Assembly (NCBI GenBank): GCA_964587625.1
Contig: CAZPLU010000007.1
Span: 5,739 to 69,738, forward strand
Direction of reading: 5' to 3'
From: an uncultured Eubacteriales bacterium
Lineage (GTDB): Bacteria > Bacillota > Clostridia > Oscillospirales > JAKOTC01
DNA length: 64,000 bases
The stretch's first letter is position 1. Each line of letters opens with the position of its first letter. This document shows, piece after piece, positions 1-64,000 of this stretch. The position numbers were made by a program, and so were the translations under genes. The notes beneath the pieces were generated by a model that was not told where the DNA came from, searched no databases, and saw only the letters and a list, made by a program, of their open reading frames with translations.

Positions 1-21
1 CCGAAAGAAGAGGTATCCGAA

Positions 22-1035
22 ATGAATCGAAATCCGAGACAATGGCTTGCCAATCTGCTCAAAGCCGAGCGTAAATATGCGATGCCCGTTTTATCCTTCC
101 CGTCGATTACACTGATGGGCATCACCGTCCGAGACCTGATTTCCGACAGCGACCTGCAGGCGAAGGGCATGAAGCTTGTCGCCGACCGAGCGCCCAAAGC
201 CGCCGCGTCGCTCAGCATGATGGATCTCTCCGTCGAAGCCGAGGCATTCGGCGCCGCAATCCGATTTTCCGACGACGAAGTCCCCACGGTCACCGGCGCA
301 ATTGTTACCGATGAAGAGGAAGCCGACGCGCTTGCCGTCCCCGAAGTCGGCGCGGGCCGCACCGGAAAATATATCGAAGCCATCAAAAAGGCCGTCATGC
401 TGATTACCGATCGCCCCGTTTTCGCGGGCACCATCGGCCCGTTCTCTCTTTCGGGGCGTCTGATGGACGTCACCGAAGCACTGGTCAACTGCTACACCGA
501 ACCCGACATGGTGCACAAAACCATGGAAAAAACCACGCAGTTCATCATCGAGTATATCAAGGCCTATAAAACCACCGGCTGCGCGGGCGTTGTGATTGCC
601 GAGCCGCTGGCCGGACTGCTCTCGCCCGACCTGGCAGCGACCTTCGCCGAGCCGTATATGCGCCGCATCTCCGACGCGGTCAAGAGCGACGACTTTCTCG
701 TGATCTATCACAACTGCGGCAACAGCACCATCGACATGGTCGACTCGATTCTGCGCACCAACTGCGACGCCTATCATTTCGGCAACTCGATCAGTATGAA
801 AGAGATGCTGAAAAAAATCCCCTCAGACATCGTCGCGCTGGGCAACGTCGACCCCGCCCGGCAATTCCGCAACGGCACGCCCGAATCGATCCGCGAGGAG
901 ACCCTGCGCATTCTCAACGAATGCCGCGAACACAAAAACTTTGTCATCTCGTCGGGCTGCGATGTTCCGCCGGCGACCCCGTGGGAAAATATCGACGCCT
1001 TTTTCGCCGCCGTCGAGGAGTTCTATTCAAAATAA
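22..1035 (+). CDS. URO-D (uroporphyrinogen decarboxylase) family protein, MtaA/CmuA-like corrinoid methyltransferase candidate
   Basis: 337-aa track ORF. Full-length resemblance by eye to the URO-D/MtaA family (FGAAIRFSDDEVP, IAEPLAG, ISSGCDVPP near the C-terminus). A strong terminator follows. Confidence 0.75.
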   Translation: MNRNPRQWLANLLKAERKYAMPVLSFPSITLMGITVRDLISDSDLQAKGMKLVADRAPKAAASLSMMDLSVEAEAFGAAIRFSDDEVPTVTGAIVTDEEEADALAVPEVGAGRTGKYIEAIKKAVMLITDRPVFAGTIGPFSLSGRLMDVTEALVNCYTEPDMVHKTMEKTTQFIIEYIKAYKTTGCAGVVIAEPLAGLLSPDLAATFAEPYMRRISDAVKSDDFLVIYHNCGNSTIDMVDSILRTNCDAYHFGNSISMKEMLKKIPSDIVALGNVDPARQFRNGTPESIREETLRILNECREHKNFVISSGCDVPPATPWENIDAFFAAVEEFYSK

Positions 1036-1046
1036 CACAAAAACAA

Positions 1047-1096
1047 ACGGCGGGTTGACTTAAAAAATTTTTCGTCAATCCGCCGTTTTTTATTTT
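1047..1096 (+). terminator. Rho-independent terminator
   Basis: 13-bp stem acggcgggttgac / gtcaatccgccgt followed by tttttatttt, directly after the stop at 1035. Confidence 0.8.
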
Positions 1097-1102
1097 GTCG
1101 CC

Positions 1103-1131
1103 TTGACACGGCGCCCCGTCGCGGGTATCAT
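1103..1131 (+). promoter_or_regulatory. Candidate sigma-A promoter for the heparinase-like gene
   Basis: TTGACA (1103-1108), 17-nt spacer, TATCAT (1126-1131), about 50 nt upstream of the RBS aaaggag and the ATG at 1182. Confidence 0.45.
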
Positions 1132-1181
1132 CTTAATAGCGGATCAACCGCAAATTTCACACCGTCGAAAGGAGACAAATC

Positions 1182-3008
1182 ATGTCTGCCGACTTCATCA
1201 GACCGGCCGCCGAAATCAGGGGGGATATCGATAAGAGCGCCGAGATGCGTAAACTTTATCAGGATCTAAAGGATAAAGCCGACTATTGGAGGGCGAATTT
1301 TTCGGAGAGCGTCGACGATATCTCCGGCTGGGGGCATAGCTATGTCTGCCCCGTCTGCTCTTCGGCTTTGGAATACGACCTGCAAAAACCCGATGTGCAT
1401 CTGTGCGCCGAGTGCAATATCTCATACGACAATCAGGCGATCCGGGAGGCGTGGATCTCTTTCCGCCGCCACAAAATCGCAGACGGCGTCAAAGCCGCCG
1501 CCGTGGTCTGCCATGTCGAGGGCGAAACGGCGGGGGAATACAAAGATTTTATTTTGAAGGTTCTCACTTGGTACGCCGACCATTATGACCGATTCGAAGA
1601 ACACGGCATTTGGGTCGGCAGGGCCAAGGTGATGGGTCACACCCTTGACGAGGCGTGCTGGGGCATCACGCTGCTCGACGCGCTGTTCATCGCCGGGATC
1701 GACCCCGAGTCCGAAGCCGCGCGGCATTTAAAAAAGAAGCTGCTGGTTCCGATGATGCGCCTGATCATGTCCCAGCCGACCAATCTGATGAACATCTCGC
1801 TGTGGCACGCGGCCTTTGCGACCGGCGTCGGCGTATATTTTAAAGATGAATTCCTGCTGCGCCCCTATGCGCGCTACGACCGCAACGGCAAGCGGCTGAT
1901 CATGGACAATGTGACCGAGGACGGTCTTTGGAAGGAAAATTCGATCAGCTACCATTATTACGCGCTCTCGGCGGCCTTGAGCTTTTACAGCTACGCAAAA
2001 CAGATGGACCTTGCCGATGAGGAACTCAGCGCCATGTTGTTAAAGGCCTATACCGCACCGCTCAAGCTGCTGTATCCCAACGGCGAGCTGCCCGCGACCA
2101 GCGACGGCTGGAAATATACGCTTGATTCGGTCACGGATATCTATAAGCAGGTCTATTTCCTGTTCAAAGATACGCCCGACGCCGACGCGCTTGCGGCGGT
2201 CATCCACTTCACAGAGCCCAAGCCGACCGCGAATTCCCTCTATTTCGGAATCCCGCCCAAACCGGCTTACGATCTGTTCAATCAAAAATCCGTGCATTTG
2301 AGCCGTAACAAGCAGGTCATGCTGCGCAGCGAGGCGGCCAGCGTCTTTATGAAATACGGCAACCTCTGCGCCGGGCATTCACACCCCGACGCGCTCGAAC
2401 TCTCCATCTTCCCGTTCTCGATGGATCCGGGTTCGCTCAGCTACGGCGCGGCGATCCACGGCGAATACTTCTATGTCAACGGCAGTCATTCCACCTTCAT
2501 GCTCGACGGCAAAAACCAAATCAAAACCGCCTGCGGAATCGGCGAGATGTCGGATGACGGGCTTGCGTTCAGCGCCTCGATTGACGGTACCTATCCGGGC
2601 GTGACCGCTTCGAGGGCCGTAACACTCAAAGACCTCTCGGCGAAAACCTGCGAGATCACCGACAAAATGGCCGTCGGGTGTGACGCCGAGCACCAGATCG
2701 ACTGGATTTTCCACGCCATTGGGGATTTTACCGCCAACGGGACGCTCGCCCCGGATTCGATCAAGGAAAACGAAAACGGCTTCAAGCATTTCAAGAATAT
2801 CCAACGTTGGACGGGCGAGAGCTTTACCTGCACCTGGAACTTTGAGGGCGATCAACTCACGTTAAAACTCCCGGCCATGGGGGATACGACCATCTACATC
2901 GCCACCACACCCGACAACCCCACCAAGCGCGAACGCCACGCGGTCTTGATCCGCAAGCAGGGAAAGACCCTCGACGTCAACGCCCTTTTCACTTTGAATA
3001 AAAAGTAA
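1182..3008 (+). CDS. Heparinase II/III-like (polysaccharide lyase-like) protein with N-terminal CxxC...CxxC zinc-ribbon
   Basis: 608-aa ORF. The C-terminal region has the Hepar_II_III-type motif GHSHPDALELSIF...DPGSLSYG...GSHSTFMLDGKNQ. The N-terminus has CPVCSS...CAECN. RBS aaaggag lies upstream. Confidence 0.7.
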   Translation: MSADFIRPAAEIRGDIDKSAEMRKLYQDLKDKADYWRANFSESVDDISGWGHSYVCPVCSSALEYDLQKPDVHLCAECNISYDNQAIREAWISFRRHKIADGVKAAAVVCHVEGETAGEYKDFILKVLTWYADHYDRFEEHGIWVGRAKVMGHTLDEACWGITLLDALFIAGIDPESEAARHLKKKLLVPMMRLIMSQPTNLMNISLWHAAFATGVGVYFKDEFLLRPYARYDRNGKRLIMDNVTEDGLWKENSISYHYYALSAALSFYSYAKQMDLADEELSAMLLKAYTAPLKLLYPNGELPATSDGWKYTLDSVTDIYKQVYFLFKDTPDADALAAVIHFTEPKPTANSLYFGIPPKPAYDLFNQKSVHLSRNKQVMLRSEAASVFMKYGNLCAGHSHPDALELSIFPFSMDPGSLSYGAAIHGEYFYVNGSHSTFMLDGKNQIKTACGIGEMSDDGLAFSASIDGTYPGVTASRAVTLKDLSAKTCEITDKMAVGCDAEHQIDWIFHAIGDFTANGTLAPDSIKENENGFKHFKNIQRWTGESFTCTWNFEGDQLTLKLPAMGDTTIYIATTPDNPTKRERHAVLIRKQGKTLDVNALFTLNKK

Positions 3009-3024
3009 ACCGTCATCTTTCATA

Positions 3025-3060
3025 AAAAGCCCGATTTCCGATAGGAATCGGGCTTTTTAT
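3025..3060 (+). terminator. Rho-independent terminator
   Basis: agcccgatt / aatcgggct stem followed by ttttt, just after the stop at 3008. Confidence 0.8.
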
Positions 3061-3201
3061 GTCATTCTGAGCGAAGCGCACCGTGCGCGGAGTCGAAGAA
3101 TCTCGGAAAGATAACGGCGTATGGGCAAGGGTTGCCATAAAACGATATGATAACGAGATCCTTCGACTGCGTGCCGTAAACGGCACTCCGCTCAGGATGA
3201 C
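3061..3201. repeat. REP-like inverted pair (GTCATYCTGAGCG ... AGTCGAAGRATCTCGG family)
   Basis: The left arm (3061-3106) and right arm (3154-3201) are inverted copies. Each carries its own inner hairpin. The same family occurs at 34098-34570 and 43236-43269. Confidence 0.8.
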
Positions 3202-3319
3202 ACCGTGTTCTTTAACAGATAGTCGGGCTTTATGATTGAAATTCGGTAAATTTTATGTTATATTCAATTCGGTTTTAAGAGGCAAAAAGCTCCTCACCCA
3301 AATGAAAGGACGATATGAT

Positions 3320-5011
3320 ATGAAACCTGCCATGCGGTTCGGCGGCTGCGAATTTGCAAACCGGATGAACGCGGTCTACGCCGAGACGGTGAACGATTTA
3401 ATTTCAAAAGTTGAGACGGGCAACGACCCGCATTATAAAAAGGGCTTTTTGCATACGTCGACCGCCCCGCACAATTATACCAACTATTATAACGAGATGT
3501 GGTCGCGCGACAGCGGGCGCGGGTTGATCGAAATCGCACGGCTCGGTTTCACCGATCTCGCGCTGCCCGTGGCGCTGTATATGCTCTGCGCGCTCAACGA
3601 TGCCGACCACTGGGGGCGCATCATCGACCGCTATACCGGGAAACCCGAAAAACCGGTACAGGTGGGTGATTACGAGACCGACGGAAACGCGCTCGTACTG
3701 CTCGGTATCTATAACACCTGGCTCGCCGCGGGGCGCGAACCGGCGCTTGCCAAAGAATTTTTAGAGGGTGTTGCGCCTGTCATCGGCTGGATCGACCGCA
3801 TGATGCAGGCCTCCCCCTACGGCGGGCTATTGCCATGCAAGTCAGAACTTTCCGGCAACCCCAACACCTCCTATGTGGTGTACGCCGTCTACCCGAATTA
3901 CGGGATCAAAACCGCTCTGACCGCCTTGAAACACATGGCCGAAGCCGCCGGGGATAACTCTTTGGCGACAAAATTGGCCGAAATGCACGAAAAACTCTCG
4001 CGGGCGCTCTCCGAAAAATTGGTGTCCGGCGAGCGCAGCTGGACGCCCGAAAAGACCAAAGCGGCGTTTTCGCGCTATTCGCCCGTGCGCGAGGGATGCT
4101 GGATCAACGGCATCGACGGACGCGACGGCAGTGAATATAACTATGCCGACTGGGACAGCATTCGGTTTCCCATCCACGCCTGGACGCGGCAATTGCCCTT
4201 TATTTTCGATTCCGACCTCGGGTTTTGCGGTCCGGAGAGAGGCACCCACGCCGAGGCAAATAAAAAAAGTTACGAATACATCCTCGGTGAGATGTGCAAG
4301 GGGCTTTATTTCCGCAAATACGGCTTTGTCAGCAACACCTGCTGGGAGGGCATGCGCGGCCGCCACGACGACACGATGACCGGTTACGGGCAGGGGTTTA
4401 TGACCCAAGCCGCGATTTTGATGGACGACGTCAACGCCTACACCAAACTGCTCGAGGGCGTCGCCCGCCTCGCCTACGACGGCGATGTGATGCAACCGAC
4501 CTCCCACGAGATGAACCCATGGATTTTACACGAGTGCTTTGATTATGACGCCTATGAAAACGCCCGGGACCACACGGCGGGCTTTCACAACGACGGCCGC
4601 TTCGGCGTGATGGAGAACCCCGGCGACGAGGGGAATCTGGTGCAGGAGGCCGAGCCCCTCAAAGCCATGACATTGATGTCGGGCATCGAAAACGGCGCAA
4701 AACTGCGCATTTTGCCGCGCATTCCGTGGACTTACGACACCATCGAGGTGCGCGACTTCCCGGTGTTTCAAAACGGCCAAAGCGGGCGCATTTCTTATCG
4801 CATGGAGCATGAGCGCTGGCTGCGCAAGGTGCGTGTGAACGTCGAGAGCACCATCCCGCTCGAATACAATTTCCGGGTCGGCCCGTTCCCTCAGGTGTGC
4901 AACTTCGCCGACACCGCCGATTGTTTCAAAGAAGTCACGAAAAACGCCTCATGGATCTGGAAAACCGGCCTGTCCGGCAAAAACACCGAGTTTGAAATCG
5001 CGCTGCCGTGA
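3320..5011 (+). CDS. Hypothetical protein, (alpha/alpha)6-barrel glycoside-hydrolase-like (GH15-like WSRDSG motif)
   Basis: Track ORF 3236..5011. I prefer the ATG at 3320 because aaagga lies 9 nt upstream. The motif EMWSRDSGRG resembles glucoamylase-type six-hairpin enzymes. The functional call is weak. Confidence 0.5.
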   Translation: MKPAMRFGGCEFANRMNAVYAETVNDLISKVETGNDPHYKKGFLHTSTAPHNYTNYYNEMWSRDSGRGLIEIARLGFTDLALPVALYMLCALNDADHWGRIIDRYTGKPEKPVQVGDYETDGNALVLLGIYNTWLAAGREPALAKEFLEGVAPVIGWIDRMMQASPYGGLLPCKSELSGNPNTSYVVYAVYPNYGIKTALTALKHMAEAAGDNSLATKLAEMHEKLSRALSEKLVSGERSWTPEKTKAAFSRYSPVREGCWINGIDGRDGSEYNYADWDSIRFPIHAWTRQLPFIFDSDLGFCGPERGTHAEANKKSYEYILGEMCKGLYFRKYGFVSNTCWEGMRGRHDDTMTGYGQGFMTQAAILMDDVNAYTKLLEGVARLAYDGDVMQPTSHEMNPWILHECFDYDAYENARDHTAGFHNDGRFGVMENPGDEGNLVQEAEPLKAMTLMSGIENGAKLRILPRIPWTYDTIEVRDFPVFQNGQSGRISYRMEHERWLRKVRVNVESTIPLEYNFRVGPFPQVCNFADTADCFKEVTKNASWIWKTGLSGKNTEFEIALP

Positions 5012-5063
5012 TTTAGACAATAGCCGATATCGGGATTGTTTGATAAACAATTAAGGGGGATGT

Positions 5064-5687
5064 ATGTTTCAATATTTATTAATCCCGATTGTTTTGGGAC
5101 TGGTTTGGCTGATCTTGAGAATAAAACCTTTGAAGGCCTTATCGGTTAAGAAAAAAAGGGCGTTCTCTATTATCATAGCATTGGTCCTTTGGACGACTTT
5201 TGGAGCGGTGCCGTATATGTTTTCATACAATACTCCGGAAACGGCGATTAAATACACAATTGAAAATTGGAAATCCATCAGCGTGGTAGGCACTTTAAAC
5301 AACGGCACCGAAGGCGCCTATGTGATGTACGAAAATCATGGTGTGCTTTCTTCATATTATTTAAAAAAAGTCGGCGATAAATGGAGAATGCCGTCGCGTA
5401 TCCCAAAAAATGATACTCAAGCCGCAATATATGATTCAAGTTTTATTCATTATCGGCATTATATTAAAGAGGGTTTCGTTGTAATTGAATACGATTCATT
5501 TGTTGATAACACTGCCTCTCCATACCAAGTAGCAGATAATAAAGGAACGGTTTTTTACAGTGTGTTAAGAAAATCATATCAGCCCGACAAAACCAATGTT
5601 CTTTATTACGGTATGTATTTATATGACAACGCACCCTATGAGCTATATGTAAACGGAGAGCTTGCTTATACATACAGCAAAAATTGA
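5064..5687 (+). CDS. Hypothetical membrane protein (orphan, low-GC)
   Basis: 207-aa ORF with two N-terminal hydrophobic helices. RBS aaggggga precedes the ATG. It is markedly AT-richer than its surroundings. No family recognised. Confidence 0.55.
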   Translation: MFQYLLIPIVLGLVWLILRIKPLKALSVKKKRAFSIIIALVLWTTFGAVPYMFSYNTPETAIKYTIENWKSISVVGTLNNGTEGAYVMYENHGVLSSYYLKKVGDKWRMPSRIPKNDTQAAIYDSSFIHYRHYIKEGFVVIEYDSFVDNTASPYQVADNKGTVFYSVLRKSYQPDKTNVLYYGMYLYDNAPYELYVNGELAYTYSKN

Positions 5688-5848
5688 TCATATTTTTTAA
5701 TGCAAATATAAATCACGATTTAATATTTGCATAAAACCCAATGGGTTGAAACAAATCCGATCAATTCGTTTCACCCCGCAAAGATATGAATTAAAAAACA
5801 CGCTCATCGAAAAGTATTAAAACATTCCGTCGGAATATTTTCGACGGG

Positions 5849-5892
5849 TTATGAGGGCGTTCCCTCAGGTCGTCCCGCCCTACTTTATGAGG
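5849..5892. repeat. Small GTAGGG-type hairpin element flanked by 8-bp direct repeat TTATGAGG
   Basis: TTATGAGG occurs at 5849-5856 and 5885-5892. The two copies bracket 28 bp (gcgttccctcaggtcgtcccgccctact) containing an AGGGCG/CGCCCT stem. Confidence 0.35.
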
Positions 5893-5894
5893 AT

Positions 5895-6351
5895 TTATTT
5901 CACCATCTCGTAAAATTCCGCCTCGGAAATGACCTTAACCCCCAATGCCCGCGCCTTGGTCAGCTTGCTCCCCGCGTCTTCGCCCGCAAGCACAAAATCG
6001 GTTTTTTTCGATACCGAAGAACCCGTTTTTCCGCCCGCGTCCTTGATCATCTGCTCGGCCTCGTCACGCGGAATCGACTGCGTTCCGGTCAGCACAAAGA
6101 CCTTGCCCTCGAGCGGCCCGCCGACCTTTTTTTCGGTCAGGCAGGTCATGTTGAGCCCCGCGGCTTTTAACTTATCGATCAAAGTGATGTTTACATCCTC
6201 CGAAAAATACGCTTTGACGCTCTCTGCGGTGATTGCCCCGACGCCCTCCACATGCGCAATCTCCTCAATAGCGGCGCTTTTCAACGCGTCCAGCGTGCCG
6301 AAATGCAGCGCCAGATCCGTCGCCGCCGTCTCGCCGACGTGCCGGATGCCG
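5895..6351 (-). pseudogene. ligA: Displaced 3'-terminal fragment of ligA (HhH/BRCT region, last ~150 codons)
   Basis: Positions 5899-6276 are identical (378 bp, manual alignment, offset 2688) to 8587-8964 of the intact ligA. Positions 6277-6351 have about 10 mismatches in 75 bp. Homology then stops. There are no upstream ligase domains. Confidence 0.85.
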
Positions 6352-6500
6352 GAGCGACTTGTCCGAAATCCGCACGGTGGGACTGTTATAATTTTTTTAA
6401 AACCCCGTTGCAATCGTCGCGGCGGGAGATGTACACTAATATTGTCAGCCGCGGACGGTTGACCACCGCGACTGATAATAATCGGGCAGGAGGGGAAAGG

Positions 6501-6626
6501 ATGGAAAACGGAATGTCCAACGATCAGCTTAACGCGCTGCTGGAAACCATCGCGAAACTCATTGAATCCAAAGCACATACCACTGCAGACGCCGCGCAGA
6601 TCGTGCGGGAAGCCAAGACAAAATAA
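6501..6626 (+). CDS. Small hypothetical protein (41 aa)
   Basis: ATG at 6501 preceded by aggagggg. It is the in-frame tail of track ORF 6252..6626. Sequence: MENGMSNDQLNALLETIAKLIESKAHTTADAAQIVREAKTK. Confidence 0.4.
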   Translation: MENGMSNDQLNALLETIAKLIESKAHTTADAAQIVREAKTK

Positions 6627-6756
6627 AATAGGCCGCTCCCCACCGACTAAGGCAAGAGCGACCTAAACCGCAAACGGGGCGTAAAGCCTGCCATTTACGC
6701 CCCTATCCTACCACATCAACGGCAGATAATCAAGAGATATTTTTAAGGAGAATATC

Positions 6757-6924
6757 ATGACATACAATGAAGCAATCGCAGCAGCCAGAGCGGCCACCAC
6801 CTACGCGGGGGTAGACGCGCTTTGCAAGACCATCGAAGAGGCCTACGACACCATCAGCGATCGCCAGTACTACAACGTGCGCAACATCGCCATCAATGCG
6901 GCATACGCAGCCGGAGCAAAGTAA
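6757..6924 (+). CDS. Small hypothetical protein (55 aa)
   Basis: Below the track size cutoff. ATG at 6757 is preceded by taaggag. Sequence: MTYNEAIAAARAATTYAGVDALCKTIEEAYDTISDRQYYNVRNIAINAAYAAGAK. Confidence 0.4.
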   Translation: MTYNEAIAAARAATTYAGVDALCKTIEEAYDTISDRQYYNVRNIAINAAYAAGAK

Positions 6925-6945
6925 AAGCCGCCAAGGAGGAATAAA

Positions 6946-7035
6946 ATGAATACGAACTCGAACAAATGGCACGACGTGGACGGCGTCTACACCCGCGATA
7001 CCTGGGCGATACCGGACGAGGGCACCGAAAAATGA
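6946..7035 (+). CDS. Small hypothetical protein (29 aa)
   Basis: ATG at 6946 preceded by aaggagga. Sequence: MNTNSNKWHDVDGVYTRDTWAIPDEGTEK. It lies 21 nt after the previous small ORF. Confidence 0.3.
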   Translation: MNTNSNKWHDVDGVYTRDTWAIPDEGTEK

Positions 7036-7138
7036 TACCCCTCGCACTGGCGTTTCCAACGACCCGAATCGGCTATCCGAATGGAGGGCCGTTTATTTTT
7101 TTATCGGCTTGAACGGCATTTTTATATAAAATGATCTG

Positions 7139-7167
7139 TTGACAAAGAGTTTTTATTATGTTAATAT
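7139..7167 (+). promoter_or_regulatory. Candidate sigma-A promoter for the DUF4143 ATPase gene
   Basis: TTGACA (7139-7144), 17-nt spacer, TAATAT (7162-7167), in an AT-rich stretch. Confidence 0.4.
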
Positions 7168-7233
7168 AAAAACGTATTTTATATTTGCATAAAATACGCG
7201 AATTACATCCATCATATAAAGGGGTGAGGCCTT

Positions 7234-8496
7234 GTGTATATTACAAGAACTATCGAAAAAACCGCAATGACAATCAGCGAGACCTATCCTGTTCTTTTAA
7301 TCACCGGACCGCGGCAGGTGGGAAAAACCACGCTTTTGCAAAAACTTGCGTCGCCGGATCGAAAATATGTGACGCTCGATAATCCCACTTTTCGTGAAAT
7401 TGCCAATCACGAGCCGGAACTGTTTTTGCAACGGTTTTCCCCTCCCGTCATCATCGATGAAATTCAATACGCGGCAGGTCTTTTGGAATATATTAAAATC
7501 TATGTTGATACCCATAAAAATTGCGGTGATTTTTGGCTCACGGGCTCACAGGCCTTTCATATGATGAAAAAAGTCAGCGAAACCCTTGCGGGCAGAATAG
7601 GCATACTCCGCATAAACGGACTTTCAAACAGTGAAATCAACGGAAACCCCCTTCCGCCGTTTGAAATAAATCCCGACGCGCTCATCGGTCGGCTCAACAT
7701 CGCAAAAAGAATGACCATGCCGGAAATTTTTGAACGTATTTATAAGGGCTCAATGCCGCGTCTTTATGAAATGCCGCAAACCGATCGGGATGGGTATTAC
7801 GAATCTTATCTTGAAACCTATATCAGCCGGGACATCAAAGATTTGACGCAGGTTGCCGATGAGTTATCGTTCTTCAGGTTTGTCGGGATTGTAGCGGCCA
7901 GAACCGCTTCCAATGTCAATTATGATGCTTTGGCGAGTGAAACAGGCATCACCGCTCCCACCGCCAAACAATGGCTTTCCATATTGATATCCAGCGGCCT
8001 TGTTTTGCTCGTCGAGCCGTTTTTTAACAATGCTTTGAAACGAGTGGTTAAAGCGCCCAGAATGTATTTCCTCGATACCGGTTTATGCGCTTATCTCACG
8101 CGTTGGAATTCTCCCGAGGCATTGGAAGCCGGTGCCATGAGCGGTGCGTTTTTTGAAACATGGGTCGTATCGGAAATATACAAAAGTTATATCAATCACG
8201 GAAAGCGCCCCCCGCTGTATTTTTACCGCGACGGCAACAAAAAGGAAATCGATTTGATATTACAATACAACAACACGGTATATCCGATCGAAATTAAAAA
8301 AAGCGCCGCCCCGAAAGACGCCGTTAAAAGTTTTTCCGTGTTAAAACCAATTGAAAACGAGCCGTCGGAGGAGGACCGATTTTCGGGCGCTGCCCGTCTT
8401 AAAACGGTCATCGGAACCGGCGCGGTCATTTGCTTGGCATCGGATGTTTTGCCGATTGATCGTAAAAATTGGTATATTCCCGCGTGGTTGATTTGA
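7234..8496 (+). CDS. AAA+ ATPase, AAA_14/DUF4143 family, with PD-(D/E)xK-like C-terminal motif
   Basis: GTG start after ggggtgagg. Walker A is LLITGPRQVGKTTLLQ. The C-terminal KKEIDLIL...YPIEIKKS resembles a restriction-endonuclease-fold E-x-K motif. The overall layout is typical of DUF4143 proteins. Confidence 0.8.
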   Translation: MYITRTIEKTAMTISETYPVLLITGPRQVGKTTLLQKLASPDRKYVTLDNPTFREIANHEPELFLQRFSPPVIIDEIQYAAGLLEYIKIYVDTHKNCGDFWLTGSQAFHMMKKVSETLAGRIGILRINGLSNSEINGNPLPPFEINPDALIGRLNIAKRMTMPEIFERIYKGSMPRLYEMPQTDRDGYYESYLETYISRDIKDLTQVADELSFFRFVGIVAARTASNVNYDALASETGITAPTAKQWLSILISSGLVLLVEPFFNNALKRVVKAPRMYFLDTGLCAYLTRWNSPEALEAGAMSGAFFETWVVSEIYKSYINHGKRPPLYFYRDGNKKEIDLILQYNNTVYPIEIKKSAAPKDAVKSFSVLKPIENEPSEEDRFSGAARLKTVIGTGAVICLASDVLPIDRKNWYIPAWLI

Positions 8497-8582
8497 AAAC
8501 GAACGAGTTTGTCACCGCGATTGTTTAATGCAAACTGTGCGCCGCGCGCGACACATTCCCTCCTTTGAAAGGGGGAAAATCT

Positions 8583-11253
<2,671 letters not shown>

Positions 11254-11301
11254 ACCGCCCCTGTGTATTATATGCGAAGGGGGCTTGTCATGTGACGATA
11301 A

Positions 11302-11433
11302 ATGGAAAACGGAGAATGGAAATTCGCGGACGGGGAGCAAAACCCGCCGGTAGGGGCGGCCCCATGTGGCCGCCCGCAAAAGATGGGGATTGGAAATTGG
11401 AAAACGGGAAATAGAAAATGGTAGACGGGGAGC
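11302..11433. repeat. Heptad-periodic GGAAA-rich arrays flanking a GTAGGG-type hairpin
   Basis: Left array, 7-nt units: atggaaa acggaga atggaaa ttcgcgg acgggga (11302-11336). Hairpin gcggcc-ccatgt-ggccgc within gtaggggcggccccatgtggccgcccgc (about 11350-11377). Right array: atgggga ttggaaa ttggaaa acgggaa atagaaa atggtag acgggga (11383-11431). Confidence 0.5.
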
Positions 11434-11446
11434 GGATTTGTGTTCG

Positions 11447-12427
11447 CTATATTCCTTCAACGGTAAAATCATACCGCGGCAGACCGTCAACTTCGGTGAA
11501 AATGACATCGTATCCGAGGTGCGCCAACCGCAGCAGGTTTTTGCGGCGCTGCCCGGCGGCCGCCGAGCGCATTCCCCTCGCAATACAGACATTATAACGC
11601 ATCGGGGGCATATTTTCCAACGTTTTACGGAGATTGGCGAAGAAATATTCCCCGGTTACGAGCTCCCCGAACGCCGGGTGGAACGCGCCCGCGAGCGGCT
11701 TCGCGCCGGGTGCGAAATCGGCGTGCAGCCCCATCCGGATGATCGGAATATTTTTTGACAGCGCTTTTTCAAAAATTTGAACGCAGATGTCCACCGCCTC
11801 ATCCACCGTTTGGGGCAGATATTCGCCGGTTTTCCACAATTTTTCGAGCAGGGTGTCCGCAAATACCGCCGTCGGGTAAACGCGCATGCAGCCGGGATCC
11901 AGCGAGAGCAGATCGTCGGCGGTTTTCAAATCCTTTCGCGGATCGGAGCGGTACAGACCGGTCATCATTTGCAACCCGAGCTCAAAGCCCGCCCGTTTGA
12001 TCTGTTCGGCGGATTCGAAAACATCCCGTGCGGAGTGGCCGCGCAAATTGACCTTTAACACCTCTTCGTCGGTGCTCTGCGCGCCGAGTTCGATCACGCC
12101 GACGCGGTGTGCCTTTAAAATTTCCAAGACCTCGGCGTTGATGGCGTCGGGGCGGGTGGAGACGCGGATGCGGGTGAACTTTTTGCCGTCCAAAAAGGGC
12201 TGTGCGGCGGTCAGCAGTTCGAGCAGATAAGCACGGGGGACAGCCGTAAAACTGCCCCCGAAAAATGCGATTTCGAAGCCCGCGCCCGAAACGTCGGTCA
12301 ACGCCTTCCGGACGCTCTCGGCGGTCGGGAGGGTTTTGATTGAAGTGACGGCCGACTGGTCGCAGAAGCTGCAGCGGTGCGTACAGCCGGCGTGCGGGAC
12401 GAAGATTGCGACGATCCCGCGTTTCAC
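11447..12427 (-). CDS. Radical SAM protein (ELP3/HemN-like family)
   Basis: N-terminal CxxxCxxC cluster motif in FVPHAGCTHRCSFCDQ. 326 aa. Its start overlaps the rnc stop by 4 nt (12424-12427). Confidence 0.75.
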   Translation of the reverse strand: MKRGIVAIFVPHAGCTHRCSFCDQSAVTSIKTLPTAESVRKALTDVSGAGFEIAFFGGSFTAVPRAYLLELLTAAQPFLDGKKFTRIRVSTRPDAINAEVLEILKAHRVGVIELGAQSTDEEVLKVNLRGHSARDVFESAEQIKRAGFELGLQMMTGLYRSDPRKDLKTADDLLSLDPGCMRVYPTAVFADTLLEKLWKTGEYLPQTVDEAVDICVQIFEKALSKNIPIIRMGLHADFAPGAKPLAGAFHPAFGELVTGEYFFANLRKTLENMPPMRYNVCIARGMRSAAAGQRRKNLLRLAHLGYDVIFTEVDGLPRYDFTVEGI

Positions 12428-13113
12428 AGCACGCCCATCAGCCCGAGCGCTTCCTTTGCCGCGTTCTGCGCCGCTTCCTTTTTGGTCTTGCCGGTGCCGG
12501 TGCCGATGACGTTGGAATTGAGCAGTACCGACATGGTGAAGGTCTTGTCGTGGGACGGACCCTCCTCGTCCGCGAGTTCATAGGACAATATCTCGCCCTT
12601 GTTGCGCTGGACAATCTCCTGCAACGCGGTTTTGTAATCCCGGAGGGCGTTGTGCTTGCTTTTGACCAAATATTTGCCGACAAACGGCAGCACGAAATTC
12701 GAAGCGCTCTCCAGCCCCGCGTCCAAATAGATGGCCGCGACAATCGCCTCAAACGCGTCGGACAAAATCGACGGCCTGCGCTCGCCGTGGGCGGCTTCCT
12801 CGCCCCTGCCGAGCAGGATGTATCGACCCAAATCGAGCTGTTTGGCATATTCCGCAAGGGCCCTTTCACAGACGGCGGCGGCGCGCATTTCGGTCATGCC
12901 GCCCTCGTCCATGTCGGGAAAGCGCCGGAAAATCGCCTCCCCGACCACAAAGTCCAAAACCGCATCGCCCAAAAATTCAAGGCGTTCGTTGCAGACAGTG
13001 ACCTTGCTGCTCTCATAGGCGCACGACGAATGCGTGAGCGCGGTGATCAGCAGGGAGCGGTCTTTGAAGCGGTGGGAAAGCCGCTGTTCAAAGTCATCGG
13101 GGTAAAAGTCCAT
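12424..13113 (-). CDS. rnc: Ribonuclease III
   Basis: RNase III signature ERLEFLGDAVL and a C-terminal dsRBD (GPSHDKTFTM...GKTKKEAAQNAAKEAL). Start trimmed to the ATG at 13113 after aggaaaggaa. Confidence 0.9.
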   Translation of the reverse strand: MDFYPDDFEQRLSHRFKDRSLLITALTHSSCAYESSKVTVCNERLEFLGDAVLDFVVGEAIFRRFPDMDEGGMTEMRAAAVCERALAEYAKQLDLGRYILLGRGEEAAHGERRPSILSDAFEAIVAAIYLDAGLESASNFVLPFVGKYLVKSKHNALRDYKTALQEIVQRNKGEILSYELADEEGPSHDKTFTMSVLLNSNVIGTGTGKTKKEAAQNAAKEALGLMGVL

Positions 13114-13156
13114 TTTAATTTCCTTTCCTACGGTTACGGGAATTTGATATTTGGAG

Positions 13157-13308
13157 TGTAAAGCGTAAAACGTAAAATGTAAAGTTGCGATGCTTTGCAA
13201 AACGGTTTCATGATGTCGTTTCGGAAATGCCGCTTGTGTTTATTTCATTTCATACGGTCGATGTCATTTCCGAAAATGTCACTTTACGTTTTACACTTTA
13301 AACTTTTC
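13157..13308. repeat. Inverted heptad arrays (YGTAAAR x4) around a nested palindrome, in the plsX-rnc intergenic region
   Basis: Left array: tgtaaag cgtaaaa cgtaaaa tgtaaag (13157-13184). Right array in inverted orientation: actttac gttttac actttaa acttttc (13281-13308). Inner inverted pair: tttcggaaatg (13219-13229) / catttccgaaa (13265-13275). Confidence 0.55.
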
Positions 13309-13323
13309 ACTATGAGACGCCGG

Positions 13324-14310
13324 TCAGTTGATCTTGGCGGCGATATCTTCGATGACGCCGGTGCCTGCGTAAAGTTCCGCTTTTTTAATCGCGTTCTTGA
13401 ACGCGTCGGCTTTGGAGCTTCCGTGCGCTTTGATGACCGGTTTGGCGATGCCGAGCAGGGGGGTTCCGCCGTATTCGGAATAGTCGAAGCGCCCCGCCAT
13501 GTCGCGGAATTGTTTGGTGACCAGCGCCGCGGCGATTTTGGTGCGGGAGGTGGCCAAAAAAATCTGCTTGACCTCTTTAAACAACATCCCCGCGAGTCCC
13601 TCGGAGAGCTTTAAAATCATATTGCCCGTGAAGCCGTCAACCACGGCAACGTCGCAGCCGCCGACCGGGAGATCGCGCGCTTCGACATTGCCGCAGAAGT
13701 TGATTTCTTGGACTTCCTTCAGCAGCTTATAGGCCTCGCGCACGGTCGGGGTGCCCTTGTTCTCCTCTTTGCCGACGTTGACCAGACAGACGCGCGGGTT
13801 GGAAATCGAAAAAACCTTTTCGTGATAGACGGAACCCATCACGGAAAATTGCTGCAGGTGTTCGGGACGGCATTCGAGGTTCGCGCCCGCGTCGAGCAAC
13901 AAAAAGCAGCCCTGCGGGTGCGGAATCGCCACCGCAAGCGACGGGCGTTTGACGCCCTCGATGCGTCCGACGAGCAGAGTGGCGCCCATCACAAGCCCGC
14001 CGGTGCTGCCCGCGGAGATGAAGGCGTCGCCCCCTCCCGCGGCAAGCGTCTTGAGCCCGACCGACAAGGAGCTGCCGGGTTTGCTTTTGACGATTTCACG
14101 CGGATCCTCGTCCATGGCGAAGGTGTCGGGCGCGTGAGCGATATCAATCCCTTTCAAAGAGATGGAGAGTTTTTCGCAGGTCTCTGCGATCACTTTTTTA
14201 TCCCCGACCAAAATGATCTGCGAGCCGAATTCGTCGCAGGCGGCGCGCGCGCCTTTTAAAACCTCGTCGGGCGCGTTGTCGCCGCCGAAACAGTCCAGCA
14301 AGATTTTCAT
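13324..14310 (-). CDS. plsX: Phosphate acyltransferase PlsX
   Basis: 328 aa with typical PlsX N-terminus MKILLDCFGGDNAP and length. The ATG overlaps the trmFO stop (ATGA). Confidence 0.9.
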   Translation of the reverse strand: MKILLDCFGGDNAPDEVLKGARAACDEFGSQIILVGDKKVIAETCEKLSISLKGIDIAHAPDTFAMDEDPREIVKSKPGSSLSVGLKTLAAGGGDAFISAGSTGGLVMGATLLVGRIEGVKRPSLAVAIPHPQGCFLLLDAGANLECRPEHLQQFSVMGSVYHEKVFSISNPRVCLVNVGKEENKGTPTVREAYKLLKEVQEINFCGNVEARDLPVGGCDVAVVDGFTGNMILKLSEGLAGMLFKEVKQIFLATSRTKIAAALVTKQFRDMAGRFDYSEYGGTPLLGIAKPVIKAHGSSKADAFKNAIKKAELYAGTGVIEDIAAKIN

Positions 14311-15590
14311 GAAAAGTCCTCCTTGAGCGCCCGGTTTGAGAACGCCGCATAACGCAGGCGTTTGTCGCGGATTTCCGGGTCTAAATCCGGTAAAATTCCG
14401 AAATTCACCCCCATGGGCTGGAAGTTGACGACCGCCGGATCGGTGATATAGCCGATTAACGCGCCGCTCATCGTGTGAAGCGGCAGCAGTTTCGGGGGTT
14501 TTCCCAGCAGTTTCGCGGCGGCGTTATATCCCGCCAAAATTCCGCACATCGCCGATTCGCAGTACCCCTCAACGCCGCTGAGCTGACCCGCGAAAAAGAG
14601 ACCGGGGTGGTTTTTTAACGACAGGTCGGGTGCGAGCAGGCGCGGAGAGTCGATAAAAGTGTTGCGGTGCATGACCCCGTAGCGTATCATCTCGGCGTGT
14701 TCAAGGCCGGGAATCATCGAAAAGACCCTTTTTTGCTCGGAGAATTTCAAGTTTGTCTGAAAACCGACGAGGTTGTACAGCGTCTTTTCGCGGTTTTCGG
14801 CCCGCAGCTGCACATTGGCCCAGGGGCGGTGTCCGGTATTCGGATTTTGGAGGCCGACGGGTTTCAGGGGGCCGAACCGGATGGCGTCTTTGCCGCGCTT
14901 GGCAAGCACCTCGATCGGCATACAGCCCTCAAAGACGGCGGGGTTTTTGTCGAATTCGCGCAGCGGAGCGGTCTCGGCGGTGACAAGCGCGCCCCAAAAG
15001 GTCTCGTATTGCCCTTTGTCCATCGGGCAGTTGAGATAATCGTCGCCGCCTTTGCCGTATCGGGAGGCGAAAAACGCCTGTTCCATGTCTACGCTGTCGG
15101 CGGTCACAATCGGAGCGACCGCATCGAAGAAAAACAAACCGTCTCCGCATAGGGTCCGGATGGCCTCGGCCAACCCGCCGTGGCACAGCGGCCCGGCCGC
15201 GACCACGCAGACGCCGTCGGGAATTTGATCGACGCGCGCCCGGCGGATCGTGATGTTGGGGTTTTGCTCAATCAGACGGGTGACCTCGCGCGAAAACAGG
15301 TCGCGATCGACCGCCAGCGCGCCGCCGGCGCCGACCCGGCAGGTCTGCGCCGCCTGCATCGTGACCGAACCCATCCGTCGCATCTCCTCTTTTAACAGGC
15401 CTGCGGCGCTGTCAATCCGCTCGGCCTTGAGAGAATTGGAACAGACGAGTTCCGCCAGATCGGGATTTTTATGCGCCGGGGAAAAAGACGCGGGTTTCAT
15501 CTCGAAGAGGTCGACTTTGACGCCGAGGTTCGCAGCGGCATTCGCCGCTTCGCATCCGGCCAACCCGCCGCCGATCACGGTTAGTTTCAT
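14307..15590 (-). CDS. trmFO: Methylenetetrahydrofolate--tRNA-(uracil-5-)-methyltransferase TrmFO (Gid)
   Basis: FAD-binding motif VIGGGLAGCEAA. 427 aa. Classic position next to topA. Confidence 0.9.
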   Translation of the reverse strand: MKLTVIGGGLAGCEAANAAANLGVKVDLFEMKPASFSPAHKNPDLAELVCSNSLKAERIDSAAGLLKEEMRRMGSVTMQAAQTCRVGAGGALAVDRDLFSREVTRLIEQNPNITIRRARVDQIPDGVCVVAAGPLCHGGLAEAIRTLCGDGLFFFDAVAPIVTADSVDMEQAFFASRYGKGGDDYLNCPMDKGQYETFWGALVTAETAPLREFDKNPAVFEGCMPIEVLAKRGKDAIRFGPLKPVGLQNPNTGHRPWANVQLRAENREKTLYNLVGFQTNLKFSEQKRVFSMIPGLEHAEMIRYGVMHRNTFIDSPRLLAPDLSLKNHPGLFFAGQLSGVEGYCESAMCGILAGYNAAAKLLGKPPKLLPLHTMSGALIGYITDPAVVNFQPMGVNFGILPDLDPEIRDKRLRYAAFSNRALKEDFS

Positions 15591-15622
15591 GTAATCCTCT
15601 CCGTTAAGTTAACTTCGCAATC

Positions 15623-17734
15623 TCACTCATCTTTCGCCTTTTTGGCATAAGTGGCTTTTTCATAGCCGCAGCCCTCTTTGACGCAATAGGTTTTCGCGCC
15701 TCTGCCCTTCTTTTGGAACATCGGGGCGCCGCACTGCGGGCATTTGTCGGGGATCGGCTCGTCCCAGGTCATGAATTTACAGTCGGGATAACCCGTGCAG
15801 CCGTAATATTTCGCGCCCTTTTTGCTCTCACGTTCGACGAGCTGCTTGCCGCACTGGGGACAAACGCCCTCGGTCTTCTTTTGAAAGGGCTTGGTGGTTT
15901 TACACTCCGGATAGCCGGGGCAGGCCAAAAATTTTCCGAACCGGCCGTTTTTGATGACCATCTTGCGGCCGCAGTTCTCGCAGGTCTCCTCGCTCTCGAG
16001 ATCGGGCAGCTTGACGCGCTGGCCCTTCATGCTCTCGGCGGCCTCGGTGAGGGTCTTTGCGAACTCGCCGTAGAACTTGCCGAGGGTCGGCACCATCTCA
16101 TTGCCGCCGGATTCGATCTCGTCGAGTTGCTCTTCCATATCGGCGGTGAAGCCGACGTCGACGATTTTCGGAAACTTTTCTTCGAGAAGCTGCGTGACGG
16201 TCTCGCCCAAGGTCGTGGGCTTGAAATTTTTACTCTCGCGCTCGACATATTCGCGCTTCAATATCGTGGATATGATCGGGGCGTAGGTGCTCGGACGGCC
16301 GATGCCCTTTTCCTCCATGATTGCAATCAGCGACGCCTCGTTGTAGCGGGGCGGCGGCTGGGTGAATTTTTGTTCGCCGGTGATGCCCTCGCAGATGGGC
16401 TTGTCGCCTTCGGAGAGGTTTGACAGCAGCGCCGCGTTCTCCTCCTTTTCATCGTTGGAGACGTCGTAGAGGGCGGTAAATCCGTCGAAGACGACGCTGA
16501 CGCCGTTGGCCTTAAAGAGATATCCGGCGCTCTCGAGCTCGACCGCGACGAGGTTTTGGACGCAGGCCGCCATCTGGCTGGCCATAAAACGCTCCCAGAT
16601 GAGTTTATAGAGTTTATACTGCTCGGGCGTGAGCGAACCCTTGACTTTTTCGGGGGTCAGGTCGGGCGTGGTCGGGCGGATGGCCTCATGCGCGTCCTGC
16701 GCGTTCTTGGCTTTATAGACATTGCGCTTTTCGGGCAAATACTTTTTGCCGTAGGCGGCTGTGATATACGCCTCTGCCGCTTTGACCGCCTCGTCGGCGA
16801 CGCGCAGGGAGTCGGTTCTCATATAGGTGATCAGACCGGTCTCGCCCACACCCGCGACATGGACGCCCTCGTAGAGTTTTTGAGCGATCTGCATCGTGCG
16901 CGCCGACGGCATCGAAAACCGCCTTGACGCGTCCTGCTGCAGCGTGGAAGTCGTGAACGGCGGAGCGGGGCGCTTGGTGCGCTTGGTGTTTTTGACGCCC
17001 GTGACGGTAAACGGGGCTTTTTGGCAGGCATCGATGACCGTATCCGCCGCCGCCTTGTCAATCAGTTTGCGTTCGCCGTTTTGATCGCCGAAGAATTTCG
17101 CCTTGAACTTGGCGCCTTTTTCGGAGAGCAGCGCTTCGACGATCCAGTATTCCTCGGGGACAAAGGCGCGGATCTCGCGCTCGCGCTCGACGATGAGGCG
17201 AACAACCACCGATTGCACGCGCCCCGCCGAGAGACCCCGCTTGACCTTCTGCCATAAAAACGGGCTGAGCTTATAGCCGACGATGCGATCCAAAATCCGG
17301 CGGGTCTGCTGGGCGTCGACGAGATCCGCGTCGATCACGCGGGGATGCTCCATGCCCTCTTTTACGCCGCTTCGGGTGATCTCGTTGAAACAGACCCTGC
17401 GCGCGGCTTTTTCGTCGAGCTTCAAGACCTTGGCAAGATGCCATGAAATGGCCTCGCCCTCGCGGTCGGGGTCTGTCGCCAAAAAGATGAAATCACTGTT
17501 TTCGGCGGCGTCTTTGAGTTCTTTGATGACCGCTTTCTTATCGGGCATTTCGATATAGTCGGGGGTGAAATCATGTTCCAAATCGACGGCGAGCTTGCCT
17601 TTCGGCAGATCCCGTATATGCCCTTTGGAGGCGATGACCTTGTAGTCGCCGCCCAAAAATCCCTGGATCGTTCGGCCCTTCTCCGGGCTCTCTACGATGA
17701 TGAGTTTTGCCAATTCTTTATACCATCCTTTCAA
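15623..17734 (-). CDS. topA: DNA topoisomerase I
   Basis: Toprim motif IIVESPEKGRTI, active-site ITYMRTDS, and three C-terminal Zn-ribbon CxxC repeats. Confidence 0.9.
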   Translation of the reverse strand: MKGWYKELAKLIIVESPEKGRTIQGFLGGDYKVIASKGHIRDLPKGKLAVDLEHDFTPDYIEMPDKKAVIKELKDAAENSDFIFLATDPDREGEAISWHLAKVLKLDEKAARRVCFNEITRSGVKEGMEHPRVIDADLVDAQQTRRILDRIVGYKLSPFLWQKVKRGLSAGRVQSVVVRLIVEREREIRAFVPEEYWIVEALLSEKGAKFKAKFFGDQNGERKLIDKAAADTVIDACQKAPFTVTGVKNTKRTKRPAPPFTTSTLQQDASRRFSMPSARTMQIAQKLYEGVHVAGVGETGLITYMRTDSLRVADEAVKAAEAYITAAYGKKYLPEKRNVYKAKNAQDAHEAIRPTTPDLTPEKVKGSLTPEQYKLYKLIWERFMASQMAACVQNLVAVELESAGYLFKANGVSVVFDGFTALYDVSNDEKEENAALLSNLSEGDKPICEGITGEQKFTQPPPRYNEASLIAIMEEKGIGRPSTYAPIISTILKREYVERESKNFKPTTLGETVTQLLEEKFPKIVDVGFTADMEEQLDEIESGGNEMVPTLGKFYGEFAKTLTEAAESMKGQRVKLPDLESEETCENCGRKMVIKNGRFGKFLACPGYPECKTTKPFQKKTEGVCPQCGKQLVERESKKGAKYYGCTGYPDCKFMTWDEPIPDKCPQCGAPMFQKKGRGAKTYCVKEGCGYEKATYAKKAKDE

Positions 17735-17789
17735 GATGTTAAATGTGTTGGTAGTGAAGCCGTTTGCCGCTTACGCTCATGTTGATTTT

Positions 17790-18908
17790 TTAAGTGGATT
17801 CACGATATCTCCTGCCGGGGAGGGCGACCACATGGCCGTCCATCTCCAGTTGCGCAAGCCGTGTGATCAGCGTGCGCACCTCGAATCCCGTGCGGTCGGC
17901 CAGTTCGTCGACCGTGAGCGCTCCGTTTTTAAGCTGCAAAAGCACCGGGTCGGTGATCTCGGGCTCGGGGTCCAAAATCAGCTTCAACAGCGGTTGTTCA
18001 TGCGGCTCGGGGAGTTGCAATTTGGTTTTCAAAGACGCGTTCAGCGCTTTTGAAATATTTTGGGCGCTTGTGACCGGGACCGCGCCCTCTGCGATCAATT
18101 CGCAGATTTCGCTCGCGCCGGTGCGGCTGTAGTCGGTCATGGTCACAAAGACCCGTCGGCCTTGCTCCATCGCGCATTTTGCGGTGATCAAAGCGCCGCT
18201 TTTCTCTCTGGCCTCGGCGATGAAAACGCCGTCGCACAAGCCCGAGACGATCCGGTTGCGGGCCGGAAAAGTGAATTTCGCCGCATGGGTTTCGGGCGGG
18301 TATTCGGTTAAGATCAAGCCCTTTTCGGCGATGATCTCGGCAAGGCGGGCATTTTCGGCGGGAAAGGGTCTCAAAAGACCTCCGCCCCAGACCGCGACCG
18401 TAAAGCCGCCGACTTTGAGCGCGCCCTCGTGTGCCGCCGTATCGATCCCCACAGCCATGCCGCTGACGATCGTGACGCCCGCCGCGGCGAGTTCGCCCGA
18501 AATTCCGGCGGCGATCTTTTGTCCGAACGGAGTCATGCTGCGGGTGCCGACCACGGCGAGAGCGGGCGCGTCGCCGAGCCGTATAAAGGACCGTACATCG
18601 CCCCGATAAAAAAGCAGGACGGGGGGATTTTTAATACCCGTCAGCCGTTTGGGAAACAGCGGGTCGCCGAACGGAAGGATGCCGAAGCCGTGTTTATCGC
18701 AGGTGTCGGCGATCTCCTCGGCAGCCATTATAGCATATTTTGCCGCAAAATCCACCGGTTTCCGGATAAATTCACGGTTTTTGTAGATTTCTTCAAAACC
18801 GCCGAATTCTTGAAAGAGCTTGACCGCTCGCACCGAAGGGATGCCGCAGCTGAGCGCCGTCCAGACCGCGCAGACCTGTTCCCGCGTCATTTTCCGAACA
18901 GCTCCCAT
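17790..18908 (-). CDS. dprA: DNA processing protein DprA (Smf)
   Basis: Rossmann-like core TIVSGMAVGIDTAAHEGAL. 372 aa. dprA-topA-trmFO synteny is typical of Firmicutes. Confidence 0.85.
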   Translation of the reverse strand: MGAVRKMTREQVCAVWTALSCGIPSVRAVKLFQEFGGFEEIYKNREFIRKPVDFAAKYAIMAAEEIADTCDKHGFGILPFGDPLFPKRLTGIKNPPVLLFYRGDVRSFIRLGDAPALAVVGTRSMTPFGQKIAAGISGELAAAGVTIVSGMAVGIDTAAHEGALKVGGFTVAVWGGGLLRPFPAENARLAEIIAEKGLILTEYPPETHAAKFTFPARNRIVSGLCDGVFIAEAREKSGALITAKCAMEQGRRVFVTMTDYSRTGASEICELIAEGAVPVTSAQNISKALNASLKTKLQLPEPHEQPLLKLILDPEPEITDPVLLQLKNGALTVDELADRTGFEVRTLITRLAQLEMDGHVVALPGRRYREST

Positions 18909-19666
18909 AACAATATCGCCGCCGCCGACGCGGCGTTCAGCGATTCGGCGCCGCCTTTCATCGGGATGATGACGGGTGTGGCGGTTTGTGACGTTTCGGG
19001 TGTGATGCCGTTGGCCTCATTGCCGATGACCAGTATAAAATCGGCGGGGGGACGGAACGCCGTGATCGAAACAGCGCCGTCGGTGAGCATGGCGCCGTAC
19101 ACCGAAAAACCCTTTTCGGACAGCGTTTTCAGATCGCGCGGAAAATCCGCGCTCTCATAAGTCGGGAGCCGAAACGAGCAGCCCATTCCGGCGCGCAGCG
19201 TTTTCGGCGAAAACACATCCGCGCAGCCGGGTGAAAGCAAGACGCCGTCAGCCCCGAACGCCTCCGCCGTGCGCAGGATCGCGCCCAAATTTCCGGGGTC
19301 GGACAGGCGTTCGAGCGCCAAAATTTTACCGCGTGAGAGTCGGGAGACCGGGCGTTTCAGGCCGCTTGTGTCGCACAGGCAAAAAACGCCCTGCGGATTT
19401 TGGACACCCGAGAGCGTCTGCGCCACATTGCCGCCGATCTCGATCTGTTCAAAACCGGCGCCGTTTTCGAAGAGGGGGAATGCGGGGTGTTTTTCGGCAA
19501 ATTCGCGGGTGAAAAACAAGGTTTTGACACGGTTCGAAGCGGTCGCCTCGGCACACAAACGCAGGCCTTCCGCAAAACAGAGGGTGTCTTGTGCGCGCGC
19601 TTTGACGTCGGTTTTTAACGACAGCGCATATTTGATCTTTTCGTTTTTTGTCGATGTGATCATCAT
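18887..19666 (-). CDS. TrmH/SpoU-family RNA 2'-O-methyltransferase
   Basis: SpoU motifs LSDPGNLGAILRTAEAFG, LVIGNEANG and IPMKGGAESLNAASAAAILLWE. Confidence 0.8.
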   Translation of the reverse strand: MMITSTKNEKIKYALSLKTDVKARAQDTLCFAEGLRLCAEATASNRVKTLFFTREFAEKHPAFPLFENGAGFEQIEIGGNVAQTLSGVQNPQGVFCLCDTSGLKRPVSRLSRGKILALERLSDPGNLGAILRTAEAFGADGVLLSPGCADVFSPKTLRAGMGCSFRLPTYESADFPRDLKTLSEKGFSVYGAMLTDGAVSITAFRPPADFILVIGNEANGITPETSQTATPVIIPMKGGAESLNAASAAAILLWELFGK

Positions 19667-19671
19667 AGTGC

Positions 19672-19712
19672 AATAACAAAAGAGCTGCGCACGCGCGAGG
19701 CGTGCACAGCTT
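19672..19712 (-). terminator. Rho-independent terminator after rplT
   Basis: 10-bp stem with one mismatch (19684-19693 / 19701-19710), followed on the minus strand by tcttttgtt. Confidence 0.6.
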
Positions 19713-19720
19713 TTATTCGG

Positions 19721-20371
19721 TTACTTGCCGGTGGCACCGGGTTTTCTGGTGGTCGATTTCTTCGGGGCGGCGGGGGCGGCTGTCGGCTTTTTGACCGCGG
19801 CGGCCGCCGGCTTTTTTGCGGCGGGTTTGGCGGTCGGCGCGGGCTTTTTGGCGGCTGCCCCGGCCGGTTTCTTTGCCGGTGCGGCGGGCTTTTTGACCGC
19901 TGCGGCCGCGGCGGGTTTCTCTGCCGGGGTCTCTTTGGCGGTCTCCTTCTTGACGGTTTCCTTTTTGGCGGGAGCGGCTTTTTTTTCGATGGTCGCTGCG
20001 TCTAGCGCGACTTCCTTGACTTTGCCGTTCTTGGCGGTCTCGACCAAGCCCGCAAACGCCTGCGCGTCGCTGATGGCCAGTTCGGAGAGCATCTTGCGGT
20101 TGAGTTCGATTCCGGCTTTTCTCAAGCCGTTCATGAACGTGGAATAATTCATTCCGTTTGCGCGGCAAGCCGCGTTGATGCGGGCGATCCAGAGCGAGCG
20201 GAAATCGCGTTTTTTGAGACGGCGGCCGATATAGGCGTATTGTCCGGACTTCATGACCGCCTGTTTTGCGGTGTGGAACTTGGAGTGTTTGCTGCCAAAG
20301 TACCCTTTCGCGGAATGGATGATCTTATTCTTCTTTTTACGGGAGATCAGCCCGCCTTTGACTCTTGCCAT
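19721..20371 (-). CDS. rplT: 50S ribosomal protein L20 with ~100-aa Ala/Lys/Pro-rich C-terminal extension
   Basis: Residues 1 to about 117 are canonical bL20 (MARVKGG...[10 protein letters not shown]...[17 protein letters not shown]). They continue in frame into [14 protein letters not shown]...[22 protein letters not shown]..., giving 216 aa in total. Confidence 0.85.
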
Positions 20372-20393
20372 GGTGTTTTTCCTCCGAATTTCA

Positions 20394-20591
20394 TTATGAG
20401 TAGGGCAGCAGCTTTTTCACCGCTTCGGCGTTGGACTTGTCGACATACCCCGCCTTGCGAAGACCCCGCTTGAGCTTGGTGGTCTTCTTGTTGAGAATGT
20501 GTCTGCGGTTGGCGTGCGAGCGCTTGACCAGACCGTTCTTGGTCAACTTGAAACGCTTGGAAGCGCCGGAATGTGTTTTGAGTTTTGGCAT
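20394..20591 (-). CDS. rpmI: 50S ribosomal protein L35
   Basis: 65 aa, [20 protein letters not shown]... Confidence 0.9.
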
Positions 20592-20630
20592 TTTAGACCC
20601 TCCGAATTTCGCGGCAAAAGCCGCTTTTGA

Positions 20631-21149
20631 TTATTTCGCCGTTTTGGGCGAGAGGAACATGTATATGAAACGACCCTCGAGCTTGGGCGGTTTGTCAACG
20701 GTCCCGGACTCGGCGCATGCTTCGGCAAAGCGTTTCATGACGTCGAACCCGATGTCGGTGTGCGCCATCTCTCTGCCGCGCAGGCGGATGGAGACCTTGA
20801 CACGGTCGCCGCCGTCAAGGAATTTGCATACCTGTCTGGCCTTTGTGAGAAAATCGTGCGTGTCGATTTTCAAACTCAAGCTCATGCCCTTGACTTCGAT
20901 GATGTGCTGGTTTTTCTTGATTTCCTTTTCGCGTTTGGTCTGCTCAAAGCGATATTTGCCGTAGTCCATGATTTTGCACACGGGCGGATCGGCGTTGGGT
21001 GAAATTTTGACCAGATCGAGGTCTTTTTCGTAGGCGAGTTCGCGCGCGGCGGCAGAGGACATGACGCCCAACTGTGCCCCGTCGGCTCCGATGACACGGA
21101 CCTGACGGTCGTTGATGGCTTCGTTGATTTTCAAATCTTTTGCGGCTAT
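20631..21149 (-). CDS. infC: Translation initiation factor IF-3 (non-canonical ATA start)
   Basis: The conserved IF-3 sequence starts at IAAKDLKINEAINDRQVRVIG. No in-frame ATG/GTG/TTG lies near the RBS. ATA at 21149-21147 sits 10 nt after GGAGG (GGAGGTG). The upstream part of the track ORF looks non-coding. Confidence 0.8.
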   Translation of the reverse strand: MAAKDLKINEAINDRQVRVIGADGAQLGVMSSAAARELAYEKDLDLVKISPNADPPVCKIMDYGKYRFEQTKREKEIKKNQHIIEVKGMSLSLKIDTHDFLTKARQVCKFLDGGDRVKVSIRLRGREMAHTDIGFDVMKRFAEACAESGTVDKPPKLEGRFIYMFLSPKTAK

Positions 21150-21330
21150 GGTATATGCACCTCCAAACCATTTTCCGAATAAAAAAACGGACAATACAAA
21201 ATCGTCCGCATACCTGTGTGCCACAATCGGCAAGTGGCAGCGGAATCCCGTGTGCGTTTCATCTCGGGGTGATCCCGCATGGTACCTTTCGGCGTCTGCC
21301 GAAAAGGTGAGGGCGTTTTAATGCCCTGCT
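21150..21330 (-). promoter_or_regulatory. Candidate L20-responsive leader/attenuator of the infC-rpmI-rplT operon
   Basis: Long untranslated leader on the minus strand. A weak hairpin cggac-N11-gtccg is followed by ttttttt (plus coordinates 21181-21208), just 5' of the infC RBS. No covariance model was run. Confidence 0.35.
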
Positions 21331-21611
21331 TCACGATTTGCCCGGTCAGTTTACCACATCCGGCGCATATTGTCAAGCGATTTTTGCTGTTGTTGTTAAA
21401 ATACCCGGTTTTGCGCGTTTTTGCGCGCGTTCGGCAAATGCCAAAACGAGTTCCGCAATAAATTCCGCCCGATTCGTCACAGACACTTGGAAGATCAGGC
21501 ATACGGAATACGGAAAATATGCGGAAATGTATTGACAAAAAACAAAAGGAAAAGTAATATATAATTACCAAATGTTCGGATTCCAAAATAATAAAAACCG
21601 GAGGGAAATTT

Positions 21612-22073
21612 ATGAGTACACAGACAACAGAAAGACCCGGGGATCAGCAAGCGTATCAACCGTCCGCCGCGCCTGTCGGCCAATTGAAAACCAATCGGAA
21701 ACTGCTCAAGTTCATCCTGTTAAGCATCGTCACACTCGGCATTTACTCGATTGTCTTTTATTCCGGGATTTCAAATGAAATCAATGTTGTCGCAAGCCGA
21801 TATGACGGAAAGAAAACCATGCACTATTGCCTGCTGTTGTTTTTGGTCGGATGGATCACACTCGGAATCGGATATTTTGTATGGTTCCATAAAATCTCCA
21901 ACCGCATCGGCGGCGAGCTGAAGCGCCGAAACATCGGTTACAACTTCGGCGCAAGCGATTTTTGGCTTTGGAACATACTCGGCTCATTCATCATCGTCGG
22001 CCCGTTTATCTACCTGCATAAACTGGCGACGGCGATGAACAAAACGGCGGAACACTACAATGTGAACGGCTGA
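21612..22073 (+). CDS. DUF4234 domain membrane protein
   Basis: RKLLKFILLSIVTLGIYSIVFY-type motif and multiple TM helices. RBS ggaggg precedes the ATG. Confidence 0.65.
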   Translation: MSTQTTERPGDQQAYQPSAAPVGQLKTNRKLLKFILLSIVTLGIYSIVFYSGISNEINVVASRYDGKKTMHYCLLLFLVGWITLGIGYFVWFHKISNRIGGELKRRNIGYNFGASDFWLWNILGSFIIVGPFIYLHKLATAMNKTAEHYNVNG

Positions 22074-22090
22074 TTCATATACGGCGCAAC

Positions 22091-22129
22091 AAAAAACAGG
22101 GCACGCGCTTCGGCGCGTGATTTGTTTTC
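22091..22129. terminator. Bidirectional rho-independent terminator
   Basis: cacgcgc-ttcg-gcgcgtg stem-loop flanked by an A-run (22091-22096) and atttgtttt, between convergent genes. Confidence 0.7.
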
Positions 22130-22189
22130 GACGGCGATGACGGTTCAAAGCGGGGATCGGTTTGTTCGCTCGGTATTTCGGGGCAGGCG

Positions 22190-23878
22190 TCAGGAGGTCT
22201 TTCTGAGGTAAGTGACATAGGTAAAACCGTCGGGAAGGCCTTCGACGGGGCTGCCGTCCATGCTGACGGAATGGGCGTTATCGCGCACAAAATCGCTGCC
22301 GAGGATGTCCCAGACCCGTTCCGAGATCACTCCGACGTCGATACAGGCGACAAAGACGATTTGCGCCTGATCCAATTGAGCGAGCACATTTTGACAAAAC
22401 CAGTTATTCTTGTCGTCTTTATAATCGTCGGGGAATTGGGCGAAAACCGGTCCGAGCGGCGAATGCTCGGTGAGGCCGAAAAAATGGGGCCCGTTAAATC
22501 CGAGGTACAGATATCGGTCTATGCCCTTTTCATCGAGCAGTTTGTCTGCATATTCGGCGTGAGTTTTCATTTGCGCGGTCTCCCGCGAGAGGTTTTCGTC
22601 ATAAGTGAAATCGGGCAGCAGATAAAACCCGAACAACAAAATCACACAGAGAACGGAAAGCGCCTTTCGGCATTGGGCGGGGCCATAACGGATTTCCGGG
22701 TTCGCCTTCGCAAACGCCCGGTTGTGGTTCATCAAATCAGGTTCGTTGACAGCGCCGCGCAGCAACTGGAGCACGAGCGCCATATAGGCGGGGAGCGCGA
22801 AGACGTGGTGGTGATTGTAATATTGCCCTCCGATCGCGACGGCGAAAGAGGCGGCAAACAACCCCGCAGGGAGCGCTGAAAAACGCAAAACCCATTTCAC
22901 CCAGGATTTGAAGCCCAAGGAGGGCAGTTCGCGCATATCCTGAGACCGATATAAAAGAACAATGATAAAGAGAAAAACGACGGCGCAGCACAGCAGCGGG
23001 GAGAAATCCGCAAGATCGTCTGCGAGGTGTTCGAAATCCCGAATGCGCCCGTAAGGGGAGTTGTCCGTGTGAACGCGGCTGTCCATGATGAATTTAACAT
23101 AGATGGTGAGATAGGGCTTTAACGTGCCGGTCGCCGCCATGGCCGCCGTTCCGGCCGCGCCCCCGCAGATAAGGGGCAGGATCGTTTTATAAAAAAAGCC
23201 GCGCATGCCGCGCACAAACAACAGCGACGCGCCCGCCGCGACAAACACAAAGGGCTCCTTCATCAGACCGGCACAGGCCAGCAGCAATCCGGAAATGATG
23301 ACCGTCGGCGACCATAATTTCAATTTCTTCTCATCCGTATCGAAGATCAACAATAAATACAGACAGACGAACATCGCGCCGAAGGCCTCGACTTGAATGT
23401 AGCCGCTGCGGTTCTGGGAATAGAGCGCCAGCATCATGCCGAACAGCAGCGAAGCGGAAAGCATCAACACAAATGTGCGTCTGCCGCAGTTTATCTTTTT
23501 GCGCAGTATGACTGTTGCAATTGACGGCACCAGCCCGGTGACGAGCAGGGAAAAGAAACTGGATATGTTCATGGCGTATACGCCGCCGGTCAGCTTGAGC
23601 GACAGCGCGGACATCCAAAAAATCCCCGGTGGCTTTGTCTCGAACAGGTCTCTGTACGGCGTTAGGCCGTTGAGAATGCCCCTGCCGACCGCCCAGTACA
23701 AAGGATCGTCCCAGACATAGGCCGGATTCAATTCGGAGCCGAGGCGCAGCCAAATCTGCTTGACGGCCGGTATCAAAAAAACCGTCAGGAGCGCAAGAAA
23801 AGCCGCCCAAATCAACAGGGATTTCAATCCGCGCGGCGTCCGCGCGCGTTTGAGTAACGCCTCTATTTTTAACTTCAT
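22190..23878 (-). CDS. Polytopic membrane protein, GT-C (ArnT/PMT-like) glycosyltransferase candidate
   Basis: 562 aa with at least 10 predicted TM segments. The first extracytoplasmic loop, DDPLYWAVGRGILNGLTPYRDLFETKPPG, resembles GT-C/GT39-type loops. A large C-terminal soluble domain follows. Confidence 0.5.
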   Translation of the reverse strand: MKLKIEALLKRARTPRGLKSLLIWAAFLALLTVFLIPAVKQIWLRLGSELNPAYVWDDPLYWAVGRGILNGLTPYRDLFETKPPGIFWMSALSLKLTGGVYAMNISSFFSLLVTGLVPSIATVILRKKINCGRRTFVLMLSASLLFGMMLALYSQNRSGYIQVEAFGAMFVCLYLLLIFDTDEKKLKLWSPTVIISGLLLACAGLMKEPFVFVAAGASLLFVRGMRGFFYKTILPLICGGAAGTAAMAATGTLKPYLTIYVKFIMDSRVHTDNSPYGRIRDFEHLADDLADFSPLLCCAVVFLFIIVLLYRSQDMRELPSLGFKSWVKWVLRFSALPAGLFAASFAVAIGGQYYNHHHVFALPAYMALVLQLLRGAVNEPDLMNHNRAFAKANPEIRYGPAQCRKALSVLCVILLFGFYLLPDFTYDENLSRETAQMKTHAEYADKLLDEKGIDRYLYLGFNGPHFFGLTEHSPLGPVFAQFPDDYKDDKNNWFCQNVLAQLDQAQIVFVACIDVGVISERVWDILGSDFVRDNAHSVSMDGSPVEGLPDGFTYVTYLRKTS

Positions 23879-24004
23879 CGCTGCCTCTTCTTTGTTATAA
23901 ACGGGGATTCGGAAACAGACCGCGTCCCCGATATGCCGTGAGTCACTATTTTATCCATCTTACCGCAATTTGCATGATTTGTCAAAACCAAGCGGATACA
24001 ATAA

Positions 24005-24032
24005 TTGACATGGGGGCGGATTGTGTTATCAT
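24005..24032 (+). promoter_or_regulatory. Candidate sigma-A promoter for the lipoprotein paralog pair
   Basis: TTGACA (24005-24010), 16-nt spacer, TATCAT (24027-24032). Confidence 0.4.
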
Positions 24033-24084
24033 GTGGACAAAGGAAGCGCATGAGCAAAAAATCGTGAATTGAGGGGGAAATCCG

Positions 24085-26619
24085 ATGAAAAAAAGAATGG
24101 CGGTCGTTTTGATAACGGTCTTGCTGTCGGGGTGCGCAAAAACGCCTTTGCCGTCCTCTCCCGCATCCGGTTCGCAGGCGTCGCAGGTGATTTCGTCGGC
24201 CGCGTCGTCGGCGGCAAGTCAGACCTCGTTTTATACCATAAAACCGGACGACATGAGCGCGGCGGCGTTTTTGCGGCAATATTTTCCTTTGACCGACGGT
24301 TCGACCTCGACGATTCCGCTCGACGCGGCGGTGAGAAGCGTCATTTTTAACACGGGGCTGGAATACGAAACCGAAAATGTCAAGCACACGACCACGTTCG
24401 GGTCGTTTGAGCGTCTGCTCTCGGGCGAAGTCGATCTGACCTACACCGTGCCGCTCTCCGCCGAGCAAAAACAGGCCGCAAAAGACGCAAACATCGAGCT
24501 CGAAACGGTGCCGATTGCGAAAGAGGCGTTTGTGTTTGTGCTGAACGCCAAAAACCCGGTGACTTCTTTGACACAAAAACAATTAAGGGGCATTTACAGC
24601 GGAAAAATCACCAACTGGAAGCAGGTCGGCGGTAACGATGCGCCGATTGTGGCGTATCAGCGCAACAAGACCAGCGGCAGTCAGACCTATATGACCGCGT
24701 TTATGGGCGATACGCCCTTAACCGAACCGCCCAAGACGCTTGTGGCGGAATCGATGGGCGGGCTGATGGATGCGATTGCACTTTATGACAACGCCGAGAA
24801 CGCGATCGGCTATTCGGTCTATGCCTACGCCGCCGATATGTACGGGACGGGCACTGAGTTAAAGTTCGCGGCAGTCGACGGGATTGCGCCCGACGACACG
24901 ACGATGACAAACGGAACTTATCCGCTGTTATCGGAGAACTACGCCATTTTCTGGGCTTCGGAGCCGCAGGGCAGCGCCGCGCGGGTGCTTGCCGAATGGC
25001 TTGTGACCCAAGACGGGCAGCAAGCCGTCGCGAATGGCGGGTATATCCCGTACGGCGTCGACCCCTCGACGGTCGTTTCACACAAAAACGCGTGGAACAA
25101 GGTCGGAACAGGGCCGAAAGCGTCGGGGAAGGCAACCCTGCCGACGAGTTATTACATGGCGGATTTAAGCGAAAGGTATTATATCGATGGAGAAAGGGTT
25201 GACGGACCTTACACGGTGACGATTCTTGATGAAAACGAATTAAATACGACCAAATATAGCTGGGACTATGTTGTTTGGAATATCCGGGCGGATTTTACCG
25301 GACTGGTCAGCGCCGAAAAAAACGCCGTTATCACCGAATTTTTAAACCAGTCCATATCGGAACTGACGGCACAGCGGGCAGAGATAGTGGCTTATATCAA
25401 TGAGATTGGCGGCCGAATCGGCGACCAATGGCATCAAAATGATCAAATGCAATGGTATAGCGCAATCAGCATTGAGATGCAATGCTACAACGGATGGCTT
25501 TCCGCTGCGGTTTTCGTTGAATGCGACGGTTCCGAAGAGGATTGCATTTATGATTGTAAAACTGCGATTTTTGACTTATATACCGGTAAGCGGGTACAAT
25601 TCACGGATTTGTTTGATTCGGGAACCAATATCGCCGACGGGTTGAATTCGGCGGTGAATCAATATGTAATCGGTACTGCGAATTGGGACATGGTCTACAC
25701 GCGCATCAAGCATGAAAACCCGATCGTGACCGACGAAGTAATAACCTTTACGCTGAATAAAATTTATTACCCCCGAGCCAATCATTGTTTTACCTCAGGG
25801 GTGATGCCGGAATTTGATATTTTTACCGCAAATTCGCAGGTCGGTTTACTGCGTAATATGGACGGATTGTGGAAATCAACCGTCCACGTCTATCAAGTCG
25901 CCTTAACCGAATCGACGGGTGACATGTTGCGTAAAAACGGTGTGCTGACGAATGCGGAAAAGAATTTTTATGCCGTACAGGCAGATGATTATGTTTCGCA
26001 GGCGGCTGCCGACAAGATCAACGCCGCGATGTTGGCTTATATCGATGAAGTTCATCAAAAATCATTGGCGGATTATTATAATCAGACCGGCATGACCCGA
26101 AACGAGCTTGCTTTGTATTTTGAATATTGGCCTGATGATGTCTCGAAAAGTTCATTGAATAACTTTTTAGACGAGCATGGCGTCACGGTGGAGACAATGC
26201 TTAAAAGCGGGCTATGCTATAATGAAAACACGCCTTTCGTAATCTGCGGCAAATGTGTCATGTACCCGCGTGCGGGAGCTTATTTTTCAGGCAGCACCGG
26301 TCTTGACGACAGCAGTGGTCCGTTGGCTTTCTGTTTGCCGAAGTGCTTAATTTTTGATATTCAGACAGGAGAACCGATTCAATTGCCGAAATTATACTTG
26401 AACGGATGGGAAAAAGCGGCGATCTGGTGCGACTTTACGGCGAATTATTACGCATTTCACGTAAAATCCGAAACAATCAACGCCCCCGATATCAATGATT
26501 TGGTATTGGTGGATTTGTCCTGGGGGTATTCAGCGACGTCCTTTGCCGTCTTTATGACCCAAGACGGCAAGATGACCTACCGGGCGGAAGTGCCGGGGGC
26601 GTATTTGAATTTTGACTGA
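24085..26619 (+). CDS. Lipoprotein: PstS-like periplasmic-binding (PBP_like_2) domain fused to large DUF3298/RsiV-like C-terminal region (paralog A)
   Basis: Lipobox LLSGC. PBP motifs LRGIYSGKITNWKQVGG and YQRNKTSGSQTYM. C-terminal blocks such as CKTAIFDLYTGKRVQFTDLF are typical of DUF3298-like domains. Confidence 0.65.
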   Translation: MKKRMAVVLITVLLSGCAKTPLPSSPASGSQASQVISSAASSAASQTSFYTIKPDDMSAAAFLRQYFPLTDGSTSTIPLDAAVRSVIFNTGLEYETENVKHTTTFGSFERLLSGEVDLTYTVPLSAEQKQAAKDANIELETVPIAKEAFVFVLNAKNPVTSLTQKQLRGIYSGKITNWKQVGGNDAPIVAYQRNKTSGSQTYMTAFMGDTPLTEPPKTLVAESMGGLMDAIALYDNAENAIGYSVYAYAADMYGTGTELKFAAVDGIAPDDTTMTNGTYPLLSENYAIFWASEPQGSAARVLAEWLVTQDGQQAVANGGYIPYGVDPSTVVSHKNAWNKVGTGPKASGKATLPTSYYMADLSERYYIDGERVDGPYTVTILDENELNTTKYSWDYVVWNIRADFTGLVSAEKNAVITEFLNQSISELTAQRAEIVAYINEIGGRIGDQWHQNDQMQWYSAISIEMQCYNGWLSAAVFVECDGSEEDCIYDCKTAIFDLYTGKRVQFTDLFDSGTNIADGLNSAVNQYVIGTANWDMVYTRIKHENPIVTDEVITFTLNKIYYPRANHCFTSGVMPEFDIFTANSQVGLLRNMDGLWKSTVHVYQVALTESTGDMLRKNGVLTNAEKNFYAVQADDYVSQAAADKINAAMLAYIDEVHQKSLADYYNQTGMTRNELALYFEYWPDDVSKSSLNNFLDEHGVTVETMLKSGLCYNENTPFVICGKCVMYPRAGAYFSGSTGLDDSSGPLAFCLPKCLIFDIQTGEPIQLPKLYLNGWEKAAIWCDFTANYYAFHVKSETINAPDINDLVLVDLSWGYSATSFAVFMTQDGKMTYRAEVPGAYLNFD
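24376..24951. repeat. Near-identical block shared with paralog B (copy 1)
   Basis: 576 bp with a single mismatch against 26953-27528 (offset 2577, manual alignment). Flanking sequence is clearly more diverged. Confidence 0.85.
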
Positions 26620-26646
26620 GCTTGTTACGGAACAGGAGGGATCATT

Positions 26647-29229
26647 GTGAAAAGAGGATTTGCGGTCTTAACGGTGTTTCTTTTATTATTGGCGGGGTGC
26701 GTAAAAACGCCTTTGCCGTCCTCGTCTGTTCCCGTTTCACAGGCGGTTTCGGGTGTAACTTCGGCTGTACAATCGGCTCCGTTTTCGGCGGTAAGTCAGA
26801 TTGTTTCTTATGTCATGAAACCCGGCGACATGAGCGCGGCGGCGTTTTTGCGGCAATATTTCCCTTTGACCGACGGCTCGACCTCGACGATCCCGCTGGA
26901 CGCGGCGGTGAGAAGCGCCATTTTCAATACGGGGCTGGACTACGAAACCGACAATGTCAAGCACACGACCACGTTCGGGTCGTTTGAGCGTCTGCTCTCG
27001 GGCGAAGTCGATCTGACCTACACCGTGCCGCTCTCCGCCGAGCAAAAACAGGCCGCAAAAGACGCAAACATCGAGCTCGAAACGGTGCCGATTGCGAAAG
27101 AGGCGTTTGTGTTTGTGCTGAACGCCAAAAACCCGGTGACTTCTTTGACACAAAAACAATTAAGGGGCATTTACAGCGGAAAAATCACCAACTGGAAGCA
27201 GGTCGGCGGTAACGATGCGCCGATTGTGGCGTATCAGCGCAACAAGACCAGCGGCAGTCAGACCTATATGACCGCGTTTATGGGCGATACGCCCTTAACC
27301 GAACCGCCCAAGACGCTTGTGGCGGAATCGATGGGCGGGCTGATGGATGCGATTGCACTTTATGACAACGCCGAGAACGCGATCGGCTATTCGGTCTATG
27401 CCTACGCCGCCGATATGTACGGGACGGGCACTGAGTTAAAGTTCGCGGCAGTCGACGGGATTGCGCCCGACGATACGACGATGACAAACGGAACTTATCC
27501 GCTGTTATCGGAGAACTACGCCATTTTCCGCGCCTCGGAGCCGCAGGGCAGCCCAGCGAGAGTTCTTGCTCAATGGTTGGTGACCGAAGACGGACAGCAA
27601 GCCGTTGCGAACGGCGGGTATATCCCGTACGGCGTCGACCCCTCGACGGTCGTCTCGCACAAAAACGCGTGGAACAAGGTCGGAACGGGGCCGAAAGCGA
27701 CCGGGGAAGAGACCCTGCCGACAAGCTATTACAAGGCGGATGTAAATGAGACCAGTCATAACGGTACTTGGACTGACGGCGCATACACCGTCACACTGCT
27801 TGACGAAAGAGAACTAAAAATTTCTAACCGGGATCGGTATACTTCCGAAAGCGTCGTTTGGGATATCCGTGCCGATTTTACCGGGCTGAACGATGATAAA
27901 AAGAATGCCCAAATTACTAAATTTTTGAATGACTCGATCGCACAACTGAAGACCGAGAGCTCAGAAGTCGAGGCCTATGTCAGACGGTTGAATCTTGATG
28001 CGCAAAAGAAATTGAATACTTATTATGAGGTTTACGGAATAAGCTGTCAATGGCATCGGAATGAGGACGTAATGTGGAAAAGCGCTGTGCAGATCGATAT
28101 TCAATGTTATAACGGGTATTTGTCGGCGGCGGTTTTTCTGAGTTACTACGGGTCTGAGGAAAGCGGCATCTATGATTGTAAAACTGCGATTTTTGACTTA
28201 TATACCGGCAAGCAGGTTCCATTCACCGATCTGTTTTATTCGGGAGCAAATATCGCCGATCGATTGAACTCCGCCGTGAAGCAATATGTAAACGATAATC
28301 TGAATTGGGACATGGGGTACGCACATATCCGCCATGAAAACCCCATTGTGACCGACGAGGTGAAGAATTTTACGCTGAATCAAATCTATTACCCCCGCAT
28401 CAACCATTGTTTTAACGGAGGACTGATGGTGGAATTTGATATTTTTACCGAAAATTCACAGGTCGGTATGCTGCGCAATATGGACGGAATGTGGAAATCG
28501 GCGATCAATGTCTACCGAACCGCACTGACCGAAACGGTTGGTTCCGGACAGCGCAGGAACGGGGTATTGATGGACAAGGAAAAATGGTTTTATGCGGTTG
28601 AAGCGGATGACTATGTTTCTCGGGCGGCTGCGGATAAAATCAACGCTTCCGTCCTTGCATATATCGATGACGTACATTCGAAACCACTGATAGATTATTA
28701 TAAAGAAACCGGAATGACGCGCAACGAGCTTGTTTTATATTTCAATCCGGGGATTGATGATAATCTGAAAAGCACATTGGACGATTATCTCAATGACCGG
28801 GGCGGCACGATTGAAAAAATTCTCGGAAATGGAATTACCTATAATCAAAACGCACCCACTGTAATTTGCGGGAAGTGTGTGGTCTATCCGCGGGCAGGGG
28901 CATATTTTTGGAGCGGTTTTCTCAGCGACTATCCGCTGACATTTTATCTGCCTGTCTGCTTGATTTTCGATATTGATACCGGAGAACCGATACAACTTTC
29001 AAAATTATTCTTAAACGGATGGGAAAAGGCTGCGAAATGGAGTGAAATTTCGGCGACTTATTACTCAAATTCTGAACCAACGGAGATACCCGACGTCAAT
29101 AATCTGGTGCTTGTCGATTTACTGTGGGGGAGGGGGTACGCGACGCAATCAGTCGCAACATTTATGACCCATGACGGCAAAAAGACCTACCGGGCGGAAA
29201 TCCCCGGGGAATATTTGAATTTTGATTGA
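26647..29229 (+). CDS. Lipoprotein: PstS-like PBP domain fused to DUF3298/RsiV-like C-terminal region (paralog B)
   Basis: GTG start after aggaggg. Lipobox LLAGC. Same architecture as 24085..26619. The C-terminal half is diverged but collinear. Confidence 0.65.
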   Translation: MKRGFAVLTVFLLLLAGCVKTPLPSSSVPVSQAVSGVTSAVQSAPFSAVSQIVSYVMKPGDMSAAAFLRQYFPLTDGSTSTIPLDAAVRSAIFNTGLDYETDNVKHTTTFGSFERLLSGEVDLTYTVPLSAEQKQAAKDANIELETVPIAKEAFVFVLNAKNPVTSLTQKQLRGIYSGKITNWKQVGGNDAPIVAYQRNKTSGSQTYMTAFMGDTPLTEPPKTLVAESMGGLMDAIALYDNAENAIGYSVYAYAADMYGTGTELKFAAVDGIAPDDTTMTNGTYPLLSENYAIFRASEPQGSPARVLAQWLVTEDGQQAVANGGYIPYGVDPSTVVSHKNAWNKVGTGPKATGEETLPTSYYKADVNETSHNGTWTDGAYTVTLLDERELKISNRDRYTSESVVWDIRADFTGLNDDKKNAQITKFLNDSIAQLKTESSEVEAYVRRLNLDAQKKLNTYYEVYGISCQWHRNEDVMWKSAVQIDIQCYNGYLSAAVFLSYYGSEESGIYDCKTAIFDLYTGKQVPFTDLFYSGANIADRLNSAVKQYVNDNLNWDMGYAHIRHENPIVTDEVKNFTLNQIYYPRINHCFNGGLMVEFDIFTENSQVGMLRNMDGMWKSAINVYRTALTETVGSGQRRNGVLMDKEKWFYAVEADDYVSRAAADKINASVLAYIDDVHSKPLIDYYKETGMTRNELVLYFNPGIDDNLKSTLDDYLNDRGGTIEKILGNGITYNQNAPTVICGKCVVYPRAGAYFWSGFLSDYPLTFYLPVCLIFDIDTGEPIQLSKLFLNGWEKAAKWSEISATYYSNSEPTEIPDVNNLVLVDLLWGRGYATQSVATFMTHDGKKTYRAEIPGEYLNFD
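26953..27528. repeat. Near-identical block shared with paralog A (copy 2)
   Basis: See 24376-24951. Confidence 0.85.
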
Positions 29230-29297
29230 AAATATGATAAGATAAAAAAGAACAGCAGACACGAGCGGTGAGCGAATAAATCCGAAGGATTGATTGA

Positions 29298-30665
29298 ATG
29301 AAACAACCCAATATCCTGTTCTTTTTGGCAGACCAGCACCGGTATGACTGCACCGGGTATGCCGGAAAATATCCCGTGTCGACGCCGAACATCGACGCGG
29401 TCGGCCGCGAGGGGACCTGTTTTACCAACGCCTACGCCCCGACGCCGGTCTGCGCGCCCGCGCGCCAATCGTTTTTATCCGGGCGCAGGGCCGAGGTCAT
29501 CGGCGCGCTGCATAATTATAATTTTATCCCGACCAAGACGTTGATGCCCGAGGATTTTCACTTTGTCAAGGGGTTGAAGTCGGCGGGATATGCGACCTCG
29601 TTCATCGGACAATGGGACGGCTCCGTACGCCCGGTCGATGAGTTCGGATTTGACAAGGTTCGGCTCGGCAAGGAATACGCCGCCTTTATCAAAAAAAAAT
29701 ATCCCGACGTGAAATATGTCAATTCATGGTTTGGGGAACATAATCCGATCCCGCTGCAAGACAGCCGGACTCACTGGTACGCCGACCGCGCCTGCGAGCA
29801 GATTCAGGCGCTTGCGAATTCGGAAAAGCCGTGGTTTATTTGGATGGACGGAGTGGATCCGCATCTGCCGTGCCGTCCGTCGAGCCCGTTTTTTGAACAA
29901 TATAAGCCCGGGGACGCGGTGATTTGGGACGGCTTCGGCGACCGGTTCATCGACAAGCCCTATATTCAACACCAGCAGGTTTTGAACTGGCGGCTTGAGA
30001 ACAGAACTTGGGAAAATTGGGCCCCGACCGTCGCGGCGTATTATGCGATGATCTCGCAGGTGGACGACGCGTTCGGGCGGGTGATCGGCGCGCTCAAAGA
30101 CAGCGGGCAATACGACGACACGCTGGTGATCTACACCTCCGACCACGGCGACATGTGCGGCAGCCACGGCATGCTCGACAAGCACTACAACCTCTGGGAC
30201 GACGTGATTCATGTGCCGCTCGTGATGCGGCTGCCCGAAAAGATCAGGCCGGGCACGCTCTGCGACGACTTTGTCAGCAACGCGCTGGATTTATTGCCGA
30301 CTTTGGCGGAAATCGCGGGCTTTGAAATACCCGAAAACGCGGTCGGGATCTCGCTGTTTGAGACCGAAAACAGACCCGACTGCGTGGTCTGCGCCTCCGG
30401 CGGACAGCAGTTCGGCGCGTTTACGCAGCGGTGCATCCGCACAAAAACGCATAAATATATTTGGAACCCGACCGACATCGACGAGCTGTATGATTTGAAA
30501 AAGGATCCGGGCGAGCTGCGCAATCTGATTAAAAATCCCGATTATGCCTTTTTGGTCTCGGTGATGCGCCGTAAAATGAGGGATGAACTGGTGCGCTGCG
30601 GAGACCCCTATGTGAAAACGGGGTGGCTATCCCGGCAGTTGGACGAGGATGAAAAGTTGGTGTAG
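29298..30665 (+). CDS. Sulfatase (Cys-type, formylglycine-dependent)
   Basis: N-terminus NILFFLADQHRYD. CxPxR motif in PVCAPARQSFLSGR. Downstream SDHGDMCGSHG. 455 aa. Confidence 0.85.
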   Translation: MKQPNILFFLADQHRYDCTGYAGKYPVSTPNIDAVGREGTCFTNAYAPTPVCAPARQSFLSGRRAEVIGALHNYNFIPTKTLMPEDFHFVKGLKSAGYATSFIGQWDGSVRPVDEFGFDKVRLGKEYAAFIKKKYPDVKYVNSWFGEHNPIPLQDSRTHWYADRACEQIQALANSEKPWFIWMDGVDPHLPCRPSSPFFEQYKPGDAVIWDGFGDRFIDKPYIQHQQVLNWRLENRTWENWAPTVAAYYAMISQVDDAFGRVIGALKDSGQYDDTLVIYTSDHGDMCGSHGMLDKHYNLWDDVIHVPLVMRLPEKIRPGTLCDDFVSNALDLLPTLAEIAGFEIPENAVGISLFETENRPDCVVCASGGQQFGAFTQRCIRTKTHKYIWNPTDIDELYDLKKDPGELRNLIKNPDYAFLVSVMRRKMRDELVRCGDPYVKTGWLSRQLDEDEKLV

Positions 30666-30751
30666 AGGGTTTTAAAAGGTGACGGTTAAAATGCTCAGTG
30701 ACATGCCGGAAGTCCCGTGGGGAACAAAACCCGCACGGTAATGCGATCTGT

Positions 30752-31927
30752 TTATTTTATTTTCAGATTCCTCTTTCGGCGGATTAAGACGGCAGTGCCG
30801 ACAATTGCGGCGATCAGCAACAGCAAAACGGCGGCGGCTGAAAATATATAATTTTGAATCAAGACCCCCTGCGTCGACGCCAAAAACGCCGGCAGGGGCT
30901 TTTCGACGATGTCCTTGTAATACAGCAGGTCGGTGGTATACGACAGGTCGCTTTCACGGAGGGTCACAACCCGCGTGCCGTGCTTTTCGCCGTTACCGTA
31001 GATGTAAAATGTCAGACCCGGCGTCATCACGAGATCGACGCCGCGGCTGGTGACGATAAAATCATTGACATGGTCGTGGCCGAAAAAAGCCGCTTTGATA
31101 TCGCCGGTTTCGACCCACGCGCCGAATTGTCCCTGATTGCGGACGGGTGGGCAGGGGCCTTCGCCGAGGGTGCCCGAAATCGTGTTTTCGGGGTTGAGGA
31201 TATAGTCATGATCGCGCCATGCGTCGATGCCGCGCACGGCTCCTTTCGTGCCCCTCGGGACGACACTGAGCAGGTCGTAGATCTCGGGTACGATGATGTG
31301 CTGGAAGACGAAGCCCGGCAACTCTCCGTATTGAGCGGTTAATTTGGCGGAGGTCTGTTTGTACCAGTCGATCTGGTCTTTTTCGACGCAGGCGTAGGTG
31401 CCCTCGCCGGTCGCGTCATAAGTGCCGCTGTCGAAAAACCACAACACGCATCCGGGGACGCCGTCCGCGCCGTTCACCGTCAGGTAATAATTGCCGCAGC
31501 CGGTCATCGGCTCGCCCTCGACCGCCAAACAGCCCGGAAAGGACTGATAATATTCCAATTGCGTTTCCTTTGAAATGCCGCCCTCGTCGTCGTGGTTGCC
31601 GAAAACAACGGCAAATTGAAGTCCGCGCTCGACCACCGGATTCACAATCGCGTCGATGGCCCTTTTCGTGGCCGCAAGGTCGTTGCCGATGGACGGCGCG
31701 TGGAGCATATCGCCCAAAAAGACCACGAGATCGGGGTCGGCCGCGTCGAGCGAGGCGTTAAGCAGGTCGAGCATCGCCTGTTGCGGTCTGTCGGTGTCCT
31801 GCGGATCGGCGAGGATCAGGATTTTTAATTCGCCGTCGCCGGAAAAATTCAGCGATTCGGCGCCGGCCGACATATAAAATCCTGCGCACACCAGCAGGGA
31901 AAAGAGGATTACAAGCGCTTTTTTCAT
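30752..31927 (-). CDS. Secreted/anchored calcineurin-like metallophosphoesterase
   Basis: Signal peptide. Motifs ILADPQD, GDMLH, GNHDDE and GHDHVND. C-terminal TM helix plus RRKRN stop-transfer sequence. Confidence 0.8.
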   Translation of the reverse strand: MKKALVILFSLLVCAGFYMSAGAESLNFSGDGELKILILADPQDTDRPQQAMLDLLNASLDAADPDLVVFLGDMLHAPSIGNDLAATKRAIDAIVNPVVERGLQFAVVFGNHDDEGGISKETQLEYYQSFPGCLAVEGEPMTGCGNYYLTVNGADGVPGCVLWFFDSGTYDATGEGTYACVEKDQIDWYKQTSAKLTAQYGELPGFVFQHIIVPEIYDLLSVVPRGTKGAVRGIDAWRDHDYILNPENTISGTLGEGPCPPVRNQGQFGAWVETGDIKAAFFGHDHVNDFIVTSRGVDLVMTPGLTFYIYGNGEKHGTRVVTLRESDLSYTTDLLYYKDIVEKPLPAFLASTQGVLIQNYIFSAAAVLLLLIAAIVGTAVLIRRKRNLKIK

Positions 31928-32266
31928 AACAATAATTCCTTTCCACCGCGGAATTTTTCAAACACGACAGAGAATGCAGACAAAAATATAAACCGGCGGA
32001 TTGAGTGTAACACGGTTTCATCATTTATTCAAGAGATACGCGGCAGGTTTGATTGTTTCAAGGTGTTAAAAAATCAATAATTGTTGATACCCAGCGAAAA
32101 AGCAAGAAAGCGCCTATATCAGGCGGAGCGTATCCCTTGGGAGCCGAAGGCGGACAAGGGATACGCCCTCTGTCGCGCCCGAAGCCGCCGGCTAGATGAT
32201 CGCTAAGTAATCAGACAAAAGACAGTGCAAAAAATATTGTGTAAAGTCCAATCGGTGTAAGAACAA

Positions 32267-32660
32267 TTACAAAAAAATTTTCGCTTGGTCGCCTAAGAAA
32301 ACGACCAAATTGTCCAGAATCGAACCCCACTCCATGATGGGCATCGTCCACTTGTCCACGATACGCATGGTGGCAAGATACAAGATTCTCATCAGGGCAT
32401 CGTCGGAGACGAAAGCGTTTTTGTCTTGGTGACCTTGCGAGGCTGCCGGTTGAAATTTTCGATGGCATTGGTCATGTAGATCAATTTCCGGATTTCGGGC
32501 GGATATTTGAACATCGCGGAGAGTTCGTTCCAGTAGACCCGCCAGGATTTCAAGGCCAACGGATATTTTCCGCCCTTTTGGCTTCAAATTCGTCCAGAGC
32601 GGCAAGGGCAGTGTCTTCGGCCGAGGCCTTGTATATGGGTTTTAAATCCGCCGTGAATTG
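32267..32660 (-). mobile_element. IS256-family transposase remnant (3' third only, at least 2 frameshifts)
   Basis: Minus-strand translation across three frames gives ADLKPIYKASAEDTALAALDEFEAK / GGKYPLALKSWRVYWNELSAMFKYPPEIRKLIYMTNAIENFNRQPRKVTKTK / NAFVSDDALMRILYLATMRIVDKWTMPIMEWGSILDNL. The N-terminal two-thirds, including the catalytic region, is absent. Confidence 0.75.
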
Positions 32661-32686
32661 CTTGGTTTATGTATTATTAGTATAAT
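32658..32686 (+). promoter_or_regulatory. Candidate promoter at the IS-remnant breakpoint, facing the sleL/yaaH-like gene
   Basis: TTGCTT (32658-32663), 17-nt spacer, TATAAT (32681-32686). It is followed by an approximately 78-nt polypyrimidine tract. Confidence 0.4.
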
Positions 32687-32820
32687 ATTCCATTGTCCTC
32701 CTCTTCACTTCGCTTCTTCCGTTCCCCGCATCTTTTCTGTCCCCTGTCCTCTCACTTCTGCCCTCTCTCAGCGCATATACTGTGAAGGTATTTTATAAAT
32801 CAACCAAAGGAGAAATGAAC

Positions 32821-34092
32821 ATGGTCATTTATGTCGTGCAACCGGGGGACAGTTTATTCGCTATCGCCCGCAATTACGGGGTGACCCCCGCGGCGATTAC
32901 ACAGGCGAACGGGCTGACCAATCCCGAGCGGCTGGTCATCGGTCAGGCGCTGGTCATACCCCTGCCGAGCACTTATACCGTCAGACCCGGCGAATCCCTA
33001 TTTCTCATCGCGCGCAAATTCAACGTGACATTGGCGTCTCTGCAGCGGGCGAATCCCCAAATCACAAACCCCGCGCAGCTCGCCGTCGGACAGGTGATCA
33101 ACATCCCCGCGCAGCCCAAGCTCGGCACCATCGACGTCAACGGGTACGCCTTTCCCAACATCAGCATGACCCTGCTTCAGAGCGTGCTGCCCTATCTGAC
33201 CTATCTCTCGATCTTCAGTTATGAGGTCCGGCCCGACGGCAGCTTGTCGACCCTCAACGACGGCCCGCTGATCCAGGCCGCCCGCGCCGCCGGGGTCGCC
33301 CCGATGATGGTCATCACCAACATCGAGGAGGGCGGCAGTTTCAGCAGCGATCTGGCAAGCGCGATTTTGAACAGTCAGGCCGTGCAGGACATCCTGCTGG
33401 ACAACGTCGCCAACACCCTCCAGAGTAAAAATTACTACGGCCTCGACATCGACTTCGAATACATCTATCCGCGCGACCGCGAGGCCTACAACGCCTTTTT
33501 GCGCAAAACCGCCGCCCGCCTCAGGCCGCTCGGATATACCCTGACCACCGCGGTCGCTCCCAAGCTCAGCGCCACACAGCCCGGATTGCTGTACGAGGCG
33601 CACGACTACCCCGTCCACGGCGAGGTCGCCGACCATGTCATCATCATGACCTACGAATGGGGATATACTTACGGGCCCGCGCAGGCCGTCGCGCCTTTAA
33701 ATCAAGTGCGCAGGGTCATTACATACGCCGTCACGGCGATCCCGGCCCAAAAAATATTGATGGGCATCCCGAATTACGGCTACGATTGGACGCTGCCGTT
33801 CGTGCAGGGTTCCGCGGCGCGCGTCCTCTCCAACGTCGAGGCGGTGGAGCAGGCGGCCCGCGTCGGCGCCAACATCGAGTTCGACGTCCTGGCCCAATCG
33901 CCCCATTATTTTTATTACAGCGGCGGGAACCGCCACGAGGTGTGGTTCGAGGACGCCCGCAGCATCCGCGCCAAGCTGCTTTTGGTCGATCAACTCAACC
34001 TCGGCGGCATCAGCTATTGGACGCTCAATCGCCCCTTCCCGCAGAACTGGGCGGTGCTGAACGCCATGTACAATATCCGGAAATTGTTATAA
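32821..34092 (+). CDS. Spore peptidoglycan hydrolase, YaaH/SleL-like (2x LysM + GH18)
   Basis: Two LysM repeats (YVVQPGDSLFAIARNYGV..., YTVRPGESLFLIARKFNV...). GH18 catalytic motif GLDIDFEY. Start trimmed to the ATG at 32821, 9 nt after aaggag. Confidence 0.8.
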   Translation: MVIYVVQPGDSLFAIARNYGVTPAAITQANGLTNPERLVIGQALVIPLPSTYTVRPGESLFLIARKFNVTLASLQRANPQITNPAQLAVGQVINIPAQPKLGTIDVNGYAFPNISMTLLQSVLPYLTYLSIFSYEVRPDGSLSTLNDGPLIQAARAAGVAPMMVITNIEEGGSFSSDLASAILNSQAVQDILLDNVANTLQSKNYYGLDIDFEYIYPRDREAYNAFLRKTAARLRPLGYTLTTAVAPKLSATQPGLLYEAHDYPVHGEVADHVIIMTYEWGYTYGPAQAVAPLNQVRRVITYAVTAIPAQKILMGIPNYGYDWTLPFVQGSAARVLSNVEAVEQAARVGANIEFDVLAQSPHYFYYSGGNRHEVWFEDARSIRAKLLLVDQLNLGGISYWTLNRPFPQNWAVLNAMYNIRKLL

Positions 34093-34097
34093 ATCAA

Positions 34098-34570
34098 TGT
34101 CATCCTGAGCGCAGTGCCGTTTACGGCACGAAGTCGAAGGATCTCGGCACAAGCGGTTTTCGGAAATCCGTCCGGAAACTTTTATCAGCCCGAGATTCTT
34201 CGACTGCGCAATTCCAGTAAAACATGGAATCGTTTCGCTCAGAACGACCAAAAAACAAGGATTTTTCCCATCTTTAATTAAATTGTCATCCTGAGCGCAG
34301 TGCCGTTTACGGCACGAAGTCGAAGGATCTCGGTACCAAGCGGTTTTCGGAAATCCGTCCGGAAACTTTTATCAGCCCGAGATTCTTCGACTGCGCAATT
34401 CCAGTAAAACATGGAATCGTTTCGCTCAGAACGACCAAAAAACAAGGATTTTTCCCATCTTTAATTAAATTGTCATCCTGAGCGCAGTGCCGTTTACGGC
34501 ACGAAGTCGAAGGATCTCGGTACCAAGCGGTTTTCGGAAATCCGTCCGGAAACTTTTATCAGCCCGAGAC
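34098..34570. repeat. Tandem array, ~2.5 copies of a 186/187-bp unit built from REP-like inverted modules
   Basis: Unit starts (tgtcatcctgagcgcag) at 34098, 34284 and 34471. The third unit is truncated at about 34570. Units differ by about one indel. Each unit carries GTCATCCTGAGCG...GTCGAAGGATCTCGG and its inverted partner CCGAGATTCTTCGAC...CGCTCAGAACGAC. Confidence 0.9.
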
Positions 34571-34600
34571 AAAAAAGCGGGGATCGCTCCCCGCTTTTAT
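34571..34600. terminator. Bidirectional rho-independent terminator
   Basis: gcgggga-tcgc-tccccgc flanked by aaaaaa and tttt, between convergent genes. Confidence 0.8.
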
Positions 34601-34617
34601 AAATAAATTATCGTTTT

Positions 34618-35382
34618 TTATTTTCTGTTTTCCATCTCGGCGCGCAGCTTGCCGACCGCGGCGTTGATCGCGGGGATGCTCTCGGCCATCATGTCTTTAT
34701 AAAAGCCCTCGTATTCGTATGTAATCTCTTCAAGCGGCTTGTTTTTAATGCCGTCGACATACTGCTCGAGCAGCTTGAAATTGCGCTCGTAGCAGTGGAA
34801 GCTGTTGGCGCGGTGGGTATAGGTTCCGACCGGCACGCCGAGTTCGTCCGCGACCTTCTTTTGCAATTGGACAAAAGCGAACGCGTTCATAAAGTTGGCC
34901 TGCGCGGCGTCGTTGGAACGCATCAAGATTTTGCAGTGCAACGCTCCGCCGCGGATAAAGTATTGAATGCTCTGCAAGCAGGCGGGGTCGCTGTTGCTGC
35001 TGTCGATTTCGAAATCGCGGATGTTCATCACGGCGCGGCGGCTGTCGGGGTTGCGGCGCAGTTCGTTGATGATGAACGGAAGTTGGCGGCAATAGCGGTC
35101 GTGGTAGGTGTATTCCCAACAAGTGCCGTCGCCGATCTTGAAGTCGAGGATGCCGTCTAAAATCTCCATGACATATTGTTGCAATTCATAAAAGCCGCCG
35201 ATGTACAGACGGCTGACCATCGGCTCAGCCAGCGGATTTTCGACCACATAGGTCATGCTGACCTCTTTTTGCATCTGACCCCAGTCGTTGCAGGTCAAAA
35301 CATCGCCCTGCTCTGCCAGAGCGGTCAGCGCTTGGTGATACGCGATGGGCAGCGACTCGCCGGTGACGAAGATCTCTTTCAT
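34618..35382 (-). CDS. Divergent thymidylate-synthase (ThyA) superfamily protein
   Basis: TS-fold core pattern DPACLQSIQYFIRGGALHCKILMRSNDAAQANFMNAFAFVQLQKKVADELGVPVGTYTHRANSFHCYE (Cys nucleophile context, RSND, terminal H-x-Y). It is unlike the canonical bacterial ThyA N-terminus. ATG at 35382; a GTG at 35388 is also possible. Confidence 0.6.
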   Translation of the reverse strand: MKEIFVTGESLPIAYHQALTALAEQGDVLTCNDWGQMQKEVSMTYVVENPLAEPMVSRLYIGGFYELQQYVMEILDGILDFKIGDGTCWEYTYHDRYCRQLPFIINELRRNPDSRRAVMNIRDFEIDSSNSDPACLQSIQYFIRGGALHCKILMRSNDAAQANFMNAFAFVQLQKKVADELGVPVGTYTHRANSFHCYERNFKLLEQYVDGIKNKPLEEITYEYEGFYKDMMAESIPAINAAVGKLRAEMENRK

Positions 35383-35443
35383 ATGCACTCAATCCCCCCG
35401 CTGTTTCATATTGGTTTCATTATACCCGAATTTATCCGGCTTT

Positions 35444-37039
35444 TCAATTGTTTAATGCATTTTTCACGGCATTCGCGATTTGCAGATAATTGTTGGTCAA
35501 GATCGTGTCAACGCCCATTTTGATAAAACCGGCGGCTTCTTGCGGGTCGTCCGACCAAAACATATTGCAAATGATCCCGTTTTTGTGCGCTTTGTCGATC
35601 ATTTCCCGATTGAAATAGGGTTTGAACAGCTGCAGCTTTCGGCAGCCGAATTCGATCGCGGCTTCGACCAGCGTATAATCCCGTTGGCCGTCCAAGCAAC
35701 AACGCGGGATTTCAGGGTAATATTTTCGTGCGGTCTCGAGCACATCGCGGCAGCCCGCGATATAGATGTGATTTTTGCAATCGTATTGTTCGACCAAATC
35801 CATAATTTTTTTCATCTTTTCGGGATCATACTCTGCTTCTTTTTGCCCGGCTTCGGCATCCCCCTTGAGGTGGATATTCATGATTACCCGTCCGGCGAAT
35901 TTTTCGAGCGTCTGTTCAAGTGAAGCGATCCCCAATCCGCCAAACGGACCTTTTCCGACATTCATATTCATCAGTTGCGCACAGGTAAAATTTTTAACCC
36001 CGCCGGACGAAGCGCCGTGCGTCACCTCGTCGACGGTGTCGTTGTGAATCACCATCGGGACGCCGTCCGCCGAAAACCGGACATCGAATTCGATCTCGTC
36101 CGCGCCGAGCGCGACGGCGGCTCCGAACGCGGGCAGGGTGTTTTCGGGTGCGATCATGTTAAACCCCCTGTGGGCGCATACGCGGGGATACGGAAGCTCA
36201 CGGTCGGGCAACGACATCGAAGAACCGCATTGACGATATGTTTTGGGAATGCGGCCGCGTTCGACAAAAAGTTCTGCGGAAATCGGCGGCATTCCGAACC
36301 CGTTGGAACGCGTATTTTTTTGTTTGGGATCGATCTCGCAATCCAAAACCCCGGCGATTTGACCCAAATCGGCAAGCGGATTACCCGCCGGGTCGGCGAC
36401 ATGCGTGCAACCGCCCAAAGCGGAATCCGGCTTGATTGAATACGAACTGCGCAGCACAAACGCATTGCACCGATTGGCGCACAACCGGGTTTGAGCGTAA
36501 AGCGCTTCACGGGTTTCGCTCCGCTGATAGGACGGTAAAATGATTACATCGGGTCGCAGAGAGGCCATTTTTTCGATAAACTCCCCGAAATACACATCAT
36601 AACAAGTCAAAAATCCGAATCGAACGCCCCCGGTTTCAAAAACCATGCCCCTGCCGTCTCCGCGCCGAACTTTTAAAATCTCGGCTTCAAACGGCGGCAA
36701 ATGCACTTTATCGTAACGGTGCAGCAAATCGTCTTCCCGCCCGAAAAGCGCCGTCGTATTACGGAGCGCTCCGCCGTCATGCAAAGCGAGATTGATTGCA
36801 ACCAAAGCGCCGCAGCGTTTTGCGGCTTCTTGGGCGGCGGTGATGAGTCGTTTTGTGCTTTCCGCGCAAAACACGTCCAGTCGGTCGCGGGTACCGATAC
36901 CCGGCGCATTGGAATATTCCGGCGTGACGATCAAATCAAGCGCATCGTCACATTCGCCGAGCCGTGCTAAAATCCATTCGAAACATGCCGCCGGATTGTT
37001 TTGGGTCGGGTATTGGGGTTGAAAAAGCCGAATATTCAT
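35444..37039 (-). CDS. Fusion protein: carbon-nitrogen hydrolase (nitrilase superfamily) + glycerophosphodiester phosphodiesterase (GDPD)
   Basis: The N-terminal half has E-K-C triad contexts (IVTPEYS, RYDKVHLPPFE, FLTCYDVYFGEF). The C-terminal half has VCAHRGFNMIAPENTLPAF...EIEFDVRFSADGVPMVIHNDTVDE. Start at the ATG at 37039, after ggagg. Confidence 0.75.
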   Translation of the reverse strand: MNIRLFQPQYPTQNNPAACFEWILARLGECDDALDLIVTPEYSNAPGIGTRDRLDVFCAESTKRLITAAQEAAKRCGALVAINLALHDGGALRNTTALFGREDDLLHRYDKVHLPPFEAEILKVRRGDGRGMVFETGGVRFGFLTCYDVYFGEFIEKMASLRPDVIILPSYQRSETREALYAQTRLCANRCNAFVLRSSYSIKPDSALGGCTHVADPAGNPLADLGQIAGVLDCEIDPKQKNTRSNGFGMPPISAELFVERGRIPKTYRQCGSSMSLPDRELPYPRVCAHRGFNMIAPENTLPAFGAAVALGADEIEFDVRFSADGVPMVIHNDTVDEVTHGASSGGVKNFTCAQLMNMNVGKGPFGGLGIASLEQTLEKFAGRVIMNIHLKGDAEAGQKEAEYDPEKMKKIMDLVEQYDCKNHIYIAGCRDVLETARKYYPEIPRCCLDGQRDYTLVEAAIEFGCRKLQLFKPYFNREMIDKAHKNGIICNMFWSDDPQEAAGFIKMGVDTILTNNYLQIANAVKNALNN

Positions 37040-37160
37040 AAAAGAACCTCCGTCGCATGAAAAGAAATCGGCATCACTCAACACGGTTGCGAATGAAGCC
37101 GAAATTTTCCCAATTAAATTTTATCCGCTTGCCGCGGTTTTGTCAAGGAATTCCTTTGTG

Positions 37161-37832
37161 TCACTGCTTATTGCACATGCAATGTAAAACGGCGCAGTCC
37201 CCCGGGTTTTCGGCCTCCGTCCGCGCACATTCCAAAACGGCGAAACCCGCGTTTTCGGCGAAGGCCCGCAGCTCGTCCGGCAAAAACATCTCCCAATAAA
37301 ATTTTGCGTCGGGATAGAGGTAATAATTCCGTCCATCGGCGCGCTGCGGCGTTTCGGCGTTTGCGTAGTCGTACGCGGAAAAGCTCAGCAGGCCGTCGCT
37401 TTTGAGCACGCGCCGGCATTCTTTCAAAAATACGTTTTTATACGAATCTCCGTACATCAGCCCGAGGGTCTGCCCCCAAATGATTACGACGTCGAACTCG
37501 GCGTCCTCAAACGGCAGCTTTTGCCCGTCGTACCACAAAAACCGGGTCGGGTAACCGCCGGTGCCCGCCATGCCCGTGACCTGGCGGATCACCTCGAGCG
37601 AGGTGTCGGCGCCGACGACCGTAAACCCCATTTGAAAAAGCGCGTAGGCCTCCCGCCCGAGCCCGCACCCGACGTCGAGGATCCTGGCCTTTTCCGGGAA
37701 TTTTTTGGCGGCGGCCTCCTCCCATTTTTTCAACCTGCCGTTGATCCAGTGGATCATCCCGGTGACGTTTGCCTTGTTTTCAAACCATTCGCGCACCAAA
37801 TCCAAATCCGGTGATTCCAATTTTTGCGCCAT
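37161..37832 (-). CDS. Class I SAM-dependent methyltransferase
   Basis: Motif I ILDVGCGLGREA. ATG at 37832 after ggaggag. Confidence 0.75.
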   Translation of the reverse strand: MAQKLESPDLDLVREWFENKANVTGMIHWINGRLKKWEEAAAKKFPEKARILDVGCGLGREAYALFQMGFTVVGADTSLEVIRQVTGMAGTGGYPTRFLWYDGQKLPFEDAEFDVVIIWGQTLGLMYGDSYKNVFLKECRRVLKSDGLLSFSAYDYANAETPQRADGRNYYLYPDAKFYWEMFLPDELRAFAENAGFAVLECARTEAENPGDCAVLHCMCNKQ

Positions 37833-37955
37833 AAACACTCCTCCGACTTTGATATCGAAAGATAGTATTTCCCCTTGCCCGGAAAATATAAATCCATCAA
37901 CGGTGTTGATATTTTTTCAACCGGATAATGCCCCTGTTTCAGCGGATGATCTGTT

Positions 37956-38825
37956 TTATATCTTCTTTTCCCAGCGCCGGTGCGCGGAATATTTTTGAAA
38001 TCCGATCCGATGATAAAATGGTTGATTTGAAATCACAAGCGCGGTTTTTGCGCCCATGCTCCCGCATCGGTTGACGCATTCGCATACCGCGGCCCTGCCC
38101 AATCCCTGTTTTCTGAATTCGGGAATTGTGACGACCGGCTCCACATAGCACGACTCGGTATTCGGGGTATACCATGTCCCGCAGTGAGCCGCGTATTCCC
38201 CATTTTCGGCGGCGATGAATAAAGCGAGCCCGGGATTATAATGCGGACGTTCGGGGATATCCGATTCCGTCAGTTGCGCGGGCTCCCCTTCGTTTTCAAA
38301 TCCCCTGTGAATCACTCTGACATACTCCGCAAGATTTTTATCGGTCTTATAATCGGTAAAGCGGAATTTTTCATCTAAACGGTAGGGCAGTTTTTGCGAA
38401 CAGTCCATCGCCAAAACGCATTCGATGTCCGCCGTCGGCGAATAACCTTTTTCTTTTACGATTGAAATAAGCTCCCCGTCGTTTTCGTCGACGAATAGTT
38501 CCGAAATGCCGTTGTGCGATAATTCCGACGCGGCATAATCCACCATTTCCGGTTTTAAAAAATGATATTGCGGATTCAAGATGATATAGGCGGGACTTCT
38601 CATGTCATGCGTCACGAGTCCCGCGATTTCATCATAGTCCGTAAAGAGGCCGATCGGCGGCAAGGTCGACGGATCGAGCGAAAGATGACCCAACAGCCAT
38701 TCCCACCTCGCCCAATGCCAGTTCTTGTTAAACCCTTTTGCCCCGTACTTTTTCAAAAATTCGATCACCGCATAAAAATCATCGCACATTTTGATTGCGG
38801 GATAATGTTTGATGTTGATATTCAT
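37956..38825 (-). CDS. GNAT-family N-acetyltransferase (two-domain)
   Basis: C-terminal acetyl-CoA motif VTIPEFRKQGLGRAAV. 289 aa. Confidence 0.6.
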   Translation of the reverse strand: MNINIKHYPAIKMCDDFYAVIEFLKKYGAKGFNKNWHWARWEWLLGHLSLDPSTLPPIGLFTDYDEIAGLVTHDMRSPAYIILNPQYHFLKPEMVDYAASELSHNGISELFVDENDGELISIVKEKGYSPTADIECVLAMDCSQKLPYRLDEKFRFTDYKTDKNLAEYVRVIHRGFENEGEPAQLTESDIPERPHYNPGLALFIAAENGEYAAHCGTWYTPNTESCYVEPVVTIPEFRKQGLGRAAVCECVNRCGSMGAKTALVISNQPFYHRIGFQKYSAHRRWEKKI

Positions 38826-38862
38826 TTGCCCCTCCGCCCGCTTAAAGTCAAGTATAAAATGA

Positions 38863-41800
38863 TCACTGATACGGCCTGTACAGCACGAAGTCCTGCAATT
38901 CGCGCGAAAAGCCCGCTTTTTTCAACGGCTCCTCGGCGTCTTTCGGATAGTCCTTTACCACGATGCGCCGTTGCTCGGCAAAAATCCGCTTTCCCGCGTA
39001 GTCGCGCACAAACGCCGAGAGCGCCTCTTGCAGACAGTTCGGCTCGAACACGCGCAGGGTCTTTCCCTGCCGCTCGAAAACGGCCACGGGAGCGCCCGAT
39101 TTTAGCGCCACCGCCGAACCGGCTACGTTTAAAAACGCCCTGTCCGCCCGGTGCGGCAGGCATTTCCCCCACGGCTGGACGGGATCGGCGGCGTTCAGCC
39201 AAACCAGCTCCGCGCGCGGGTTTTGCAACGCCAAAATCGTTCCGGCATAATCGTTTTCGCGGATGAATTGAATGCCCGAAAGCCCCTCGACGAAATAGCC
39301 GCGCCGCGCCCTGCCGGTGTATTCCCAGATGCGCAGCGTCTCGAGCGCCTCGCCCCACGACAAGTCCTGCACCGTCTCGCGGCACACGATCGCCGCGCGG
39401 TCAAAATTGGTTTCGAGCAGCCGCTCGACCGTCGGCGTTTTTATCGGTCGGATGACTTCCCAGCGACCGGTCAGCACCTGCACGCGCGAATTGACCCGTT
39501 GCCGCACGGTGCCTTTTTCAATTTTACCGCGTTCCAGCCATTGGCGCACCGGAATAAAGCTGTCGGCGGTCACGAGCCCTTTTTCGGCCAGCCGCAATAA
39601 CGGCTCGGCGGGCGAGCCGCCGACCAACCCGGAAAACCGCTGCATAAAGCTCGCGCCGTGTTTCAACAGCGCTTGAAAAATCGCTTTTTCGTCCTCGTCC
39701 AAATTCTCGGGGATTATAACCTCTGCCTCCCAATCAACGTCGGCGGTGCGCCCGAACTCCAGCGTCCCGTCGGGCGAGAGCCGCCAGAAAAACGAGCCGC
39801 CGCCCACGAAGCTATCCAATAACTGCGGGCTGTATCTGCCGACCCGTGCCGGAAGCAAAACGCCCTCCCACGCCTCGGCGGGGTATTTCTGCCCGCACAA
39901 AAATTTCAACGCCGTTTCCAACTGCTCGGCGGGCGGCGCGGAAACAGCCGTCCGACCGCAGAGCAGCGCGGCATACCGCTCGGCCGGCTGGGTCGTCACC
40001 TGCCTGCGGCGGTCTTTTATTGTTTCGTTTCGCGCCCGCTCGTAGAGCTCCGCGTGGTAATAGACCCCGTCCTGCTCGACGACCTGTGATTTTTCACACA
40101 GTGCTTTAACGATTTCGCGCGTTTCTTCGTCAGACCACAAATAACGCTCGGCGATCCGCTCTGCCGACATCGCGCCCCGGTAGCGCAGCAGCCGCCGGAC
40201 GATTTTTTCCCGCGCCTCCGCCTGCCCCGCGACGAGCGCGCCGGTATAGTCCCGCTCGTGCTCGGCGGCAATCCAAAGCCCCGGCTCGATGTATTTCGCG
40301 CGTTCTTCGGCGGCCAGCGCCACCAGCCAAGCCACCGGAACGTCGAGTTCCCCGGCGGTCAGATCGCCCTCGATCATCAGTAACGAGTGCAGTTGTTGCT
40401 CGTTTTCGGGCAGTTTGGCGCGCTCCGAAACCCGCTTTAATTGCTGCTGTTCGGGCTTGATCGCCCGGACCCCCCGCAGCGCTTTATCGGCCGCCCGGTG
40501 GATATTCTGCGGCGTCGGGGAGTAGTCGTACATCATCGACGCCTCGGTTTTACGGCGCAGCGGCAGCGACATCGGCGACGGCGAACTGCGCTCGAGTTCG
40601 CGCACCGTGATCCCGCCCGACCGGATTCCGTTCAAAACCGCCTCGACGCCCGCGAGGTCCCAATAGTCCTCCAGACACTCGCGCGTCGTCTCACGGATGA
40701 TCGGGTGTTGATTCCGCTCGACCAGCGACGAGAGCAGCTCCGCGCTGCGCATGCGCTGGATCCAAAGCGGCTGGCGGGTGTGGCTTTTGGTGCCCATCAA
40801 CAGCGCCCGCGCGGTGTTGTAGCGGAAATTTATGTTGAATAACGGCGTCGTCGGCAGCACGGCGGTCACGATCTGGCGCGCCGTCTCGGGCACGACCTCC
40901 GACAGCAGCCCCAGCGGCAGCGGTTTTGCGTCATATGGATAGAGCAAAAACCCGTCGTCGGCGACCACGCAGTTGATCGTCGAGCCGGTAATTCGCTCGG
41001 CGGCCGTTTTGACCAAAATCGAAAACGGGTCGTTGACCGGCCTTCCGAACACCGAATGCACCATCATTTGGCGCGCGCCGTTGTCGTCGGTGAAGTGCTC
41101 GACGATGATCGTTTTATCGTCGGGAAGCCCGCCGGTGCACTCGATCTGGTGCTTTAAAAAGCCCGCCGCTCCTTTCGCCGCGGGCTTGTCCAGCCCCAGT
41201 TTTTCAAGTTCCGCCTGCATTTCTCCGGTCTCGTCGGCGCGGGCGAGTCGGCGCAGAATCTGCCCGAACGCAATTCCCGTCCGCATCGCGCGCCCTCTGG
41301 GGTCGCCGTGCCAGAACGGCAGCCGCGCTCCCACCGGGCTCGCCTGCGCGACGACAACGACGTCGCGGTTGACGCTCGTAATTTTCCACGCGAACGTGCC
41401 GAGGAAAAACCGGTCTCCGATCCGGGTCTCGAAAATAAACTCCTCGTCGAGCTCCCCGATCTTGACGCCGCCCTCGGTCTTGCAGGTATATTGCCCCCGG
41501 TCGGGGATCGTGCCGCCCGCGTTCACGGCCAGCATCCGGCTGTAAGAATCGCCGAGTACCCGGTCGTGGATCCGGTCGTACAGCACGCGGGGCCGCACCG
41601 GAATGTCCCGCTCGTGCTCGTAGTCCCCGGCGAGCATCCCCAAAATATCGCGCACGTCGTTCTCGGTCACATCCCTGAACGGATACGCCCGCGCCAAAAT
41701 CGGCATCACGTCGGCCACCGAGTAGCCCGCGTCGGTCGCCATCGAGACCAGGTGCTGCGCCAAAATATCGAAACAGCCCCTCGGCGGGCGCAAGTGTTCG

Positions 41801-43056
41801 ATCCCGCCCTGCCGCGCCACCTCGGCGGTCAGCCCGCAATACAGTCCCTCCGACGCCTCCCTTGGAAAAATGCGCATCACGCTGACCCGGTTGGGGTTGT
41901 GCCCCGCGCGCCCCAGCCGCTGCATCGTGCTCGAGATCGAATACGGACACCCGATTTGGAACACCTGTTCGATGTCGCCCACGTCGATGCCGAGCTCCAT
42001 CGAAGAAGTCGCGCACAGCAGCCGCAGCTCTCCCGCCCGGAGAGCCTGTTCGGTCTGAAAGCGCTGTTCTTTCGACAAACTGCCGTGGTGCACCCGCGCG
42101 AACCCGTCCCCGGCGATTTGATTGACGAAAAAAGCCAGTTTTTCGGCATAGGCGCGCCCGTCGACAAAGCCGATGGCGCTGCCGGCGCGCGCGTTTTTTC
42201 CTTCCTTGTTTGACGGATCATCCGTTTGCGTGCGCCTATCACCACAAAAAGAATAAATCGTCTGCCCAATCCTGGGCCAGGTCGGCCCGGTTCCCAAAGG
42301 CCCCGCGATGCCGGGAACGCCGGGCAGGGGGCTTGTCACTTCGATCAAAATCTCTTTTTTCATCTTGGGCGCGACGACCGAGACCGGGTCGGGCGAGAGG
42401 TAGTTTGCCGCCGTCTCAAGCGGCTCGATTGTCGCCGAGAGCCCGATGCGCTGCAGCGGCTGCCCGCAGAGTTTATCGAGCCGCGCCACCGACAGCATCA
42501 AATGCGCCCCGCGCTTGGAATCGATCATCACGTGCAATTCGTCGATGATGATCGCCTTCGCGGTGTGCAGCATTTTTTGGCCCGATACGCTCGTCAGCAT
42601 CAGGTACAGCGATTCGGGCGTCGTGATCAGAATATGCGGCGGGTGCTTGGCCATCCGTGCGCGCTCGCTCTGGGAGGTGTCGCCGGTGCGGATTCCGATT
42701 TGGATTTCCGCGCCGTATTTGTGCCGTCCGGCCTTGGCGCGCCGCTCTGAAATCCCCTCCAAAGGCCGTTTTAAGTTTTCGCGGATGTCTCCCGCCAGCG
42801 ACTTTAAGGGCGAAATATAAATCAATTGCAATCCTTCAATCAATTCACCTCTGTCGCCTTGCTCCTGCAGCCGGTCGATAAACACCAAAAACGCGGTCAG
42901 CGTCTTTCCGGTGCCGGTCGGCGCCGACACCAGCGTATGTTTCCCCGCGGCGATTTCAGGCCAGGCCTGTTCTTGAACCGCCGTCGGCGTCCCGAGCGCT
43001 GCGCGAAACCACTCCCGCGTATATTCGTTAAAAATTTTCAATGCGTCTTCGGCCAT
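38863..43056 (-). CDS. lhr: Lhr-family large ATP-dependent helicase (long form)
   Basis: SF2 motifs APTGTGKT, IIDELH, SSMELGID and QRLGRAGH, followed by a C-terminal extension of about 900 aa. About 1397 aa from the ATG at 43056, after ggagagg. Confidence 0.85.
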   Translation of the reverse strand: MAEDALKIFNEYTREWFRAALGTPTAVQEQAWPEIAAGKHTLVSAPTGTGKTLTAFLVFIDRLQEQGDRGELIEGLQLIYISPLKSLAGDIRENLKRPLEGISERRAKAGRHKYGAEIQIGIRTGDTSQSERARMAKHPPHILITTPESLYLMLTSVSGQKMLHTAKAIIIDELHVMIDSKRGAHLMLSVARLDKLCGQPLQRIGLSATIEPLETAANYLSPDPVSVVAPKMKKEILIEVTSPLPGVPGIAGPLGTGPTWPRIGQTIYSFCGDRRTQTDDPSNKEGKNARAGSAIGFVDGRAYAEKLAFFVNQIAGDGFARVHHGSLSKEQRFQTEQALRAGELRLLCATSSMELGIDVGDIEQVFQIGCPYSISSTMQRLGRAGHNPNRVSVMRIFPREASEGLYCGLTAEVARQGGIEHLRPPRGCFDILAQHLVSMATDAGYSVADVMPILARAYPFRDVTENDVRDILGMLAGDYEHERDIPVRPRVLYDRIHDRVLGDSYSRMLAVNAGGTIPDRGQYTCKTEGGVKIGELDEEFIFETRIGDRFFLGTFAWKITSVNRDVVVVAQASPVGARLPFWHGDPRGRAMRTGIAFGQILRRLARADETGEMQAELEKLGLDKPAAKGAAGFLKHQIECTGGLPDDKTIIVEHFTDDNGARQMMVHSVFGRPVNDPFSILVKTAAERITGSTINCVVADDGFLLYPYDAKPLPLGLLSEVVPETARQIVTAVLPTTPLFNINFRYNTARALLMGTKSHTRQPLWIQRMRSAELLSSLVERNQHPIIRETTRECLEDYWDLAGVEAVLNGIRSGGITVRELERSSPSPMSLPLRRKTEASMMYDYSPTPQNIHRAADKALRGVRAIKPEQQQLKRVSERAKLPENEQQLHSLLMIEGDLTAGELDVPVAWLVALAAEERAKYIEPGLWIAAEHERDYTGALVAGQAEAREKIVRRLLRYRGAMSAERIAERYLWSDEETREIVKALCEKSQVVEQDGVYYHAELYERARNETIKDRRRQVTTQPAERYAALLCGRTAVSAPPAEQLETALKFLCGQKYPAEAWEGVLLPARVGRYSPQLLDSFVGGGSFFWRLSPDGTLEFGRTADVDWEAEVIIPENLDEDEKAIFQALLKHGASFMQRFSGLVGGSPAEPLLRLAEKGLVTADSFIPVRQWLERGKIEKGTVRQRVNSRVQVLTGRWEVIRPIKTPTVERLLETNFDRAAIVCRETVQDLSWGEALETLRIWEYTGRARRGYFVEGLSGIQFIRENDYAGTILALQNPRAELVWLNAADPVQPWGKCLPHRADRAFLNVAGSAVALKSGAPVAVFERQGKTLRVFEPNCLQEALSAFVRDYAGKRIFAEQRRIVVKDYPKDAEEPLKKAGFSRELQDFVLYRPYQ

Positions 43057-43135
43057 GTTTCCTCTCCTGCCGTTGCTTTTATGAAAAAGAAAAAGTCCCA
43101 TCCGTCGATGAGACATTATAACATATTTTCCCCGC

Positions 43136-43218
43136 GTAGGAAACGGTCTTGACCGTTCCGGATAAAAAATACTCTGTTCTTGTCACAATTCTCAGGAACG
43201 GTCAAGACCGTTCCCTAC
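43136..43218. repeat. Inverted pair of GTAGG-RAACGG-hairpin REP elements
   Basis: gtaggaaacggtcttgaccgttcc (43136-43159) and ggaacggtcaagaccgttccctac (43195-43218) are inverted copies. Each is internally palindromic. Confidence 0.8.
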
Positions 43219-43235
43219 ACGATGCTACGTGATTT

Positions 43236-43269
43236 GTCATCCTGAGCGAAGTCGAAGGATCTCGGTACC
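43236..43269. repeat. Solo half-module of the GTCATCCTGAGCG/GTCGAAGGATCTCGG REP family
   Basis: gtcatcctgagcgaagtcgaaggatctcggtacc. It lacks the inner hairpin seen at other loci. Confidence 0.7.
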
Positions 43270-43328
43270 ATGAAACTTAGAATTTTACGCAAAAAAATTC
43301 TTCCAAGGGAACATTCGGAGAATGTTCT

Positions 43329-44342
43329 TCATTCCCCTTTCATCCCCACCGTCTCGATTTTTTGATCCAAAATCTCGACGCAGAGCTTGATCGAGTCGCC
43401 GATCGCGGCCTCGATGTCGTCGGGCTCCACGCCGAGGAATTCGCACCCCTCCGATTTGCCGATAAACAGTTCCGAACATTGAATTTCGCCCAGTTTCAAT
43501 ACGTTCAGCCCGCCGTCGACATTGCGCGCTTTTTGTTCTTTGAACATCTTCCTCGCGTTCAGGTCGAACATCCACTTCGGGATTGTGACGATCCGCCTGT
43601 CCGGGCAGCCGAGGTATTTGTGCATGATGCCGAGCATCTGCTTCCAGGTCATGTTGTACCAGCCGATCGGATAGCAGTTTCCGCCCCGGTTTTTTTCGAG
43701 CGCGCCCGCGACCGCCTGCCCGACCTGTTTGACCGTGACCATCGTCGTGCCGCCCTTGGGATAGAGCGTCGAGCCTCCCATGCCCCGAATCATCTCGACC
43801 AAAAACAGCCAAACGGGCTTGCGCCCCGGCTGCGTGCCGAAGATATAGGGCAATTCGAGCATCGCGACGTCGAAAGCTTCATCGGCGAAAGACAGCGCGA
43901 CGGCCTCCTGATTCCGGCGGCTCCGGATATAGGGGTGCCATTGGGATAATTGCATCTTGGGCCGCTTTTTGTCGAAATGCGAAAAATACGAGCCCATGAT
44001 CACCGCGCGCTTTACGCCGTTCGCCTTGCCGATGGTCAATAAACGCCTGACCGGATCGATGTTGAATTTTTTATACATCTCGTAGATCGGCGGCGGCCCC
44101 TCGACCCGCTCGTCGACGCCCGCGGCGAAGACAAAGCCCTCGCAGCCGGACATTTGGCTTTGAATCTCCCCGTCCGCCATCTCGAGGATGTTCCCGTATC
44201 GGATTTGCATCCCGGGCGGCAACGCCGCGCCCGGCGGCAGCGGCGGAAGCGCCACCGAGACCACCTCGTGCCCGCGCCGAATTAATTCCGCAGCGGCCTC
44301 GCTGCCGAGTAACCCCGTTCCCCCGACCATAAAAACCTTCAT
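43329..44342 (-). CDS. NAD(P)-dependent epimerase/dehydratase (extended SDR) family protein
   Basis: N-terminal Rossmann motif VGGTGLLGSEAA. 337 aa. Confidence 0.7.
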   Translation of the reverse strand: MKVFMVGGTGLLGSEAAAELIRRGHEVVSVALPPLPPGAALPPGMQIRYGNILEMADGEIQSQMSGCEGFVFAAGVDERVEGPPPIYEMYKKFNIDPVRRLLTIGKANGVKRAVIMGSYFSHFDKKRPKMQLSQWHPYIRSRRNQEAVALSFADEAFDVAMLELPYIFGTQPGRKPVWLFLVEMIRGMGGSTLYPKGGTTMVTVKQVGQAVAGALEKNRGGNCYPIGWYNMTWKQMLGIMHKYLGCPDRRIVTIPKWMFDLNARKMFKEQKARNVDGGLNVLKLGEIQCSELFIGKSEGCEFLGVEPDDIEAAIGDSIKLCVEILDQKIETVGMKGE

Positions 44343-44445
44343 GCCATGACCCCCTTTTTGTTTATTTTTTTGTTGATATACAAATCATCTGTTAACCGGA
44401 GTGATTTTATTTTTTACGTCTCATGCTGCCATATTCATTTTTGAC

Positions 44446-44469
44446 GAAACGGCCAAGGCCGTTCCCTAC
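44446..44469. repeat. Solo GTAGGG-type REP hairpin
   Basis: gaaacggccaaggccgttccctac. Same family as 43136-43218. Confidence 0.6.
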
Positions 44470-44485
44470 AATAAAAATTTTTTGC

Positions 44486-44851
44486 TTATACGCAACCCAG
44501 CCGCTCCACGGCTTCTTCCTTGGTGGCGACGAAAAAAATATCATGCCCGCTGTTGCTCTCGCGGATAAAATCTCTCAGCGGCTTGCTGGTGTATTTCGAA
44601 TAATCCCCGATGATCGCCAGCTTGCAGCGATAGTTGCTGAACTTTTGCAAAATCTCGCCCGCCAGACGGGTGCTGAGGATGAAAAAGTCCTCGGCGACGG
44701 CCTCTTTGTACACGGCGATTCGGTCGCTGTCGGTTTCATACCGCACCGCCGCCATCAAATCCAATGCCGATTGCGTATCGTACAACAGTTTTTCATCCGC
44801 GTTCACGACCGCGATTTTCACGCCGTTTTTTTCGATTGTCCGAATCTTCAT
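44486..44851 (-). CDS. DUF4180 domain protein
   Basis: MKIRTIEKNGVKIAVV...DFFILSTRLAGEILQKFSNYRCKLAIIGDYS pattern. Start trimmed to the ATG at 44851. Confidence 0.65.
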   Translation of the reverse strand: MKIRTIEKNGVKIAVVNADEKLLYDTQSALDLMAAVRYETDSDRIAVYKEAVAEDFFILSTRLAGEILQKFSNYRCKLAIIGDYSKYTSKPLRDFIRESNSGHDIFFVATKEEAVERLGCV

Positions 44852-44872
44852 CCCGTTTCCCCGTTCCAAACG

Positions 44873-46060
44873 TCACACTGTGATGATGTCCGTCCCGCCG
44901 CCGGTGACGCATTCGCTGTGTCCGGTTTTGACAATGTAGGTGTCCTCGACGCCGACCGTCCCGACGCCCGGCAGCCCGCATTTCGGCTCGACGGCGAAAA
45001 CCATGTTTTCCTGTAACGGCTCGTCGAAGCCCCGCGCAATCACGGGCAATTCGTTGACGTGCAGCCCGATCCCGTGTCCCAAAAACTTCACACTCTGCTT
45101 GTACCCCATAAAACCCGCCGAGAGTTCGGGCGGCAGAGTTTCGGTGAGTTTTGTGTAAATCCGGGACGGAACCGCCCCCGCGACCAGCATTTCGGCGCAC
45201 CGTTTTTCGATGTCCAGACAGGCGCGGTGGACTTTTATAACCTCGGGATCGGGCGTTTTCCCGAACGAATAGACCTGCGTCTTGTCGCTGTGGTAGCCGT
45301 CGATTCCGAACCCGACGTCTGCGAACACCAGATCGCCCTTTCGCAGCTTCCGCTCGCGGCTGCCCAGTCCCGGGGAGACCGCGCTCATACCGCGCATGCC
45401 GCCCGGCCCGTCGAAATTGGTCGGGTAGACCGCGTTTTCGCCGAAGCCGAGCTGCCCCGCGACCGCGTCGAATTGGAACATCGAAAACCGCGTCACGCCG
45501 TGAAAGCCCAATTTCATCATGACCGCAAACAGTTCGCCGTGGAATTCCGCCTCGCTGATGCCCTCTCGCAGCAGGGTCGGAACGATTTTTCCCAATAAAA
45601 TTTGATGTTGCTCTCCCGAACGGCGGATTAAGTCGAGTTCGTACGAACTCTTGACCGCGCGCCGCGCCGAGATCACCGGCTCGAACGGCAGGATTTTATC
45701 GATTTTAAAATGCTTTCTAAACCGCTCCAGCATCGCCACCGGCACGGTCTCGACCTCGAGATAGGTCGCGCCGAAATCGGGCGGCAGCACCTGTAACATA
45801 TCGCGGTAGGACCCCATCGGATAAATGATGTCCAGCGGGCATTCGTCCTTGGCCCGCTCGACGCTCTTGCGCACAAACAGATAAGCGCTTCCGCCCCGTT
45901 TCAAGATCAAGACGGCGTCCTGCATGGTCCCGGTCAGGTAATATTGATTGATACGCCCCGCGACAAGAGCGGTCTCGAAGTCGGGGTTCGCCTCAGCCAG
46001 CGCCCCGATCAATTTTTGAATGCGCGTTTCCAGTTCGGTTTTCCATTTGGCTTGATTCAT
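44873..46060 (-). CDS. M24-family Xaa-Pro aminopeptidase-like protein
   Basis: Creatinase-like N-terminal domain plus M24 metal-ligand contexts (DVGFGIDGYHSD, GHGIGLHVNE, VFAVEP). Confidence 0.8.
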   Translation of the reverse strand: MNQAKWKTELETRIQKLIGALAEANPDFETALVAGRINQYYLTGTMQDAVLILKRGGSAYLFVRKSVERAKDECPLDIIYPMGSYRDMLQVLPPDFGATYLEVETVPVAMLERFRKHFKIDKILPFEPVISARRAVKSSYELDLIRRSGEQHQILLGKIVPTLLREGISEAEFHGELFAVMMKLGFHGVTRFSMFQFDAVAGQLGFGENAVYPTNFDGPGGMRGMSAVSPGLGSRERKLRKGDLVFADVGFGIDGYHSDKTQVYSFGKTPDPEVIKVHRACLDIEKRCAEMLVAGAVPSRIYTKLTETLPPELSAGFMGYKQSVKFLGHGIGLHVNELPVIARGFDEPLQENMVFAVEPKCGLPGVGTVGVEDTYIVKTGHSECVTGGGTDIITV

Positions 46061-46078
46061 AAATTATTTTACCGTTCT

Positions 46079-46660
46079 CTAAATTTTATCACCATATAAC
46101 CGTTTCGCGAGCATACTCAGATCCGACAAAAACCGGCTTTCCAGGTTTGGCCGTCTTCTCACGGCAAGCGGGTGATATGAGACCATACAGGGCAACCCCT
46201 GCAAGGCGTGCCACGACCCCCTCAAATCCTTCGCATGGAGTTCCGGGTCGCCGAACATCGTCTGAACGACCGCGTCCCCCAGACAGGCGAGCAGCTTCGG
46301 CTGCATCGTCCGTATCTGCCGCTCCAGAAACGGCCTGCTGAACGCCCGGACGGCCTCTTTGTCATACCGGCGCAGGGGTCTGCATTTTAAAAGGTAGGTC
46401 ACATAGACGTCTTCGGGTGCGATTCCGACACGGTGTAAAGCCGTCTGCAGCGTCTGTCTCGTGCCGCAGACATATGCGGCGCCGTTTTTGTCTTCGCGTG
46501 CGCCCGGATTATCCAATAAAATTGCGGCGGGCGCGCCGGGGTTTCCCTCGCCCCAAATAAGCCGGGATTTGTCGGTGCATATTTCGCACGCCCGATAATC
46601 GGCGGCTTCCTCGGGCAATCTGTCCTCCTGCCAAACCGATGGCATAAAATGATCATCCAT
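46079..46660 (-). CDS. Uracil-DNA glycosylase superfamily protein (family 4-like)
   Basis: GEGNPGAPAAILLDNPGARED motif region and a C-terminal HP motif (VSYHPLA). Confidence 0.75.
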   Translation of the reverse strand: MDDHFMPSVWQEDRLPEEAADYRACEICTDKSRLIWGEGNPGAPAAILLDNPGAREDKNGAAYVCGTRQTLQTALHRVGIAPEDVYVTYLLKCRPLRRYDKEAVRAFSRPFLERQIRTMQPKLLACLGDAVVQTMFGDPELHAKDLRGSWHALQGLPCMVSYHPLAVRRRPNLESRFLSDLSMLAKRLYGDKI

Positions 46661-46910
46661 ACGCGCTCCCGTCCGAAAATATTATCTTTTATCCGAACCG
46701 AAAAATGTCTTGCCCGCGCGGCGTGTTTGAAGCTTAAACCGATTCGCGTTTGAAAATCCACTCCCGATTCAGATAATATCATATCTTTCCGATTGCGTCA
46801 AAGTGAATCATGATAACCGGATATCCTCAAAATGCCCGTTCTTCATGCGAAATCCGCCCGGGCCCATCCCGAGCGGAATAAACCCGAGTCGCCGGGACGA
46901 TCCTATCATG

Positions 46911-47192
46911 TCAGCGCTTCCGGTCGATTTTTTGAACCGGGTGCGACCCGTTTTCGGCGGCGTCGGTTTTTGAATCGTTTTGAAGCCCCGCCTGATCGGG
47001 GTTTTCAAATTGAAGCGGGGCGTTTTTCGCGGCCTCCTTTCGTTTTTCTTTCGCCGCAATGCGCTCACATGCCGGTAAGAGTTTTTTATTGGGCATATAA
47101 TGATGCCGTTTGCAGGCGGCACAATTGCCGTGCCGCTCGCATTGTGTTCTTTTGCAGGGGCACTGTACCTGATCGTTTTCCATTCGATTCAC
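46911..47192 (-). CDS. Small Cys/His-rich protein (DUF6485-like N-terminus) with charged tail
   Basis: CPCKRTQCERHGNCAACKRHH...LPAC pattern. 93 aa. It sits 12 nt downstream of the FMN-binding gene. Confidence 0.5.
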   Translation of the reverse strand: MNRMENDQVQCPCKRTQCERHGNCAACKRHHYMPNKKLLPACERIAAKEKRKEAAKNAPLQFENPDQAGLQNDSKTDAAENGSHPVQKIDRKR

Positions 47193-47204
47193 TTCCGCAC
47201 AATT

Positions 47205-47789
47205 TTATTTATATTCCCTGATTTGTATTGGATTCATAAAACCGAAACGCTCACCGTTTGTCTTGTTGTTTTTTCCGTTTGCAAGCGCGGCGCTGACCGC
47301 GCTTTGAATCACACGGCTGGAAGTTGTCGCGCCGCTCACGGCGTCGACTTCACAGGTGTTTTGCGCAATCATATCCCCGGTGATGCGCTCGGCTTTTTTC
47401 CCGAACCCGTTGTCATGTTTTAACAGGTCGATTTGAACGATCTCATGATCCCTCACTTCGACTGCCACCTCCGCTTTCACAAGAGTTGTCTCCGCTTTTC
47501 CCCGATATATTCCGTCTTCAATCTCGTTCATATTCACTTCATATACTTTCAAGTCCTTTAATTCTCTCTCCGTCTTGCCGTTCATCGACAAGAATGCGGC
47601 CGTGAGAATGCCCCCGAAAACGATTAAAATGAAAATCGCTTTTTTCATCGAACCCGTCCTTTTTCTTTTGCGGAGACAGGATCTGAAATATTCTTCATCC
47701 ACCTGTTCGGCTTTGCAATATTCTCTGACGCCGTCATAAATATTTTTTGTTGTATTTTCACACGCGTTTGGATCATTTAACATAATCAT
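47205..47789 (-). CDS. Membrane-anchored FMN_bind-domain protein (flavinylation-type motif)
   Basis: TM helix AIFILIVFGGILTAAFL. The C-terminal motif VDAVSGATTSS matches the DxxSGAT flavinylation site. An alternative start at 47648 (MKKAIF) also has an RBS. Confidence 0.65.
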   Translation of the reverse strand: MIMLNDPNACENTTKNIYDGVREYCKAEQVDEEYFRSCLRKRKRTGSMKKAIFILIVFGGILTAAFLSMNGKTERELKDLKVYEVNMNEIEDGIYRGKAETTLVKAEVAVEVRDHEIVQIDLLKHDNGFGKKAERITGDMIAQNTCEVDAVSGATTSSRVIQSAVSAALANGKNNKTNGERFGFMNPIQIREYK

Positions 47790-47811
47790 CCTTCTTTTGT
47801 GATGTTTTGAT

Positions 47812-48240
47812 TCATTGCTTGATGTTTTGCTCCAATTTAAGCAGACCCCTGTAAACGCCGTCCGTCAATTCGGCGTCAAACCCGGCGAAGAGCTTTTCTA
47901 AAAATTCAATTTCCCGCTTGTCGCGTTTTGCAAAGTACTCCGTGCATTTCGGCATGAGGCGGATGCGTGACGCCCGCGCGTCCTTTTCATCCCTTGATAC
48001 CGAGACAAACCCGCTTTTTTGCAAATCGGTGGCGATCCGTTTTGCGTTTTGACGCGAATACCCGATAAAATTCGCCACTTCGCTGATCGTCGGCGGCGCG
48101 TCGAATCTTGAAACGCCCAAAATGAATAACCATTGCTTGGTTGTTATGTTTTTGTCAAATTCATCCCCGAGCACTTGCAATCTGTTTGATAAAGTGAATA
48201 TTGTCCCGAAAATATAGGCCTTTTGTTGCAATTCCTCCAT
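47812..48240 (-). CDS. MarR-family transcriptional regulator
   Basis: Winged-HTH region TISEVANFIGYSRQNAKRIATDLQKSGFVSVSRDEKDARA. Confidence 0.8.
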   Translation of the reverse strand: MEELQQKAYIFGTIFTLSNRLQVLGDEFDKNITTKQWLFILGVSRFDAPPTISEVANFIGYSRQNAKRIATDLQKSGFVSVSRDEKDARASRIRLMPKCTEYFAKRDKREIEFLEKLFAGFDAELTDGVYRGLLKLEQNIKQ

Positions 48241-48330
48241 CTTCTGTCCCTCCGCGGCATAAGGTAATATGTTACTCTTTCTATTATACGCAACATGTTA
48301 CCCTTTGTCAAGGGGTGTTGAAATATTTTT

Positions 48331-48834
48331 TTAATTTTCAAAGCCGACTGATTTCACCTTTTGAAACGCCATCCTCGGCGACCGATTTAAGACATAAATG
48401 GTTCCGCAATACACAAAACCGAGCTTTTCCAGCAAACCCCTCATGGGCTTGTTGTCCTCGTGGGTGTCGATCCGGAGATTGCCCGCCTGTTCAAATGCCC
48501 AATTCAAACAAAAAGCCGCCGCTCCTTTTCCGCCCTCGGCGCTGGCGATTCGGTGCACCACGCCGCACGGCCCGTCGTCGAGCCACGCGCCGTTCTCGAT
48601 CACGCGGTAGGTCGGATCGTCTTCGATATTATAATAAAAGACACAGGCGATTTCCCCGCCGTCCATGCAGACGCGGAGCTTTTGCCGCCGGATGTCTTTT
48701 TCGATCAGCTCCCGGGGCGGGTGTCTGTCTCCCCACTGCTCGCCGTTGCCGTTTGCCCGCATAAATTTCCTCGCGGATTCGTAAATCGACATGATGACGT
48801 CGATTTCACCCATTACAGCTTTTTTGATATACAT
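48331..48834 (-). CDS. GNAT-family N-acetyltransferase
   Basis: About 167 aa, with a GNAT core (VVHRIASAEGGKGAAAF...). Start at the ATG at 48834, 6 nt after gaggaa. Confidence 0.7.
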   Translation of the reverse strand: MYIKKAVMGEIDVIMSIYESARKFMRANGNGEQWGDRHPPRELIEKDIRRQKLRVCMDGGEIACVFYYNIEDDPTYRVIENGAWLDDGPCGVVHRIASAEGGKGAAAFCLNWAFEQAGNLRIDTHEDNKPMRGLLEKLGFVYCGTIYVLNRSPRMAFQKVKSVGFEN

Positions 48835-48987
48835 GTTCATTTCCTCACAAATTTGTATTGCCCCGATCAAATATAAACGGTTTTAACGAAAAATTCAATC
48901 CCCATGTCCCGGCTCATATCGGCGCAACACAAATCAAAAAGACCGATCCCGACAACCGGTCTCTTGAAACCCTTTTTATCCCGGACT

Positions 48988-50427
48988 TTATCGCGCGGCG
49001 GAAGCGGGTTCTCCGGCGGCGACGACTTCGCGCGCTCCGCGCATCAATTCCCCGATCGTGACGTCGGGGTTTGCGATACCCGCCTCGATGATCCCGACGC
49101 TCTGCTCAAACAGCGCGTCCAAGTCCTCGGGATACAGGATTTTGACCAGATGTTCAAACTGGAAGTCGAGACCGCCCTCGAGGAAATTCGGGATGACAAC
49201 GGTATACAGCGACATGATGAAACGTCCGGTGCTGTAATTGCCCATTTCGCAGACCCAGCCCTCGGGGAGATTGATCGAAAACGGGAAGCAGGAAAACATC
49301 ATGGAAGACGTCCCCGAAAACATCGGTCTGTGTTCGATTTTTTTGATCTCTCTGTCCAAAAAGATCGCCCACAAATAGTCCGTGTGGCGCAGGATCAGAT
49401 ATTGAACCTCCTGCGTGATCGCGATTGCCTGTGCAAATGTCTTGTCCCGTGTGATCACGGTTCGCAGCGGAAGCGCGTTGACGCGGCAGCCGCCGGATCG
49501 CTTATCCGCCAGCGTGATTCTTCGGTCAAAAGCGACCATGAAATTGACATCGTCGGTCTCCTCGTTGATTTTCGAGAGATAGGTGCGCATTCCGACATAG
49601 ATCACCGTCTGCAAAGGAATGCCGTTTTTTTCGCAATAGGCGAGGATCGGTTCGGCCCTTTCCCTGCTCAGGTGCTTGCTGTATTTTTTGCTTTTATCGA
49701 TCAATATGGTGTTCACCGTCTCAAAGCGCCGCGTCGGATCTTTGCTTTTACGGCGAAAACGATTGAGCAGCCGCATCCCGTCCGCCCCCGCATAAAACGA
49801 CGGTCCGTTCTTCGTATAATAATCCATAAAAAAATCCCTGTGCTTTTCCTTCTCTTCCTCGTTGTCAAAAACAAGCAGGTCTTTTTTCATACACTCCTCA
49901 AACGAAGCGAGCGGCTTGGGCATCGGGGTTTTGTTTTGAAGAGCGCCGATGATTTCAAGCAGGTCGGTAAAAAACAAAAGCACCGCATACACATCTGCGA
50001 TCACATGGCAGATATTTAAATAGATGCCGGTGCGCCCGTCATGCGTCCGATACAAGATGATTCGGTACATCTCGCCGCGCCGGATTTTCAGCGGGGTGCG
50101 CGCGTCTTTTTGAAGCACCGCGTCCTGCTCTTCGGCGGTCTTGCCCGTGAAATCCAAAACCGGGATATGCTCAAGCTTATATTCCGGCATAAAATATTGC
50201 ATACGCTTTCCGTCGTGTTTTTGAAACCGGATGCGCATACTGTCGTTTCGCGCGATTTCGATATTGACCGCCTGCTTCAACAGGTCGAAATCGAGCTTTT
50301 GATTGAGAATCGTGTACAGGACGATTTGCGTGATCTCCTTGTGCAAACTGTACTGCAATTCCAAAAGTGGCAGCATCTGAGACCCGCGGATTTCATAATA
50401 CTTTTTTTTAACTGCGCTTTTTGACAT
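48988..50427 (-). CDS. Stand-alone condensation (C)-domain family acyltransferase
   Basis: 479 aa. HHxxxDG-type motif present as CHVIADV (second His and Asp retained) at the expected position of about 150 aa. ATG at 50427 after ggggga, 25 nt after the permease stop. Confidence 0.65.
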   Translation of the reverse strand: MSKSAVKKKYYEIRGSQMLPLLELQYSLHKEITQIVLYTILNQKLDFDLLKQAVNIEIARNDSMRIRFQKHDGKRMQYFMPEYKLEHIPVLDFTGKTAEEQDAVLQKDARTPLKIRRGEMYRIILYRTHDGRTGIYLNICHVIADVYAVLLFFTDLLEIIGALQNKTPMPKPLASFEECMKKDLLVFDNEEEKEKHRDFFMDYYTKNGPSFYAGADGMRLLNRFRRKSKDPTRRFETVNTILIDKSKKYSKHLSRERAEPILAYCEKNGIPLQTVIYVGMRTYLSKINEETDDVNFMVAFDRRITLADKRSGGCRVNALPLRTVITRDKTFAQAIAITQEVQYLILRHTDYLWAIFLDREIKKIEHRPMFSGTSSMMFSCFPFSINLPEGWVCEMGNYSTGRFIMSLYTVVIPNFLEGGLDFQFEHLVKILYPEDLDALFEQSVGIIEAGIANPDVTIGELMRGAREVVAAGEPASAAR

Positions 50428-50452
50428 AAAATTTCCCCCTGCCTTACTGCCG

Positions 50453-53400
50453 TTATTCAACGGCTTTCAACGATTCGACCATGCTGATGCCGCGCATGCG
50501 CTTGGTCATCATCAGGTTTACAGAGACGATGTAAAACGCGGTGAGCAGACCGGCATAGAGATAGCTTGCCGCCGCGATCTCCCCGGCGAACTTGACCATA
50601 TCCGCCTCGACCGTCCGGAGCATGAACTGCGCCAAAAAATATCCGATCACACCGCCGAACAAAATCCCGACGGCGCCCATCACAAAGTTTTCTCGGAAAA
50701 TATACATATTGGTCTCGCCGTGCTTGAAACCGAGCACCTTGATGGTCGCGATCTCCCGCGTGCGTTCGGAGATGTTGATGTTGGTCAGGTTGTAGACCAC
50801 CACAAAAGCTAGCGCGCCCGCGGAGATCAGCATGACGAGGATGATGATGTTGATGCTGTTGATGGTTTCGGTAAACGACGCTCTTGCCGAATCGATATTG
50901 ACAATGGCAAGAATGTCGCCGCTTTTTGTCAGCCAGTCGGACACGAAGCCCCCAAAATCCGTCATTTTCGCGCTCTCGGCGCACGCGATGGAGTTGAACC
51001 GGAGGTCTTTGCCGAAGGTCTGTTCATAACGCGCGGGCGACATGTAGATGTAGTGGTAGATGTAGTTCTCCGTGACACTGCGTACGGGCAGTGTATACGG
51101 CTCCTCGTTGACGCGGAATGTGACGGCATCCCCCGCGCCGACGCCCAGCAATTGCGCCAGTTTATCGGTGATAATCACGCCCTCATCGCCGAGTTCGAGC
51201 GTTTCCCCGCTCTTTGGATCGCGCAGGGTGATCAGCCGTTCCAAGTGGGCGATTTTCCGCGGCGCCATCACAAAGACGTTTCGAATCACGGCTCCGTTTT
51301 GATCCGCTTCGACGGACACGATCTTTGAAAACAAAGTATCGCTCAGCCGCTCATCGTTTGAAAGCCGCTGCCCCAGCGCGTCCGCCTCCTCGCGCGTCAA
51401 CTCCCCGGACAGCGTGAACATGATCTTGTAGCGGTTGATCTCGCCGTATTGTTTATCCACAATCGGGTTCACGCCGTCCCGCATCCCGAAACCCGCCACG
51501 ATCAACGCCATGCAGCCCGAGATTCCCAGCACCGTCATCACCAGCCGCAGCTTATAGCGGAACAGGTTGCGCGCCGTAATCTTTTGGGAAAACGTCATTT
51601 TCGTCCAGAGTTTCTTCCAGCGTTCCATGAATATTTTCCGACCGCTCTTGGGCATTTTGGGGCGCATCAGCGCGGCGGTCGGCGTCCTCAGTTCTTTGTA
51701 ACAGGAATAAAAAGCCACCATCACCGTGCATAACAGAGCGACAAACACGGAAACCAGAGACATATTCCAGGGAACCGTGATTTCGATGTCGGGCAGCCGA
51801 TAGAGCGCGTTATAGGCCCCGATGATCACCCTCGGCAGAATTTGAATGCAGACCAGCTGTCCGAGCACGCTCCCGAGGACGCAGGCGGTGGCGGAATAGA
51901 CCATGTATTTGCCCGCTATCTGCGCGGACGAATACCCCAGCGCCTTGTAGGTGCCGATTTGAATCCGCTGCTCGTCGATCATGCGGGACATGGTCGTCAG
52001 GCAGACCAGCGACGCCACCAGCAGGAAAAACACCGGGAAAATCGCCGCGATGGCGTCGATGCGCTCCGAGTCCTGGTCAAACCCCGCATAACTCTGAATG
52101 ATGTCGTCGCGGGTGAACGCGTACCATTTACCGGATTCGATTTCGCTGAACATGCTTTGGATGTTTTTGATGCGGTTCGCCCCGTCTGCAATCGAGCTTT
52201 GCGCATTGGCGAAGGCATCCAAATACTCGGCATACCCGTCATTGTATTCTTCGAGTCCCGCCGCATACTGCCGTTCAGCCGCATCGAGCTTTTCTTTCGC
52301 CTGCGCCAGTTGATCCAGTGCGGCGGCTTTTTGTTTTTCATACGCCGCCTCGCCCGCCTTGAATTCGGTCTGGGCGGTCTCCAACAGCAATCGGTTGGTT
52401 TTCAGCTGCACACCCGCTTCATCCAATTCACTCTTTCCTCTTTTATATTCCGCCTCTCCGCTTCGCAGTCCCTCGAGCGCCAAATCCAGCTCCGCTTTGG
52501 CTTTGTCCAGTCCTGCGCGGGCAATCTCCAACTGCTGTTTTGCGGCATTCAACTCCGCCTCGGCCTCCAGCAGCTGTTTTTCGTACCCCTGCAGCATTTG
52601 AATGGCGTTTTCCAGCTCTTGCAACGCCTGCGCGCCCCGGTCTTCTGCGTTCGTGACCCGCCCGGCAGCCGCCTGAATCTGCTCCCGCAGCCGGGCGATC
52701 ACTTCCGGGTCGTCCCCGCCGCTGTCCAAATACGCCTCAAGCGCCGCCTGCGCCTGTTGATAGAGCGCTTCCGCTTCCTCTTGATCGATCTCTTCGCCGT
52801 TGACGGCCTCCTGCGCCATCGCAACGGTCTGCTGCGCGGTGTTGTAGAGCCGTTTTGCCGGTTCGAATTTTTCCATGGCCTCGGTGTATTGCGTCAGCCC
52901 GCCGTTGTACAATTCCTCGTTTTTTTGGTATTCTTCCAAACCGTAGTCATATTGCGCCCAGCCGTCGTCCAGTTGCTCGCGCGCGTTTCGAAGCTTCGCC
53001 TCCCCCTCGTCATATTTGGCCAGACCGATTGCCAGCTGCGCCTTTCCCTCTGAAATCTGCGCTCTGCCCTCTTCCAGCTCCGCTTCGGCTTTTTTAAGCA
53101 TGGCCTCCGCTTCAAGCGCGGCTTTTTCATATTCCTTCCGGCCGGCGTCGATTTCCGCCCCGGCCTGATCGAGTTCCGCCTTGGCTTGATCCAGTTTCAG
53201 CTTGACGTCGGCAAGCTGTCGGTCGGCTCCGCTTTTTTGCGTTGCCAGCTCATTTTCCGCATCTTCAATCCGAGTCCGGATGTTGTATAAAAAAAGCTCA
53301 TAGCTGGCACGCCCGATGATTTCGATTTGAGCCGATGCGCTTTTGATATCCGCGTCATATTGCTCGTCAAATGCGGAAACCCCGGCCGCGCGGCACAACA

Positions 53401-54064
53401 GGACATATAACTCCGTATAGCGGGTATATTTGAATTCGGCGGCGGGCAGCATGATATAATACGAGATGGTGCCGTTTCCGATCGAGGAGGTGCCGTAGGA
53501 ATACGAAATATGCTGGGGTGATTGGATCAACCCGACCACCGTGTAGTTCGTACCGGAAATAACGGTGTCCGTGGCGGTCGGACCCGCCGCCTCGGAAAAG
53601 CGGATGATGTCGCCGACAGCGATATCCGGATCGCGCATGCGGTACGGTGCGGCGAGGCATTCCCCGGGGTTTTCGGGCATACGTCCGGCAATCAATCGAA
53701 TTTGATTGAGTTTGTCCGTTCCATTCTCCAACGGCAACGCGGAGACACGGGCCACACTGTTCCCCGTCTCCTCCGAGACAATCAGGTCGGCGGAATAAGA
53801 AGGCATCACCCCCCTCACGCCGTCGAGGGCGCGAAGCGCCTCTACGTCTTTATCGTCGAAACCGACGGTCGAAATCAGCTCCAGATCCATCAGGGAAGAG
53901 GAATTGAAATAATTTTCGGCTGTTTGCCGCATGCTGGGCGCGGTCGTCTTGACGCCCACAAAGAATCCGACGCTTAAAAAGGTGATTAAAACGATGGAAA
54001 TAAACCGCTCGCGGGAGCGCAGTATCTCCCGGCGGGTGTCCTTGATCAGCGTTTTCGATCTCAT
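50453..54064 (-). CDS. ABC transporter permease, double FtsX/MacB-type, with ~380-aa coiled-coil insertion
   Basis: 1203 aa. Layout: TM1, MacB-like extracytoplasmic domain, Ala/Glu/Lys/Gln-rich helical region (aa 262 to about 640), FtsX TM bundle, second extracytoplasmic domain, second FtsX bundle. Confidence 0.8.
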   Translation of the reverse strand: MRSKTLIKDTRREILRSRERFISIVLITFLSVGFFVGVKTTAPSMRQTAENYFNSSSLMDLELISTVGFDDKDVEALRALDGVRGVMPSYSADLIVSEETGNSVARVSALPLENGTDKLNQIRLIAGRMPENPGECLAAPYRMRDPDIAVGDIIRFSEAAGPTATDTVISGTNYTVVGLIQSPQHISYSYGTSSIGNGTISYYIMLPAAEFKYTRYTELYVLLCRAAGVSAFDEQYDADIKSASAQIEIIGRASYELFLYNIRTRIEDAENELATQKSGADRQLADVKLKLDQAKAELDQAGAEIDAGRKEYEKAALEAEAMLKKAEAELEEGRAQISEGKAQLAIGLAKYDEGEAKLRNAREQLDDGWAQYDYGLEEYQKNEELYNGGLTQYTEAMEKFEPAKRLYNTAQQTVAMAQEAVNGEEIDQEEAEALYQQAQAALEAYLDSGGDDPEVIARLREQIQAAAGRVTNAEDRGAQALQELENAIQMLQGYEKQLLEAEAELNAAKQQLEIARAGLDKAKAELDLALEGLRSGEAEYKRGKSELDEAGVQLKTNRLLLETAQTEFKAGEAAYEKQKAAALDQLAQAKEKLDAAERQYAAGLEEYNDGYAEYLDAFANAQSSIADGANRIKNIQSMFSEIESGKWYAFTRDDIIQSYAGFDQDSERIDAIAAIFPVFFLLVASLVCLTTMSRMIDEQRIQIGTYKALGYSSAQIAGKYMVYSATACVLGSVLGQLVCIQILPRVIIGAYNALYRLPDIEITVPWNMSLVSVFVALLCTVMVAFYSCYKELRTPTAALMRPKMPKSGRKIFMERWKKLWTKMTFSQKITARNLFRYKLRLVMTVLGISGCMALIVAGFGMRDGVNPIVDKQYGEINRYKIMFTLSGELTREEADALGQRLSNDERLSDTLFSKIVSVEADQNGAVIRNVFVMAPRKIAHLERLITLRDPKSGETLELGDEGVIITDKLAQLLGVGAGDAVTFRVNEEPYTLPVRSVTENYIYHYIYMSPARYEQTFGKDLRFNSIACAESAKMTDFGGFVSDWLTKSGDILAIVNIDSARASFTETINSINIIILVMLISAGALAFVVVYNLTNINISERTREIATIKVLGFKHGETNMYIFRENFVMGAVGILFGGVIGYFLAQFMLRTVEADMVKFAGEIAAASYLYAGLLTAFYIVSVNLMMTKRMRGISMVESLKAVE

Positions 54065-54104
54065 GCCCGCCCCTCTTTTGACACGGCCCGGATCGTCCTG
54101 CGGC

Positions 54105-54809
54105 CTACCATTCCAGCTCCTCCACGCCGACGGGCGCGGGGTTGATGTCGATGGACGCCACCGAGCCGTTGCGCATCCGGATCACACGGTTCGCCATGGG
54201 GGCGATCGCCGCGTTATGGGTGATCAAAACCACCGTCATTTTTTGCCGTTTACAGGTCTCCTGCAGCAGCGCAAGAATCTTTTTACCCGTGATATAGTCC
54301 AATGCGCCGGTCGGTTCGTCGCACAGCAGCAATTTCGGATTTTTTGCCAACGCGCGCGCAATGGCAACCCGCTGTTGTTCCCCGCCCGAGAGCTGCGAGG
54401 GGAAGTTATGTACGCGCTCGCCCAAGCCGACGCTGGAGAGCACCTCCGCGGCGTCGAGGTCGCTGTCGCAGATCTGTGAAGCGAGCTCCACGTTCTCGGC
54501 GGCGGTCAAATTCGGTATCAGGTTATAAAACTGAAAAACAAACCCGATGTCCATCCGCCGATATTGAATCATCTTCGTCTCCGAGAGTGCGCTGACCTTT
54601 TTCCCGTCGACGACGATATCGCCCTCGTCGCAGTTGTCGATGCCGCCGAGCATATTCAGCACGGTGGTTTTGCCCGCGCCGCTGGCGCCGGAAATTACGG
54701 CAAACTCCCCTTTTTCGATCGTGAAATTGACGGCGTCGGCAGCCGTGATGGTCACTTCGCCCATTTGATATCTCTTGCAGACATCCCTGAAAACAATATA
54801 CGATTCCAT
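54105..54809 (-). CDS. ABC transporter ATP-binding protein (MacB/LolD-like)
   Basis: Walker [10 protein letters not shown], signature [15 protein letters not shown], Walker [12 protein letters not shown] at 54809; the track ORF uses an upstream TTG. Confidence 0.85.
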
Positions 54810-54838
54810 CGAAACCCCGCCGACGCGTCCCCGGGGAA

Positions 54839-55093
54839 TCAAAGAACTCGGCGGCTGTTTTGGCGCACAGCCGTCTCTTTTTCGAGATATGCGATCACAT
54901 CGCTTATATATTGAAAATTGATCGCCTCCCGCTCGGGAATTTCCACCCCGAATTCCCTCTCCAAGACCGTGACCAGATGGATGAACTCCAACGAATTCAG
55001 CCCCAAATCCTTTTGCAATTCGGTCTCGGCCGTGATTTCCCGCGGATCCAAAACAACGTATTCGGCCAAGAGCGCAATGATCCGTTCCAACAT
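54839..55093 (-). CDS. Acyl/peptidyl carrier protein
   Basis: 84 aa. Phosphopantetheine attachment context DLGLNSLEFIHLV. Confidence 0.8.
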   Translation of the reverse strand: MLERIIALLAEYVVLDPREITAETELQKDLGLNSLEFIHLVTVLEREFGVEIPEREAINFQYISDVIAYLEKETAVRQNSRRVL

Positions 55094-55137
55094 AAAAAAA
55101 CCCTTCTTTTCCTTAAAATGATTTTATTTGATCGGTG

Positions 55138-56880
55138 TCAAACTGTGATACCTTCCCCGTAGGCGGACTTGTTTTGCTCCTCGATGACCTTATGGCGGAT
55201 CACTTTTTTCGTTGTCGTGCGCAAAAAATCCTCCTGCGTGATAAACAGCCGATGCAGTTGCTTGTACCCGGGCAAGAGCTGGTTGACCCTGCGGATGTCC
55301 TCGGCGACCAATCGCTCGATGGCCTCCTGGTCCATCTTGTCGACAAACTCCTCCACCTCGATCTTCAGCGCGGCCGCAATCGTCTGCATCAGCGTTTCTT
55401 TGACCTGATAATGATAGGAATAGACCACCGCGTCCCTGACATAGGGCATCTGCCGGATGATCTTTGCCTCGATTTCCTCCGGATGCACGTTTTTGCCGTT
55501 GTTCAAGACGATCAGGTTCTTTTTTCTGCCGACCACGGTGAGCGTCTGACCTTTCAGCACGCCGTAATCGCCGGTTTTCAGCCAACCGTTATCGAAAGTC
55601 GCGGCCGTGGCCGCCTCGTCTTTATAATAGCCCAGCATCACAACATCGCCTTTGACATAGATTTCACCGACGCCGTTTTTATCAGGCCGATCGATTTTCA
55701 ACTGCACCCCGGACAACGGCTTGCCGACGGATTCGGGGCGCCGATGCGCTTTGGGATTGACCGAGACGCCGGGCGAACACTCGGTCAACCCATAGGCGGT
55801 GAGCACGTCGATTCCCATGCCGTGAAGACCCCGTATCGCCTCCGGATCGACTGCGGCGCCTCCGCACATGACCCGGTTGAATTTGCCGCCCAAATTTTCC
55901 TTGAGTTGTTTGAACAGCACCTTCCGAATATCGATGCCCACCGCGAGCAGCAAATTGGATATCCTCAGCGCGGCGCGCAAATCCCGGGTGCGGTTTTGCC
56001 GTTTGGTCTCCGCCCAGATGGTCTTGTACACGGTTTCCAAAAACAGCGGAACCACGACCGACATGCCGGGTTTTACGGCCCTCATCGTCTCCAATAACCG
56101 CTTGAGAGAGGCGCAGAGATAGATGTCGATGCCTTTTAATATCCCGGGAAGGATATGGCAGTTCAATTCAATCGTATGGTGAAACGGCAGCATGGAAAAG
56201 GACTCGGATTCGCAGGGCGCAACTTTCAGGATGTTATAAACATTGGTGCAGAGGTTTTTGTGGCTGAGCATAACGCCCTTGTTCGGACCGGTCGTCCCGG
56301 AGGTAAACAGGATCACGGCGGCTTTTTCGCGGTCGATCTGCCTGTCTTGATATCTCCGGTCTCCGCAGCCGATCCGTTCTCTGCCGTGCCGGAGCATACC
56401 GGACAGCGTGTCGGCCTCGGCCACGCCCGGGAGCGGTCCCATCGAAAAACACCTCACCCCCGCGTCCTCCGCTTTTTTGGCCGCCGCGTGAAAAGACGGA
56501 GCATAAAACAACGCGCTTGCGTCGCCCTTGAGCGCCAAATCCCTGAGGTCTTCATCGGGCAGCTCCTTGTCGAGGGGGATGATCACGCCCACCCCGCATA
56601 TCACCGCCATGTAAGTGATAAACCACACATACGAGTTCTCGCCCACCAACGCGATATGCGCGTCCGCGAAACCGTAATCCAACAGCGCCGTGCCCAACGC
56701 GCAGACATCGTCGAAAATATTTTGACAGGAATACCGCACGATTTCGTCGTTTTTGGTCTCGCGCAAAACCGTTTTGCCGCCGTGCAGACGCATCGACTCT
56801 TGTAACAACTCTCTCAAATCAGACAGCGGCGCCGTCGGTAAAAGCAGCCGCTCCGTTGAAAACGCAGGACGATTTTTCAT
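55138..56880 (-). CDS. AMP-dependent synthetase/ligase (long-chain acyl-CoA synthetase / fatty acyl-AMP ligase-like)
   Basis: 580 aa. Adenylation core motifs ILFTSGTTGPNKGVMLSHKNL, YGLTEC, GWLKTGDYG and GRKKNLIVLNNGKNVHPEEIE. Confidence 0.85.
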   Translation of the reverse strand: MKNRPAFSTERLLLPTAPLSDLRELLQESMRLHGGKTVLRETKNDEIVRYSCQNIFDDVCALGTALLDYGFADAHIALVGENSYVWFITYMAVICGVGVIIPLDKELPDEDLRDLALKGDASALFYAPSFHAAAKKAEDAGVRCFSMGPLPGVAEADTLSGMLRHGRERIGCGDRRYQDRQIDREKAAVILFTSGTTGPNKGVMLSHKNLCTNVYNILKVAPCESESFSMLPFHHTIELNCHILPGILKGIDIYLCASLKRLLETMRAVKPGMSVVVPLFLETVYKTIWAETKRQNRTRDLRAALRISNLLLAVGIDIRKVLFKQLKENLGGKFNRVMCGGAAVDPEAIRGLHGMGIDVLTAYGLTECSPGVSVNPKAHRRPESVGKPLSGVQLKIDRPDKNGVGEIYVKGDVVMLGYYKDEAATAATFDNGWLKTGDYGVLKGQTLTVVGRKKNLIVLNNGKNVHPEEIEAKIIRQMPYVRDAVVYSYHYQVKETLMQTIAAALKIEVEEFVDKMDQEAIERLVAEDIRRVNQLLPGYKQLHRLFITQEDFLRTTTKKVIRHKVIEEQNKSAYGEGITV

Positions 56881-56992
56881 AAGGTTTTCCCCCGTTCAAA
56901 CCGAAAAAGTGATTTTCGGTGAAACCGTAAAATGAAAATAAAAAACACGCAAAATATTTTTTAAATCCGGGCATGAGATAATCCTATGTCCT

Positions 56993-57020
56993 ATCATACA
57001 ACTAAAATGACACCTGTCAA
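56993..57020 (-). promoter_or_regulatory. Candidate sigma-A promoter of the ligase-carrier-ABC-condensation operon
   Basis: Minus strand: TTGACA (57020-57015), 16-nt spacer, TATGAT (56998-56993). It lies in a 350-bp AT-rich gap. Confidence 0.3.
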
Positions 57021-57159
57021 TCGCTAATTTTGGATTTTTTTGGGAGCTTTTGTAAAATTCGGTCGAACACGGAAAACGGCATGTTTAAAGGATATAACAC
57101 ATTCTGTAAATTGAATTGTACGAGAGATTTTATTCAAGTAAACCGCAATCAAATCCACT

Positions 57160-57200
57160 TCGAAAAGCGCAGCACCCCGCGTTAAAAACGCGGGGTGCTG
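57160..57200 (-). terminator. Rho-independent terminator ending the upstream redox operon
   Basis: 11-bp stem agcaccccgcg / cgcggggtgct, followed on the minus strand by gcgcttttcg. Confidence 0.6.
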
Positions 57201-57227
57201 TGCCTCGATCGGATCGGGCGCTTTGTT

Positions 57228-57420
57228 TTAACGCATCGGATGCGGCTCATTGATACCATTATGCGCCCTGTACAGCGCGGCATAAATCCCGGCGGACAGC
57301 GGATCGCTGAATACGGTTTCAAATCCGAAGATCTCATGATACCATGCCGCCGCCGCGTCAAAATCCGAGACGGGCAAATAAGCATATCCGCTTGACAGAT
57401 TGATCGAATTTTCTTTTATG
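57228..57420 (-). pseudogene. Possible glyoxalase/VOC-family fragment (N-terminal half only, no canonical start)
   Basis: YAYLPVSDFDAAAAWYHEIFGFETVF resembles the first beta-alpha-beta-beta-beta module of a VOC domain. The reading frame ends after about 60 aa. No ATG/GTG/TTG lies between the upstream stop (57421) and the conserved block. Confidence 0.3.
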
Positions 57421-57855
57421 CTATAACAGCTCCCTAATCTCAAATGTTTCGCGCGAACCGGGATAATACCGGCCTTTTTCGGCAGTGAATTTAAAAACGC
57501 AGTAATCGTCGTCGGTGACGCCCTTGGGGTAATAGCACTCAAAGCCCTCGCGCCATAAAAGCTCTTTATGATAAGAATCGGTGCAGACCTGCATCGTGCC
57601 GGTCAGCATCAACCCGTGATACGCCGGTTCATCGCAGTAATAAATACACGCTTTCGGGTTCTTCATAAACTGAGCAACCCTCTTTGACGAAACATTGGTC
57701 GAAAAATAGTGGATGCCTAACCCATCACGTTGTAATGACAACATGGCCTTGGTGTTGGGGTATCCGTTTTCGTCCACCGACGAAACATAGACGTTTTTCG
57801 CGTTTTCCACCAGCGCGTTGATTTCTTTTTTTATCAGTCCGGTCATTTTATTCAC
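57421..57855 (-). CDS. Pyridoxamine 5'-phosphate oxidase-like FMN-binding split-barrel protein
   Basis: 144 aa. VYVSSVDENGYPNTKAM...ACIYYCD...GLMLTGTM pattern. Confidence 0.7.
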   Translation of the reverse strand: MNKMTGLIKKEINALVENAKNVYVSSVDENGYPNTKAMLSLQRDGLGIHYFSTNVSSKRVAQFMKNPKACIYYCDEPAYHGLMLTGTMQVCTDSYHKELLWREGFECYYPKGVTDDDYCVFKFTAEKGRYYPGSRETFEIRELL

Positions 57856-58423
57856 CCGCCAATTTTTTCATCGGCTCGCCCCATTTTGCGACGGCGTGCC
57901 CGTCCCACGAAAAATAGGTGCCGCCCACGGTGCAGGCCGGGCGGAGCATGCGGAGTTTTTCCTCGAACGAAACCGAATCGTCACACAGCGCCTCGTCGGC
58001 CAATATATTGCGGATCTTGCACAGATAGACATCGACCCCGCCGTCCTTGAAGGTCTTATCGACCTCCAGCTCGAACGTCCACGGGCATTTTTCCAGTACC
58101 GGGACCGCCAGCGCTCGGCCTTTTTCCACGCCGGCGCCGATCTTCATCTTGTCCGCGTCATAGCCCGATGTGCAGCCGAAATAATCGGCCATAGGCAATA
58201 AATCCTCGGTCACGAGCCCCATCGAAAAGACCCCGTTTCTGCGGATGTTGTCGCGCGTGCGCTTGTCCTCGCAGATCGCGGCCATCACGCCCAAATTCTC
58301 GCCCCAATAATAACTCACCCAGCAAAACAGCCCGAAATCCGGCGTGCCGTCGCCGTTGTATGTGCCGTAGACGAACAGCGTCTGCGGGCAGAACCCGTTG
58401 GAAATACCCATTGATTTTTTCAT
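57848..58423 (-). CDS. Flavin reductase-like domain protein (paralog 1)
   Basis: MKKSMG...LFVYGTYNGDGTPDFGLFCWVSYYW... Start chosen by alignment with the paralog. Confidence 0.65.
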   Translation of the reverse strand: MKKSMGISNGFCPQTLFVYGTYNGDGTPDFGLFCWVSYYWGENLGVMAAICEDKRTRDNIRRNGVFSMGLVTEDLLPMADYFGCTSGYDADKMKIGAGVEKGRALAVPVLEKCPWTFELEVDKTFKDGGVDVYLCKIRNILADEALCDDSVSFEEKLRMLRPACTVGGTYFSWDGHAVAKWGEPMKKLAGE

Positions 58424-58489
58424 AAAAATGACCGCCCTTTCACGCGCGAACATGACCGCGCCTTAAACAATTGTTCGGTGGCATCTGCT

Positions 58490-59080
58490 CTATTTTTCCC
58501 CATCCCGGTCCATATGGACTTTTTTCATCGGTTCACCAAAAGAACCGGCCGCGGTGCCGTCCCATCTGAAATAACATTGACGGACCGATTGCATGGGCCG
58601 GATCCGATTCATCCACTGTTCGACATCTCGGGGCTCGTCCGAGATGGATTCCTCGGCGAGAACATTTCTGACCTTGCAAAAAAACACCTCGCTGCCCTCC
58701 AGTTCAAGAGAGCGTCCGACTTCCAACTCATAAATCCACGGGCTTTTTGCAAGAACCGGGACGTCGAGAACCCGTCCTTTTTCCGTTTCGACCGGAACAC
58801 GCATTTTATCCTTTTGATACCCCGGCGTGTTCCCGAAATAGTCGGCAAGCGGCAGTAATTCCTCCGTGACGAGGTTGGCGGAAAAGACCCGATTCGCCCG
58901 GATCCGGTCTTTGGTCAGTTTTTCGCCGCCGATACAGGCCATTACGCATGTCTCTGTGTCAAAACAATAACTGAGCCAGGAAAACAGCCCGAAATTGGGT
59001 GTTTTGTCCTCTTTGTAGGTGCCGTAAAGAAACAGCGTCAGGGGGCTGAAATGCCTGATCAAAGGCAATGATTTTTTCAT
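58490..59080 (-). CDS. Flavin reductase-like domain protein (paralog 2)
   Basis: MKKSLPL...LFLYGTYKEDKTPNFGLFSWLSYC... Collinear with 57848..58423, with roughly half the residues shared by eye. Confidence 0.65.
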   Translation of the reverse strand: MKKSLPLIRHFSPLTLFLYGTYKEDKTPNFGLFSWLSYCFDTETCVMACIGGEKLTKDRIRANRVFSANLVTEELLPLADYFGNTPGYQKDKMRVPVETEKGRVLDVPVLAKSPWIYELEVGRSLELEGSEVFFCKVRNVLAEESISDEPRDVEQWMNRIRPMQSVRQCYFRWDGTAAGSFGEPMKKVHMDRDGEK

Positions 59081-59110
59081 AAGAATCACCGCTTTTTCAG
59101 ATACGGCGGC

Positions 59111-59332
59111 TCAATCAGCCGTTCGCAGCAACTCCAGCGCCCTTTTGTAGAGCGTGTCGAATTCGCAGCCGCAACTTCCGCAGTCGATGTCCGCCTGTTC
59201 GACGGCTTTTAGCAATGCCGCCGTTTCGGCCGACCCGCCGGAGGCCAGCCACTTTTCCGAGGGCGCGGCGATCAGCTCCCACCCCGACCCCGCGAATTTT
59301 TCGACGATTTTCACCAGTTCCGTGTTTGCCAT
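59111..59332 (-). CDS. Small hypothetical protein with CGSCGC motif
   Basis: 73 aa from the ATG at 59332, after ggagga. No family recognised. Confidence 0.4.
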   Translation of the reverse strand: MANTELVKIVEKFAGSGWELIAAPSEKWLASGGSAETAALLKAVEQADIDCGSCGCEFDTLYKRALELLRTAD

Positions 59333-59352
59333 TTTCGATTCCTCCACTTTTA

Positions 59353-59805
59353 TCAATTTTGTTCGGACAACTGTTTGAGCAACGCATCGATCCTGCCCGT
59401 TCTGGTCTCTTCCTTTTTCGCAATCCCGATATGATTGATCTGTTCGCGTTTGCTGTAATCCGGCTGTTTTAAAAACCGTTCCAGTGCGCCCGCCTCCTTT
59501 AACGCCTTTTCGACATCGGCGGGAATGACGATTTCCCGCTTTTTCGCGTCTTTTTCCAAAGTCACGTGCACGCTGTCGCCGGGGTTCTTGCCGACCGCCC
59601 GCCTGATGAATTCGTTATAAACCAGATAATGCCCGTTTTTCGAGGGCAGCAGCGTGTGGTCGAAGGCATGCCCATCCACCGTGATGCAAACCGGGATATT
59701 GCCCTTGGAACCGAAATGCTCCGTCGCCGAATAGGGAAAATAGAATACGCTCCACTTGATTTTACCCTCGAGTTGTTTGATTTCGCTGTCAAATTCGAAT
59801 CTCAT
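59353..59805 (-). CDS. DUF1905 / YdeI-OmpD-associated family protein
   Basis: MRFEFDSEIKQLEGKIKWSVFYFP...GNIPVCITVDGHAF plus a C-terminal bacteriocin-protection-like tail (PDYSKREQINHIGIAKKEETR). Confidence 0.7.
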   Translation of the reverse strand: MRFEFDSEIKQLEGKIKWSVFYFPYSATEHFGSKGNIPVCITVDGHAFDHTLLPSKNGHYLVYNEFIRRAVGKNPGDSVHVTLEKDAKKREIVIPADVEKALKEAGALERFLKQPDYSKREQINHIGIAKKEETRTGRIDALLKQLSEQN

Positions 59806-59816
59806 GCGATCACCCC

Positions 59817-60233
59817 TCAAATCAGATTTTCTGTTTCGTTCAGATTTTTGATAATCCGCCGCAGGGTGTTTTCAAACGCGGTGATCTCATCGTCCGAAAA
59901 CCCCGCGTAATAGATTTCACTCATCTCGCGGGAGACCTTGTCGTAGGCCTCGTTCAATTCATGCGCCTTTTCGGTGAGAAAAATGCGGATCTGCCGCCGG
60001 TCCGACTTGTCCGCGGCCCGTTCGATCAGGCCCGCATTTTCCATCCTGTCGAGCATGCCCGTCAGGGTCGTTTTCGCAAGACCTGTCTGTTTAGAAAGTT
60101 GTGCGATCGGGATGCCGTCACGCTGCCACAACACATATAAAATCCGCCCCTGCGCCCCGTTGAACGCGTCCACCCCGGCGTCCGCGAGGAGTTTATCAAA
60201 GATTCTGCCGCTGATCTGCTTGATCTGCGACAT
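59817..60233 (-). CDS. MarR-family transcriptional regulator
   Basis: wHTH region IAQLSKQTGLAKTTLTGMLDRMENAGLIERAADKSDRRQ. Start trimmed to the ATG at 60233. Confidence 0.8.
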   Translation of the reverse strand: MSQIKQISGRIFDKLLADAGVDAFNGAQGRILYVLWQRDGIPIAQLSKQTGLAKTTLTGMLDRMENAGLIERAADKSDRRQIRIFLTEKAHELNEAYDKVSREMSEIYYAGFSDDEITAFENTLRRIIKNLNETENLI

Positions 60234-60351
60234 TAAAAAGCCCCCCTGCGTCTGACCGGTCACCTCTCCGCCCACCTTCCTATAAAGGATATTACTATAT
60301 AGAACCATTTTTGTCAAGCATAAAAGATAAAATTTTTATGCGTTTTTAAAA

Positions 60352-61311
60352 TCAGCTTCTACCCCGAACCCGTTCCTTTAACTGCTTCATCACGGCGAGA
60401 TCCTCGGCGAAAATCTCGCCGTTGCGCCAAATAAACAGGTTGAAGGTCACCGCCCCGCCGACGTCCGTAAACCGTTTCAAAAACGCCTCGACGCTCTGGA
60501 CATCGGGCGCGGGCCAGTCCAAGTCGCGGGTGTGCATCTGCAGCCCCCACTCCCCGCAGCGCGCCTCCAGCATATAATCCGGGTGCCAGTCGACGAAGTT
60601 ATACCACGGCAGGCCGCTTTTCGGCGTGAGTTCTTTCCCGAATTCGCCGCCCCGGGGGATGTAGTTCAGCCGAACCCCCTCGCCCGACCAAAAATCCTGA
60701 AACTCGGTGTAGGTCTGATAGACCTCAATCGAGGTGTTGTAGGTGACGAGCCGTCCGGGGTTCCCTTGTTTGGCGCGCCTTGTCATCTCTCCGAACGGGA
60801 AATCCTTGAATTCGTTAAACCCGATGTCGAACCAAAACGCGATCACCTTTTTGCCGTATCGCTCGGCCAGACAGCCGATGATGTCGAGCACATTTTTAAT
60901 GTATTCCTCGGGTTTGCCGCGGTCGGGGCAGGCCTTGGCGATCCAGTCCTTGTCCCAGTGCAGGCCGAAGTTATAATATAAAATCATCGGAATGCCGTGT
61001 TTTTCAAGCGCGTTTGCGATGTCCATGATCAGATCGCGCTTGCAGGTTCGGCCCTCGATGATGCGATCGAGAGCCGGGTTCGGGCAGGGCATTTGTTGGA
61101 GGATATGACAGGTCGGAAACAGCACATGCGCCGCCCCGCACGCGACGACCTGCGACACAAACAAATCGACGTCGAAATCGTTGACCGCGTCCTCGAAATC
61201 GGTCAGTTCCCCGGTCTTCGGGGCCGTCCAGGTGGTCCAGTGGAACCCCACGCCGTATTTTCCGTCTCTCAGCGGCGCGAAATCCGCTCTTTGATAGGTT
61301 GAATCGTTCAT
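60352..61311 (-). CDS. Hypothetical glycoside-hydrolase-like protein (GH29 alpha-L-fucosidase-like fold candidate)
   Basis: YGVGFHWTTW...AAHVLFPTCH...CKRDLIMDIANALEKHGIPMILYYNF loosely resembles the GH29 catalytic-domain layout. ATG at 61311 after aagggga. The track ORF extends to 61461 and would add a TM helix. Confidence 0.4.
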   Translation of the reverse strand: MNDSTYQRADFAPLRDGKYGVGFHWTTWTAPKTGELTDFEDAVNDFDVDLFVSQVVACGAAHVLFPTCHILQQMPCPNPALDRIIEGRTCKRDLIMDIANALEKHGIPMILYYNFGLHWDKDWIAKACPDRGKPEEYIKNVLDIIGCLAERYGKKVIAFWFDIGFNEFKDFPFGEMTRRAKQGNPGRLVTYNTSIEVYQTYTEFQDFWSGEGVRLNYIPRGGEFGKELTPKSGLPWYNFVDWHPDYMLEARCGEWGLQMHTRDLDWPAPDVQSVEAFLKRFTDVGGAVTFNLFIWRNGEIFAEDLAVMKQLKERVRGRS

Positions 61312-61560
61312 TTTATTCCGTCCCCTTGTTGGTTTTTCTTTTTTCATCCAAACGAGCAAATACAGAGCGCCGATCAAAAACGCGGGAACGGAGATGATGA
61401 AACTCCGCGAAAGGGCGATATACCACGGGATTTCCGCGCTAAATGCGTGGAATGTCACCAATCCGACGTATAAAATCCCCGCGCCGACGATTTCCCTTTT
61501 CCATGCGTATTGTTTATGCCTTCATACTCCTTAACTAAAACCTTACCGGTTTCAAACGCC

Positions 61561-62658
61561 TTAATAATCCCGTATCTCCCTTGGATTTGTATCCCGCTTA
61601 CTGAGTTCCGGCGACCAATACCTTACCCACTCATTTGTCTCTTGATAATCCGGGTGGTCGGGGTTCATCATAATCTCGCGGAAATCCAAAAACCCGCTCA
61701 CACCGCCAACATCCTCGGGCGGGGTTTGCCCGCTCGCTTCTGACAAATAGGGCGAAGGTTTATCGTAATCTTCGATCACGCGCACCAGTTTTATTTCATG
61801 CTCCCATCTATCTCCGAAATCATATGTGTATAACATCTTTTTATGCTTCGGTAAAATCTCAGACAGAATATGCCCCCTCATTAAGATTTCATTCTCCGCG
61901 TAATCGAGGTCTTCATTAAAAGGCACAAGTTCAACCGCCGGTTTGCCGTTGCTGCCAAAAACGGTAAAACGATAAAGATGGCGATTACGCCAATTAAAAA
62001 TTTCTTGCAGCACTTTGTGCAACCGTTCAAATTCCAAACTCTCAGGCACGATAATTTTTCGTACCGCTTTATAAATTTTTAAATCAAGCGTCACTGATAA
62101 TTCAAAAGCGCGATATTTATAGGCCTGCTTCCCTGTGAGCGCGCACAGTTCGGCGATCATTTTTTCGCGGGGGAAAAAGCAGTTATCGGTCGAACGGTTG
62201 ACCGGAATATTATTTACAAAAGCGCCCATCGTATCACAAAACATTTTATCGACACCGTTGTAATCATATGCCACTCGGTCTGCACTGTATTGCCCCGCTT
62301 TTGTCACCCATGCCGATGCCGATCTGTTATGATTTTCCGTGAACTCGATTTCACCCGCCGAACGCATGTATTCTTCCACGATCTCGGGGTTTATGTTCGC
62401 ATATAAAAAGGTATTTGCAATGGCCTTTTTGATGATTTCCGCCGTGTTTTTCAAGTCCCTGCGTTTGAATTCATAAACAGCAACGGTAAAACGCGTGGCG
62501 TTGTTCACCAGCACGAGCATATCGTTCGCCCTGCGATTGTCCCAAACTTTTACCCAGTTCGCCGTCCAGCAAAACAGCGGATTGACCGCTTTGCGCGCGG
62601 ATTGGGGTTTTAGGTCCAAAGCGGCGGCGAATTTTTTCGTCAGTGCAATTTGCATCAT
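61561..62658 (-). CDS. pRiA4b ORF-3-like (PF07929-type) family protein
   Basis: C-terminal hallmark YTYDFGDRWEHEIKLVRVIE...PPEDVGGVSGFLDFREIMMNPDHPDYQE. Low GC relative to its neighbours. Start at the ATGATG at 62658/62655. Confidence 0.7.
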   Translation of the reverse strand: MMQIALTKKFAAALDLKPQSARKAVNPLFCWTANWVKVWDNRRANDMLVLVNNATRFTVAVYEFKRRDLKNTAEIIKKAIANTFLYANINPEIVEEYMRSAGEIEFTENHNRSASAWVTKAGQYSADRVAYDYNGVDKMFCDTMGAFVNNIPVNRSTDNCFFPREKMIAELCALTGKQAYKYRAFELSVTLDLKIYKAVRKIIVPESLEFERLHKVLQEIFNWRNRHLYRFTVFGSNGKPAVELVPFNEDLDYAENEILMRGHILSEILPKHKKMLYTYDFGDRWEHEIKLVRVIEDYDKPSPYLSEASGQTPPEDVGGVSGFLDFREIMMNPDHPDYQETNEWVRYWSPELSKRDTNPREIRDY

Positions 62659-62811
62659 GTTCTTCCCTTCGTCAGAATTCATAAAACCCATGCATGCCGC
62701 AACCATTATACTACAATCCGTTGAAATCAACAAATAAAATATCGTATTTTGGGCCCTGCCGTGGTATAATATGAAAAATGCTTTCCGCGATTACAATTTG
62801 GGAGGAAAACC

Positions 62812-63417
62812 ATGAATACCGTACTCTACATCAAAGCCAACGCGAAACCGGAAGGGCAATCGAGGACGTTCCGCATATCGGATGCGTTCATATCCGCGTA
62901 CCGCCAATTTCATCCCGAAGATCAAATCATCACGCTGGATTTATACAAAGAAGGCGTCGGCTTTTTGTCCGAGGACGACATCGGCGTCCTTTTCGGGCCC
63001 AAAACCGCCGAGAGCAGAAACCACCCGATTTTAAAGTACACCTATCAATTCCTGGAGGCGGATAAATACGTCGTCGCCGAACCGTTTTGGAATCTGAGCA
63101 TTCCCGCCGTTTTAAAGGCCTATATCGACTATATCTGCGTAACCGGCGTCACGTTCAAATATACCGAACAGGGCGCGGTCGGCCTGTGTATGGGGAAAAA
63201 AGCGATTCATATTTGCGCGCGGGGCGGCGAGTATTCCGCGGAACCGTATTCGGCTTTCGAAATGGGCGACCGTTATCTGCGCACCATCTTCGGCTTTTTG
63301 GGGATCACCGATTTCACCACCGTCTCGGCGGACGGGCTGGACATCGAGGGCACCGACGTTGAGGCGATTGTGAAAAACGCCGTCGCAGAGGCGATAGAAG
63401 AAGCCAAACGTTTTTAA
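62812..63417 (+). CDS. azoR: FMN-dependent NADH-azoreductase
   Basis: 201 aa. MNTVLYIKANAKPEGQSRTF...PFWNLSIPAVLKAYIDYI pattern typical of AzoR/AcpD. Confidence 0.85.
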   Translation: MNTVLYIKANAKPEGQSRTFRISDAFISAYRQFHPEDQIITLDLYKEGVGFLSEDDIGVLFGPKTAESRNHPILKYTYQFLEADKYVVAEPFWNLSIPAVLKAYIDYICVTGVTFKYTEQGAVGLCMGKKAIHICARGGEYSAEPYSAFEMGDRYLRTIFGFLGITDFTTVSADGLDIEGTDVEAIVKNAVAEAIEEAKRF

Positions 63418-63490
63418 AAAACCGGTTCCAAACCATAAAACCCCTTGCAATTAAAAACGCAGGGCTTATCGGAGTTTTTTGTTTTTAAAA

Positions 63491-63823
63491 TCAATGTGTA
63501 TAATCCAAGTATTTGATTTGTTCCGGCAAATCTTCCCGGATCAATTCTTTCATTTTTTTCGCAAACGGGCAGGGGTAACCGATCGGGTTGCCTTTTTGAA
63601 TACAGGAGGCAAAAACAATCGTATCAGCTCCTCTTTTTACAAGTTCGCGCGCCCGAAGCACCGCTTTTTTTCCGGGGCATCCGCCGCAATTGATAAAGCC
63701 CACGATTTCAATGTCTTCATTGATGCCCTCAAAGGCCCCTTTCTTTTCCCTTATCATTTTAAAATCAACCGTTCCGGGGCAATAATCCTCGGTTTGCATA
63801 CATCTGATGATTCCGACTTTCAT
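63491..63823 (-). CDS. CGGC domain-containing protein
   Basis: MKVGIIRC...GFINCGGCPGKK motif. ATG at 63823 after aaggag. Confidence 0.75.
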   Translation of the reverse strand: MKVGIIRCMQTEDYCPGTVDFKMIREKKGAFEGINEDIEIVGFINCGGCPGKKAVLRARELVKRGADTIVFASCIQKGNPIGYPCPFAKKMKELIREDLPEQIKYLDYTH

Positions 63824-64000
63824 CAATAACACTCCTTTTATCAAGTATTCCAAGGTCAAAACGTCTATCTTTCATCTCCGCTGAATTTATGTACTCGTTC
63901 TTTATAAAATATTTATTCGTTAACCTTCATCTTGAACGCGCACTCATAACTGCTCGATTCATATTGGTTTTCCGACTCGATATATTTTCCCTGTTTACCG

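Follow-up and report, generated by a model that had tools for sequence, protein, structure and literature searches.

The oleoyl-aminovaleric-acid (oaa) cluster of Coprococcus eutactus, with OaaA, OaaACP and OaaC, was reportedly described by Chang et al. in 2021. OaaA loads oleate, and the characterised relatives of the condensation-domain (C) enzyme use freely diffusing small amines. The fatty-acid-amide (FAA) pathway of gut Clostridia has been reconstituted in vitro and its C enzyme crystallised (PMC13310621; OaaC, PDB 12KH, Singh, Grant and Gulick, JBC 2026). In the OaaC paper, starter C domains are the neighbour class of FAA C domains, for which the published logo is (D/H)HxxxD(S/A/G). The ecf/ebf clusters of Enterocloster clostridioformis and E. 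bolteae, which are counted with the FAA family by their own authors' definition, also encode stand-alone C, T and A proteins, and their products are N-acyl amines, N-acyl lysines and N-acyl polyamines; the accessory genes encode a PPTase, an SCP2-like lipid-transfer protein and a hydrolase, but no ABC pump (PMC10871352).

Layout of the operon

The locus described here was found in a stretch of 64,000 nucleotides (the window) from an uncultured Oscillospirales-like lineage, whereas the oaa host is a member of the Lachnospiraceae. We consider it likely that the operon is an OaaA/OaaACP/OaaC-type module for fatty-acid-amide (N-acyl amine) formation with an exporter of its own. Its genes and the surrounding elements are the following:

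56881-57227: upstream gap, 347 nt, holding the terminator of the preceding gene and the promoter
about 57205-57165: terminator hairpin of the upstream gene, read directly in the sequence
56993..57020, minus strand: predicted sigma-70-type promoter, TTGACA-16-TATGAT, 11/12 consensus matches
55138..56880, minus strand: acyl-activating enzyme (ligase) of the ANL superfamily, OaaA homolog, 580 aa; PF00501 AMP-binding, 6e-54
54839..55093, minus strand: dedicated acyl carrier protein, 84 aa; PP-binding, 1.7e-12
54105..54809, minus strand: ABC ATPase of LolD/MacB/DevA type, 234 aa; ABC_tran, 9e-36
50453..54064, minus strand: fused double-FtsX permease (type VII, MacB-type), 1203 aa; two FtsX stretches, 4e-29
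48988..50427, minus strand: condensation-domain enzyme, OaaC homolog, 479 aa; PF00668 Condensation, 2.8e-24
48937..48965, minus strand: predicted intrinsic terminator, with a T run after a 12-bp stem
48841-48987: downstream gap, 147 nt

The five ORFs coincide exactly with the minus-strand genes named in an earlier, sequence-only reading of this DNA, and the intergenic gaps, given there as about 25-45 nt, measured 44, 29, 40 and 25 nt from the ligase to the C gene. An AT-rich upstream gap of about 350 bp with a terminator and a candidate promoter, and a gap of about 150 nt past the last gene, had also been described; both lengths agree with those listed above, both upstream elements were located, and the upstream gap has 39% GC vs 55% in the operon. 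All motifs cited in that reading were located exactly, and the profile searches that it proposed as a domain check returned AMP-binding, PP-binding, ABC_tran, FtsX and Condensation.

A Shine-Dalgarno sequence is present before each of the five ATG starts, and none before the alternative TTG starts (54842, 50460). The predicted promoter precedes the start codon of the ligase by about 112 nt, and the predicted intrinsic terminator lies 22 nt past the C gene stop codon. The leader showed no conservation in the sister loci and zero matches to Rfam. Gene order and products are identical on two further metagenome contigs, and several related genomes also keep the five-gene set, as the earlier reading had presupposed. 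The flanking genes vary from one sister locus to another; the operon has no conserved glycosyltransferase, MBOAT, teichoic-acid or lipid-synthesis gene beside it, neither DltB nor DltD was identified among its neighbours, and no PPTase gene is encoded in the window.

Ligase, carrier and condensation enzyme

The ligase, which also carries an AMP-binding_C_3 domain and has the TSGTTGPNKG motif at aa 193-202, is a full-length homolog of OaaA (E = 2e-71, 31% identity); OaaA has 521 aa and is without a ~24-aa insertion of the window ligase. The top NCBIfam models were long-chain-fatty-acid--CoA ligases, every score being below the curated cut-off, and the closest solved relatives were MenE and the fatty-acyl-CoA and feruloyl-CoA synthetases. 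For the amino-acid adenylation model the score was 108 bits (cut-off 317). As the ligase is acyl-CoA-synthetase-like, it probably acts on a fatty acid, and the predicted reaction is adenylation of this acid followed by loading of the carrier. The choice between fatty and amino acid, left undecided in the sequence-only reading, therefore shifts toward the fatty acid, since the ligase is OaaA-like and scores far below the amino-acid adenylation cut-off. An inspection for the FAAL-specific insertion, suggested there, was negative: the A5-to-A6 spacing exceeds that of OaaA by just 6 aa, and thus no FAAL-size insertion is present relative to OaaA. FAAL 3pbk matched the ligase at only 6e-12.

In the carrier, the phosphopantetheine serine is Ser34, within LGLNSLEF (GLNSLEF, aa 31-37). 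The protein shares 40% identity with OaaACP, in which the counterpart motif is LGFSSLDF, and matches acyl carrier protein models, yet under the housekeeping AcpP cut-offs.

The C enzyme aligned end-to-end with OaaC in PDB 12KH (aa 7-462, E = 4.6e-48), while the runner-up solved C domain reached 3e-9; it is much closer to OaaC than to other solved C-family proteins. With OaaC of the Coprococcus oaa locus it shares 28% identity (1e-49). FAA C domains were defined operationally by OaaC-seeded similarity, a length of 300-520 aa and free-standing A and carrier neighbours, and the window enzyme shows each of these features. Its active-site motif, CHVIADV (aa 140-146, window 49990-50010), keeps the catalytic xHxxxD core, and H141 and D145 are invariant across 25 and across 88 homologs, so that the catalytic His on which the earlier reading depended is retained. 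The motif reads DHRLMDS in OaaC, and CHVIADV differs from the published logo at positions 1 and 7; given this and the identity to OaaC of about 28%, the acceptor chemistry could differ.

The nearest folds to the AF2 model of the C enzyme (pLDDT 89.5) were the NRPS starter C domains CDA-C1 (4jn3/5dua) and RzmA (7c1h), with TM 0.77-0.86 and E about 1e-28. Starter C domains, the class to which the oaa enzyme is likewise nearest, were also the best non-FAA sequence match. The acyl donor is common to both, but starter C domains operate within megasynthetases, with acyl-CoA or acyl-ACP as donor and a carrier-bound amino acid as acceptor, whereas the window enzyme is free-standing and has no acceptor carrier. 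No N-terminal signal-like or membrane-spanning segment was found in its sequence or model. The enzyme is predicted to join acyl-ACP to a free amine as an amide.

Judged by protein similarity, the operon is a distant homolog of oaa and not an ortholog. Both have a free-standing ligase, ACP and C enzyme (31%/40%/28% identity, all full length); the oaa cluster differs in its gene order, C-ACP-A plus a TetR-like gene, and no MacB-type pump was found within 8 kb of the Coprococcus oaa locus. Compared with ecf/ebf, the window operon has none of the three accessory genes and the pump instead. The main difference is the large MacB-type pump inside the operon, which has no counterpart in the characterised oaa and ecf/ebf clusters. 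The sequence-only reading had called the system undescribed, which does not hold, as ligase, carrier and C enzyme are homologs of OaaA, OaaACP and OaaC of a known pathway. Its thiotemplate logic, in which a ligase loads the carrier and a stand-alone C enzyme acylates an amine, gains support from the Oaa homology. Regarding orthology to a characterised cluster, which it had named as a point against itself, the distant relation to oaa (28% for C) stands and orthology does not, and the embedded pump is absent there.

The MacB-type pump and its link to the triad

The best NCBIfam models for the ATPase were LolD (2e-62), DevA (5e-61) and MacB (3e-54), and its solved relatives were MJ0796, LolD and MacB (1e-51 to 1e-44); Walker A (GASGAGKT), signature (LSGGEQQR) and Walker B (LLLCDEP) were located. 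LolD functions in lipoprotein release, DevBCA is the heterocyst glycolipid exporter, and type VII transporters include FtsEX-like mechanotransmitters without transport.

Seven transmembrane segments of the permease are clear by hydropathy (TM1 21-39, TM2-4 671-788, TM5 841-859, TM6-7 1073-1145), and the eighth helix (about 1165-1192) was taken from the AF2 model (pLDDT 76). The first extracytoplasmic domain (aa 40-670) includes a helical stretch of about 390 aa; region 256-645 is rich in Ala, Glu, Leu and Gln and has 2 prolines only. In the model, a helix at 234-422 is followed by a break (423-452) and helices 453-568 and 572-640, which we read as a hairpin of about 28 nm, a geometry taken from the secondary structure of the model, which has low confidence mid-arm. 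Sequence matches to solved permeases were marginal (best 6.5e-5). Foldseek of the model gave E. coli YbbAP as the best match (1e-15), followed by BceAB, HrtBA, MacB and LolCDE. On the modelled structure, the pump has a type VII ABC fold nearest to YbbAP, and its designation as MacB-type was borne out.

With type VII transporters (YbbAP-TesA, MacAB-TolC, LolCDE, YtrEF, BceAB) the pump shares the FtsX four-helix topology, a large extracytoplasmic domain after helix 1 of each half and a LolD/MacB-type ATPase; like YbbP, the permease is both fused and duplicated. It differs by the added stretch of about 390 residues in the first extracytoplasmic domain and has no MacA-like adaptor, TolC or partner hydrolase gene. 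YbbAP and LolCDE take lipidic cargo from the outer leaflet, and for YbbAP, extraction of hydrophobic molecules from the membrane has been reported. The pump is probably the exporter of the product.

The pump genes follow the carrier gene and precede the C gene within one predicted transcription unit. Six gene orders that link pump and triad were found in uncultured Oscillospirales/Christensenellales-like Clostridia:

A-ACP-ATPase-Perm-C
C-A-ACP-ATPase-Perm
C-A-ACP-PPTase-ATPase-Perm
A-ACP-PPTase-ATPase-Perm-C
ATPase-Perm-C-C-ACP
C-A-ACP-PPTase, the pump being encoded on the other strand

In the clade of the window, the pump occurs in every locus whose flank is observable. Permease and C identities correlate with r = 0.97 (n=11 loci), ATPase identity is 60-91% in all pump-linked sister loci, and the partnership holds down to about 30% protein identity. 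In a sample of genomic permease homologs, 2/80 adjoin C/A/ACP genes.

Proposed pathway and alternatives

One mRNA would run from the predicted promoter (57020-56993) to the predicted terminator (48965-48937). The ligase would adenylate a free fatty acid and pass the acyl group to the phosphopantetheine on Ser34 of the carrier, which would first need priming by a PPTase whose gene lies outside the window; this loading step is proposed because of the homology to the reconstituted Oaa system. Also by homology, the cytoplasmic C enzyme would use its conserved His141/Asp145 motif to form an N-acyl amide from the acyl-ACP donor and a free small amine, and release it. The amphiphilic product would partition into the membrane, from whose outer leaflet two ATPases and one fused eight-helix permease would pull and expel it by ATP-driven mechanotransmission; the helical hairpin of about 28 nm may extend into the thick wall or across it. 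Export by the pump is the least supported of these steps.

As the pump family is generic, with biosynthetic genes not adjacent for most members, the role of the pump could be protection and not export. The triad would then make an N-acyl amide, and the pump would confer self-protection or resistance in the manner of BceAB and YtrEF. The permease fold does resemble BceAB, HrtBA and YtrEF besides MacB and YbbAP, and some of the characterised FAAs are cytotoxic (N-myristoyl-putrescine, IC50 15 uM in Caco-2 cells; PMC10871352). However, the tight co-inheritance with the C enzyme speaks for a role tied to the product, and pulling an amphiphile of cytoplasmic origin out of the membrane serves export and protection alike, so that the roles are hard to separate; we regard protection instead of secretion as unlikely. 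Somewhat less probable still is that the acceptor of the C enzyme is a larger, envelope-bound molecule, or that its product is a lipoamino-acid membrane lipid, and that the pump flips or installs this lipid conjugate in the outer leaflet or wall. The N-acyl lysines and N-acyl polyamines of ecf/ebf resemble membrane lipoamino acids, LolCDE-like type VII pumps handle lipid-anchored cargo, the long hairpin could deliver into the wall, and the C enzyme is divergent in its motif and acceptor side. The enzyme lacks a signal-like or membrane-spanning segment, though, its characterised relatives use free small amines, and the flanks hold no conserved envelope-synthesis genes of the kinds listed above. 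The envelope acylation favoured by the sequence-only reading is thus left without specific support.

DltABCD D-alanylation and the mycobacterial FadD-PapA-MmpL/Drr systems, the analogies drawn in the sequence-only reading, follow the same general logic of adenylating enzyme, carrier, acyltransferase and envelope transporter. FadD-PapA-MmpL/Drr differs in that the window ligase is not a FAAL and neither PKS nor MmpL genes are present. If the system were Dlt-like or aminoacyl, an amino acid or another non-fatty carboxylic acid would be activated by the ligase and transferred to an acceptor by the C enzyme. The substrate of an ANL enzyme is not assignable from sequence alone, and all NCBIfam matches were under the curated cut-offs. 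Nevertheless, the top-scoring models and solved structures belong to fatty-acyl-, aryl- and succinylbenzoate-CoA ligases, the enzyme is a full-length homolog of the oleate-loading OaaA and is not DltA-like, the C fold is nearest to acyl-donor starter C domains, and no DltB (MBOAT) or DltD gene was identified among the operon's neighbours, which makes such a system highly improbable. That pump and biosynthetic genes are unrelated in function and adjacent by chance is scarcely credible: although the pump family is widespread and mostly located elsewhere, the pump genes here lie inside one transcription unit with 25-44-nt gaps, and the partnership survives six gene rearrangements.

Organisation of the operon and its surroundings

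The five open reading frames proposed by the sequence-only reading were confirmed in position and domain content, and the motifs cited for them could be placed exactly. The operon and its predicted control elements are as follows.

55138-56880, minus strand: AMP-binding ligase, 580 aa (PF00501, 6e-54)
54839-55093, minus strand: carrier protein (ACP), 84 aa (PP-binding, 1.7e-12)
54105-54809, minus strand: ABC ATPase, 234 aa (best NCBIfam models LolD, DevA and MacB)
50453-54064, minus strand: permease, 1203 aa, two FtsX stretches
48988-50427, minus strand: condensation protein (C), 479 aa, a single PF00668 domain (2.8e-24)
57020-56993, minus strand: predicted promoter, near-consensus TTGACA-16-TATGAT, in the 347-nt upstream gap
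48965-48937, minus strand: predicted terminator, 12-bp stem, after the last operon gene (C)

The genes are separated by gaps of 44, 29, 40 and 25 nt, and a Shine-Dalgarno sequence precedes every ATG start, while the upstream alternative TTG starts lack one. The AT-rich upstream gap described earlier measured 347 nt with a GC content of 39%, compared to 55% in the operon, and contained the terminator hairpin of the upstream gene in addition to the candidate promoter. A single transcript running from the predicted promoter to the predicted terminator is proposed for all five genes. Regulation by a riboswitch or another leader element was rejected, as no Rfam family matched anywhere in the window and the leader of the operon was not conserved among sister loci.

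By comparison of gene neighborhoods, the unit consists of the five genes only, since the flanking genes differ between sister loci. Genes for a weak GNAT-like protein and for MarR, FMN-binding, PNPOx-like and flavin-reductase-like proteins were considered as further parts of the system and were rejected, as they are not conserved in these loci. Upstream of the operon, two tandem paralogous flavin-reductase-like genes (57848-58453 and 58490-59080, minus strand) are followed by the PNPOx-like gene (57421-57846); these genes occur in the identical contigs L001 and L002 and are absent from the sister locus L003. A 49-aa open reading frame (57228-57377, minus strand), whose end immediately precedes the hairpin in the upstream gap, matched only the first ~30 positions of a glyoxalase/VOC profile (20.5 bits) and is probably the remnant of a truncated gene.

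A ligase-carrier-condensation triad related to the Oaa system

Residues 7-462 of the C protein matched chain A of PDB entry 12KH (4-462) from end to end (E = 4.6e-48), the next solved C domain being the starter domain C1 of CDA synthetase at 3e-9. Entry 12KH represents OaaC, the free-standing condensation enzyme of the oleoyl-aminovaleric-acid (Oaa) pathway of Coprococcus eutactus (PMC13310621). Clusters for fatty acid amides (FAAs) have been described as an NRPS-like family in gut Clostridia (PMC13310621; Chang et al., 2021, cited therein), in which a free-standing ligase charges a free-standing ACP with a fatty acid and a free-standing C enzyme joins the acyl group to a freely diffusing small amine to yield the FAA; the Oaa pathway has been reconstituted in vitro (PMC13310621). 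The OaaC sequence was reconstructed from the alignment, and the locus was then located in Coprococcus genomes at 93-100% identity. Compared with this locus, the window's C protein showed 28% identity (1e-49), the carrier 40% identity to OaaACP, and the ligase 31% identity to OaaA over its full length (2e-71). The free-standing architecture is likewise common to both systems, and the sequence comparison thus indicates that the whole triad of ligase, carrier and C enzyme, beyond the C domain alone, is homologous to the Oaa triad. The operon can therefore not be regarded as the undescribed system that the sequence-only reading had suggested, since the FAA family is described and Oaa has been reconstituted.

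FAA C domains have been defined operationally by OaaC-seeded similarity, a length of 300-520 aa and free-standing A (ligase) and carrier neighbors (PMC13310621). The window's protein is OaaC-like, has 479 aa and is encoded in the same operon as a free-standing A protein and a carrier. By these published criteria the system belongs to the FAA family, is predicted to work like its members and, judging from the 28% C identity to OaaC, represents a deep branch. An AlphaFold2 model of the C protein (pLDDT 89.5, pTM 0.89) was closest to the lipo-initiation starter C domains CDA-C1 and RzmA (TM 0.77-0.86) among solved folds; the Foldseek PDB library used ends at 2026-04-08 and predates 12KH, so that OaaC could not surface as a fold match. 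Starter C domains are the nearest neighbor class of FAA C domains, which form a monophyletic clade sister to the starters (PMC13310621); our neighbor-joining (NJ) trees of C proteins took in FAA-like sequences only. A genome scan for relatives of C gave none with a single-protein query, and a 25-sequence alignment was too diverse for the design of a pattern, but an 8-sequence alignment worked. The stand-alone C family in its entirety amounts to 135 clusters at 50% identity (E <= 1e-30).

The published FAA motif logo reads (D/H)HxxxD(S/A/G), with the second His conserved in more than 99%, a highly conserved Asp and a variable last position (PMC13310621). The HHxxxDG-type motif of the window, CHVIADV, was correctly recognized in the earlier reading: the catalytic His is present, and neither this second His nor the Asp varies in alignments of 25 and of 88 relatives. 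Position 1 (Cys) and position 7 (Val) both lie outside the published logo. These first and last positions differ by clade: the window has CHVIADV, close relatives have SHVIADL and Oaa has DHRLMDS, while HHLVMDN was found in 48 sequences, mostly from Acutalibacteraceae. The alignments hence indicate that the enzyme retains the catalytic core but is off-logo at both motif ends. The divergent acceptor-side motif CHxxxDV could mark a new acceptor class and hence new products, a possibility that draws on both the motif and the uncultured Oscillospirales-like lineages in which it occurs.

The top curated models for the ligase were long-chain-fatty-acid--CoA ligases, the amino-acid adenylation model scored far below its cut-off, and the closest solved relatives were MenE and fatty-acyl-CoA and feruloyl-CoA synthetases rather than fatty acyl-AMP ligases (FAALs). 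The FAAL-specific insertion, ~20 aa long and located in the N-terminal domain, blocks CoA thioesterification. The spacing between A5 (YGLTE) and A6 (GEIYVKG) in the window's ligase is ~37 aa, which exceeds that of OaaA by 6 aa; an insertion of FAAL size, which the earlier reading had raised as a check on the enzyme, is thus absent with OaaA as the comparison sequence. In addition, FAAL 3pbk matched at 6e-12 and over aa 401-487 only, whereas CoA ligases reached 6e-25, and a FAAL identity was rejected. Relative to OaaA, the ligase also carries a ~24-aa insertion after ETVYKTIW. The enzyme is accordingly classed from its sequence as FACS/ACSL-like, with predicted fatty-acid activation and a predicted N-acyl amide product. 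The earlier reading had left open whether a fatty acid or an amino acid is loaded; a fatty acid is likely, because the models and solved relatives are FACS/ACSL-like and amino-acid adenylation falls so far below cut-off. A PapA reading was rejected alongside those of FAAL and Dlt. No phosphopantetheinyl transferase (PPTase) gene was found within the window; in some related clusters such a gene adjoins the ACP, and a 208-aa open reading frame next to oaaA turned out to be TetR-like and not a PPTase.

A double-FtsX permease with a long helical insertion

The ATPase matched the profiles of LolD (2e-62), DevA (5e-61), FtsE (8e-56) and MacB (3e-54), and solved LolD and MacB structures at 1e-49 to 1e-44. 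The permease has eight transmembrane helices, seven of them clear by hydropathy and the eighth taken from the model, in two fused FtsX halves (TM1-ECD1-TM2-4 and TM5-ECD2-TM6-8) with extracytoplasmic domains of ~630 aa (ECD1) and ~210 aa (ECD2). A stretch of ~390 residues in ECD1 is enriched in Ala, Glu, Leu and Gln and contains just two prolines. In an AlphaFold2 model of aa 1-1200 of 1203 (pLDDT 76), this region formed a helix (234-422), a break (423-452) and return helices (453-568 and 572-640), which would correspond to an antiparallel hairpin with arms of ~190 residues, or ~28 nm at 1.5 A per residue.

The best Foldseek match of the model was E. coli YbbAP, a fused double-FtsX protein (1e-15), followed by BceAB, HrtBA, MacB, LolCDE and YtrEF, with YbbAP, BceAB, MacB and LolCDE at 1e-15 to 1e-10; the isolated periplasmic domains of MacB, LolC/E and YknZ matched at 1e-4 to 4e-7. 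YbbAP reportedly draws hydrophobic compounds out of the inner membrane (PMC12646458). PF12704, the MacB-type periplasmic core (Porter/Sabre), had no match in the window's permease at E <= 0.01, while homologs at 68-73% identity carry precomputed PF12704 matches. The FtsX units, the LolD/MacB/FtsE-type ATPase and the type VII ABC fold bear out the earlier designation as a MacB-type pump. However, no genes for a MacA-like adaptor or an outer-membrane duct occur in the operon or its flanks, and a tripartite pump of the MacAB-TolC type was rejected for this reason. By analogy, the pump probably shares the mechanotransmission principle with MacB although it is not tripartite, and the inserted helical hairpin may substitute for the adaptor.

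Permeases of this kind are widespread: relatives are encoded by at least 594 species representatives, among them Listeria, Enterococcus, Paenibacillus and Blautia. Of 80 permease loci that were sampled, which do not amount to a census, 73 had the ATPase gene as a neighbor and only 2 had C, A or ACP genes. Among those double-FtsX permeases that measure 1100-1300 aa and carry a long helical insertion (loci L096, L097 and L179-L258), the ATPase was nearly always the sole conserved partner, and the copy of [Ruminococcus] lactaris is surrounded by unrelated genes. The distribution indicates that the pump family itself is generic. A functional account of such giant permeases was not found in the literature, the coverage of which was limited.

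Linkage of pump and triad, and its possible meaning

The conservation of the five-gene set in relatives, which the earlier reading had named as a test, was observed, and the link between pump and triad recurred in six gene orders. The identical five-gene order was found in L003, L010 and L014 (Bacillota MAGs, 64-70% C identity) and in L017 and L019 (Christensenellales and Oscillospiraceae MAGs, 40-43% C identity). Further loci showed the orders C-A-ACP-ATPase-Perm (L018 and L020), C-A-ACP-PPTase-ATPase-Perm (L098), A-ACP-PPTase-ATPase-Perm-C (L252) and ATPase-Perm-C-C-ACP (L004), and in L007 C-A-ACP-PPTase is accompanied by pump genes on the opposite strand. Across 11 pump-linked loci, which are phylogenetically non-independent, permease identity and C identity to the window correlated with r = 0.97. 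In an Oaa-rooted NJ tree of 88 C proteins, all members of the window's clade bear the pump where the flank is observable. As L098 and L252 branch below both this clade and a large pump-less clade, the linkage may be old and have been lost later in the latter. Some 60 loci without a pump, mostly of Acutalibacteraceae and Ruminococcaceae, encode either A-C-ACP or only C; no such pump occurs within 8 kb of the oaa locus, and the ecf/ebf clusters comprise a PPTase, an SCP2-like protein, a hydrolase, C, T (carrier) and A (PMC10871352). A pump-linked FAA variant was not found described in the literature, again within limited coverage. Compared with the Oaa/FAA family, the window differs in ligase subtype, active-site motif, taxonomic home and the embedded type VII ABC pump.

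In the mechanism we propose, the ligase would adenylate a fatty acid and load the holo-carrier, and the cytoplasmic C enzyme would then condense acyl-ACP with a free amine via His141 and Asp145; both steps are modeled on the homologous, reconstituted Oaa system. The amphiphilic amide would pass into the membrane, from which the pump, consisting of two ATPase copies and one permease, would extract and expel it, while the hairpin would extend into the wall. These later steps are suggested by gene linkage and by the precedents of YbbAP, LolCDE and MacB.

Several other explanations have to be weighed against this export route. A chance adjacency of pump and triad would agree with the generic nature of the pump family and with the scarcity of C, A or ACP genes in the sampled permease loci, yet the gene orders indicate that pump and biosynthetic genes are co-inherited over six arrangements. 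Dlt-like chemistry would likewise employ the ligase and the carrier, but no Dlt model was listed for the carrier or among the best 25 of 93 NCBIfam matches for the ligase, no MBOAT or DltD gene was identified among the operon's neighbors, and a DltABCD system was rejected on these grounds. Less probably than in product export, the pump might serve in immunity. Finally, the product might, again with lower probability, be an envelope lipid, in line with the envelope acylation originally proposed.

Taken together, the pump-linked clade may form a distinct acyl-amide branch of uncultured Oscillospirales/Christensenellales-like Clostridia, with the giant permease as a dedicated wall-spanning lipid-amide extruder, a joint reading that we put forward as tentative and rather unlikely to hold in full. 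If this holds true, bacterial FAAs would for the first time have an identified export machinery, and a function would for the first time be assigned to a permease architecture that at least 594 Firmicutes species representatives share. FAAs produced by gut Clostridia reportedly act on human GPCRs, with links to inflammatory bowel disease for some of them; the exit route of these amphiphiles from the cell was not described in the literature covered. The pump, wedged among biosynthetic genes and retained with them, is a concrete export candidate, and offers a functional foothold for a widespread and apparently unstudied group of permeases. One study placed 95% of known FAA clusters within Clostridium cluster XIVa; the present loci extend the pathway well beyond Lachnospiraceae into uncultured Oscillospirales-like lineages. 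The clade also does not appear to be solely a human-gut trait, because close relatives include MAGs with names suggestive of anaerobic digesters. We consider the finding an incremental but useful lead, which neither overturns current understanding nor adds a new kind of system.

Variation was also observed among the C genes themselves. In L004, a pump-linked relative with 49% C identity, two different stand-alone C genes (3893-5290 and 5334-6716) lie in tandem after the permease gene and are followed by an ACP gene; this lineage may thus use two acceptors or acylate in two steps. In about 15 Acutalibacteraceae-type loci, neither a ligase nor a carrier homolog is encoded within 10 kb of the stand-alone C gene, the motif being SHIIMDA in L023, L028, L040, L051, L056 and L077 and HHLVMDN in L030, L032, L035, L042, L045 and others; the acyl donor of these orphan enzymes is possibly a housekeeping acyl-ACP or acyl-CoA. 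The window's TopA (15623-17548) is 88-90% identical to that of the uncultured Eubacteriales MAG CAZTDA01 and at most 58% identical to those of all other genomes found, mostly Acutalibacteraceae/Oscillospiraceae. This closest genome also has a permease-C locus, L011, the C enzyme of which is only 67% identical to that of the window (loci compared: L011, L125 and L140). Either the C enzyme diverges much faster than TopA or it has been exchanged between lineages.

The remainder of the window is ordinary chromosome, with genes for LigA, an Lhr helicase, a sulfatase, a heparinase-like protein and a fucosidase and with PlsX-, TrmFO-, TopA- and DprA-like open reading frames, the latter judged by sequence only. 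Near the window end, a 381-aa protein (61561-62706, minus strand) combines PRiA4_ORF3 and DUF6933, a functionally uncharacterized pairing. Elsewhere in the window, two tandem paralogs of ~800 aa (24085-26619 and 26815-29229, plus strand) have one PBP_like_2 domain each, the long remainder of either protein being uncharacterized.
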